From contig LVZN01000012.1 in NCBI GenBank assembly GCA_001695645.1, forward strand, positions 1-32,000: DNA of 32,000 nt, in the 5' to 3' direction. The notes beneath the pieces are model-generated. The model was not told the DNA's origin and made no database searches. It saw only the letters and a list, made by a program, of their open reading frames with translations. Positions 1 to 32,000 of the stretch are shown piece after piece. Both the position numbers and the translations under genes were made by a program. This DNA comes from Erysipelotrichaceae bacterium MTC7 (GTDB lineage: Bacteria; Bacillota_I; Bacilli_A; Erysipelotrichales; Erysipelotrichaceae). Numbering within the stretch: position 1 is the first letter of the stretch; each line of letters opens with the position of its first letter.

Positions 1-226
1 AAGTATATCACATTCTCACGCACATTCACGTAAGGCTAATGTTTTATTAAGATATCTCTTAGCTTTATAATACGAAATGATCACTAATTTCCCCCTTAAA
101 GTAATTCATCTTGTATGTGATTGATTGGAACGTTCCGAAAAAGCGTGTTGAATAAACAACCATTTTCAATTTTCATTATACCAATAGTTATAATTTACGC
201 AAGTATATTTTATAGTTTTTTTGAAG

Positions 227-255
227 TTGACACAATTTTTATACTGGTATATAAA
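227..255 (+). promoter_or_regulatory. sigma-A-type promoter (P1) of the first SIS gene
   Basis: TTGACA at 227-232. TGGTATATAAA at 245-255 offers TGn-TATATA (15-nt spacer) or TATAAA (17-nt spacer). It lies about 40 nt upstream of ATG 297. Confidence 0.6.
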
Positions 256-296
256 TAAAGTGAAGTGGATTACTAAAAAAACCACAAGGAGGGACT

Positions 297-1364
297 ATGG
301 AAAAAGCAACAATGATTGACTATATTCAAGAAAGTGCAGAGGTATGTCTAGCAAATATAAAACAGGGGAAAACATTGATTCAAAGTTTGTTGGATTGTTT
401 TCTAGAATGGGAGTATGAAAAGATATTGATCATTGCAAGTGGCTCAAGTGCAAATGCAGCTGAGTGTGTTAGATATTTTATGCAAGATTTCTTATACTGC
501 GATGTTGAGATTGTGAGTCCTTATACATTTACAAACTATACGAAGTATATAGACGACAAAACGTTTGTATTTACGATTAGTCAAAGTGGTGCAAGCACAA
601 ATACCATTGAAGCAATCAAGCGTATCAAAGCAATGAATCGCAAAGCAATTGTATTAACGGGTGATATTTGTAGCGATGTAGCTATTGCTGATGTTGTAGT
701 TGACTATGGTGTTGGAAAAGAAAGTGTCGGATTTGTCACAAAAGGGGTCAATACACTGGCACTTTACTTATGCCTTTTTTCTTTACATACATCTTATCAG
801 CTGGAATATTTAAGCATGCAAGGCATGCAAAAGTATATCAATCAACTCGAAGCGATTTATAAAGATCATCCCAAACTCACTAGTCAAGCAACTGCATTCT
901 ATAAGCAGCATCGAAAGGAATTTTTGGGAACTCGTACGTTAATAATCTGTGGAGTCGGACCAAACATGGGTACAGCTAAAGAAGGAGCCTTAAAGGTAAC
1001 GGAAACAGTTAAAATACCGACCATAGCCTTTGAAGTTGAAGAATACATTCATGGACCAAATTTACAAATAAACCCTTCATATACGGTTATCTTTATTGAC
1101 AATAATGATGTTTGTTCAAAACGCATACAAGATATTTGGAAAGCGACAACTTGCATTACAGATCGTAGTTATTTGTTATCTGCTCATGTAGATGGAGAGA
1201 ACGTGTATACACTTGCGCATGAAGTTTTACCAAGTCTATCTGCACTTTCTTATCTTATCTTTTTTCAAGTGTTAGCATACCAGATGACAAACGATACCAA
1301 CCAATGGAAAGACTATATTTTAATGGATGATTTCCAAAAAGTTGTAAAAAGCAAAACAAAATAA
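297..1364 (+). CDS. double-SIS-domain sugar-phosphate isomerase/deglycase (AgaS/FrlB/GlmS-C-like)
   Basis: 355-aa ORF with SD AAGGAGGG just upstream. SIS motifs ILIIASGSSANAA and ISQSGASTNT are in the N-terminal half and LIICGVGPNMGTAKEGALK is in the C-terminal half. The gene has its own promoter and terminator. Confidence 0.8.
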   Translation: MEKATMIDYIQESAEVCLANIKQGKTLIQSLLDCFLEWEYEKILIIASGSSANAAECVRYFMQDFLYCDVEIVSPYTFTNYTKYIDDKTFVFTISQSGASTNTIEAIKRIKAMNRKAIVLTGDICSDVAIADVVVDYGVGKESVGFVTKGVNTLALYLCLFSLHTSYQLEYLSMQGMQKYINQLEAIYKDHPKLTSQATAFYKQHRKEFLGTRTLIICGVGPNMGTAKEGALKVTETVKIPTIAFEVEEYIHGPNLQINPSYTVIFIDNNDVCSKRIQDIWKATTCITDRSYLLSAHVDGENVYTLAHEVLPSLSALSYLIFFQVLAYQMTNDTNQWKDYILMDDFQKVVKSKTK

Positions 1365-1396
1365 GAAAATGTGAAAATCAAAATTACGCGATAAAT

Positions 1397-1436
1397 AAAA
1401 GGAAATTACAATATTTGAGATTTCCTTTTTATATTT
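1397..1436 (+). terminator. rho-independent terminator
   Basis: Stem AAGGAAAT (1399-1406) pairs with ATTTCCTT (1420-1427) around a 13-nt loop, followed by a T-rich tail. Confidence 0.75.
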
Positions 1437-1453
1437 TGTTAGTAATTTTTTCA

Positions 1454-1467
1454 AGAAAGCGCTTGCA
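1454..1467 (+). promoter_or_regulatory. cre-like (CcpA) box overlapping the -35 of P2
   Basis: AGAAAGCGCTTGCA compared with the cre consensus TGWAANCGNTNWCA has 2 mismatches by hand count. The central CG is kept. Confidence 0.35.
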
Positions 1468-1491
1468 AATATAAAAATCTACTGGTATATT
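1463..1491 (+). promoter_or_regulatory. sigma-A-type promoter (P2) of the SIS-HAD-PTS-aldolase operon
   Basis: TTGCAA at 1463-1468, a 17-nt spacer, then extended -10 TGG-TATATT at 1483-1491. Confidence 0.6.
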
Positions 1492-1591
1492 GAAAATGTA
1501 AAGTGGATTAGCAAAGAAACCACAAGAGGGCCCAGAGGTTTCTGATAGGATACGCTTTATGTTTCATTATCGATTGATTGAGGAGGACAAA

Positions 1592-2623
1592 ATGGAAAAA
1601 GAAAAAGTAACATTAGCAAAATTTGATGTAGAAAAATATCTTAAAGAAGGTGATGCAATTTATGCACAACGCGCAGAAGTTGAAAAAGTTGCAGATGAGA
1701 TCGTTGAAAAAGGATTCAAAAACATTTTCTTTTTAGGAATTGGAGGAACATACGCAGAGTTTGATCCAGTTAAATACTTTATGGATAAATATGGTGATTT
1801 AGAAGTTTATTTAGTTGAAGCTGCTGAAATTAACGTTGCACGTCCTAAAAAGCTAACAAAAGATTCTGTAGTAATTACAGCAAGTGCTTCTGGAGATACA
1901 AAAGAAATCGTTGAAGCAGCTACTTGGATTAAAGCAGAAGGAATTGAAGTTGTGTCATTCACAAAACATGACAGCCCTTTAGGAAAAGTTTCAACAAAAA
2001 TTATCCAAGCAGATGTAACAACAGGTATGTGTGAATACAGTTACTTGTTATTTGACTTATTGGCGTTACGTATTTTAAACAAAATGGGATTCTTCCCAAA
2101 ATACGAAACATTTGCTGATCAAATGAAAGGAATCTTCAAAAACTTAGTTGCAATTCGCGAACAATTCGATCCAAAAGCTGAAGAGATTGCTAAGAAATAC
2201 TACAACGAACCTTATAACATTTGGGTTGGTTCTGGTGCAACTTGGGGTGAAACATACTTGTTCTCAATGTGTATCCTAGAAGAAATGCAATGGGTACGTA
2301 CAAAATCCGTTACTTCACCTGAATTCTTCCATGGTACACTAGAATTAGTAGAACCTGGAGTTCCAGTATTCTTGGTAAAAGGGGAAGATGAATACCGTAA
2401 ATTAGACACTCGTGTTGAACGTTTCTGTCAACGTTTCACAGATAAATTGGTTGTGTTTGATACACAAGAGTACGCGCTTGATGGTATTGATGACGAATTC
2501 AGAGTCATCGTTTCACCAATGATTGCAACATCAATTCTTACAGAACGTTTAGCAGCGCACTATGAAACATACACAAAACATAACTTAAACTATAGACGTT
2601 ACTACCGTCAATTCGAATATTAA
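1592..2623 (+). CDS. double-SIS-domain protein, FrlB/GfrE-like ketosamine-6-phosphate deglycase/isomerase family
   Basis: I start it at ATG 1592 (SD GAGGAGG 5 nt upstream) rather than the ORF-track 1559. SIS motifs are FFLGIGGTYAE, ITASASGDTKE and IWVGSGATWGETYLFSMCILEE. Confidence 0.8.
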   Translation: MEKEKVTLAKFDVEKYLKEGDAIYAQRAEVEKVADEIVEKGFKNIFFLGIGGTYAEFDPVKYFMDKYGDLEVYLVEAAEINVARPKKLTKDSVVITASASGDTKEIVEAATWIKAEGIEVVSFTKHDSPLGKVSTKIIQADVTTGMCEYSYLLFDLLALRILNKMGFFPKYETFADQMKGIFKNLVAIREQFDPKAEEIAKKYYNEPYNIWVGSGATWGETYLFSMCILEEMQWVRTKSVTSPEFFHGTLELVEPGVPVFLVKGEDEYRKLDTRVERFCQRFTDKLVVFDTQEYALDGIDDEFRVIVSPMIATSILTERLAAHYETYTKHNLNYRRYYRQFEY

Positions 2624-2625
2624 TC

Positions 2626-3276
2626 ATGAACATAGAAGCAGTAATCTTCGATATGGATGGCGTCATCATTGATTCAGAACCCTATAATTTATATGAGTTT
2701 TATTGCTTTGCACAACAACATGGCATTATCTTACCCATGGAAGACTTACAGAAGATTATCGGGACTAGTCATGAAGTGACATGGAACTATCTTGCTTCTT
2801 GGTTACAGTTGGACAAAAATGCATTAGAAATGGATGCGTATTACCGAGAAACGTACCAGGGAGAAACATTCGATGTTACTGATTTCTTACAACCATATCT
2901 TAAATTCTTATTGAAAGAATTAAAAAAACGAAAGATGAAACTTGCCGTTGCTAGTTCCAATGATCCAGATATTATTGAACATGTGTGTAAAGAGAACGGT
3001 ATAACATCTTACTTCGATTCTATTGTGAGTGGTCGCATGTTTACAAAAAGTAAGCCAGATCCTGAGATTTATTTATATACCTTGCATGCACTTGGTGTAA
3101 GTGCAAATAAGGCAATTGTAATTGAAGACTCACAAGCAGGTATCGAAGCTGCAAAACAAGCTGGAATCACCGTGATAGCGATTAAAGACCATCGCTATCA
3201 CATTGACCAGCATCAAGCAGATTATCTTGTTGAAGATTTGTTTGAAGCGTATCAACTAATTACAAATCTCGTATAA
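2626..3276 (+). CDS. HAD-superfamily hydrolase, beta-phosphoglucomutase/sugar-phosphatase subfamily IA
   Basis: Motif I FDMDGVIIDSE, motif II LAVASSN, a conserved Lys in KSKPDPE, and motif III IEDSQAGIEAAKQAG. Confidence 0.85.
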   Translation: MNIEAVIFDMDGVIIDSEPYNLYEFYCFAQQHGIILPMEDLQKIIGTSHEVTWNYLASWLQLDKNALEMDAYYRETYQGETFDVTDFLQPYLKFLLKELKKRKMKLAVASSNDPDIIEHVCKENGITSYFDSIVSGRMFTKSKPDPEIYLYTLHALGVSANKAIVIEDSQAGIEAAKQAGITVIAIKDHRYHIDQHQADYLVEDLFEAYQLITNLV

Positions 3277-3289
3277 AGGAGTAGAGCAA

Positions 3290-4114
3290 ATGAATGAATT
3301 GTGTGCAATGAATGGACATTATCGATTCTATCAACTGGAAACTTTCTTTGAAAAAGTAGCAGCTATAGGATTCAAAAAAGCTGAAATATGGACCGGACCT
3401 CATCATTATTTCATGGATTATCAAGGTTATGAGGATATTGGTAAATTACAGACATTGGAAAAGCAATACGGTGTGAAAATTGAAGTGATTTGTCCAGAAC
3501 AAACCAACCCAAAACCAAACAACATGGCAACAAACAATCCACAAGCACAAAAGCGTGTGGAAGCATATTTCAAAAATGCAATTGATGTAGCCAGTCAACT
3601 ACAAGCAAAATTTGTCCTAGTTACAAGTGGGTGGGCATTTCTTGATGAACCAGTCGATGAAGCATGGAAGCGTAGTGTAGCTATGATGAAAAAACTGACG
3701 GCATACGCAAGTCAAAAACATGTACGTTTAGCGATTGAAGCGCTGCAAAAAGATGAATCAAGACTGGTGAATTCCGTTGCTAGCTTACAAGCATATTTAC
3801 AAGATGTAAATGATACGAACTTAGGTGTTTGCATTGATTTTGGGGCAATGGCAGGAGCAAAGGAAACCATCGAGGATTATTTTAAAGTATTTGGTAAACG
3901 AATTGTTCATGTTCATTTCGTTGATGGTAAACCGGTTGGACACTTAGCTTGGTCGGATGGATCAAGAAATATGCAAGTGGACTTAAAAACCTTGGATACG
4001 TTTGGATATGAAGGTTTGCTATCACTAGAAAGTGTCAATTCCATTTATTTTGAAAAGCCATACGTTGCAGATCAAAAAACAATGAAGCAATATCAAGAAT
4101 GTAGTAAGGAGTAG
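3290..4114 (+). CDS. sugar-phosphate isomerase/epimerase (xylose-isomerase-like TIM barrel)
   Basis: 274 aa with SD AAGGAG. The beta-strand/acidic pattern is typical of the family (FKKAEIW, FVLVTSGW, VRLAIEAL, IVHVHFVDG). Confidence 0.65.
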   Translation: MNELCAMNGHYRFYQLETFFEKVAAIGFKKAEIWTGPHHYFMDYQGYEDIGKLQTLEKQYGVKIEVICPEQTNPKPNNMATNNPQAQKRVEAYFKNAIDVASQLQAKFVLVTSGWAFLDEPVDEAWKRSVAMMKKLTAYASQKHVRLAIEALQKDESRLVNSVASLQAYLQDVNDTNLGVCIDFGAMAGAKETIEDYFKVFGKRIVHVHFVDGKPVGHLAWSDGSRNMQVDLKTLDTFGYEGLLSLESVNSIYFEKPYVADQKTMKQYQECSKE

Positions 4115-4118
4115 AAAG

Positions 4119-4532
4119 ATGAGACATTACATAATAGCATCACATGGAACATTTGCAAAAGGAATTTATGAAAGCATTAAGATCATTATTGGTGAACAAG
4201 AAAATGTAACTATTATTAATGGTTATGTGGAAGACACAAATATTGAAAAACAAGTGAAAGAGACGTTTGATCGTATTCCAGAAGAAGCAGAAATCGTTGC
4301 TTTGACTGACGTGTTTGGTGGAAGCGTAAACAACGAGTTTATGAAGTATATCCAACGAGATAACTACTATTTAATTACGGGTATGAATTTGCCGTTGTTA
4401 ATGCAAGTATTTCTAGCAGACCCAAGTGTGGATATTGCCACAACACTTGATCAAATAACAAGCAGTGTTGATACGGCACCAACGTTTTGCAACAAATTAT
4501 TTAACGATGTGAATGATGATGACGAGTTTTAA
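4119..4532 (+). CDS. PTS mannose/sorbose-family EIIA
   Basis: The N-terminus MRHYIIASHGTFAKG carries the phospho-His context (xxxTHG-like). The size (137 aa) and the position before IIB/IIC/IID fit. Confidence 0.85.
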   Translation: MRHYIIASHGTFAKGIYESIKIIIGEQENVTIINGYVEDTNIEKQVKETFDRIPEEAEIVALTDVFGGSVNNEFMKYIQRDNYYLITGMNLPLLMQVFLADPSVDIATTLDQITSSVDTAPTFCNKLFNDVNDDDEF

Positions 4533-4546
4533 AGGAGGATTTTATA

Positions 4547-5017
4547 ATGATTAAACTAGTAAGGGTAGATCACAGATTATTACATGGACAAGTGGCATTT
4601 TCTTGGACAAATGGAGTCGGAGCAGACTGTATTTTAGTTGCTAGTGATTCAGTGGTTAATGACGATGTATGGAAAACCACTTTAAAACTTGGAAAACCTT
4701 CAGGTTGTAAATTGGTAATTAAGGATATGAAAAATTCTATTGAAGCAATCAATAGTGGAGTAACAGATAAATACAAATTAATTATTGTTGTGCAAAGCAT
4801 TGAAGAAGCCCAACAATTGGTGGAAGGCTGTCCATCAATTCAAAGTATTAACTTAGGAAATACGAAAGAAGAAGGTGACACAAGAGCATTGAGTAAACAA
4901 ATTTTTGTGACACAAAAAGAAGCAGACATTCTACAATCATTTATTGATAAAGGACTGGAAGTAGAAATTCGTCCGTTGGTAGATGATAAAAAAATACTTG
5001 TCAAAAACGTACTATAA
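4547..5017 (+). CDS. PTS mannose/sorbose-family EIIB
   Basis: The N-terminal VRVDHRLLHGQV matches the RIDDRLIHGQV phospho-His signature. 156 aa. Confidence 0.9.
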   Translation: MIKLVRVDHRLLHGQVAFSWTNGVGADCILVASDSVVNDDVWKTTLKLGKPSGCKLVIKDMKNSIEAINSGVTDKYKLIIVVQSIEEAQQLVEGCPSIQSINLGNTKEEGDTRALSKQIFVTQKEADILQSFIDKGLEVEIRPLVDDKKILVKNVL

Positions 5018-5038
5018 CTATAGACAGGAGGGAAGACA

Positions 5039-5821
5039 ATGTTGTTAGAATCAATTTTATTGGGTCTAGTTGCTGTATGGGGAGTGCTGGATTACCAATT
5101 TGGAACATTATATACATTTAGACCAATTACGACTGGTCCAATTGTAGGGTTAATTTTGGGTGACTTCGAAATGGGGATAACAGTAGGTGCCAGCCTAGAA
5201 TTAATCTTTATGGGTGCAATTTCGGTTGGTGCATATATACCACCAGATGTTGTTGTTGGTGGAATTTTAGGAACTGCTTTTGCAATCACAACAGGAGCAG
5301 GAGTAGAAACAGCAATTACGCTTGCAATGCCAATTGCTTTAATTGCATTATCAATTAGTAATTTTATTGCAGCTTTAACACCAGCATTTCTAAAAATAGC
5401 TGATGATGCTGCAACCAAAGGTGACTCGAAAAGAATTACCAAAGTTCACTGGTTGATGGGGGCTTTTGGAGTAGTAGAAAAATTCTTACTAGTTTCTTTA
5501 TCGTTCTATTTTGGAGTAGATGCTGTACAAGCAGTCATTGGTTCAATTCCTGAAGTTGCAATCAATGGAATGGCGATTGCTGCTGGTATGTTACCAACAC
5601 TAGGATTCGCGATGTTAATGCGTATGATCCTAAACAAAAAACTTGTACCATTCTATTTCTTAGGATACACATTAACTGCATTTTTAGGAATGCCTGTACT
5701 AGGAGTTGCAATTATTGGTGTAATTATCGTGATTGAGAAATTTGGCTTCTTAGATAACAGTAAGAAATTTGCCACAGCAGATGGCGTACAAGAGGAGGAC
5801 ATGGATGATGACGACTTCTAA
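5039..5821 (+). CDS. PTS mannose/sorbose-family EIIC
   Basis: 260-aa polytopic membrane protein rich in G/A/I/L with an acidic C-terminal tail, located between IIB and IID. Confidence 0.85.
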   Translation: MLLESILLGLVAVWGVLDYQFGTLYTFRPITTGPIVGLILGDFEMGITVGASLELIFMGAISVGAYIPPDVVVGGILGTAFAITTGAGVETAITLAMPIALIALSISNFIAALTPAFLKIADDAATKGDSKRITKVHWLMGAFGVVEKFLLVSLSFYFGVDAVQAVIGSIPEVAINGMAIAAGMLPTLGFAMLMRMILNKKLVPFYFLGYTLTAFLGMPVLGVAIIGVIIVIEKFGFLDNSKKFATADGVQEEDMDDDDF

Positions 5822-6653
5822 TCAAAATACAGTAGAAAACCAACCATTAATCACAAAAAAAGAACTGACAAGAATGTGTTTCAACACTGGAGCCCTTGGA
5901 ATGGAGTACTCTTGGAACTATCCACGTCAAATGCACATGGCATTCTTATTGATGATTGATAAACAACTTAAGAAAATTTACAAAGACAATCCAGAGGGAT
6001 ATGCAGAAGCATTAACACGTCACATGGAATTCTTTAACATTACACCTCAGCTTGCACCATTTGTTGGTGGGATTGTTTTATCAATGGAAGAAGAACGTAA
6101 CAAAGGACTGATCGATGGTAGTGCAATTAGTGGAGTAAAAGCTGCACTAATGGGGCCACTTTCAGGAATAGGGGACTCTATTTTCTTAGGATGTATTCGA
6201 GTGATTGCACTTGGAGTTGGACTTTCATTAGCACAACAAGGAAATATACTTGGACCGATTCTGTATTTCTTAATTTATAACATTCCTGCATTCTTGGTTC
6301 GTGTGTTCGGTGCACATTTGGGTTATGACTTAGGATTTACATACCTACAAAAAGCACAAGCAAACGGTACAATGGATAGACTCATGCATGCTGCAGGTAT
6401 TCTTGGAATCATGGTTATTGGTTCAATGACTTGTGATATGTTCTGGGCAGAAGTATCTTTGAAAATCGGTAGTGGTGAAACAGCACAAACCTTACAAGAA
6501 ATTTTAGATGGAATCATGCCTGGCCTTGTTGGTCTAGGTGTAACATGGACATACTACTGGGCACTAGGTAAAAAAGTGGGACCAGTAAAACTTATCTTAT
6601 TAACTGTTGTATTTGGAATTGTAATGGCATACTTCGGCATCATGGCTGCATAG
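5805..6653 (+). CDS. PTS mannose/sorbose-family EIID
   Basis: I start it at ATG 5805 (SD AGGAGG 5792-5797), not the ORF-track TTG 5769. It overlaps the IIC gene by 17 nt. IID-like blocks are SWNYPRQMHMAF and HMEFFNITPQLAPFVGG. Confidence 0.85.
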   Translation: MMTTSNQNTVENQPLITKKELTRMCFNTGALGMEYSWNYPRQMHMAFLLMIDKQLKKIYKDNPEGYAEALTRHMEFFNITPQLAPFVGGIVLSMEEERNKGLIDGSAISGVKAALMGPLSGIGDSIFLGCIRVIALGVGLSLAQQGNILGPILYFLIYNIPAFLVRVFGAHLGYDLGFTYLQKAQANGTMDRLMHAAGILGIMVIGSMTCDMFWAEVSLKIGSGETAQTLQEILDGIMPGLVGLGVTWTYYWALGKKVGPVKLILLTVVFGIVMAYFGIMAA

Positions 6654-6659
6654 AAAAAC

Positions 6660-7298
6660 ATGATCAACAAGTATATCGATTATATACAAGATCCAAACGA
6701 TACGTATCAAACGTATTTAGAAAAAGCAAAAACGTACAATGTTCGTTGCATCTTTGCCGAAGAAGATCAATTAGAACAAACAAGAGCGTTTTTACAAGAT
6801 AGCAATATTATCGTTGCTGGAGCAATTGATTTTCCTGAAGGAAAGATGACCTTGGATGAAAAGTTAGAAGAATTCAAGCGGTATGCTACTTTAGGATATA
6901 AAGAAATTGATTATGTATTAAATCAAGAACATATTGAGAATCGTAATTTTGATGCCATTCTTGATGAATTGGTTCAAGTTGCTTATTTCTGTAAACAACA
7001 CAACATTGTGGATAAAGCAATTGTTGAGATGTGTAAGTTGGATGATACTTCCAAAGAAAAAGTTTGCCAATTAGCAAATATTGCAAAACCTGTCTTCTTA
7101 AAGACTTCGACAGGTCGCAGTTTTGGTGGAGCAACACTCGAAGATGTGAAGTTGATGAGAAAGACCTTAGACAATCAAATACAGATTAAAGCAGCCGGTG
7201 GTATAAGAACATACCAAGATGCAAAATCATTTGTAGAAGCTGGAGCAAATGCCTTAGGTGCAAGTGCTGCCATCGCTATCATTGAAGGCGAAAAATAA
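6660..7298 (+). CDS. DeoC/LacD-family class I aldolase (deoxyribose-phosphate-aldolase-like)
   Basis: LKTSTGRSFGGATLEDVKLM (Schiff-base Lys context) and IKAAGGIRTYQDA match DeoC signatures. No obvious SD is present; the start is 6 nt after the IID stop. Confidence 0.75.
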   Translation: MINKYIDYIQDPNDTYQTYLEKAKTYNVRCIFAEEDQLEQTRAFLQDSNIIVAGAIDFPEGKMTLDEKLEEFKRYATLGYKEIDYVLNQEHIENRNFDAILDELVQVAYFCKQHNIVDKAIVEMCKLDDTSKEKVCQLANIAKPVFLKTSTGRSFGGATLEDVKLMRKTLDNQIQIKAAGGIRTYQDAKSFVEAGANALGASAAIAIIEGEK

Positions 7299-7301
7299 AT
7301 A

Positions 7302-7332
7302 AAACCGGCATGCGTTGGCATGTCGGTTTTTT
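7302..7332 (+). terminator. rho-independent terminator of the PTS operon
   Basis: ACCGGCATG (7304-7312) pairs with CATGTCGGT (7319-7327) with one G:U pair, followed by a T6 run. Confidence 0.8.
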
Positions 7333-7346
7333 GAAAGGAGGAATGC

Positions 7347-8729
7347 ATGTCTACATATAAAATGAGACATATAAAAATAAGTAAACCGTTTCTAAAACGG
7401 GTTCTATATTTAGCTTTACCAGTGGTTATCCAACAACTGTTAGTCAACTTACTAAGTATTGCTGATACAGTAATGATTGGAGGGATAAGTGAAGAAGCCA
7501 TAAGTGCAGTGACTGTTGCCAATAAGTTTTTCTTTATTTTCAATCTAGCAGTCTTTGGCTTAGCCAATGGAGTCGGTATATATATTGCACAGTACTTTGG
7601 AGCAAAAAATCACACAGCATATCATCAAACCTTTCGCTTTGGTTTACGTGCATGTTTTTGGGTTGGATTAGCATCAACAATTTATTTATGCATTTTTCCT
7701 AGAAGTGTAATTACCATCTTTGTAAGTAAGCAAAGCACGATTCAACTTGCATTAGAGTATTTAGAAGTTGTTCGTTTTTCCTACATTCCATTTGCCTTAA
7801 CAATGATGATCGCAGTCGCTTATCGTGTAATCGGTTTACCAAAGATTCCTATGCTAAGTGGAGCGATTGCGTTTGTAAGCAATGTCCTGCTTAACTATGT
7901 ACTAATCTTTGGTCATCTTGGATTTGCACCTTTAGGTGTACAAGGTGCAGCATTAGCAACAATGATTTCACGATTTTTAGAGCTGGGATTTTTAATGATT
8001 TTACTTTTCCAAACCAATGCAACCTTACACATAAGGAAAGCAGTTGGCAAATTAGGTAGTGAAGCTAAGTCCAATATCATTAAGAATACAATTCCGTTAA
8101 TTTTCAATGAGATTATCTGGTCTGTAGGTTTAAGTGTTGTATTTATGAACTACTGTTATGTAAACGAGGCTTTTATACCTGCACTTACAGTAGTGGATAA
8201 TGTATCGAGTCTAGTTTATGTTGCTTTTGCCGGATGTGCAGCAGCTACTGGGGCGATTGTAGGGAATGATCTAGGAGCCAATGAAATGAATGAAGCAAGA
8301 AAAGACTCACTGCGCTTAATCAAAATTGGGCTTGCTATCTATATCGTAGGAAGCGTGCTCGTGTTGGCATTAACCCCGGTGATACCGAAAGCCTTTTCGC
8401 TCGGTGCGCAAAATACAAAAATGGCGATTATTCTACTTATCATAAAAGCGATGGTTATGTGGACACAAGGCTATGCGGAAACGTGCTACTACATTTTACG
8501 CGCTGGAGGTGATACAAACTCTGTTCTTGCTATTGATGGCTTGTTTATTGTATTTGGTCCCACATTGCTTAGTGTCCTAACAACACGTATCTTACACTTA
8601 GATTTAATTTGGGTATTTGCATGTGTAGAGGGTGTAAATATACTGAAGGTATTTATTGCGACTCATTTTTATCACAAAGAAAAATGGGTAAAGAATATTA
8701 CATTAAAAGAGGAGGGAAACTGTGGATGA
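7347..8729 (+). CDS. MATE-family multidrug/toxin efflux transporter
   Basis: 460 aa with about 12 predicted TM segments. The N-terminal LALPVVIQQLLVNLLSIADTVMIGG is typical of NorM/MATE. SD GAAAGGAGG. Confidence 0.8.
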   Translation: MSTYKMRHIKISKPFLKRVLYLALPVVIQQLLVNLLSIADTVMIGGISEEAISAVTVANKFFFIFNLAVFGLANGVGIYIAQYFGAKNHTAYHQTFRFGLRACFWVGLASTIYLCIFPRSVITIFVSKQSTIQLALEYLEVVRFSYIPFALTMMIAVAYRVIGLPKIPMLSGAIAFVSNVLLNYVLIFGHLGFAPLGVQGAALATMISRFLELGFLMILLFQTNATLHIRKAVGKLGSEAKSNIIKNTIPLIFNEIIWSVGLSVVFMNYCYVNEAFIPALTVVDNVSSLVYVAFAGCAAATGAIVGNDLGANEMNEARKDSLRLIKIGLAIYIVGSVLVLALTPVIPKAFSLGAQNTKMAIILLIIKAMVMWTQGYAETCYYILRAGGDTNSVLAIDGLFIVFGPTLLSVLTTRILHLDLIWVFACVEGVNILKVFIATHFYHKEKWVKNITLKEEGNCG

Positions 8730-8814
8730 GCATAGTCGACTGAAACTTCATGCCAATGACGGATTTCATCGTTAACGTTTCTTCAATAAAGCATATGAAG
8801 AAAGGAGAAAAACG

Positions 8815-9255
8815 ATGCATATACGAGATTTTACACAACAAGATAAAAATATTTATTTTGAGATGTCACAAGATTTTTATAGTGGGTTTGCAACACTGGA
8901 AGAAGGAACAATTGAACAGTATGAAGCAACCTTTAAAATGGTGATGAAAAACTCTCCATACGTAAGAGGATTAATTCTAGAAATGGATCAGCAAATTGTA
9001 GGTTATGCTCTTTTAGGATTTTTTTGGAGTAATGGAAATGAGAGTATTACCATTTTGATAGATGAACTTTATATTTGTCCACAAATGCGTGGGAAGAATT
9101 GTGGTCGAAGGTTTTTCAAATGGTTGGAAGCAAACTATGATATCGATGATTATACATTCACTTTGGAAGTAAATCCACGCAATGAGAAAGCATTAGCTTT
9201 CTATGAAAAAATGGGATATAAGCGTACGGAATATATCGTAATGGAAAAATACTAG
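8815..9255 (+). CDS. GNAT-family N-acetyltransferase
   Basis: 146 aa. The acetyl-CoA motif-A region is ICPQMRGKNCGRRFFKWLE and the C-terminal block is ALAFYEKMGYK. SD AAAGGAG. Confidence 0.8.
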   Translation: MHIRDFTQQDKNIYFEMSQDFYSGFATLEEGTIEQYEATFKMVMKNSPYVRGLILEMDQQIVGYALLGFFWSNGNESITILIDELYICPQMRGKNCGRRFFKWLEANYDIDDYTFTLEVNPRNEKALAFYEKMGYKRTEYIVMEKY

Positions 9256-9260
9256 GAATT

Positions 9261-9290
9261 AAGCAAAGAGGTACATCTTCTTTGCTTTTC
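9261..9290 (+). terminator. rho-independent terminator
   Basis: AAGCAAAGA (9261-9269) pairs with TCTTTGCTT (9279-9287), followed by a T-run. Confidence 0.75.
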
Positions 9291-9358
9291 ATTTACGATA
9301 CATAAAGTTCATTAGTTACATAAAATCAATTTGTTGGCCTCCTCTTTTTGTTTTGATG

Positions 9359-9367
9359 TGGTATAAT
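9359..9367 (+). promoter_or_regulatory. extended -10 promoter element of the GntR pair
   Basis: TGGTATAAT (TGn + perfect TATAAT) lies 23 nt upstream of ATG 9390. No good -35 is present. Confidence 0.5.
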
Positions 9368-9389
9368 GAATCCGTAAAGAGGTTGTAGG

Positions 9390-10121
9390 ATGAAATTATT
9401 AACATTAGACATTATTGTCTGCAATGAAATTAAATATTTGATTGAAAACACACCACTTCAAGAAGGTGAAAAATTACCAAGTGAGCGTGAGTTAACAGAG
9501 CGATTTGAAGTTCAACGCGGAACGGTGCGAACAGGACTGAAATTGTTGCTACAAGAAGGTTGGATTTGCGCAAAAGAAAGAAGTGGATATTTTGTTGCAC
9601 CTCGGCGAATTGAAAAGAATGTGTATCGCATTTCTTCAACATCACAAACCGTTGCAGAAATGGGAAAAAAACAACGTTTGAAGCTGTTGTCAATTTCACG
9701 TCAAGAGGTGGGAAAAGATTTATCATTGAAGCTTAAGCTGCCAATAGGAACCAAGTACTATGCAATTGAACGTATACGTTATGTGGATGATGAAAAAGTT
9801 TCTTTGGAAACATCGGCTGTACCTTATAACGTAGCACCTGATTTAGATAAGAAAGATTTAGAGAGTCATTCATTATATGATGTGCTTGAAGATGATTACT
9901 TAAATAACATTGCGTTTTCTGAACAGGAAATTATTGTTGTCGAAAGTGATGAGTATCTAGCAAAGGCATTATCAATTCCAACTGGTCAAAAATTGGTTAA
10001 ACAGCAGGGACTTGTTATGTCAAAAGAAAAAGAACCGATTGAATACATCGAGGCATATATGCTGATGGATCGATTCGTATTTGTGAATAATGATTTATTA
10101 CCAAAGAAAGGAAGAAGCTAG
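9390..10121 (+). CDS. GntR-family transcriptional regulator, HutC subfamily (wHTH + UTRA)
   Basis: wHTH LPSERELTERFEVQRGTVRTGLKLLLQEGWICAKERSGYFV, followed by a C-terminal domain of about 160 aa, UTRA-sized. Confidence 0.85.
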   Translation: MKLLTLDIIVCNEIKYLIENTPLQEGEKLPSERELTERFEVQRGTVRTGLKLLLQEGWICAKERSGYFVAPRRIEKNVYRISSTSQTVAEMGKKQRLKLLSISRQEVGKDLSLKLKLPIGTKYYAIERIRYVDDEKVSLETSAVPYNVAPDLDKKDLESHSLYDVLEDDYLNNIAFSEQEIIVVESDEYLAKALSIPTGQKLVKQQGLVMSKEKEPIEYIEAYMLMDRFVFVNNDLLPKKGRS

Positions 10122-10122
10122 T

Positions 10123-10845
10123 ATGGATTATCGGATGCCGATTTATATCCAAATTAAGGATGCGATTATCAATAAAATTAATCATCAAGAATACTTACCC
10201 GGTGAAGCTATTCCTAGTGAAAGAAAACTAGCTGAAATGTATCAAGTCAATCGAATGACGGTAAAAAAAGCTATTGAGTCATTGGTTGAGGAAGGGTATT
10301 TATTTCGTATCCATGGAAAAGGGACTTTTGTACAAAGAAAGAACTCACAACGTTTGATTCTAGGTGGTGAAGATGCTTATGGAATTAGTGCTTTATTGCG
10401 TGAGCAAGGGGCTCATACAAAAGATATTGTACTAGAAAAAGGGATGTTAAAAGCATTCAACTATCTTGGTTCAAAACTAGAACTTGCTAAGTATGAAGAT
10501 GTATATTTGATTCATCGTTTACGTTGTGCAAATGATGCACCATTTGCAATGGAATATTGTTATTTGCCATTTAAGTACTTTGAAGACGTTGATGAACACA
10601 ACTTTGAACATGTTTCTGTTTATGATTACATGGAACGAAAGGGACGTTTCCCTCATAAATTTAAACAGCGGTTAATTATCATTGAAGCAGATGAGAAACT
10701 TGCGAAACAAATGGGAGTAAAAGAAAACGATTCACTGTATTATTTTGAATATATTGGTCAAGACAATGAAGGACATATTGTTGAGTACACTGAGAGTTAT
10801 CTGCGCTGCGACAAAGCCGTATTTACATACGAGGCAATTCGTTAA
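10123..10845 (+). CDS. GntR-family transcriptional regulator, HutC subfamily (second paralog)
   Basis: I start it at ATG 10123, 1 nt after the TAG of the previous gene. wHTH IPSERKLAEMYQVNRMTVKKAIESLVEEGYLFRIHGKGTFV, plus a UTRA-sized C-terminus. Confidence 0.85.
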   Translation: MDYRMPIYIQIKDAIINKINHQEYLPGEAIPSERKLAEMYQVNRMTVKKAIESLVEEGYLFRIHGKGTFVQRKNSQRLILGGEDAYGISALLREQGAHTKDIVLEKGMLKAFNYLGSKLELAKYEDVYLIHRLRCANDAPFAMEYCYLPFKYFEDVDEHNFEHVSVYDYMERKGRFPHKFKQRLIIIEADEKLAKQMGVKENDSLYYFEYIGQDNEGHIVEYTESYLRCDKAVFTYEAIR

Positions 10846-10857
10846 ACTAAAAATGAA

Positions 10858-10905
10858 AAAGCAAATGAAGGCTGTTCGATGAGGAACCTGATCATTTGCT
10901 TTTTT
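10858..10905 (+). terminator. rho-independent terminator
   Basis: GCAAATGA (10861-10868) pairs with TCATTTGC (10892-10899), followed by a T6 run. Confidence 0.75.
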
Positions 10906-11082
10906 AGTGTTTAATACTTTGAAAAAGTGATAAAGCTATGCTGGAAAAGAATAAGTCGTATCTTGAATTCATAATAACAGTAAAAACTTAAAATCAAGTA
11001 ATTGTATTTGTATAGCAAACTGTATGTTCACATACAATTCAGAGAGGAGAAGCTTAATGAAATAGTAAGGACTTGCTAGATT

Positions 11083-11091
11083 TGTTATAAT
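11083..11091 (+). promoter_or_regulatory. extended -10 promoter element upstream of the ABC gene
   Basis: TGTTATAAT lies 33 nt upstream of ATG 11124. The -35 is weak (TAGTAA). Confidence 0.45.
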
Positions 11092-11123
11092 TTAGAAAAG
11101 GGATAATACTCGAAAGGATATGT

Positions 11124-14100
11124 ATGTTAAAACTTAAAAACATCCGAAAGTCGTATAAAACACAGGATTTTGTGCAAGTTGCGTTGGATGATGTAACGGT
11201 TTCGTTTCGCGACAATGAGTTTGTTGCAATCTTAGGACCAAGTGGTTCTGGAAAAACGACCATGTTAAACATCATCGGTGGACTTGATCAATATGAATCA
11301 GGTGACTTAGAAATCGACGGGATATCAACAAAAAAATACAAATCATCGGATTGGGATACCTATCGTAACAATCGGATCGGTTTTGTGTTTCAAAGCTACA
11401 ACTTAATTCCACATCAAAGTGTACTGGCAAACGTAGAACTTGCCTTAACCATCAGTGGAGTTTCAAAGAAGGAACGTCACCAACGTGCGCTTGCTGCTTT
11501 AACTGAAGTGGGGTTAGCAGAACATGTAAAGAAGTTACCAAGTCAACTTAGTGGTGGACAAATGCAACGTGTTGCAATTGCAAGATCACTTATCAACAAT
11601 CCAGAAATCCTATTAGCTGATGAACCAACTGGAGCATTGGATACTAAAACCAGTGTACAAGTTATGGATTTACTCACAAAGATTGCAAAAGATCGTTTGG
11701 TCATTATGGTTACACATAACCCAGAATTGGCAGAAGATTATGCAAATCGAATTATCAATCTGCGTGATGGAAAAATCGAGAGTGATAGCAATACAGTAAC
11801 CCCTAAAGAAGAAGCTCAGGTAAAAACAGCAAAGAAACCACGAAAAGTGAATATGTCACTGTTTACGGCTTTGTCACTATCATTTAGTAACCTTCTATCG
11901 AAAAAAGGTCGAACGTTTATTACTTCGTTGGCTGGTTCCATAGGAATTATTGGAATTGCGGCAATCTTGGCATTAGCAAGTGGTATTAATGCATATATTG
12001 GTGACATTGAAGAAGATACAATGAGTATGTATCCGTTGACGATTCAAACCTCTGGTGTTGATATTACAAGTTTCTTAAGCAATGCACCAGCAAGTAGCGA
12101 TGAAAATCAAAACAAATCAAAAGGTGATATCGGTATTAATAATGTGTTCCAAACGATGTTTAGTTCACAAAATAAAAACGATTTAAAATCCTTGAAAGCG
12201 TATATTGAAAACAATCCAAATAAAATTGATCCATATGTAAAAAGTGTGCAATATACCTATGATGTTACCCCACAAATTTACTTGGGGGATAGTTCATCGA
12301 GTGTTTCGCAAGTAAGTCCAGATGCCTTAATGGCATCTTATGGATTTTCGTCAACATCAGGTATGAATGCAGTCATGGGAAGTAGTGTTTCCATGATGAA
12401 TAACTTCCATGAATTACCCGGTGACAGCAGTATGTACGATGAACAATACGACATTAAAGCGGGAAGATGGCCGACCAAATATGATGAAGCAGTTATGGTG
12501 TTATCAAACAGTGGTCGCATCTCGGATTATATGTTGTATTCTCTTGGCATCAATGATCGTGAAAAACTCAAACAAATGCTGGATGCATTTGTGAATGATC
12601 CTACAAAACAACTTGCCTTGGACAAATCCAATCAAAAAATTGATTATGATGATATACTTGCGGCAAACTTAAAAGTAATCAATCCATCAAGTAAATACGT
12701 TTATGATGAAGAGTATAAAGTTTGGTTAGATAAATCTGATGATGCTACGCATATGAAGCAGGTTATTCAGGAAGGAACCAATTTGAAAATCGTTGGTGTT
12801 GTTCAACCTGACCCTGATGCGAATGTGACATCATTGTCGATGGGAATCAATTATACACCTGCATTGATTAGTCACTTGATTGATGAGGCATCAAATCAAA
12901 AACTGGTAGAAGCACAGCTTGCAACACCAACAGTAAATGTATTGAGTGGAAAATCATTTGCGATTGAAACAGAAGAGAACCGTCAAAATCAATTCGATGT
13001 TTCTTCTTTATTTTCGGTGAATGAACAAGCAATACGTTCTGCATTTAACATTGATACTTCAAAATTGCAATTTGATACGTCATCTTTGTTTAATTTTGAT
13101 ATTTCTAATATAGAACTTCCACCAATGGATATAAGTGGTTTAACTGCACAACTTGCAGGACAGGTACAAATTCCAACAGACCAACTGACGTCGATATTTA
13201 CAGGTGTATTGGAAGATTTCATCGCTGAACAAGTCAGTGCAGGAGTTAGCGATCCTGCAGAATTTATGCAAAACTTAGCAGCGTATTTGAATCGGGCTGA
13301 TGTGCAACAAAAAGTCAGCAATCAATTGCAAAGTGTAATTACAGATTCTGGCGTAAGTGATCAAGTTAGCAGTGTGGTGCAAAACTACATGGCAACAACG
13401 ATGCAAAGTTATATGACAGAGTTGTTTGCATCGGTGCAAGGACAAATTCAAAAACAAATGGAAAGTGCCATGGCACAACTTCCATATCAACTACAAAACG
13501 CCTTAACCATTGATACAAGTGCCTTGCAACATGCTTTTAGCATCAATGTGACTGAAGATGATATGGTGGATTTAATTATGGCGATGATGAATCCAAAAGA
13601 AACATCTTTTGAAAACAATCTAAAAACATTTGGTTATGCCAATAAAGAAGCACCAAATCAGATTAATATTTATCCAAAAGACTTTACGACAAAAGAGCAT
13701 ATCATCTCATTCTTAGATACTTACAATAACAAAATGAAAACCGCAGGTGATGACAACAAGGTGGTTCGCTACACGGACTTGGTTGGAACACTGATGTCAT
13801 CGGTAACTGATATTGTGGATACGGTAAGTTATGCATTGGTTGCTTTTGTGGCAATTTCACTAGTAGTATCTAGTATTATGATTGGTGTCATTACCTATAT
13901 TTCTGTTTTGGAACGTAAAAAGGAAATTGGAATTTTACGTGCGATTGGGGCAAGTAAGCGGGATATCCGTCGTGTTTTCAATTCAGAAACGTTGATTATC
14001 GGATTTACTGCTGGTGCCATAGGAATCATAGTTACCTATCTTATTAGTATTATTGCCAATATCATTGTCTATGACAAAATCGGGATTGCCAATATTGCCC

Positions 14101-14225
14101 AACTATCACCAATTGCCGCAGGTATCTTGATTTTAATCAGTATGTTTTTAGCGTTTATTGCAGGACTGATTCCTTCATCTGCAGCTGCTAGAAAAGATCC
14201 AGTAGAGGCATTACGAAGTGAATAA
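11124..14225 (+). CDS. fused ABC transporter ATP-binding protein/FtsX-family permease (MacB-type, single polypeptide)
   Basis: N-terminal ATPase with Walker A GPSGSGKTT, signature LSGGQMQRVAIARSL, Walker B LLADEPTGALD and H-loop VTHN. TM1 spans about residues 245-290, followed by roughly 570 aa of soluble insert. The C-terminal FtsX block is ERKKEIGILRAIGASKRDIRRVF plus 3 TM. Confidence 0.85.
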   Translation: MLKLKNIRKSYKTQDFVQVALDDVTVSFRDNEFVAILGPSGSGKTTMLNIIGGLDQYESGDLEIDGISTKKYKSSDWDTYRNNRIGFVFQSYNLIPHQSVLANVELALTISGVSKKERHQRALAALTEVGLAEHVKKLPSQLSGGQMQRVAIARSLINNPEILLADEPTGALDTKTSVQVMDLLTKIAKDRLVIMVTHNPELAEDYANRIINLRDGKIESDSNTVTPKEEAQVKTAKKPRKVNMSLFTALSLSFSNLLSKKGRTFITSLAGSIGIIGIAAILALASGINAYIGDIEEDTMSMYPLTIQTSGVDITSFLSNAPASSDENQNKSKGDIGINNVFQTMFSSQNKNDLKSLKAYIENNPNKIDPYVKSVQYTYDVTPQIYLGDSSSSVSQVSPDALMASYGFSSTSGMNAVMGSSVSMMNNFHELPGDSSMYDEQYDIKAGRWPTKYDEAVMVLSNSGRISDYMLYSLGINDREKLKQMLDAFVNDPTKQLALDKSNQKIDYDDILAANLKVINPSSKYVYDEEYKVWLDKSDDATHMKQVIQEGTNLKIVGVVQPDPDANVTSLSMGINYTPALISHLIDEASNQKLVEAQLATPTVNVLSGKSFAIETEENRQNQFDVSSLFSVNEQAIRSAFNIDTSKLQFDTSSLFNFDISNIELPPMDISGLTAQLAGQVQIPTDQLTSIFTGVLEDFIAEQVSAGVSDPAEFMQNLAAYLNRADVQQKVSNQLQSVITDSGVSDQVSSVVQNYMATTMQSYMTELFASVQGQIQKQMESAMAQLPYQLQNALTIDTSALQHAFSINVTEDDMVDLIMAMMNPKETSFENNLKTFGYANKEAPNQINIYPKDFTTKEHIISFLDTYNNKMKTAGDDNKVVRYTDLVGTLMSSVTDIVDTVSYALVAFVAISLVVSSIMIGVITYISVLERKKEIGILRAIGASKRDIRRVFNSETLIIGFTAGAIGIIVTYLISIIANIIVYDKIGIANIAQLSPIAAGILILISMFLAFIAGLIPSSAAARKDPVEALRSE

Positions 14226-14820
14226 GGTAAAGCGACAAATCCTTGGTTTTGGCGATAGCATCATCACAGGAATGAATGATGAAGTGCATGGTGGTTGGTT
14301 CAATCGCCTGAAGCAGGGATTGTATTCTTCAGGTGAGAACACCTCATTTATGAACTTTGGTGTTCCAGGTCAAATAACTGCAGAACTATTACAAAACTTT
14401 GAGACTTTGATACAGACACATAAAGTTGAAGATGCAAAACTTACCATCATCCTTGCTACAGGAGTCAATGATTCACAAATCTTTGGTGGCAAGTATCGTG
14501 TAACAGTGGAAGCGTTTGAAGAACAGTTTATCGAACTAGTTAGAAAAGCGTTAAACTATACAAACGATGTATATGTGATTGGACTGACTCATGTGGATGA
14601 AGCAAAAACAAACCCCATCATCTTTCACTCACAAATGTGTTTTAGAAATGATAGAATTCAAGCGTTTGATACCATTATCAAAGAAGTTTGTTTGAGTAAG
14701 AAGGTCTGTTATATTCCGCTGTCTGGTTTGCTTGCAAAGATAGAACTTACTGATGGGTTACATCCTAATAGCAAAGGACATGAAAAGATATATCAACGCA
14801 TACGACAATATATGAGATAA
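14218..14820 (+). CDS. SGNH/GDSL-family hydrolase (lipase/esterase/acylhydrolase)
   Basis: Block I GFGDSIITG, block III TGVNDS, block V DGLHPN. No signal peptide. The GTG start overlaps the ABC gene stop by 8 nt. Confidence 0.8.
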   Translation: MNKVKRQILGFGDSIITGMNDEVHGGWFNRLKQGLYSSGENTSFMNFGVPGQITAELLQNFETLIQTHKVEDAKLTIILATGVNDSQIFGGKYRVTVEAFEEQFIELVRKALNYTNDVYVIGLTHVDEAKTNPIIFHSQMCFRNDRIQAFDTIIKEVCLSKKVCYIPLSGLLAKIELTDGLHPNSKGHEKIYQRIRQYMR

Positions 14821-14845
14821 GAGACTTTTTATGAGTCTCTTTTTG
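14819..14845 (+). terminator. rho-independent terminator
   Basis: AGAGACT (14820-14826) pairs with AGTCTCT (14834-14840), followed by a T-run. Confidence 0.8.
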
Positions 14846-14862
14846 CTTGTTTGCAGGATGAT

Positions 14863-14891
14863 TTGAAGTTATTTCAAGATTGGCGTATATT
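14863..14891 (+). promoter_or_regulatory. sigma-A-type promoter of the ClC gene
   Basis: TTGAAG at 14863-14868, a 17-nt spacer, and TATATT at 14886-14891. Confidence 0.55.
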
Positions 14892-14929
14892 TATAGGTGA
14901 AGTTTTTTTCTGTTTAAGGGGGAGTAATT

Positions 14930-16504
14930 GTGGAAAAAGATACGATAGAACAGCTCAAACGCACCAGACTGTATGGATTATCACTAGTTGGTGAGGGAAT
15001 TTTGGTTGGTCTTGTTGCTGGTTTAGTTGTTGCCTGTTATCGTTTAGCACTGACGCATGCAGATACACTGCGAAATTCCATCATTGAAGTAGCAAGTTTG
15101 GATCCACTAAAAATGGCATTATGGTTTTTGGTGCTAATCATACTAGCGATCGTCGTGTATGTGCTCGTAAAAAAAGAACCCATGATTTCAGGTAGTGGAA
15201 TTCCACAACTCGAAGGGGAGATTGTTGGTGCCATTCAGCAAACATGGTGGAAAGTCGTATTCGCAAAATTTAGTGGTGGATTACTTGCTTTGTTTGGTGG
15301 GTTGGCACTAGGAAGAGAAGGACCATCCATTCAACTAGGGGCAATGATGGGTAAAGGTGCTGGACAAGTATTAAAAAGTAGTCAATCGCGACAACGTTTC
15401 TTACTCACTTGTGGAGCAAGCGCAGGTTTGTCTGCAGCCTTTCATGCGCCACTAGCCGGTGTCTTGTTTTCTTTAGAAGAAGTCCATAAAAACTTCTCAA
15501 TTTCTTTGCTTGTTGGAGTCATGGCTTCATCTTTGACTGCTGACATGCTTACGTCCCTTTTAATAGGTGAAGAAGTCGTTTTTCATATTCCGATTGTAGA
15601 TAACATTCCACATGAATCCTATGGTTACATCATTTTACTTGGTCTTATTCTTGGTTTGGGTGGTGTATTTTATAACTGGTTTACACTACAGATGCAACAA
15701 GCCTACCAAAAACTAACAAAGATACCCGGTTTTATGAAAATGATGATTCCTTTTGTAGTAGCAGGTGTGTTAGCTTTCACAAGTCCAGAACTACTAGGAA
15801 GTGGACATAACTTGATCGAATTGTTAACCTCAAAAAATCTCATGGTATCAACCATGTTGTTTTACCTGGTTGGTCGTTTTATATTCTCTGGAGTATCCTT
15901 TGGCTCAGGTGCGCCCGGTGGTATTTTCTTTCCTTTGTTAGTGATTGGAGGATTTATTGGTGGTCTGTTTGCCAGTCTTGCTAGTACGCATCTAGGTCTG
16001 GATCCTGGATATCTCAACAACTTTGTGGTACTTGCTATGGCTGGTTATTTTGCTGCAATAGTGCGTGCACCACTAACTGGAATTATCCTTTTGTTTGAGA
16101 TGACGGGTTCCATGAATCAAATGTTGTCGTTATCACTAGTATCTATTGTTGCCTATCTTGTGGCTACTTTATTAGGTAGCGAGCCAATCTATGAAAGCTT
16201 GCTGGATCGCTTACTGCATAAACAAAAAAGTGATGACGTTCAAGTTAGTTATAAACCTGGGGAAAAGATGATTGTTTCATTTGCGGTAGAAGCAAACTCA
16301 ACTTTTGATGGAGCAAGCATTAAGCAAATTGCGCTACCTGAACATAGTTTGATTGTGAGTATTCAGCGTGGTATGAATGAAATCATTCCTAATGGAGATA
16401 CGCTTGTGTTAGTTGGTGATTTGCTCATGGTTATGACAAGTAAAGATCAACAAGCAGAAGTGGATGCACACATGCGAAAACTCGTGCAGGAACAACGCAA
16501 ATGA
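14930..16504 (+). CDS. ClC-family voltage-gated chloride channel/H+-Cl- antiporter with C-terminal TrkA-C-like domain
   Basis: Selectivity-filter motifs GSGIPQ, GREGPSIQLG and GAPGGIFFPLL. The C-terminal soluble part of about 80 aa resembles TrkA-C (IKQIALPEHSLIVSIQRG...GDTLVLVGDLLMVM). GTG start with SD AAGGGGGAG. Confidence 0.9.
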   Translation: MEKDTIEQLKRTRLYGLSLVGEGILVGLVAGLVVACYRLALTHADTLRNSIIEVASLDPLKMALWFLVLIILAIVVYVLVKKEPMISGSGIPQLEGEIVGAIQQTWWKVVFAKFSGGLLALFGGLALGREGPSIQLGAMMGKGAGQVLKSSQSRQRFLLTCGASAGLSAAFHAPLAGVLFSLEEVHKNFSISLLVGVMASSLTADMLTSLLIGEEVVFHIPIVDNIPHESYGYIILLGLILGLGGVFYNWFTLQMQQAYQKLTKIPGFMKMMIPFVVAGVLAFTSPELLGSGHNLIELLTSKNLMVSTMLFYLVGRFIFSGVSFGSGAPGGIFFPLLVIGGFIGGLFASLASTHLGLDPGYLNNFVVLAMAGYFAAIVRAPLTGIILLFEMTGSMNQMLSLSLVSIVAYLVATLLGSEPIYESLLDRLLHKQKSDDVQVSYKPGEKMIVSFAVEANSTFDGASIKQIALPEHSLIVSIQRGMNEIIPNGDTLVLVGDLLMVMTSKDQQAEVDAHMRKLVQEQRK

Positions 16505-16505
16505 T

Positions 16506-16544
16506 AAAAAAACATTCCTTTGGTATCACAGAGGAATGTTTTTA
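16506..16544 (+). terminator. rho-independent terminator
   Basis: A 12-bp stem: AACATTCCTTTG (16511-16522) pairs with CAGAGGAATGTT (16529-16540) with one G:U pair, followed by a T-run. Confidence 0.85.
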
Positions 16545-16661
16545 CTTTGTATATTTCATAAATAAGATATGGTAAGATAAAAGTGTAAATAGGGGTCCAA
16601 GTTTTTATTTCATTCAATAATGAATGAAACGATACGTTAAAAAGTGTTGAGGAGGGAATAT

Positions 16662-18293
16662 ATGGTGCTTGTTAGTTGGAAAAATGCATTTGCATCTCAT
16701 CTTTTAGCACGAGGTGAAATGTATTTTAAAAAAGGTTTAGTTTCGACTGTCGAAAGGAAAGGTGATAGGTATGAAGCCAATGTTTATGGAACGAGCACCT
16801 ATGACACGTCTGTGGTAGTTAGCGATGAACTACTTACAGATGCAAAGTGTAGTTGTCCAAGTTTCAAGTTTGGAAATTTATGTAAGCATTTAGCTGCTTT
16901 ATTATTTGAATTGGAAGATGCAAAAGTAATTCCTATATATGTAGACATGAATTTAAAAGTTGACATATTTGTGGAAAAAGACAAAACAAGCACAAACTAT
17001 GCTAGATATAAACTACGTAAAGAGAATCCGTTTCAGAAGATACAAAAAAGAAATGCAATCACAAATTTGCATACATTTGAAATGACGTTAGAATCCATCC
17101 ATGATTCTTTTATTGATTATGATGAGGATTACATTGATGATGAAGCCAGTGAGTTTTATGCGGAAGAAGTATTAGAAGAAACCACACGTAGTGTATATGT
17201 TTTACTGGAAGAAAACCAAATACGAAAAGCATATGAACTTGTGATGATTGCCTTAAAAAGGCTTTCGTATAGTGATGCATCTGATGCGTTTGGTTATTTA
17301 GAACAAACGAAACAAGCGTATTGTGAATTACTATATCAAGTGATTCACAAAGCAAGTATAAAAGAAAAAAAAGAATTATTGATGCTCATTGATGAATTTT
17401 GGAAAGATAATATATGCACTCTTGATGATGTGTATGTAATTGCTTTACTGGAAGAAGCCTTTGATGAGTTATTGATTCGAGAACGATTGCATGTTCTAGA
17501 AAATTTTCTTATGTCGTATGTTGATGAAAACAGAGGATACCGAAAAAATGAAGTAGCAGTGTTGTGGTTTTTAGCTCTAGAGAAATTACTTACGAAGATA
17601 GGTCATACATACGAGATTGATCGAATTTATGAACAGTATAGTAAAACGCTAGAAATCAAGGTATATCGATTTTGGCAGTTGTTGGAACAACGAAAGGATG
17701 AACAATTGATTTCGTACCTTGAACAAGAAGTGGAGAATTTTGATTTTATCGCAAACATAGTGCAATATGCGAATCAAATAAAAGCCTGTTACAAGCGACT
17801 AAAGCGCGAAAATGATTATTATGTATTCGTCCAAAAAATACTATTCGATTTAAATGTCGGTGATTATACTATGTATCGTGATTATCGGAGTCAAGTTAGT
17901 TTATTTTGGTGGGAGCATCAAGGTTACAACATGGTAAAAAAACTGAAATTTATGGAAAGACCACGCGTGTATATACAAGAAGGAATGTATGATTTATTGC
18001 TTGATTATGCGCGAGGATTGCCTAATCAAGAAATGGATTATTATGTTGATATTTTAAAAGAGATATATCCACAAGAACTACTAGAGTATTATGAACAAGA
18101 ATTTATTCGTTTGTCTACACCGCGTACTAACGAATATGGAATTCCGCCTATCATCCACACATTGCGTATGTTGCAACGTATTGATGGTGGTAAACAAAAA
18201 GCAAAGAAGTTGATTCAAATATATGCAATGAAGTATCCAAATCGCAAACGTCTAAACCAAGAAATGCAAGTGTTTGAAAACCAATACTTGTAA
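16662..18293 (+). CDS. SWIM zinc-finger domain protein with long helical C-terminal region, function unknown
   Basis: I start it at ATG 16662 (SD GAGGAGGG). The SWIM signature is CSCPSFKFGNLCKHLAALL (CxCx(n)CxH) near residue 65. The remaining ~450 aa are rich in E/Y/L/K, with no Walker or nuclease motif seen by eye. Confidence 0.75.
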   Translation: MVLVSWKNAFASHLLARGEMYFKKGLVSTVERKGDRYEANVYGTSTYDTSVVVSDELLTDAKCSCPSFKFGNLCKHLAALLFELEDAKVIPIYVDMNLKVDIFVEKDKTSTNYARYKLRKENPFQKIQKRNAITNLHTFEMTLESIHDSFIDYDEDYIDDEASEFYAEEVLEETTRSVYVLLEENQIRKAYELVMIALKRLSYSDASDAFGYLEQTKQAYCELLYQVIHKASIKEKKELLMLIDEFWKDNICTLDDVYVIALLEEAFDELLIRERLHVLENFLMSYVDENRGYRKNEVAVLWFLALEKLLTKIGHTYEIDRIYEQYSKTLEIKVYRFWQLLEQRKDEQLISYLEQEVENFDFIANIVQYANQIKACYKRLKRENDYYVFVQKILFDLNVGDYTMYRDYRSQVSLFWWEHQGYNMVKKLKFMERPRVYIQEGMYDLLLDYARGLPNQEMDYYVDILKEIYPQELLEYYEQEFIRLSTPRTNEYGIPPIIHTLRMLQRIDGGKQKAKKLIQIYAMKYPNRKRLNQEMQVFENQYL

Positions 18294-18314
18294 TATATAT
18301 AAGGGAGATCAATC

Positions 18315-19880
18315 ATGAAATTAATGGACTATGTTAACAGTATAGAAAAAGAAGAAGTATACGAAATGTATGCGAAGTTAGTCAAAAAAACGAAAGCTTA
18401 TCATAATATTACAAGAAAGCAAATGGCACAAAATATAATAGATGTCTATGCAACCTTTGATCAAGAAATGTTTGATCGGTTTATCAATACGGAGGAGTAT
18501 AAAATATTGTATCATGCATTGAAGCAACCGTACGATATGCCACTGTTAAATACTGCTGTAGATACACTCATGGACAAAGGGATTTGTCACGTTTACTTCA
18601 ACAAGCAAAAACAAAACTTGGAGATTCAAATCTTTGATGAGTTTGTTCCTATGATCAAAACATTTGTAAAAACAGAAAAGCCGTCAAAAAAGATGCAAAA
18701 AGAAAGTGATTTCTATTTTGCATTGGTCGGCTATGTGTTTTCACAAGCTGCCTGTCCACTCAATGTGACAATGAAGAATCTTGCAAGTTTACTTGACTGT
18801 AGTGAACTGGAATTGGAACATTGGTTTTTAACTTCAAAATCGATGCCGTTCGTGATAAGTTTGATTAATGATGACACCATGTTTGAAGATGATTCATATC
18901 ATTTGGTACTAAATAACTTAACTGAACAGTATACGGAAATACTTGATGCACGCGATCAACTTGGCGATGATTTTCCCATTCTACTTTTAAGTTTAAAAGA
19001 ATACATTGAACTTGGAAAGACGTATTTATCATACTGGGACCTAAATGTTAAAAAATTCATCAAATATTTGGAAAGTATAAAGAAACTTCCACTGTTTCGT
19101 GGCGATTTACTCAACATCTTTATTGACTTGACAATGTTTTCCATGAAGTCAGATCGTTATATGGAATATTTAGTAGCGCAATTTGAACAACATTATCCAG
19201 ATAAGGATAGTGAGAAATTTATGAAAATCATGGATAAAGCATTTATGAATTCAGTGTCGGCAATGTTAGGCGCGAATAAACCAATTGAATTTATGATGTT
19301 GATGGATGGCAAAAAAGAATCAAAACAGCAACACGCGCATCTAAGTGAAAGTGATGCCAATCTTTTTTATGAATTGTATTTCGCTTTGCTTGAGTTCGTA
19401 AATAAAAAACGTAAAGTTGTTCGAAAAGGAAAACTCAAGTTGTATAAAAAAACTAACCATAATCCGATGGAAGTTGCCGCTATACGCGATGCTTTGTTTG
19501 AGGACCTTGGATTGATTGATGCATTTGTTAAAGAGAATCCTTATAAGTTTAACCAGGAAAAGTTGGATATGGTCGCTGCATTTCGTTTAGGTAAGTCGGA
19601 TATTTTTACACTTACAAGCTTTGAAAAGGAGTATACGGTTTTGCTTGGTCAACAACATCGATATGCGGTTTTGGGTTTACGAACAAACCTCGATGAAATC
19701 TATCGTGGATCACTACCAAGAGCAATAAAGACTGCCTTACTGCCATTTAAAGGGAAGATAGTTTTTGATGGTATGTTTGCAGAACTACCAATCGAGATGG
19801 GCAAAGGGATGAGAGACATGATTGATCAAGAACTTAAAGAACTTCCTTTATTAACAAGCTTTAACGTTCTATACCATTAA
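18315..19880 (+). CDS. hypothetical protein (521 aa), no recognisable domain
   Basis: Long ORF with SD AAGGGAGA, 21 nt after the SWIM gene. It has no TM segments, signal peptide or catalytic motif that I can recognise. Confidence 0.7.
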   Translation: MKLMDYVNSIEKEEVYEMYAKLVKKTKAYHNITRKQMAQNIIDVYATFDQEMFDRFINTEEYKILYHALKQPYDMPLLNTAVDTLMDKGICHVYFNKQKQNLEIQIFDEFVPMIKTFVKTEKPSKKMQKESDFYFALVGYVFSQAACPLNVTMKNLASLLDCSELELEHWFLTSKSMPFVISLINDDTMFEDDSYHLVLNNLTEQYTEILDARDQLGDDFPILLLSLKEYIELGKTYLSYWDLNVKKFIKYLESIKKLPLFRGDLLNIFIDLTMFSMKSDRYMEYLVAQFEQHYPDKDSEKFMKIMDKAFMNSVSAMLGANKPIEFMMLMDGKKESKQQHAHLSESDANLFYELYFALLEFVNKKRKVVRKGKLKLYKKTNHNPMEVAAIRDALFEDLGLIDAFVKENPYKFNQEKLDMVAAFRLGKSDIFTLTSFEKEYTVLLGQQHRYAVLGLRTNLDEIYRGSLPRAIKTALLPFKGKIVFDGMFAELPIEMGKGMRDMIDQELKELPLLTSFNVLYH

Positions 19881-19899
19881 TGTAAGAAAGTAGGTACCT

Positions 19900-20301
19900 A
19901 TGAAAAAAGTAGCATTTTTATGTGTGCATAATTCTTGTCGTTCACAGATGGCAGAAGCACTAGCAAAAAAAGAAGCAAGTGATGTGTTTGAAGCATATAG
20001 TGCAGGCACAAAACTAAAGGATCACATCAATCCAGATGCTGTAAAGATCATGAAAAAACTGTATGGCATCGATATGGAACAAACCCAAAAACCTAAGTTA
20101 TTAGGCGATATCCCAAACGTGGATATCATCATAACGATGGGATGTAATGTAGAATGTCCACATATTCCTGGAGTTTATACAGAAGATTGGGGATTGGAAG
20201 ATCCCACTGGAAAAGATGTAAATGCCTTTCAACAAACAGCAACAACGATTGAAGAAAAAGTGAAAGATTTGAAAAGAAGAATTCAAAACGGAGAACGCTA
20301 A
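19900..20301 (+). CDS. arsC: LMW-PTP-family arsenate reductase (thioredoxin-coupled ArsC type) or related phosphatase
   Basis: P-loop CVHNSCRSQMAE (CX5R-S), second Cys pair in TMGCNVECP, and EDWGLEDP. 133 aa. It starts only 19 nt after the preceding gene. Confidence 0.8.
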   Translation: MKKVAFLCVHNSCRSQMAEALAKKEASDVFEAYSAGTKLKDHINPDAVKIMKKLYGIDMEQTQKPKLLGDIPNVDIIITMGCNVECPHIPGVYTEDWGLEDPTGKDVNAFQQTATTIEEKVKDLKRRIQNGER

Positions 20302-20346
20302 GCGATAAAATCCATGCAAGAATTTCTTTTATCCATTTGTCTGAAA

Positions 20347-20355
20347 TGTTATAAT
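20347..20355 (+). promoter_or_regulatory. extended -10 promoter element upstream of purC-like gene
   Basis: TGTTATAAT lies 62 nt upstream of ATG 20417. The -35 is weak. Confidence 0.45.
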
Positions 20356-20416
20356 CCTTATAGAATGCATAATATAGTCGTTATGAAATTCTACATATAA
20401 GATGAGGAGATAAGGT

Positions 20417-21103
20417 ATGAAAACATTGTATTCGGGAAAAACAAAAGATGTATTAACAGATGATAACGGTCGTGTATTTTTATTCTTTAAAGATAGTGCA
20501 ACCGGAGAAAATGGTGTATTTGACCCAGGAAGCAACACCGTTGGTGGAAGTGTTGAAGGAAAAGGTAAAACGGGTTTAAAAATCACAAGTTATTTCTTTG
20601 AACTTATGGAAAAAAATGGAATTCCAACGCATTACCTAGGTTCTGATATTGATGCAGGATTGATGGAAGTTCGCAAAGTAACCGTACCACCATTAGAATT
20701 TGTCTTACGTTATTTTACAGCAGGAAGTATGTGTCGTCGTTTTACGCTTGAAGAAGGAATTGCGTTTGAACCGCCATATTTGGAAGTGACTTTAAAAGAT
20801 GATGAACAAGGAGACCCATTAATCAGTGAACGTTTATGCTTATTAAAAGGATTCTTAAAACCAGGACAATACGATGAAGCATTGGATGTATTAGTTAAAG
20901 TAGGGGAAGTTCTTCGTAAAGAAGTAGCGAGCATGGGTTACACGCTAATTGATTTCAAAATTGAACTTGGATATGATGAACATGGTAAGGTTGTCGTAGC
21001 TGATGAAATTACACCAGATATTTGGCGCATTAAAGATGAAAATGGAAATATTCCAAATCAAATTGAATGTGCAAACATGTTACTTGAAAAAATCGAAAAA
21101 TAA
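20417..21103 (+). CDS. purC: SAICAR synthetase family protein (PurC-like)
   Basis: N-terminal LYSGKTKDV, plus LEFVLRYFTAGS, LIDFKIELG and VVADEITPD, matching PurC blocks. 228 aa. SD GAGGAG. Confidence 0.75.
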   Translation: MKTLYSGKTKDVLTDDNGRVFLFFKDSATGENGVFDPGSNTVGGSVEGKGKTGLKITSYFFELMEKNGIPTHYLGSDIDAGLMEVRKVTVPPLEFVLRYFTAGSMCRRFTLEEGIAFEPPYLEVTLKDDEQGDPLISERLCLLKGFLKPGQYDEALDVLVKVGEVLRKEVASMGYTLIDFKIELGYDEHGKVVVADEITPDIWRIKDENGNIPNQIECANMLLEKIEK

Positions 21104-21108
21104 TTCAC

Positions 21109-21146
21109 AAACGCATTTCTATTAAAACGTAGAGATGCGTTTTCTT
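21109..21146 (+). terminator. rho-independent terminator
   Basis: AACGCATTTCT (21110-21120) pairs with AGAGATGCGTT (21131-21141) with one G:U pair, followed by a T-rich tail. Confidence 0.75.
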
Positions 21147-21172
21147 GCGATGTTTGTTGCAGATAACTTTGC

Positions 21173-21206
21173 TTGACTAAAGCAGTGACTAATGATAGTC
21201 TTTATT
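21173..21206 (+). promoter_or_regulatory. promoter with overlapping Fur-box-like operator of the iron ABC operon
   Basis: TTGACT at 21173-21178, a 17-nt spacer, and TAGTCT at 21196-21201. ACTAATGATAGTCTTTATT (21188-21206) matches the 19-bp Fur consensus GATAATGATAATCATTATC at 14/19 by hand count. Confidence 0.5.
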
Positions 21207-21251
21207 AAGGTTAGTTGTGTCTAACATTTAAGGAAAGTGAAGGTAGAATAC

Positions 21252-22262
21252 ATGAAAAAAACAATGATATCCATGCTTGCAATGGTTTTTATCATTGCAG
21301 GATGTTCAACGGATAATGCAAAAAGCAATGATGAATCAAATAGTGAAGGAACTTGGCCAGTGGTGGTTCAACACGCCTTTGGTGAAACGACAATCGAGAA
21401 AAAGCCAGAACGTGTGGTCAGCATCCAGTGGGAAAACCAAGATGTTGCCTTGGCACTAGGTGTAGCACCAGTTGCAATGTCGGCTCCTGCATACGGTTTG
21501 CAAGATGGACAAGCCATGCGTCCATGGACCCAAGAAGCATATGACAAGCTTGGGGTAGAACCAATCATCTTTGATGATGGTGATGGACTTGACTTTGAGG
21601 CAATCGCTGATGCAAATCCCGATGTAATTATTGCAGCTTATGCTGGCTTTTCAAAAGAAGACTATGAATTGTTAAGTCAGATTGCACCAACGATTGCTTA
21701 TGAAGATACACCTTGGATGATTACCTGGCAAAGTCAAATCTTACAAGATTCCAAAGGTCTTGGACTAGCAAAAGAAGGGGAAGCACTTGTCAAAGATTTA
21801 GAAAGTCAAATTGCAGACGAGGTTGCAAAATACGATGCGCTTGAAGGGAAAAGTGCGGTCTTTACTTGGTTTAACCCAGAAGATACATCAAGTTTCTTTG
21901 TATATGGAACGGGTGAAACACGTGCTAGTTATCTTCAGGATTTTGGTTTAACACTACCTACGGAAGTAAAAAAACTAACGGATGATAGCGATGTGTTTTA
22001 TGCAACGGTTAGTGCGGAACAAGCAGAAATTTTAAACGATGCAGATATCTTGGTGATTTACGGGAATAAAGATGTGTTAGAAGTCTTACAAAACGATCCA
22101 TTGTTAGGTAAAATTCCTGCCATTGCAAATGGTTCTGTTGTAGTTTTAGATGATAGTAGTGATTTTGCAACAGCAAACACAACACCAACAGCATTGTCCA
22201 TTCCATATACGATGAAAGATTATGTTAAACTGTTAGGAGAAGCAGCTAAGAAAGTAAAATAA
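21252..22262 (+). CDS. iron-siderophore ABC transporter substrate-binding lipoprotein
   Basis: I start it at ATG 21252. The signal peptide carries the lipobox IIAGCS. RVVSIQWENQDVALALGVAP is typical of FhuD/FepB-type class III binding proteins. Confidence 0.85.
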   Translation: MKKTMISMLAMVFIIAGCSTDNAKSNDESNSEGTWPVVVQHAFGETTIEKKPERVVSIQWENQDVALALGVAPVAMSAPAYGLQDGQAMRPWTQEAYDKLGVEPIIFDDGDGLDFEAIADANPDVIIAAYAGFSKEDYELLSQIAPTIAYEDTPWMITWQSQILQDSKGLGLAKEGEALVKDLESQIADEVAKYDALEGKSAVFTWFNPEDTSSFFVYGTGETRASYLQDFGLTLPTEVKKLTDDSDVFYATVSAEQAEILNDADILVIYGNKDVLEVLQNDPLLGKIPAIANGSVVVLDDSSDFATANTTPTALSIPYTMKDYVKLLGEAAKKVK

Positions 22263-22265
22263 ACG

Positions 22266-23264
22266 ATGAAGAAACGAAATGTATATCTATTTGTAATTGT
22301 ATTATTTGTTGCACTTGCAGGTAGTATCTTATTATCATTAGCACTAGGTTCAAAGAACATCCCGATTGAGGATGTTCTTCGTCGTGTGTTTAACGCATCA
22401 CAAGATAGTTTTGATGGTGCAATTATTCAACAACGTATGGTGCGAACCGTGTTTGCTTTGCTAGCAGGGGCAGCACTAGCTGTATCTGCGTTGCTGATGC
22501 AATCACTTACGCGTAATCCAGTTGCTGATCCAAGTATACTAGGTGTAAATGCAGGTGCAGCCTTAGCTGTTGTAGCAGGTATTACGTTTTTTCATATTGC
22601 TAGTGCGGACCAGTTTATTTTATTTGCGATTGTTGGAGCTGCGATTACTACAGCATTTGTGTATACCATTGCTTCCGTTGGTCGTGAGGGTGCTACACCA
22701 ATGAAACTTGCACTGGCTGGAGCAGTCAGTAATGGTGCTATTGCATCTTTGATCAATATGTTGGTGTTACCACAAGCAGAATCACTAACGAATTTTAGAC
22801 ACTGGCAAGTAGGAAGTGTCCATGGTGCAACATGGGATCATATACTCTTGTTGTTGCCATTTATCGTGTTTGGCTTTTTATTAGCCATGTATGTTGCTCC
22901 GTCACTAAATGCCATTGCACTAGGTGATGATATGGCAACTGGACTAGGGGTCAAGGTAAAACGGATTCGTTTTTTAACGGTTCTTGCAGCAGTCACCTTA
23001 GCGGGTTCCATCACTGCGCTTGCTGGTCCGATTGGTTTTGTTGGTTTGATGGTGCCGCATTTGCTGCGGTTGCTTTTCAAAGACAATATCAAACTGTTAA
23101 TCCCATTATCGATGATTACAGGAGCAACCTTGCTTTGTTTTGCTGACACGATTGGGCGTATCATTGCACGTCCTGCGGAAGTTGAAGTTGGTATTTTAAC
23201 CGCATTGATTGGAGCTCCATTATTTATTTATGTAGTAATTAAATCGAAGGTGAAGTCATTATGA
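22266..23264 (+). CDS. iron-siderophore ABC transporter permease (FecCD family)
   Basis: 332-aa polytopic protein. The FecCD-like blocks are RNPVADPSILGVNAGAAL and LTALIGAPLFIY. Confidence 0.9.
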   Translation: MKKRNVYLFVIVLFVALAGSILLSLALGSKNIPIEDVLRRVFNASQDSFDGAIIQQRMVRTVFALLAGAALAVSALLMQSLTRNPVADPSILGVNAGAALAVVAGITFFHIASADQFILFAIVGAAITTAFVYTIASVGREGATPMKLALAGAVSNGAIASLINMLVLPQAESLTNFRHWQVGSVHGATWDHILLLLPFIVFGFLLAMYVAPSLNAIALGDDMATGLGVKVKRIRFLTVLAAVTLAGSITALAGPIGFVGLMVPHLLRLLFKDNIKLLIPLSMITGATLLCFADTIGRIIARPAEVEVGILTALIGAPLFIYVVIKSKVKSL

Positions 23265-24295
23265 TAGAAAACACAAAACAAACGGTGCGCATTGGATTCA
23301 AACGCCGAAAACGTCGCGCCCAACTAGCAACCATAGGACTAGTGGTACTCGCACTTTTTTGTATGATTTTGATGTTGGTGTTGGGGAATACCAATTACTC
23401 ACTTGCCACGGTCTTTGATGTATTGTTAGGTCAAAAAATTCAAGGTGCAAGTTTTGCGATAGGGACCATTCGTCTGCCAAGAATGTTAGCCGGTGCCTTC
23501 ACTGGATTTGCCTTAGGCCTTGCTGGAAGTGTGTTTCAAAAAATGTTACGCAATACCTTAGCTAGCCCAGATATTGTAGGGGTTAGTGCTGGATCCAGTA
23601 TGGCGGCAGTCTTTTGTATTTTGATACTTGGAATGAGTGGATTTATGGTTTCTTTTGTTGCTTGTCTTGTTGGTTTACTCTGTGCCTTACTTATCTATGC
23701 ATTAGCCAACATTGGCCGTTTTTCTACATCACGCTTTGTCTTGATTGGAATTGGGATGCAAAGTGCAATTCAAGCAGTAATTTCTTATATGATGGTACGT
23801 GCTAACCAATATGAAGTTACAGGAGCCATGCGCTGGCTAAGTGGAAGTCTGAACGGAATTCAAATGAAGAGCATTCCCTTACTAGTTGGTGTTGTAGTTG
23901 TATTTACCATTGTCATATTGCTATGTGAACGCAATCTCAACATTCTTGAACTTGGTGAAGATTTAGCAACTGTGCTTGGTGTACGTATCAATTTCTATCG
24001 GATTTTATTAATTGTAAGTTCGGTTTGTTTGATTGCCTTTGCCACAAGTGTTGCAGGTCCCATTGCCTTTGTTTCGTTTTTGGCAGGACCGATAGCCGTA
24101 CGCTTGGTTGGTCCAGGTCGTTCTTATGCACTTGCTGCAGGAATGGTCGGACTCATCTTGGTACTGGCTGCTGATTTACTTGGACAGTTTGCTTTTAGCA
24201 CCCGTTTTCCAGTTGGGGTCATAACTGGTGTTGTGGGTGCTCCATACTTATTATTATTGCTTTTTGGTAAAAGAGGAAAGAAAGGAACGTTATGA
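23261..24295 (+). CDS. iron-siderophore ABC transporter permease (FecCD family, second subunit)
   Basis: 344 aa with blocks NTLASPDIVGVSAGSS and ITGVVGAPYLLLLL. Its ATGA start overlaps the upstream gene. Confidence 0.9.
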   Translation: MIENTKQTVRIGFKRRKRRAQLATIGLVVLALFCMILMLVLGNTNYSLATVFDVLLGQKIQGASFAIGTIRLPRMLAGAFTGFALGLAGSVFQKMLRNTLASPDIVGVSAGSSMAAVFCILILGMSGFMVSFVACLVGLLCALLIYALANIGRFSTSRFVLIGIGMQSAIQAVISYMMVRANQYEVTGAMRWLSGSLNGIQMKSIPLLVGVVVVFTIVILLCERNLNILELGEDLATVLGVRINFYRILLIVSSVCLIAFATSVAGPIAFVSFLAGPIAVRLVGPGRSYALAAGMVGLILVLAADLLGQFAFSTRFPVGVITGVVGAPYLLLLLFGKRGKKGTL

Positions 24296-25089
24296 AACAA
24301 CATAGTTTAGAAGCACGTCATATCGTTGCTGGATATGATAAGAAAATTATATTGGATGATGTAAGTGTCACGATACCTGATGGAAAAATCACGGTTATCA
24401 TCGGCAGTAATGCAAGTGGGAAATCGACTTTATTAAAAACGTTTGCCCGCTTACTTCTTGTACAAAAGGGTGGTATCTATTTGGATGATCAAGAAATTGG
24501 TACCATTCCAACCAAAGAACTGGCAAAAACTTTAGGTCTACTACCACAAACACCAATCGCGCCTGAAGGTATCAGTGTGTCTGATTTGGTAGCACGTGGA
24601 CGTTTTCCATACCAAAAGTTTATGGGTGGGATGAGCGACGAGGATCTTAGTGCAGTTGCAAATGCACTTGATATGATGGGTATTGCTGACTTAGCTGATC
24701 GAAGCATTGATGAATTATCTGGTGGACAACGACAACGTGTGTGGATAGCCATGGCCTTAGCGCAAGATACCGACATTCTATTCTTAGATGAACCAACAAC
24801 ATACTTGGATATCACCTATCAAATCGACATTTTGGAGTTACTTAAAGAATTAAATGAAAAGCATCATACAACCATCGTTATGGTTTTACATGATATCAAT
24901 TTATCTGCACGTTACGCGGATCATATGATCGCTGTTAAACATGGAGAGATTGTCGCTACTGGTTCACCAAGTGAAATTGTTACAGCAGAAAACATTAAAC
25001 ATGTCTTCGGTTTGGACTGTTTAATTATTGAAGACCCTGTATCAAAGACGCCGATGATTGTGCCAAAAGGTAACTACTTTACAAAGTAA
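24292..25089 (+). CDS. iron-siderophore ABC transporter ATP-binding protein (FepC/FhuC-like)
   Basis: Walker A GSNASGKST, signature LSGGQRQRVWIAMAL, Walker B LFLDEPTTYLD. Its ATGA start overlaps the upstream gene. Confidence 0.9.
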   Translation: MKQHSLEARHIVAGYDKKIILDDVSVTIPDGKITVIIGSNASGKSTLLKTFARLLLVQKGGIYLDDQEIGTIPTKELAKTLGLLPQTPIAPEGISVSDLVARGRFPYQKFMGGMSDEDLSAVANALDMMGIADLADRSIDELSGGQRQRVWIAMALAQDTDILFLDEPTTYLDITYQIDILELLKELNEKHHTTIVMVLHDINLSARYADHMIAVKHGEIVATGSPSEIVTAENIKHVFGLDCLIIEDPVSKTPMIVPKGNYFTK

Positions 25090-25209
25090 TAACATGCATG
25101 AGTATTGAACTTTTATGAATAGTTGGACATAATTTACGCTTAGCAATAAGTATACATTAATAGGTTTTATTGTTATGTATGTCGGTATACAAATGAAAGA
25201 AGAGGATTT

Positions 25210-25632
25210 ATGAGACGTATTGAAAAGGTTAAGCGCTTTTTTACCAACGTACCAACGTTGTGCATAAAAAATGAAACAGTAGAAGCAAAAAATACCTACA
25301 AATCCATTCGATTGTTGCATGTACTCATAGGTGATCATTTGTATTTTCTTATCGATGGGAAAGTAGATCACCTTTTATACATCAATGAAAACGACAAGCT
25401 CACAATAGATGGAACTCATGAGAATACTTGCTTACAGTATTTTGGACGAGTTATCTTTGTTGATGATGATTTGGTGGTAAAACAGATACAGGCGAAGCTA
25501 CTTGATGGAAATGCAGCGGTGCATACGAATCAACTAATTTCTTATAAGATCTTTTACCTGGCTAATGCAACAGCTACATGGATAATCGACCAACAAGTAG
25601 CCTATACCTATCATTTTGCAGCAATTGCATAA
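25210..25632 (+). CDS. hypothetical protein (140 aa); weak resemblance to PNPOx-like split-barrel proteins
   Basis: SD GAAGAGGA and a terminator downstream. The segment LYFLIDGKVDHLLYINENDKLTIDG...GRVIFVDDD recalls the YF.T...K....L..N..V......R..G.A.FV.D pattern. That comparison is from memory and was not tested. Confidence 0.45.
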   Translation: MRRIEKVKRFFTNVPTLCIKNETVEAKNTYKSIRLLHVLIGDHLYFLIDGKVDHLLYINENDKLTIDGTHENTCLQYFGRVIFVDDDLVVKQIQAKLLDGNAAVHTNQLISYKIFYLANATATWIIDQQVAYTYHFAAIA

Positions 25633-25683
25633 TCGTCCTGTTTAGTCCATCTACCATCTAAAAATGCTAAATCATAAAATAAG

Positions 25684-25707
25684 AAGTCCTATTATCAGGG
25701 CTTTTTT
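25684..25707 (+). terminator. rho-independent terminator
   Basis: AAGTCCT (25684-25690) pairs with AGGGCTT (25697-25703) with one G:U pair, followed by a T6 run. Confidence 0.7.
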
Positions 25708-25735
25708 ACGTGAAGTAGATTCATTCAAGTAACGA

Positions 25736-25764
25736 TTGCACACTGTGTCAAATGTGGTTACAAT
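25736..25764 (+). promoter_or_regulatory. sigma-A-type promoter of the MFS gene
   Basis: TTGCAC at 25736-25741, a 17-nt spacer, and TACAAT at 25759-25764. Confidence 0.5.
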
Positions 25765-25792
25765 AGATAACGTTATTAGAAAGGTCGTATGT

Positions 25793-26956
25793 ATGAATCG
25801 AAAACTGCAATTTGAATATAATGTATTGCAAACTTTGTACTGGTTGGTGAATTTATGCACGACTGCTTTTATTGTGCCAATTTTACAAGATCAAGGATTT
25901 TCAAGCGTACAGATTGGAACATTATTAGGTATACGTGCACTAGGAAATGTTGTGTTTCAACCATATTTGGTCCGACTTTTGGAACGTCAACACAAACCAG
26001 TTGCGATAAATCACTTGATTGCTGGACTTCTTGTATGTAGTCTTGTGCTTACAGCTTTGCAGTGGGTAAATCCACCTTTTGTGATAATGTTTCTTATCTT
26101 TATTAGCTATGGTGTCTGTACGTTTGGAATCTCTTCATTTATTGATGCACTTTACGTGTTGTATGATCATCAAGGTCACCATATTGCATATCCGTTTGCA
26201 AGGGGATTAGGTTCATTGAGTTTCTCAGTTGGTGCATATTTCTTTGGTATGATTGCATCAATGCCGTTAATTCTTGTCTTGCAGATGGTACTGATTTGTT
26301 TGTTGCTTGTTTTGGTGCTCAAGATGCAACCTGTGTATCAACAACACATACAAGATGTACATACAAAATCAAACAACAAAGACATGCTTAAGCAGTATCC
26401 GTTGCTTCTATATTTTCTAGTTGCGACAGCACTAGCATTTATTGGAAAAGAGATGTCGGGAAACTTCTTGATAGATGCGTATAAGTCCGTTGGTGGAACA
26501 ACAAGTGATTATGGTCTTGGTATATCCATCATGGCCTTTGTTGAACTGCCCGTTGCGATTTTCTTTACACGTTTTATGAAACGTGTGGGAATTGTACGTT
26601 TGATGTTGATTTCATTTTTCTTTTCGAGTGTTCGAATTTTACTGTTATGGCTAGCACCTAATGTTATTTGGTTACATCTTGCACAAGTATTTCAAATGCT
26701 TGGAGCAGGTTTGTTTTGGTCTGGAAATGTACAATTTGTTAGAACCATCATTCCAGCAAACTATGCGGTTCGTGCACAAACACTAATCGGTGTTTGTTAT
26801 TTAGGAATCGCAAGTGGATTGGGAAGTGTTCTTAGTGGTTGGATCATGCAACAAAGTGACATTCATATCTTACTTGAAGTATCCTATATTTTTTCACTGC
26901 TTGGTGCGTGCGTGCTCTTTATAGGAACCCGTATCCAAAAGCAAAACAATCCATAA
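25793..26956 (+). CDS. MFS-family transporter
   Basis: I start it at ATG 25793 (SD AGAAAGG) rather than the ORF-track 25736. About 12 hydrophobic segments are split 6+6 by a polar loop (QQHIQDVHTKSNNKDM). Confidence 0.7.
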   Translation: MNRKLQFEYNVLQTLYWLVNLCTTAFIVPILQDQGFSSVQIGTLLGIRALGNVVFQPYLVRLLERQHKPVAINHLIAGLLVCSLVLTALQWVNPPFVIMFLIFISYGVCTFGISSFIDALYVLYDHQGHHIAYPFARGLGSLSFSVGAYFFGMIASMPLILVLQMVLICLLLVLVLKMQPVYQQHIQDVHTKSNNKDMLKQYPLLLYFLVATALAFIGKEMSGNFLIDAYKSVGGTTSDYGLGISIMAFVELPVAIFFTRFMKRVGIVRLMLISFFFSSVRILLLWLAPNVIWLHLAQVFQMLGAGLFWSGNVQFVRTIIPANYAVRAQTLIGVCYLGIASGLGSVLSGWIMQQSDIHILLEVSYIFSLLGACVLFIGTRIQKQNNP

Positions 26957-26982
26957 AAAGATGCCGTCAAGCATCTTTTTTT
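26957..26982 (+). terminator. rho-independent terminator of the MFS gene
   Basis: AAGATGC (26958-26964) pairs with GCATCTT (26971-26977), followed by a T-run to 26982. Confidence 0.8.
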
Positions 26983-27030
26983 CGTTACAAAAACAACAAG
27001 CGTTGCTTGAAGTTTTGAATGAGTTCGCGT

Positions 27031-27088
27031 AAAAAAAAAAAGCAAAGCTAGCGTAAAAACACCAATTGGTGATTACGTCAGTTTTGCT
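27031..27088 (-). terminator. rho-independent terminator of the minus-strand EIIA gene
   Basis: Read on the minus strand, the outer stem is AGCAAA/TTTGCT (27083-27088 with 27041-46) and inner pairs are CGTAA/TTACG and CACC/GGTG. It is followed by T11, which is the A11 run at 27031-27041 on the + strand. Confidence 0.7.
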
Positions 27089-27117
27089 CAAGTTCATGGT
27101 AACAATCTAACCTTATC

Positions 27118-27600
27118 TTATCGAATTTCAAATAAAACGGTTTTTTTACATTCACTAACTCCACGGGTTTTAAAATTGGTCATATGATAAAACTGTGCAT
27201 CTAACAAGATAACGGGTATGACAACCTGATCTTGGTTTTGACGGTATTCGTCAGGCGAATACTCAAGAATTTTATCACCTTGTTTCACAAATGAACCATT
27301 GGCTACTAATGGAGTGAATGTTTCGCTTTTGCTTGAATCGGTTTGTAGACCGATGTGAATTAAAATAATTGCATTATGGTTTGTTTTAATACAAATGGCA
27401 TGTTTTGAACGGATGGCCCATTGAATGGTTCCATCAACTGGTGCATACACTGCATTTGCATTTGTCTTAATGGCAATACCTTCACCAACCAAGCGTTGCG
27501 AAAATACGGGGTCATTGATTTCATCGAGTGAAACAATGGTACCTTGAATAGGGGAATATACGCGAACTCGTTTGTTTTTCTTACCAAACAAATGAAACAT
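27118..27600 (-). CDS. PTS glucose-family EIIA (Crr-like)
   Basis: PVFSQRLVGEGIAIKT and VYAPVDGTI are present. The two-His active site is HAICIKT...IILIHIGLQT, matching the HA.G....G.E.L.H.G.DT pattern. 160 aa. SD GAGGT. Confidence 0.9.
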   Translation of the reverse strand: MFHLFGKKNKRVRVYSPIQGTIVSLDEINDPVFSQRLVGEGIAIKTNANAVYAPVDGTIQWAIRSKHAICIKTNHNAIILIHIGLQTDSSKSETFTPLVANGSFVKQGDKILEYSPDEYRQNQDQVVIPVILLDAQFYHMTNFKTRGVSECKKTVLFEIR

Positions 27601-27624
27601 ATACGTACCTCAATTCTATGAATT

Positions 27625-27653
27625 ACATTAAGTGATTACGAAAAATTTGTCAA
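27625..27653 (-). promoter_or_regulatory. sigma-A-type promoter of the EIIA gene (minus strand)
   Basis: On the minus strand: TTGACA (27653-27648), a 17-nt spacer, and TAATGT (27630-27625). Confidence 0.55.
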
Positions 27654-27659
27654 GAACAA

Positions 27660-27688
27660 TTCAAAATTAGTGAATTGATTGGTATACT
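27660..27688 (+). promoter_or_regulatory. sigma-A-type promoter of the EIICB-like/antiterminator/EIICB operon
   Basis: TTCAAA at 27660-27665, a 17-nt spacer ending in TGG, and TATACT at 27683-27688. It sits back-to-back with the EIIA promoter. Confidence 0.55.
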
Positions 27689-27720
27689 ATAAGAAGCGTT
27701 TATTAACAAAAGGAGGGTCT

Positions 27721-28998
27721 ATGCATTTTATAAAAAACTATGCGAAAAGTTTATTGTATCCATACATTTGTTTACCTATCCTTTATCTTTTCAATCAGTT
27801 TGGTTGGTTTTTAGATCGAGAATTAGACATGCAGTTTGGTCGCTTATTTACGGAACTCTACGAAGCTTATCAAAGTTATCTACCACTTTTATTAGCGGCT
27901 AGTTTTTCAATGTTTTTTGCGAAGCGGAAGGATGGAACAAGTGTACTAAGTGGTATCATTGCATATGTCGTGTTAATTCACATTGTTGCTAATGACACTT
28001 TAGCTTTAGCATTACCTAATGACACTTCTATCTTAGCGTTTGATTTTACGAGTTTTCAAAATCCCTTTGTTGGTATTGTTTCAGGTATGTTTGCCGCACA
28101 AATCTACAATCGTTTTTACCAAGTGCAACTGCCGCAAGCCTTAGCCTTCTTTTCAGGAAGACGTTTGGTGCCCATTGTCACTGGGATTGTGATGATTGTA
28201 TTTGGTTGTGTACTTATTTTGATCTGGCCTTGGCTCTATCAACTTTTAGAAAGTGCAAGTCAGCTAGCTAAGTTGACAAGCCCGTTTGGATCGATTCTTT
28301 ATATGTGGCTGCAAACCTTGCTTTCTTTTGTTGGATTACAGGATGTTGCAATGCAAGAAGGTATTCAAGTATTTACCGAAGGGCAAGAACAGGCATTTCG
28401 TGTATTGATTCCAGCCATCATCGCAGTATTTTACATTTCAAAGTTCCAAGCGAATGTAAAACAAAGTGGATTGCTATTTATCATGGTTGGATTAGGAGCA
28501 ATTGGTCCATCAAATCCAGTGCTCTTTACTTATTTGTTACTGGCAATTCATCCACTTTATGTATTGGTTTTTTATGGACTACAAAGTGTTTTATTACTTT
28601 GGCAAGTATCGCTAGTTCCAAATGATGTACTATTTGTGGTTATTTCTTTAGTTTTACATGTTGCCTGCTTTTGGTATTTACGAAATCGCATACCGATGCA
28701 ACTTAACGCCAAGATGCTACAAAGTCTGTCCAAGCAAGACATCAGCAACTTTGTATATGCCATTGGTGGTATAGAAAACATTGTGACATTACATATTGCT
28801 GATGAAAAACTATACATTGTCTTAGAAGATGAGATTTTGCTGCGCAAACAAGAAATCGACAATTTACCAAAATATATACGTACACAGGTTATGGATAACG
28901 AATTGATTGTTGAAGGAATTTCACCAAAAGTACTCTATGATGCTTTGGATGCGCACATCAAACAAGATGATGAATCGTTAATGATATTGGGGGGCTAA
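27721..28998 (+). CDS. degenerate PTS glucose-family EIIC-EIIB-like membrane protein (catalytic motifs lost)
   Basis: I start it at ATG 27721 (SD AAAGGAGGG). The EIIC-Glc-like block YNRFYQVQLPQALAFFSGRRLVPIV is kept. The HH motif is replaced (VGLQDV) and GITEPxEF is replaced (GAIGPSNPVLF). The C-terminal EIIB-like fold AIGGIENIVTLHIADEKLYIVLED lacks the CITRxR phospho-Cys. Confidence 0.7.
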   Translation: MHFIKNYAKSLLYPYICLPILYLFNQFGWFLDRELDMQFGRLFTELYEAYQSYLPLLLAASFSMFFAKRKDGTSVLSGIIAYVVLIHIVANDTLALALPNDTSILAFDFTSFQNPFVGIVSGMFAAQIYNRFYQVQLPQALAFFSGRRLVPIVTGIVMIVFGCVLILIWPWLYQLLESASQLAKLTSPFGSILYMWLQTLLSFVGLQDVAMQEGIQVFTEGQEQAFRVLIPAIIAVFYISKFQANVKQSGLLFIMVGLGAIGPSNPVLFTYLLLAIHPLYVLVFYGLQSVLLLWQVSLVPNDVLFVVISLVLHVACFWYLRNRIPMQLNAKMLQSLSKQDISNFVYAIGGIENIVTLHIADEKLYIVLEDEILLRKQEIDNLPKYIRTQVMDNELIVEGISPKVLYDALDAHIKQDDESLMILGG

Positions 28999-28999
28999 C

Positions 29000-29827
29000 A
29001 TGAAAATTGTTCGAATTTATAATAACAACGTAGTTGTTGCCATAGAAGATGGAAAAGAGTATGTCGTAACAGGAAACGGTATTGGGTTTCAACGAAAGGT
29101 AAATGATAAGGTAGATAAGACACGCATTGAAAAAATGTACACGTTTGAGGACCAACAAAAGAAGCAATTTCATGAATTGCTAAATCGTACACCCATTGTG
29201 TATTTTCAAATTGCAGAAGCTATTGCCAACAAAGCAATTGAGGAGCTACAAATTGAACTATCCAATCAAATATTCATTTCACTGACGGATCACCTTTGGT
29301 ATGCTGCGGATCGTAAGAAGCGAAATTTGGAAATACCAAATTTGATGCATGATGAAATAAAAAGTTTATACAAAGATGAATATCGAATTGGGTTGTGGGC
29401 ATTACGCCTAATTCAAGCAAATTTAGGGATTCAATTTTCTAAAGATGAAGCAAGTTATATCGCCATGCACATTGTCAATGCAACTGTTGGAAATCAGGTA
29501 CGTGATGCAAAGCGCATTGTAGCATTCGTTAAAGATGTACAAACGGTCATTGAAAATGTCTTTGGAATTTCGTTTGCCGATGAATCACTTGATACGTCAC
29601 GGTTGAGTACACACCTCAAATTTCTAGCGCAACATATTTTTGTCAAAGAGAAAAAAGAACCGTTAAATCTTGATCAAATGTATACCTTAATGATTAATAA
29701 ACATGAAAAGATGGAATTATGTGTAGAAAATATTTTTGATATTGTGAAGTTGAATTATCATTACACTTTGTCTAAGGATGAACTTGTATATTTGATGATT
29801 CACATTAACAAGATTGTAAGCCTATGA
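29000..29827 (+). CDS. BglG/LicT/SacY-family PRD-containing transcriptional antiterminator
   Basis: The CAT domain is MKIVRIYNNNVVVAIEDGKEYVVTGNGIGFQRK. Two PRDs carry four His in the expected contexts (LTDHLWYA, IAMHIVNA, LSTHLKFL, LMIHINKI). The start is 1 nt after the upstream stop. Confidence 0.9.
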   Translation: MKIVRIYNNNVVVAIEDGKEYVVTGNGIGFQRKVNDKVDKTRIEKMYTFEDQQKKQFHELLNRTPIVYFQIAEAIANKAIEELQIELSNQIFISLTDHLWYAADRKKRNLEIPNLMHDEIKSLYKDEYRIGLWALRLIQANLGIQFSKDEASYIAMHIVNATVGNQVRDAKRIVAFVKDVQTVIENVFGISFADESLDTSRLSTHLKFLAQHIFVKEKKEPLNLDQMYTLMINKHEKMELCVENIFDIVKLNYHYTLSKDELVYLMIHINKIVSL

Positions 29828-31263
29828 TGAATTATCTGCAAAGAATAGGGAAGTCTTTACTATTACCAATTGCAATTTTTCCGATTGCGGCAATATTAAT
29901 TGGTGTAGGGACAATCATTCAATCGGTTGATCATCAACTCGTGCAGTTTCTTGCAGAGATTTTACGCATTTCTGGAGAAGCAATTGTTTCTTATATTCCT
30001 ATGGCGTTTGCTGTTGGAGTTGCATATGGATTGAGTGACGGAAACAAAGGTGTGAGTGCATTTGGTGGTTTGTTTGTATTTCTAATTATTATTCATGTGC
30101 TTGCACAAGAGCGTATCGATTTACACAATTTACCTGTTTTGAATGAAAATGCTCCATTTGAACATATTGACAACCAGTTTATTGGAATTTTATCAGGAGT
30201 ACTTGGGGCTGTCAGTCACAATCGTTTAAGACGCTTACACCTATCAAGCAGCAATGAAATGGTGCTGTTGCTTGTACTTTTGGTTTTTGTTTCGCTGTGC
30301 ATGTGTGGAATTTTGGTGTTTGTGTGGCCGTTTGTTTATAATTTGCTCATTCGCTTTGGTAATTTCATTAGTGCTTTAGGACCGGTGGGTGCAGGCATCT
30401 ATGCATTTTTCAATCGCTTATTGATACCCATTGGGATGCACCATCCACTGAACTCTGTCTTTTGGTTTGATGTAGTTGGAATCAACGATATTGGAAACTT
30501 CTGGTCAAGTCAGGGAGTCTATGGACAAACAGGAATGTACCAAGCCGGTTTCTTTCCGATGATGATGTTTGGTTTACCAGCTGCTGGTTTAGCTATGCTG
30601 CATACTGCTTATCCACAAAACAAAAAGAAAGTTCGTGCGTTTTTGATTTCGGCTGCATTTGCCTCTTTTTTCACTGGTTTGACTGAACCGTTAGAATTTT
30701 CATTTATGTTTATCGCCCCTCAGTTATACCTACTGCACGCGATAATTACGGGTATATCTGTATTTGTTGCAGCACAATTTCAGTGGATTGCCGGGTTTAG
30801 CTTTAGTGGTGGTTTTATTGATTATATACTAAGTTTAAAAATGCCATACGCAAAAACACCATTGATGTTGGTTGTGATGGGGCTAGTTTTAGCTGCTGTG
30901 TATTACGTTAGTTTTGTTTATGTAATTAAACGAAAAAACTTACATACCTTAGGTAGGGAAGTTGAAACCCACGCAGTAACCAATACTTTAGAAATTAATG
31001 AACTCGAAAACATATGTACCGCACTTATGTATGCTACTGGTGGACTGCACAACATAACATCCATTGATTGCTGTATTACACGTGTACGCTTTCATTTAAA
31101 AAATCCAAATTTGTTCAACTTTGATCTAGTTAAGGAAACCGGTGCTATCGAGTTTATGCAGTTCGGTGATGAAATTCAAATCGTTTATGGACCGAATGCC
31201 GGTGCAATCGTGGAACGCTTTGAGCAAATATTAGGGATGAACAAAGATGACAAAGACCAGTGA
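29824..31263 (+). CDS. PTS glucose/beta-glucoside-superfamily EIICB component
   Basis: EIIC motifs are LIPIGMHHPLN and GLTEPLEFSFMFIAP. The C-terminal EIIB carries the phospho-Cys context ATGGLHNITSIDCCITRVRF. Its ATGA start overlaps the antiterminator gene. Confidence 0.85.
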   Translation: MMNYLQRIGKSLLLPIAIFPIAAILIGVGTIIQSVDHQLVQFLAEILRISGEAIVSYIPMAFAVGVAYGLSDGNKGVSAFGGLFVFLIIIHVLAQERIDLHNLPVLNENAPFEHIDNQFIGILSGVLGAVSHNRLRRLHLSSSNEMVLLLVLLVFVSLCMCGILVFVWPFVYNLLIRFGNFISALGPVGAGIYAFFNRLLIPIGMHHPLNSVFWFDVVGINDIGNFWSSQGVYGQTGMYQAGFFPMMMFGLPAAGLAMLHTAYPQNKKKVRAFLISAAFASFFTGLTEPLEFSFMFIAPQLYLLHAIITGISVFVAAQFQWIAGFSFSGGFIDYILSLKMPYAKTPLMLVVMGLVLAAVYYVSFVYVIKRKNLHTLGREVETHAVTNTLEINELENICTALMYATGGLHNITSIDCCITRVRFHLKNPNLFNFDLVKETGAIEFMQFGDEIQIVYGPNAGAIVERFEQILGMNKDDKDQ

Positions 31264-31321
31264 TGCACATCATCATGGTCTTCTTAACTGACTGAGTATA
31301 GTTAATAATTATTATGAAACA

Positions 31322-31350
31322 TTGACAATGGATAAAGAATTGTTTAAAAT
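31322..31350 (+). promoter_or_regulatory. strong sigma-A-type promoter preceding the RAT leader
   Basis: TTGACA at 31322-31327, an exact 17-nt spacer, and TAAAAT at 31345-31350. Confidence 0.7.
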
Positions 31351-31376
31351 GAAATCACAACTAAATCGATACGGTT

Positions 31377-31403
31377 AGATTGTTACTAGAAATAGGCAAG
31401 ACT
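31377..31403 (+). promoter_or_regulatory. RAT (ribonucleic antiterminator) element, LicT/SacY class
   Basis: AGATTGTTACTAGAAATAGGCAAGACT compared with the canonical GGATTGTTACTG-loop-CAGGCAAAACC. The lower stem AGAUU/AGACU keeps the A.A mismatch seen in bglP/licS RATs. The upper stem is CUA/UAG capped by a GAAA loop. Confidence 0.8.
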
Positions 31404-31448
31404 TACGAAATCACGTTACAACGGATTTTCATCGTCTTGTCTTTTTTA
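31397..31448 (+). terminator. RAT-overlapping conditional rho-independent terminator
   Basis: CAAGAC (31397-31402) pairs with GTCTTG (31434-31439), with a second helix CGAAATC/GATTTTC(G). It is followed by TCTTTTTT. The 5' arm is shared with the 3' half of the RAT. Confidence 0.75.
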
Positions 31449-31496
31449 TTAGCAAATAAATCGATCGATAAGCAAACATTTAAATCTTACAATTTG

Positions 31497-31531
31497 CTCA
31501 AAATATGCCCTGAAAAAATTTTGAGTTTTTT
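31497..31531 (+). terminator. second terminator-like hairpin in the long leader
   Basis: A perfect 8-bp stem, CTCAAAAT (31497-31504) with ATTTTGAG (31518-31525), a 13-nt loop, then T6. Confidence 0.5.
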
Positions 31532-31637
31532 AGCATTTCAGTCGATAAATAAAGGATTTATGAAAGCTTCATTTTCTCTTGAAATAATTATTTACAATAA
31601 TCATTATGCATGATAACATATCGCTGTAATCGTTTTC

Positions 31638-31651
31638 AAAAAGCGCTTACA
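31638..31651 (+). promoter_or_regulatory. cre-like (CcpA) box
   Basis: AAAAAGCGCTTACA; its reverse complement is TGTAAGCGCTTTTT. It has 2 mismatches to TGWAANCGNTNWCA, and one half-site is perfect. Confidence 0.35.
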
Positions 31652-31777
31652 ACATTTGTATTTTAATGATCATACGATACTTTGTGGGGAATCAAGAGAC
31701 AGGTCAACTACATAAGTAACAAGGTTGGGGAAGCCAGTATGCATGATTGAAATACATCGTTAAAAAAGGAGAGACAA

Positions 31778-32000
31778 ATGATTAAATTGATGAAGTCACT
31801 GTTATGTGCAGGGGTTGCTATTGTTTCCACAAGCACATATATGCCTAATGTGACATTCCAAAAGAACGAATTACAAAGTGATGTACAAACGGAAAATGAA
31901 ATATTTCCACAACAGCCTAAAGAGGTAAGTTTAGATGGAACTGCACTGCAAGTAAGTAACATTACGTTACATAAAGCAGCTACAATGAACCAAGATACTT
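31778..32000 (+). CDS. secreted protein, N-terminal fragment (runs off the window)
   Basis: This ORF is not in the ORF track because it is open to the window end. ATG 31778 with SD AAGGAGAG. The frame is open for 74 codons. The N-terminus MIKLMKSLLCAGVAIVSTS looks like a signal peptide. Confidence 0.6.
   Translation, partial: MIKLMKSLLCAGVAIVSTSTYMPNVTFQKNELQSDVQTENEIFPQQPKEVSLDGTALQVSNITLHKAATMNQDT

Follow-up and report, generated by a model that had tools for sequence, protein, structure and literature searches.

Do two adjacent genes of Erysipelotrichaceae bacterium MTC7, A4S06_01335 (gene 1) and A4S06_01340 (gene 2), form a dedicated two-gene system? Both are annotated as "hypothetical". 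They lie in a 32,000-nt stretch of DNA (LVZN01000012.1:1-32000; the window), and an earlier reading of that DNA by itself (the sequence-only reading) had proposed that they are a horizontally acquired cassette and a candidate novel defence or regulatory system. The elements of the locus are as follows.

16508..16543, + strand: terminator-like hairpin of the upstream ClC-channel gene (15-bp stem, then a T-run)
16608..16629, no strand assigned: perfect 9+9 palindrome TTTCATTCA-ATAA-TGAATGAAA in the leader of gene 1, 32 nt upstream of the ATG
16649..16656, + strand: Shine-Dalgarno sequence GAGGAGGG of gene 1, read from the sequence, 5 nt 5' of the ATG at 16662
16662..18293, + strand: gene 1 (A4S06_01335), 543 aa (ORF call, NCBI annotation)
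18301..18308, + strand: Shine-Dalgarno sequence AAGGGAGA of gene 2, read from the sequence
18315..19880, + strand: gene 2 (A4S06_01340, OCN05058.1), 521 aa (ORF call)
19900..20301, + strand: downstream LMW-phosphatase/ArsC-type gene (PF01451 on the syntenic gene of the sister contig L001)

The two genes are intact, have the same orientation, and are probably co-transcribed. Specifically, gene 2 follows gene 1 after 21 nt, each gene has a separate Shine-Dalgarno sequence, and the tight spacing together with the shared leader is consistent with an operon. ORF calling, the PF04434 match and inspection of the sequence bear out this part of the sequence-only reading, namely two ORFs, a SWIM finger, a 21-nt gap, and a Shine-Dalgarno sequence for each gene. 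Gene 1 is 549 aa long if counted from the GTG at 16644; NCBI annotates the 543-aa form. The ClC hairpin marks the left boundary of the transcription unit and is also conserved in L001, a sister contig syntenic with the window at 89–97% nucleotide identity, in which the Shine-Dalgarno sequence of gene 2 is kept as AAAGGGGA. The LMWPc/ArsC-type gene begins 19 nt past gene 2, and a search between them found no terminator; it is probably co-transcribed with gene 2, as context outside the pair.

The palindrome in the gene 1 leader occurs once in the window; at up to 3 mismatches, at least one match is found in 12 of 100 shuffles. Its folding as an RNA hairpin does not stand out (fold z = −1.8), and an Rfam scan of the window returned no RNA family. 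Of the dedicated regulatory palindrome claimed by the sequence-only reading, the presence at 16608–16629 and the uniqueness in the window hold, but its role is that of a candidate only, a putative operator. No promoter is named because no sigma-70-type promoter on the + strand of the 157-nt leader scores at least 9 of 12.

The pair had also been described as much lower in GC than its flanks, which is overstated. The GC content of the pair region is 0.336, compared with 0.363 for the window; this places it in the lowest 2.6% of 3.2-kb windows, the full range of which is only 0.332–0.413. The GC3 values of gene 1 and gene 2 (0.27 and 0.33) are within the range of the other genes (0.21–0.33). Because GC3 is ordinary, the compositional argument for horizontal acquisition fails.

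In L001, the ~1.55-kb body of gene 1 is missing, while the leader and the final ~50 nt of the gene remain, and the score of either remnant is reached by 0 of 2000 shuffles. The palindrome is degenerate in this scar. The comparison shows that gene 1 was deleted in the sister rather than inserted in the window strain, which overturns the earlier claim of an insertion between housekeeping genes. Gene 2 of L001 is intact, with 94% identity and a dN/dS of 0.15, indicating purifying selection. Because the sister has lost gene 1 by deletion and retained gene 2, the locus does not point to a dedicated two-gene system, and the natural deletion provides a ready-made, isogenic-like comparison.

The two families rarely meet in other genomes. 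Of 30 full-length gene 2 loci with good flanks, 3 have a SWIM neighbour, and at these 3 the gene order differs from that of the window and another gene intervenes. Conversely, an intact gene 2 relative stands beside none of the full-length gene 1 homologs (0/64 loci). In the gene 2 tree, the homologs with a linked SWIM gene occupy scattered positions, and the nearest relative of each is SWIM-less. At L104 and L108, a 48-aa fragment that resembles the gene 2 motif lies 5' of SWIM genes; it is too short and too weak to be taken as co-occurrence. Gene 1 and gene 2 are thus only a loosely linked, non-obligate pair. A SWIM gene has come to lie beside a gene 2 relative four or five times independently (the window, L012, L032, L023, and L086), in one case joining Planctomycete short forms 59 nt apart (L086). 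This is more often than naive chance would give for a family of this kind, so some functional affinity is possible. Those SWIM proteins that are linked to gene 2 relatives form a loose group outside the main SWIM clade, on long branches, so the 64 SWIM loci may under-sample a partner subfamily.

In a dedicated defence or regulatory system, inherited and deployed as a unit, the SWIM-TPR protein would act as the sensor of an invader or signal, with gene 2 as the effector. The operon-like layout with its shared leader and palindrome, the recurrence of SWIM adjacency, the PADLOC candidate family to which gene 1 is assigned below, and the defence-rich islands around gene 2 homologs are consistent with such a system. 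Even so, we consider it quite improbable: the sister has maintained gene 2 after deleting gene 1, co-occurrence is low from either side, the order differs and another gene intervenes where both genes occur elsewhere, neither protein has an effector-type domain, and the neighbourhood in the window is one of transport and metabolism (ClC upstream, LMWPc and PurC downstream; no defence island) with ordinary GC3. The sequence-only reading had itself tied the cassette to the co-occurrence of the two families in other genomes, and by that measure a dedicated system is largely refuted; the locus reveals no new two-gene defence system. A type II toxin-antitoxin pair was also considered and dropped, the 543- and 521-aa products having no toxin or antitoxin domain.

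The reading that we favour, with about even confidence, is that of two accessory genes from separately distributed families, not a dedicated two-component system. Gene 2 would be a selectively maintained gene that functions without gene 1, and gene 1 would be dispensable cargo that landed beside gene 2 relatives several times. Any cooperation between them would then be optional.

Gene 1 consists of an N-terminal SWIM region, a disordered linker (residues 96–164), and a TPR-like alpha-solenoid (residues 160–543).

16812..16910, + strand: SWIM zinc finger of gene 1, residues 51–83 (Pfam PF04434, E=3.5e-8)

The finger scores 33.2 bits and passes the PF04434 gathering cut-off of 19.6, and its ligands C63, C65, C74, and H76 are invariant across homologs (alignments A2 and A3). 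In the AF2 model, built from a 4-sequence alignment with a mean pLDDT of 71, residues 160–543 are all-alpha, and Foldseek gives TPR-type matches for this region, in agreement with the helical-repeat-like sequence noted earlier after the SWIM finger. Gene 1 has at least 246 relatives, its identity to relatives is only ~23%, and its match to metagenomic relatives reaches E=4e-36. A word-indexed search had suggested a tiny family (3–4 matches), and collection scans show this to be an artefact of sensitivity. A PDB sequence-profile search with alignment A2 returned nothing, neither gene matches any PHROG family, plasmid matches of gene 1 are confined to the SWIM finger, and hhalign shows no relationship between the two gene products.

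The closest catalogued family is PDC-S62 (PADLOC; profile PDLC05053, 566 positions), a putative single-gene phage-defence candidate. Like PDC-S62, gene 1 has an N-terminal SWIM finger followed by ~450 aa of helical sequence, with a total length of about 540–570 aa, and its family is without a conserved partner gene. Specifically, no such partner is found across 82 SWIM-family loci, at which the neighbours are mixed (MatE, DUF3990, GGDEF, Schlafen/AlbA_2, and Fic). Unlike PDC-S62, gene 1 itself covers only the SWIM region of the profile (positions 20–93, E=8.5e-10). The homolog of gene 1 at L012 matches profile positions 17–541 of 566 (E=1e-22), and residues 4–536 of gene 1 align to this homolog (E=3e-23). 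As judged from these alignments, gene 1 probably belongs to the PDC-S62-type family as a divergent member of full length, the full-length membership being transitive, by way of the L012 homolog only. PDC entries are guilt-by-embedding predictions, the majority of which lack validation (PMC12988326); a literature search found no paper that mentions PDC-S62, and the literature on SWIM with anti-phage was uninformative. With gene 1, this catalogued family of putative SWIM + TPR-like defence candidates would gain a very divergent member from the Erysipelotrichaceae. Of the PADLOC and Foldseek searches that the sequence-only reading had proposed, those with gene 1 gave PDC-S62 at its N-terminus and TPR-type and ZSWIM8 matches, but those with gene 2 gave no PADLOC match and nothing at E≤1e-3 in the PDB.

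Gene 1 resembles ZSWIM8-type substrate receptors of SWIM + alpha-solenoid build (PDB 9rwz) in that a long helical-repeat scaffold comes after the SWIM finger and no domain is enzymatic. ZSWIM8 matches the gene 1 model in Foldseek at E=2.8e-4, and the TPR scaffolds LapB, IFIT5, and OGT match at E values from 2e-3 to 5e-2, although the TM-scores of these matches are only 0.16–0.23. Unlike for ZSWIM8, there is no cullin or ubiquitin machinery around gene 1. The likeness may point to an adaptor mode of gene 1 and implies no family membership. SWIM proteins of the SNF2/DpdE or MoxR-vWA type share the SWIM finger with gene 1 (PADLOC DpdE profile, E=1.4e-5), but the DpdE match is limited to the SWIM region, residues 9–81. 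No helicase, ATPase or vWA domain or gene is found in or beside the pair, as had been observed earlier for a SWIM protein that lacks its usual ATPase or helicase partner, and the description of both products as non-enzymatic and uncharacterised likewise stands.

As proposed here, gene 1 would be a non-catalytic adaptor, with a SWIM finger for binding nucleic acid or protein, a flexible linker, and a TPR-like protein-binding scaffold. Gene 2 would be non-catalytic as well, made up of winged-helix-like alpha/beta modules, a helical linker, and a hallmark C-terminal domain. The absence of recognisable catalytic motifs and the predicted folds suggest that both proteins act by binding, not by catalysis.

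18315..18914, + strand: N-terminal alpha/beta region of gene 2, residues 1–200 (AF2 secondary structure)
19332..19859, + strand: conserved C-terminal domain of gene 2, residues ~340–515 (alignments A1 and A4)

The earlier statement that gene 2 has no recognisable domain is confirmed: it has no match in Pfam, NCBIfam, PADLOC, PHROGs, or PDB sequences, nor does a PDB sequence-profile search with alignment A4 return anything. Residues 1–200 have a winged-helix-like order of helices and beta-hairpins, with model confidence mostly 80–96. Foldseek matches to wHTH proteins are weak and local (E about 0.5–1.5). TFE-alpha, SarX, and Stn1 match locally at Foldseek probabilities of 0.60–0.66, and HIN, S1, and RPA at 0.3–0.54, all weakly (E about 0.9–1.5). 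The order of secondary structure is compatible with both wHTH and OB-fold. The whole chain gives nothing at E≤1e-3 against the PDB and nothing significant against BFVD. In the C-terminal domain, five beta-strands come after a helical part, and a further helix separates strand 3 from strand 4; the pLDDT of the domain is mostly 87–96, with dips to 74–82, and its hallmark motif is LLPFKGxIIYDG / LLPFKGxIVFDG, with P468 invariant (alignments A1 and A4).

No Walker A is conserved in either protein, and neither has a TM-like segment (maximum KD19 of 1.1–1.3), as the sequence-only reading had said. The Walker-A-like AAFRLGKS of gene 2, a regex match, was rejected, as the family does not conserve it. 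Gene 2 has only 3 Cys residues. A likeness of its N-terminus to a SAP-domain protein that adjoins homologs was dropped (hhalign E=0.06, probability 0.9%).

Profile searches indicate that gene 2 belongs to a large, unnamed family that is defined by the ~175-aa C-terminal domain. An exhaustive profile search finds at least 2,874 clusters or representatives at 50% identity (E≤1e-3), and collection scans find at least 340 species genomes of bacteria and archaea, with a patchy taxonomic distribution; the 14 matches of a word-indexed search, suggestive of a tiny family, were an artefact of its sensitivity. Elsewhere the C-domain is found on its own, as a separate protein, or in fusions with other modules. 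In Planctomycete members it is fused to DUF6398 (PF19935; E=6.5e-41 and 1.3e-37), an uncharacterised domain that gene 2 of the window, unlike these members, does not have; the literature on DUF6429 and DUF6398 was uninformative. Gene 2 is the more useful outcome of this analysis, a member of a very large bacterial and archaeal family that is unnamed in curated databases and has no likeness to solved structures.

The neighbourhoods of gene 2 homologs elsewhere include conflict-type genes. Some homologs lie near Wadjet with WYL, and near others are AbiEii, Abi_2, HsdR/HsdM (type I R-M), HipA_C, a UvrD-type helicase, DUF4143, MNT/HEPN, and IS66; CopG antitoxin, PIN, HEPN/MNT, AbiE, and R-M genes are frequent neighbours of the family. 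From these raw neighbour occurrences we infer that the gene 2 family has its role in variable or conflict-type parts of genomes. The conflict or accessory flavour noticed by the sequence-only reading finds a counterpart in the Wadjet, AbiE, Abi_2, R-M, and HipA-like genes near gene 2 homologs and in the probable membership of gene 1 in the PDC-S62 family.

Gene 2 could instead be a regulatory or housekeeping factor of the chromosome with no relation to genetic conflict, such as a DNA-binding regulator linked to the downstream ArsC-type/purC genes, with the islands being incidental. Two strains keep it, under purifying selection, at one place between ClC and LMWPc/PurC, and only 19 nt without a terminator separate it from the LMWPc gene; both observations would fit such a role, as would its winged-helix-like secondary-structure order. 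Similarly, an archaeal short form lies in a conserved block with Aminotran_5 and HAD genes, beside CDC48 and ribosomal protein genes, and gene 2 is essentially absent from mobile elements, with no match in IMG/VR or in phage genomes and one weak match only in a plasmid collection. However, the Bacilli neighbourhoods are strongly mixed, with no recurrent metabolic partner, the conflict genes listed above are frequent neighbours, the distribution is patchy, and the structural matches for DNA binding are not significant. We therefore regard a housekeeping role as unlikely, although less so than a dedicated system.

A less remote alternative to two separately distributed accessory genes, doubtful but worth weighing, is a facultative partnership, in which the gene 2 C-domain would work with a small Zn/Fe-binding module, either in cis, as a SEC-C insertion in the linker, or in trans, as a neighbouring CxxCxxCC or SWIM gene. 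The SWIM-TPR protein of the window would then be an in-trans module or adaptor that modulates gene 2 without being essential. In 13 of 160 gene 2-family representatives, a canonical SEC-C motif (CxCGSGKKYKKCC) sits in the linker directly before the C-domain. A CxxCxxCC (PF03692) gene lies directly 5' of gene 2 homologs in gut Bacilli (at 12–21 nt), and likewise in Bathyarchaeia (overlapping) and Desulfobacterales loci. A SWIM gene adjoins at 5 loci, including the Planctomycete pair, and the loose grouping of the gene 2-linked SWIM proteins outside the main clade points in the same direction. At L011, a SecB gene lies directly 5' of the gene 2 homolog; SecA-type MBDs are reported to bind SecB and ribosomes (10.1101/613315). 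Against such a partnership, about three quarters of the full-length gene 2 loci with good flanks lack both the neighbour and the insertion, the sister keeps gene 2 under purifying selection without the SWIM gene, and SEC-C, CxxCxxCC, and SWIM are unrelated folds, for which a "same role" would be an analogy only. Gene 2 of the window has no SEC-C motif (PF02810, CxCx8-9C[CH]) and is otherwise unrelated to YecA/YchJ, with no Pfam match of the UPF0149/UPF0225 type.

The gene 2 family is tractable for curation and experiments because its genomic habits are reproducible: variable or defence-rich islands in gut Bacilli, SEC-C insertions, and CxxCxxCC, SWIM, and CopG neighbours. A further and rather speculative proposal, to which we give slightly less credence than to the facultative partnership, is that the C-domain is a widespread undescribed module with a Zn/Fe-binding partner in cis or in trans, sometimes under a CopG-type antitoxin, and constitutes a new conflict or stress-response element. 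If so, the SWIM gene and gene 2 of the window would be one in-trans variant. At L076 and L087, a CopG antitoxin gene overlaps the start of the short form of the gene 2 family, in an architecture different from that of the window.

The cassette consists of two intact open reading frames separated by 21 nt, gene 1 for a SWIM zinc-finger protein and gene 2 for a protein of no known domain, as the sequence-only reading had described; each has its own strong Shine-Dalgarno sequence.

Features of the cassette and its borders in the window
16508-16543, terminator-like hairpin that closes the upstream ClC gene
16608-16629, perfect 9+9 palindrome in the leader of gene 1, single copy in the window
16649-16656, + strand, Shine-Dalgarno sequence of gene 1 (GAGGAGGG, strong)
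16662-18293, + strand, gene 1, intact, 543 aa counted from the ATG
18301-18308, + strand, Shine-Dalgarno sequence of gene 2 (AAGGGAGA, strong)
18315-19880, + strand, gene 2, intact, 521 aa
19900-20301, ArsC/LMW-phosphatase-type gene, starting 19 nt past the gene 2 stop

Exact database matches identify the two genes as A4S06_01335 and A4S06_01340 (OCN05058.1) of MTC7, both annotated as hypothetical. Neither product has a TM-like segment or a conserved P-loop, in agreement with the earlier statement that TM segments and Walker A are missing; a Walker-like string in gene 2 was dismissed because the family does not conserve it. The palindrome is perfect and single; folded as RNA it is unremarkable. 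No terminator was found between gene 2 and the ArsC/LMW-phosphatase-type gene, and the sister genome keeps this arrangement; co-transcription of the two is therefore probable.

We give about half of our belief to a reading in which the cassette comprises two independently distributed, non-catalytic accessory genes. Specifically, gene 1 would encode a SWIM-TPR adaptor of the PDC-S62 type, a candidate family of PADLOC, and gene 2 would belong to a large unnamed family; the genes would be adjacent and probably co-transcribed here, with gene 1 dispensable.

The contig of the closest relative (L001) bears on the last point. Its gene order is ABC/FtsX, GDSL, ClC, an empty position, gene 2, LMWPc, PurC and FecCD, and L001 2250-15390 aligns with window segments 11022-16648 and 18235-25695. 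The position of gene 1 is taken by a 174-nt spacer (L001 7813-7986). This spacer significantly matches both the leader of gene 1, although its palindrome has decayed and its Shine-Dalgarno sequence is gone, and the final ~50 nt of the gene. The observed score of each match was reached by 0 of 2000 shuffles, and interior pieces of gene 1 gave no match to the spacer. Because leader and end are both kept, the spacer must be the scar of a deletion: the sister lost gene 1, and the window did not gain it by insertion between housekeeping genes, as had been supposed. The companion argument, a much lower GC content, was overstated: GC is 0.336 in the cassette and 0.363 in the whole window, and the GC3 values of the two genes (0.27 and 0.33) fall inside the 0.21-0.33 spanned by the remaining genes. 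Setting aside the arguments from GC and insertion, the original observation of the cassette is real. Gene 2 of L001 is intact (94% aa identity, dN/dS of 0.15 at dS of 0.18), and is evidently maintained by selection without gene 1.

The two gene 1 remnants in the spacer are ~75% identical to the window, below the flanking genes. Divergence between the window and L001 is a mosaic: dS is ~0.08 for the ABC/FtsX and ClC genes and 0.25 for the GDSL gene between them (88% aa identity), and right of the cassette it climbs from 0.18 (gene 2) to 0.97 (second FecCD gene). The cassette is located where nucleotide identity switches from 96.9% to 88.7%. The mosaic and the switch suggest recombination breakpoints.

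The co-occurrence of the two families was counted in both directions. Of full-length gene 2 loci, 30 have flanks of 2 kb or more to either side, and 3 of these have a SWIM neighbour. Among 64 SWIM loci of full length, which together cover 659 kb, none has an intact gene 2 relative; flanks of 2 kb or more are present on both sides in 21 of them and on one side in 50. In L012 and L032, the gene 2 relative is followed by a small gene and then the SWIM gene, ~455 nt apart; the L023 SWIM-family gene is 4.8 kb from the gene 2 relative, and the L086 pair consists of short forms with 59 nt between them. Gene 2 homologs with a SWIM neighbour do not cluster in the gene 2 tree but lie dispersed, with a SWIM-less nearest relative in each case. 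Their SWIM neighbours branch outside the main SWIM clade, though on very long branches. Because of the two counts and the dispersed gene 2 tree, the linkage is recurrent but facultative. A dedicated two-gene system of defence or regulation, as first proposed, would fit the tight spacing in the window; however, the families largely fail to co-occur, an outcome that the proposal itself had named as its refutation, and the sister has lost gene 1, which makes such a system very unlikely.

In one SWIM lineage (L104 ~4316-4456, L108 430-672), a ~48-aa stretch ~600 nt upstream of the SWIM-family gene resembles the most conserved gene 2 motif (gene 2 profile positions 460-507); in L104 it follows an ORF of 855 aa in frame. 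The stretch may derive from a gene 2 relative that has decayed or diverged strongly.

The SWIM finger of gene 1 was confirmed (residues 51-83; Pfam PF04434, 33.2 bits against a cut-off of 19.6), and its ligands C63, C65, C74, and H76 are invariant among homologs. The AF2 model (pLDDT of 71, from an alignment of 4 sequences) predicts an N-terminal β-sheet and helix for residues 1-90, which form the SWIM domain, then a disordered linker at 96-164 and an all-α solenoid at 160-543. The top natural Foldseek match is ZSWIM8, a substrate receptor with SWIM and solenoid (E=2.8e-4), followed by the TPR scaffolds LapB, IFIT5, and OGT, all with low TM-scores of 0.16-0.23. The gene 1 N-terminus matches the profile of PDC-S62, a single-gene phage-defence candidate family (E=8.5e-10). 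The L012 homolog, to which gene 1 residues 4-536 align (E=3e-23), covers profile positions 17-541 of 566 (E=1e-22). PDC entries are guilt-by-embedding predictions, the majority unvalidated (PMC12988326), and our literature search found no paper mentioning PDC-S62. Gene 1 also aligns to metagenomic relatives (E=4e-36). The family is far from small, with relatives on at least 246 metagenomic stretches. Genes beside family members vary widely (MatE, DUF3990, GGDEF, Schlafen/AlbA_2, Fic/DOC); no ATPase or helicase recurs there as a conserved partner.

Gene 2 indeed has no recognisable domain: searches of Pfam, NCBIfam, PADLOC, PHROGs, and PDB sequences returned nothing. Only 14 relatives came from a word-indexed search; exhaustive profile searching yielded 2,874 family representatives at 50% identity, of which 710 reach E<=1e-30. 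With a single peptide pattern, relatives were located in at least 340 species-representative genomes. Public sources label all members hypothetical. The family is absent from IMG/VR and phage genomes and effectively absent from plasmids. The ~500-aa full-length form occurs mainly in gut Bacilli, Erysipelotrichales, and "Tenericutes" MAGs. What marks the family is a C-terminal ~175-aa domain (C-domain) with the motif LLPFKGxIIYDG, in which P468 is invariant and F351, L359, N363, N408, Y450, F478, I482, and D485 are nearly so. This domain also occurs in short forms of ~270-300 aa (Planctomycetota, Desulfobacterales, cyanobacteria, ANME-1, Methanosarcinales, Bathyarchaeia) and fused to DUF6398. 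In the AF2 model (pLDDT of 80.5; N- and C-terminal domains for the most part confident, at about 80-96), a winged-helix-like order is seen in the N-terminal modules. The C-domain begins with a helical part and continues with five β-strands, of which strands 3 and 4 are separated by a helix. Foldseek found no significant match in PDB or BFVD, and its local wHTH and OB/HIN/S1 matches are weak and non-significant.

The neighbourhood in the window is one of transport and metabolism. On the left, by our own reading, are genes for SIS isomerases, a mannose-type PTS, a DeoC-like aldolase, a MATE transporter, a GNAT acetyltransferase, and two GntR regulators. Between 11 and 25.7 kb, synteny with L001 identifies ABC/FtsX, GDSL, ClC, LMWPc and PurC genes as well as an ABC transporter for iron-siderophore. 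No defence gene was found in this neighbourhood. A housekeeping or regulatory role of gene 2 would suit these surroundings and the selective maintenance in the sister, but we consider that role improbable. Full-length homologs elsewhere sit in long co-directional arrays. Recurrent neighbours there are Wadjet JetABCD with WYL, AbiEii together with its partner, Abi_2, HsdR/HsdM, a HipA-like kinase, a 1,050-aa UvrD-type helicase, a DUF4143 ATPase, DUF6429, MNT/HEPN, IS66, and SecB. Such company hints at islands that are variable or devoted to defence.

In L002 (6810-14381), L003 (6589-14162), and L029, gene 2 homologs of 29% identity lie beside a divergently transcribed WYL-domain gene, with a small HIRAN-like gene and then a complete Wadjet (JetABCD-like) operon on the other side. 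In L006 (4851-6512), L026, and L034, the gene directly downstream of the homolog, in the position held elsewhere by the SWIM protein, encodes 554 aa with a SAP domain at the N-terminus; the similarity of this protein to the gene 2 N-terminus is not significant and was dropped.

The archaeal short form has a context unlike that of the full-length form, a conserved block of Aminotran_5 (class-V aminotransferase), CopG and CxxCxxCC genes at some loci, the short form, and a HAD hydrolase, adjoining CDC48 and ribosomal protein genes. Block loci with the ~300-aa form are L049, L060, L066, L070, L076, and L079 (around 6500-9600 each; ANME-1, Methanosarcinales, Bathyarchaeia). At two Planctomycetota loci and one cyanobacterial locus, a heavy-metal P-type ATPase (HMBD and YHS) adjoins the short form (L057 2570-5002, L059 2915-5338, L073 2822-5218).

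Small metal-binding modules recur around the C-domain. A canonical SEC-C motif (CxCGSGKKYKKCC) is found in 13 of 160 family representatives, in a flexible linker right before the C-domain (P0012, P0083, P0096, P0109, P0117, P0126, P0127, P0132, P0140, P0145, P0146, P0147, P0160). A CxxCxxCC gene is directly upstream of members in three distant lineages, overlapping in Bathyarchaeia, and a SWIM gene adjoins a member at five loci. SecA-type MBDs are described as binding metal, SecB and ribosomes (10.1101/613315), and the L011 homolog has a SecB gene immediately before it. The C-domain may work with such modules (SEC-C, CxxCxxCC, SWIM), a tentative and rather unlikely idea, as most loci have none of the modules or CopG and the three folds are unrelated. 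A facultative partnership of gene 1 and gene 2 through a metal-binding module, which the recurrent SWIM neighbours would allow and the same two objections weaken, is possible but doubtful; we continue to favour two independently distributed accessory genes.

A CopG-type antitoxin gene (PF12441) overlaps the short-form start codon at a Methanosarcinales and a Desulfobacteraceae locus, a layout resembling a toxin-antitoxin pair.

CopG-type antitoxin genes (PF12441)
L076, 6620-6889
L087, 6328-6618
L079, 5675-5923

In L011, 56 nt separate a SecB-family gene (PF02556; 2431-2805) from the full-length gene 2 homolog downstream of it (2862-4397). Two small genes precede the SecB-family gene, and with it they may form a toxin-antitoxin-chaperone set of three.

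What the first reader, a model, noticed from the sequence alone, without database searches (positions are those of the whole stretch)
27721..28998. PTS EIIC-EIIB paralog with all catalytic motifs lost, translationally coupled to a LicT-type antiterminator
The protein is clearly homologous to glucose-family EIICB. It keeps the block YNRFYQVQLPQALAFFSGRRLVPIV, the NVKQSG block and a C-terminal EIIB fold beginning AIGGIENIV. The functional residues, however, are gone:
- The EIIC His-His motif reads VGLQDV, whereas the neighbouring functional paralog has IPIGMHHPLN.
- The sugar-binding GITEPxEF motif reads GAIGPSNPVLF, versus GLTEPLEF.
- The EIIB phospho-cysteine motif reads LHIADEKLYIVL, versus IDCCITRVRFHL. 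That gives Cys->Ala/Ile and loss of both Arg residues.

Its stop (28996-28998) is 1 nt from the antiterminator ATG (29000). The antiterminator in turn overlaps a catalytically intact EIICB gene.

BglG/LicT antiterminators are normally controlled by phosphorylation from their cognate EIIB. In some systems they are controlled by membrane sequestration at the permease. A non-phosphorylatable pseudo-permease encoded first in the operon could act as a dedicated membrane anchor, sensor or decoy for the antiterminator. I am not aware of such an arrangement having been described.
Basis: partly seen in the sequence, partly recalled or inferred. Interest (0 to 1): 0.65.

Follow-up and report, generated by a model that had tools for sequence, protein, structure and literature searches.

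The report
Dead sugar-permease paired with live twin
A gut bacterium keeps, under selection, a catalytically dead copy of a sugar-uptake protein that is always encoded with an RNA-binding switch and a live copy lacking exactly the one loop the dead copy preserves, which suggests the two copies work as a lopsided pair that senses sugar.

Summary
ORF 27721-28998 encodes a 425-aa glucose/GlcNAc-family EIICB homolog. It lacks the HH motif, the GxTEPxEF motif, the KTPGRE linker and the EIIB Cys/Arg site. It lies 1 nt upstream of a LicT-type antiterminator gene, which overlaps an EIICB gene.

It is not decaying. At least 21 sequence clusters (18-50% identical to the window protein) share the same losses and deletions, and dN/dS is 0.096. 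In all 11 lineages examined the gene order is pseudo-EIICB, antiterminator, EIICB.

The new finding is complementary degeneration. The best-conserved block of the pseudo family is the TM4-TM5 cytoplasmic loop (LPxxLAFFSG[KR]RxVPI). In E. coli PtsG this loop gates the sugar site of the opposite protomer. Every partner EIICB has deleted this loop but keeps all catalytic residues.

The best explanation (about 0.55) is an obligate asymmetric heterodimer with one working transport/phosphorylation unit. This would act as the sugar sensor for the co-encoded antiterminator. The antiterminator's RAT/terminator targets lie outside the cassette; here one lies at 31373-31450, ahead of a GH84-type hydrolase gene.

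I found no prior description. I rate it a new variant of a known kind, with interest about 0.68.

The parts
27118..27600 (-). Divergently transcribed EIIA(Glc)-type gene, 160 aa. Both active-site His contexts are present (SKHA, LIHIG).
   Evidence: Pfam PTS_EIIA_1 E = 1.2e-37. TIGR00830 scores above its cut-off. The gene holds the same position in L001, L004, L006 and L014.
27660..27688 (+). Promoter-like site of the cassette (TTCAAA-17-TATACT with an extended TG). Only about 32 nt separate it from the ATG, which leaves no room for a RAT/terminator.
   Evidence: The short leader is equally RAT-free in L001, L004, L007-L010, L014 and L019.
27721..28998 (+). Pseudo-EIICB gene, 425 aa. It has a canonical scaffold domain (residues 1-205), a shrunken degenerate transport domain (206-325) and a Cys-less EIIB-fold domain (338-425).
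   Evidence: dN/dS.
28117..28179 (+). Codons for residues 133-153 (YQVQLPQALAFFSGRRLVPIV). This is the TM4-TM5 cytoplasmic-loop block and the best-conserved element of the pseudo family. It is equivalent to E. coli PtsG residues 136-156, which include F146 and R151.
   Evidence: Conservation is 0.76 here against 0.28-0.51 elsewhere. P138, F143, F144, S145, G146 and P151 are invariant. Mapping to PtsG. Trans-acting role in PtsG from PMC11393339.
28330..28347 (+). VGLQDV (residues 204-209), at the position of the lost GLHHxLN sugar-site/gate motif.
28495..28527 (+). GAIGPSNPVLF (residues 259-269), at the position of the lost GxTEPxEF motif (PtsG T297/E298).
28789..28824 (+). LHIADEKLYIVL (residues 357-368), the former EIIB active-site loop. 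Ala360 replaces the phospho-Cys, and TRxR reads EKLY.
   Evidence: The loop is not conserved within the family.
29000..29827 (+). LicT/BglG-type antiterminator, 275 aa (CAT plus PRD1 plus PRD2). All four PRD histidines are present (H98, H157, H205, H268).
   Evidence: Pfam CAT_RBD and PRD. NCBIfam LicT scores 257.6 bits. The His residues are invariant in alignment A6.
29824..31263 (+). Partner EIICB, 479 aa, GlcNAc-type. Catalytic residues are intact (HH, GLTEPLEF, CCITRVR), but the cytoplasmic-loop block is deleted.
   Evidence: In the AF2 model a 5-residue turn joins TM4 and TM5. The membrane domain matches PtsG 8QSR with TMt 0.79.
31322..31350 (+). Promoter-like site TTGACA-17-TAAAAT (11 of 12 consensus positions), just upstream of the RAT.
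31373..31406 (+). RAT element (GGTTAGATTGTTACTAGAAATAGGCAAGACTTAC), the likely binding site of the antiterminator.
   Evidence: Single exact match in the window, with 0.09 expected by chance. The hairpin is shared by 8 loci, and 7 of 12 pairs show compensatory changes. A near-identical RAT occurs in L004 and L014.
31394..31450 (+). Intrinsic terminator. Its 5' arm overlaps the 3' half of the RAT, and a T-run follows.
   Evidence: MFE -27.5 kcal/mol, z-score -5.7.
31778..32000 (+). Start of a secreted GH84/GH20b-type N-acetylglucosaminidase-like gene, cut by the window end. It is the probable RAT-gated target.
   Evidence: 77% identical over 74 aa to the 1117-aa L001 protein, which has Glyco_hydro_20b, NAGidase and NagJ_C domains.

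Best explanation
The ORF encodes a conserved, catalytically dead EIICB paralog (pseudo-EIICB). It most likely serves as the obligate dimer partner of the EIICB encoded two genes downstream.

Glucose-family EIIC proteins work as dimers. In these dimers the TM4-TM5 cytoplasmic loop of one protomer reaches over and gates the sugar site of the other. Here the two paralogs have degenerated in complementary ways:
- The pseudo copy keeps a canonical scaffold (dimerisation) domain and that loop. It has lost the sugar-binding residues, parts of the transport domain and the phospho-cysteine.
- The partner keeps every catalytic residue. It has deleted the loop and remodelled its own interface residues.

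A pseudo:partner heterodimer would therefore contain exactly one complete transport/phosphorylation unit, made of the pseudo copy's loop and the partner's transport domain and EIIB.

The cassette has no RAT of its own. It is therefore probably expressed without sugar induction and acts as a sensor. The phosphorylation state of the single live EIIB, fed by the adjacent EIIA, would set the activity of the co-encoded LicT-type antiterminator through its conserved PRD histidines. The antiterminator would then read through RAT/terminator elements in front of neighbouring catabolic genes. In this window the target is a GH84-type hydrolase gene. In related genomes the targets are a nagB string or an Exo_endo_phos gene.

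Shown here: the degeneracy, its conservation and selection, the synteny, the complementary motif pattern and the RAT/terminators.

Inferred: heterodimer formation, sensor rather than bulk-transport function, and which RAT each antiterminator binds.
For: 1. Real family, not decay.
- At least 21 clusters of about 413-436 aa share the same losses and the same deletions.
- dN/dS is 0.096 overall: 0.062 for the scaffold half, 0.127 for the degenerate half and 0.092 for the pseudo-EIIB domain.

2. Strict three-gene cassette.
- The order pseudo-EIICB, antiterminator, EIICB holds in 11 of 11 lineages, down to 22-30% identity.
- Gene gaps are -23 to +31 nt.
- Pairwise identities of the three genes co-vary, with r = 0.90-0.96.

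3. Complementary degeneration.
- The loop block is the most conserved region of the pseudo family (0.76 against 0.28-0.51; six invariant residues).
- All partner EIICBs lack it. These are the 16 closest of 120 homologs, the clade P0225-P0238, P0242 and P0249. The other 104 have it: 103 match an FFSGKR-type pattern, and P0334 (FYGGKR) was missed by the pattern.

4. Role of the loop in PtsG cryo-EM structures (PMC11393339; residue mapping).
- F146' is a 'crucial' cytoplasmic gate of the opposite protomer's sugar site.
- F146'(N) H-bonds S286, and R151 contacts S21'.

5. Partner-clade changes at positions that meet the opposite loop.
- The S286 equivalent is Ser/Thr in 15 of 15 partners, against Ala in 96 of 104 canonical proteins.
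- The gate motif is AGFSFS in 14 of 15 partners, against AGFGFS in 79 of 104.
- The M17 equivalent is Leu in 11 of 14, against Met in 93 of 93.

6. The interface 'DG' loop (PtsG D75/G76).
- Asp is present in 103 of 104 canonical proteins, 17 of 21 pseudo proteins and 0 of 16 partners.

7. AF2 models.
- The pseudo model has a helix at 139-144 between TM4 and TM5. The partner model has only a 5-residue turn there.
- The pseudo transport half matches PtsG poorly (TMt 0.50), whereas the partner matches well (0.79).

8. Regulation.
- There is no RAT ahead of the cassette in any lineage. RAT/terminators lie in adjacent transcription units.
- The antiterminator keeps all four PRD histidines.
Against: - No direct evidence of a physical heterodimer. 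No multimer prediction or co-evolution analysis was possible.
- The clade-specific substitutions in the partner could be neutral synapomorphies.
- The PtsG authors conclude that protomers 'function independently', so loss of the loop might be tolerated in a partner homodimer.
- The function of the conserved pseudo-EIIB domain and its family-specific C-terminal tail is not explained by heterodimerisation alone.
- In L001 and L006 the only nearby RAT precedes a second EIIA-antiterminator-EIIBC cassette. RAT assignment to the cassette's own antiterminator is therefore inferential.
- In L011 transcription from a RAT-controlled promoter might read into the cassette.
Confidence: 0.55

Rival explanations
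1. The pseudo-EIICB is a dedicated membrane anchor, decoy or scaffold for the antiterminator. Its non-phosphorylatable EIIB-like domain would mimic permanently dephosphorylated EIIB and hold or present the antiterminator at the membrane, independently of any heterodimer with the partner EIICB.
For: - The pseudo gene always lies immediately upstream of the antiterminator gene, with gaps of 1-14 nt or an overlap.
- The EIIB fold is retained and is under purifying selection (dN/dS 0.092).
- GGxENI and a family-specific C-terminal tail (E..SL-hydrophobic) are conserved.
- There are precedents for regulators held at an EIIB domain: BglG at BglF, and Mlc at dephospho-EIIB(Glc) (PMC12591593; PMC13482132).
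Against: - The former active-site loop of the pseudo-EIIB, which is the usual partner-contact face, is among the least conserved positions (0.21-0.40).
- This model does not explain why the cytoplasmic-loop block is the most conserved element of the pseudo family.
- It does not explain why every partner EIICB has lost that block.
- No interaction test was possible.
Confidence: 0.2
2. The pseudo-EIICB is a regulatory or accessory subunit of the partner transporter that does not form a canonical EIIC-type dimer. It could act, for example, as an inhibitor, a stabiliser or a membrane-insertion helper.
For: Strict co-occurrence and co-divergence with the partner. The pseudo gene evolves faster than the partner.
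Against: The scaffold domain, including interface elements such as the DG loop and the cytoplasmic loop, stays canonical. That is what is expected if the canonical dimer geometry is retained.
Confidence: 0.1
3. The protein is still a transporter or channel of its own, for another substrate and without PTS phosphorylation.
For: The protein remains a polytopic membrane protein with about 7 hydrophobic helices in its C-terminal half. It is under purifying selection.
Against: - All residues that bind sugar in PtsG are missing (E202/R203 context, H211/H212, T297/E298, and the F337 segment).
- Two structural segments of the transport domain are deleted.
- The degenerate half is the least conserved membrane part (0.40).
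- This model does not explain the linkage to the antiterminator or the loop-less partner.
Confidence: 0.05
4. The gene is a decaying duplicate with no function.
For: It has lost all catalytic motifs. It evolves about twice as fast as its neighbours. In one metagenomic contig (L017) the gene is split into 320-aa and 93-aa ORFs.
Against: - Intact ORFs of constant length occur in at least 21 clusters.
- dN/dS is about 0.1 with unsaturated dS.
- The same deletions are shared across lineages that are only 18-30% identical.
- Conserved blocks and strict synteny are maintained.
Confidence: 0.02

Closest known systems
E. faecalis NagY-NagE-HylA (a BglG/SacY-type antiterminator with a GlcNAc EIICBA and a RAT-controlled glycosaminoglycan-degrading enzyme; PMC9981650, PMC12502629)
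   Same: Both have a LicT/SacY-type antiterminator encoded directly upstream of a GlcNAc-type PTS permease. Both have RAT hairpins that overlap an intrinsic terminator. Both have a second RAT target in front of a secreted enzyme that degrades host glycans.
   Different: The nagY-nagE operon is autoregulated by a RAT in its own 5'UTR and has no pseudo-permease. Here the cassette has no RAT, starts with a dead EIICB paralog, and its live EIICB lacks the cytoplasmic loop.
B. subtilis sacX-sacY (EII-like sucrose sensor gene upstream of the SacY antiterminator gene)
   Same: The gene order is an EII-type membrane protein followed by the antiterminator. The EII protein acts mainly as a regulator of the antiterminator (PMC12591593; the sensor role of SacX is my own knowledge of the literature).
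   Different: SacX is a phosphorylation-competent EIIBC, and sacXY carries a RAT. The pseudo-EIICB here has no phospho-Cys, no sugar-site residues and no RAT, and a second, live EIICB follows the antiterminator.
E. coli PtsG (IICB-Glc) homodimer and its trans-acting cytoplasmic loop (8QSR/8QST; PMC11393339)
   Same: Both the pseudo protein and its partner have the same fold family. The block conserved in the pseudo protein corresponds to PtsG L140-I155, including the F146 gate and R151.
   Different: PtsG is a symmetric homodimer in which both protomers carry the loop and the active site. Here the loop and the active site are split between two different gene products.
Regulators held at the membrane by EIIB domains (Mlc-PtsG EIIB; BglG-BglF)
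   Same: In both, a soluble transcription regulator is controlled by contact with the cytoplasmic EIIB domain of a permease (PMC13482132; PMC12591593). The pseudo-EIIB model superposes on the EIIB chain of the Mlc/EIIB complex 3BP8_C.
   Different: In those systems the EIIB is catalytically active, and its phosphorylation state gates binding. Here the EIIB-like domain cannot be phosphorylated, and its former active-site loop is not conserved.
Transporter-derived sensors and heterodimeric transporters with one degenerate site (UhpC, Snf3/Rgt2; heterodimeric ABC exporters). This comparison rests on my own knowledge and was not tested here.
   Same: The concept is shared: a transporter paralog loses transport and keeps a signalling or structural role, or a dimer keeps only one catalytically competent half.
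   Different: The protein families are unrelated. To my knowledge, and from the literature searches, no PTS glucose-family example has been described.

Membership tests
PTS EIIC, glucose/GlcNAc family (Pfam PF02378; NCBIfam TIGR01998 NagE/NagP-type IIBC) | Profile match above the curated cut-off | tested here: inconclusive
   PF02378 scores 79.5 bits, above its 30.7 cut-off, but the match covers only residues 38-272. TIGR01998 scores 126 bits against a cut-off of 553 and covers only residues 2-209. The protein is a superfamily member but not an equivalog.
PTS EIIC, glucose/GlcNAc family | Sugar-binding and gating residues of the transport domain (PtsG H211/H212, T297/E298 in GITEP, and the F337 segment) | tested here: not met
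   All are absent in the window protein and in all 21 family members. The segment holding the F337 equivalent is deleted.
PTS EIIC, glucose/GlcNAc family | Scaffold (dimerisation) domain with the TM4-TM5 cytoplasmic loop LPxxLxFFxGKRxVPI | tested here: met
   Residues 137-152 are invariant or nearly invariant in the family. The AF2 model has a helix at 139-144.
PTS EIIC, glucose/GlcNAc family | Complete EIIC fold (scaffold domain plus full transport domain with HP1 and HP2) | tested here: inconclusive
   Foldseek matches PtsG and MalT with probability 1.0. However, TMt is only 0.45-0.54 and rmsd 7.6-8.5 A against the four solved EIIC chains, whereas the partner gives 0.79 and 3.9 A against 8QSR.
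PTS EIIB, glucose type (Pfam PF00367) | Profile match | tested here: not met
   No PF00367 hit at E <= 0.1. The precomputed Pfam annotation of all family members lists PF02378 only.
PTS EIIB, glucose type | Split alpha/beta-sandwich EIIB fold | tested here: met
   3BP3_A gives TMt 0.78, 3BP8_C 0.76 and 1O2F_B 0.80, with rmsd 2.0-2.2 A.
PTS EIIB, glucose type | Phosphorylatable Cys with flanking Arg residues (CxTRxR) | tested here: not met
   The window protein reads A-D-E-K-L-Y. No family member has Cys at this position.
BglG/LicT-type antitermination system (for the cassette as a whole) | Antiterminator with a CAT RNA-binding domain, two PRDs and four conserved His | tested here: met
BglG/LicT-type antitermination system | RAT hairpin overlapping an intrinsic terminator | tested here: met
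   Window 31373-31450. The hairpin is conserved, with compensatory changes, in 8 loci.
BglG/LicT-type antitermination system | RAT/terminator in the leader of the operon that encodes the cognate permease (autoregulated layout as in bglGFB, nagYE, sacXY and ptsG) | tested here: not met
   No RAT lies upstream of or inside the cassette in any lineage. The leaders are only about 30 nt long. The RATs lie in adjacent transcription units.
BglG/LicT-type antitermination system | Phosphoryl transfer from the cognate EIIB to PRD1 | not testable with these tools
   The partner EIIB Cys and the PRD1 histidines are present. Transfer itself needs biochemistry.
Pseudogene | Disrupted reading frame or neutral evolution (dN/dS near 1) | tested here: not met
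   Intact ORFs occur in 10 of 11 lineages examined. dN/dS is 0.096 at dS 0.50.

The most novel reading that the evidence does not exclude
The pseudo-EIICB, the loop-less EIICB and the LicT-type antiterminator form one three-protein signalling complex. This would be the first natural heterodimeric glucose-family EIIC, in which a dead protomer supplies in trans the cytoplasmic gate for the single live protomer. The dead protomer's non-phosphorylatable EIIB-like domain and its conserved C-terminal tail would dock the antiterminator next to the one live EIIB. The result would be a dedicated, constitutively expressed sugar receptor rather than a bulk transporter.
Probability: 0.3. Interest if true: 0.8.

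Novelty: new variant of a known kind. Interest (0 to 1): 0.68.

Why it matters
All structurally characterised glucose-superfamily EIIC transporters (PtsG, MalT, ChbC) are symmetric homodimers. Whether their protomers cooperate is still debated.

A naturally split pair would be a ready-made genetic system for testing that question. One subunit keeps only the scaffold and the trans-acting gate loop. The other keeps only the catalytic transport domain and the phospho-cysteine. The pair could show what the loop does in trans and whether one active protomer is enough.

It would also add a pseudo-enzyme subunit to the PTS/antiterminator sensing scheme. In addition, it defines an unannotated protein family, currently labelled only 'PTS transporter subunit EIIC', in Erysipelotrichaceae-type gut bacteria. 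There it appears to gate genes for host-glycan and amino-sugar use, namely a GH84-type hydrolase and nagB.

Tried and rejected
- **Classical RAT pattern.** TGTTACTG-N7-CAGGCA gave only chance-level hits. The real RAT has a shorter loop and was found by reading the intergenic sequence.
- **Rfam.** No match at gathering thresholds anywhere in the window.
- **Family size.** The first single-sequence homolog search suggested only 3 members. That was a limit of the word index, and the exhaustive profile search raised the number to about 18-21 clusters.
- **Genome scan.** It returned only Breznakia blatticola, because the peptide patterns it chose were too lineage-specific.
- **P0334.** My regex flagged it as loop-less, but it carries FYGGKR. 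It was reclassified as canonical, and its locus L018 has two intact EIICBs.
- **Heterodimer prediction.** Not attempted.
- **Organism names.** None were returned for the abundant metagenomic clusters.
- **Pseudogene reading.** Considered and rejected.
- **Cre box in the cassette promoter.** Considered but not convincing, so not claimed.
Full report

Yes. ORF 27721-28998 (+) is preceded by AAGGAGGG at 27710-27717 and encodes 425 aa.

Its profile matches are partial. Pfam PTS_EIIC scores 79.5 bits over residues 38-272, and there is no PTS_EIIB hit. The best NCBIfam model is GlcNAc-type IIBC. That match covers only residues 2-209 and scores 126 bits against a cut-off of 553.

Alignments with the downstream paralog and with canonical NagP-type EIICBs confirm every motif statement:
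- GLHHxLN reads GLQDV.
- GxTEPxEF reads GPS--NPVLF.
- The KTPGRE linker is gone.
- CxTRxR reads A-D-E-K-L-Y.
- YNRFYQVQLPQALAFFSGRRLVPIV and AIGGIENIV are kept.

The losses are accompanied by deletions of about 21 and 26 residues in the transport domain.

The stop codon is 1 nt from the antiterminator ATG at 29000. The antiterminator stop overlaps the ATG of the next EIICB gene at 29824.

An AF2 model built on 21 family sequences is confident (pLDDT 86.8, pTM 0.73). By Foldseek it is an EIICB(Glc)-type protein. Its C-terminal domain superposes on solved EIIB(Glc) structures 3BP3, 3BP8_C and 1O2F_B with TMt 0.76-0.80 and rmsd about 2 A.

**2. Decay or function?**

A single-sequence search found only two relatives with the same architecture. 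An exhaustive profile search of 1.84 billion representatives found about 15 more full-length proteins of roughly 420 aa, and a profile search of the 90% clusters added three.

All 21 aligned members share the same features:
- They lack HH, TEPxEF, the linker and the EIIB Cys.
- They carry the same deletions.
- They keep LPxxLAFFSG[KR]RxVPI and GGxENI.
- They have a family-specific C-terminal tail of the form E-x-x-x-S-L-hydrophobic.

The best pair for measuring selection is metagenomic L001 against Breznakia blatticola DSM 28867 (L006). They are 91% identical in protein, and dS is 0.50. NG86 dN/dS is 0.096 overall, 0.062 for the scaffold half, 0.127 for the degenerate membrane half and 0.092 for the pseudo-EIIB domain. 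The neighbouring genes give 0.019 (antiterminator), 0.032 (EIICB) and 0.075 (EIIA).

The gene is therefore under purifying selection, although it evolves about twice as fast as its neighbours.

**3. Context**

In every lineage for which DNA could be fetched, the order is pseudo-EIICB, then a LicT-type antiterminator of 274-282 aa, then an EIICB. The gene junctions range from a 23-nt overlap to a 31-nt gap.
- The lineages are the window, L001-3, L004/5, L006, L007, L008, L009, L010, L011-13, L014/15 (Breznakia pachnodae), L016/17 and L019.
- Pairwise identities of the three genes co-vary across nine loci, with r = 0.90-0.96.
- Named members are all Erysipelotrichaceae: B. blatticola, B. pachnodae, Breznakia sp. 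PF5-3 and strain MTC7. The window is probably from a related organism; this is an inference.
- A divergent EIIA(Glc) gene flanks the cassette in the Breznakia-type loci.

**4. The unexpected part: complementary degeneration**

The 'intact' downstream EIICB keeps HH, GxTEPLEF and CCxTRxR. However, it lacks the LPxALAFFSGKRxVPI block and has a 4-5 residue deletion there. This holds in all lineages, including those only 44% identical to the window's partner.

Among the 120 closest homologs of the partner, the 16 nearest (46-99% identity) lack the block and the rest have it. P0334 has FYGGKR and was first misclassified by my regex. Every loop-less EIICB that I looked up sits in a cassette with a pseudo-EIICB.

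Conversely, the block is the best-conserved part of the pseudo family. Weighted conservation is 0.76, against 0.28-0.51 for all other regions. P138, F143, F144, S145, G146 and P151 are invariant.

Mapping onto E. coli PtsG places the block at L140-I155. The PtsG cryo-EM paper (PMC11393339) reports the following:
- F146'(N) H-bonds S286 in the outward-facing state.
- R151 contacts S21' at the dimer interface.

The loop therefore acts in trans. A pseudo:partner heterodimer would bring the only loop together with the only competent transport domain.

Further observations are consistent with this:
- At the S286 equivalent, partners have Ser/Thr in 15 of 15 sequences, against Ala in 96 of 104 canonical relatives.
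- The gate motif is AGFSFS in 14 of 15 partners, against AGFGFS in 79 of 104 canonical relatives.
- The M17 equivalent is Leu in 11 of 14 partners, against Met in 93 of 93.
- The interface 'DG' loop (PtsG D75/G76) keeps Asp in 103 of 104 canonical and 17 of 21 pseudo proteins, but in 0 of 16 partners.
- In the AF2 models the pseudo protein has a helix at 139-144 between TM4 and TM5. The partner has only a 5-residue turn.
- The partner's membrane domain fits PtsG well (TMt 0.79, rmsd 3.9 A), while the pseudo protein's does not (TMt 0.50, rmsd 8.4 A).

**5. What the antiterminator controls**

The cassette has no RAT. Only about 32 nt lie between the -10 box and the ATG, and the same is true in the other lineages.

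Downstream of the partner gene there is a strong promoter match at 31322-31350. It is followed by a RAT at 31373-31406 (GGTTAGATTGTTACTAGAAATAGGCAAGAC). The 3' half of the RAT overlaps a terminator that ends in a T-run at about 31450 (fold z-score -5.7). The next gene starts at 31778 and is the ortholog of a 1117-aa GH84/GH20b NagJ-like hydrolase.

RATs in the related loci:
- L004 and L014 carry almost the same RAT, downstream of the divergent EIIA gene and upstream of an ATP_bind_3/nagB gene string.
- L010 and L011 carry a ptsG-type RAT ahead of an Exo_endo_phos gene.
- In L001 and L006 the nearby RAT precedes a second EIIA-antiterminator-EIIBC cassette.

Eight RATs fold into a common hairpin, with compensatory changes in 7 of 12 pairs. 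All four PRD histidines of the antiterminator are invariant.

The cassette therefore looks like a sensing module that is not itself sugar-induced and whose outputs are neighbouring catabolic genes. This is an inference.

**6. Mechanism proposed and alternatives**

The best-supported model, at about 0.55, is an obligate asymmetric heterodimer. The pseudo subunit provides the canonical scaffold and the trans-acting gate. The partner provides the only transport domain and the only phosphorylatable EIIB. The phosphorylation state of that EIIB, fed by EIIA, controls the antiterminator through PRD1.

The EIIB-like fold and a conserved C-terminal tail are selected for something. However, the former active-site loop is poorly conserved, and the idea does not explain the loop complementarity.

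The remaining alternatives are a non-canonical accessory subunit (0.1), an independent non-PTS transporter (0.05) and a decaying duplicate (0.02).

**7. Comparison with known systems, and novelty**

The closest regulatory analogue is E. faecalis NagY-NagE-HylA (PMC9981650). It shares the antiterminator type, the permease type and a RAT-gated glycan-degrading enzyme. It differs in being autoregulated and in having no pseudo-permease.

B. subtilis sacXY has the order EII-like sensor followed by antiterminator, but SacX is catalytically competent (plus my own knowledge). Mlc-PtsG and BglG-BglF show regulators held at EIIB domains.

Full-text searches for degenerate or heteromeric EIIC proteins linked to antiterminators found nothing.

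L018 has two intact EIICBs flanking an antiterminator, and its RAT precedes the first EIICB. It may resemble the ancestral state.

I classify the finding as a new variant of a known kind: a PTS/antiterminator sugar-sensing module that has acquired a pseudo-subunit and a split of functions between two paralogs.

**8. Limits**

- No physical interaction was tested, and no multimer prediction was possible.
- The clade-specific substitutions may be phylogenetic signal only.
- The assignment of RATs to antiterminators is inferred.
- Most family members come from unnamed metagenomic contigs.

Noticed in passing
window 29824-31263 (partner EIICB), residues ~137-141: The 'functional' EIICB lacks the conserved LPxALAFFSGKRxVPI cytoplasmic loop, as do all 16 of its closest relatives. 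This became the centre of the explanation.
   Followed up: yes
window 31560-31777; L001 5650-5857: The hydrolase leader is conserved between the window and L001. It holds two cre-like boxes (TGTAATCGTTTTCA and AAAGCGCTTACA) and a conserved block TTTGTGGGGA..AAGAGACAGG of unknown role. The window alone has the extra promoter, RAT and terminator (about 190 nt) upstream of this leader.
   Followed up: partly
L018 1376-5499: This locus has two fully intact EIICBs, both with the loop, HH, TEP and Cys, flanking a LicT-type antiterminator. A RAT/terminator lies ahead of the first EIICB, and a terminator-like hairpin lies between it and the antiterminator. It is a possible ancestral-like state of the cassette.
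   Followed up: partly
L010 145-1131 (-), L011 2868-3752 (+), L019 4221-5105 (-): An Exo_endo_phos (EEP) family gene of about 294-328 aa recurs next to the cassette in three distant lineages. In L010 and L011 it lies directly behind a ptsG-type RAT/terminator. Its function in this context is unknown.
   Followed up: partly
L007, L008, L009, positions 1-25: Three independent metagenomic contigs begin within 7 nt of the same point in the RAT sequence (CATGCCTAATTTAATAGTAACATG), two of them at its first base. This suggests that the RAT is repeated in those genomes, with several targets, and breaks assemblies.
   Followed up: no
L017 2107-3328: In this contig the pseudo-EIICB is split into ORFs of 320 aa and 93 aa. 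The sister contig L016 has the C-terminal 222 aa in one frame. The split may be a frameshift error, a strain-level inactivation or a natural separation of the pseudo-EIIB domain.
   Followed up: no
L001 9319-11266; L006 11650-14671: A second cassette (EIIA, antiterminator of 289 aa, EIIBC of 455 aa) with its own promoter, RAT and terminator lies just downstream in the B. blatticola-type loci. Cross-talk between the two antiterminators and their similar RATs is possible.
   Followed up: partly
window 297-10845: This region holds two SIS-domain proteins, a HAD hydrolase, a xylose-isomerase-like TIM-barrel protein and a complete mannose-family PTS (EIIA, EIIB, EIIC, EIID). These are followed by a MatE transporter, a GNAT acetyltransferase and two tandem GntR/UTRA regulators. 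It looks like an amino-sugar or glycated-substrate utilisation island.
   Followed up: no
window 16644-19880: A 549-aa protein with an N-terminal SWIM zinc finger is followed by a 521-aa protein with no Pfam match. The function of the pair is unknown.
   Followed up: no
window 11124-14225: A 1033-aa protein fuses an ABC ATPase domain at the N-terminus with an FtsX-type permease domain at the C-terminus. A GDSL lipase gene follows it.
   Followed up: no
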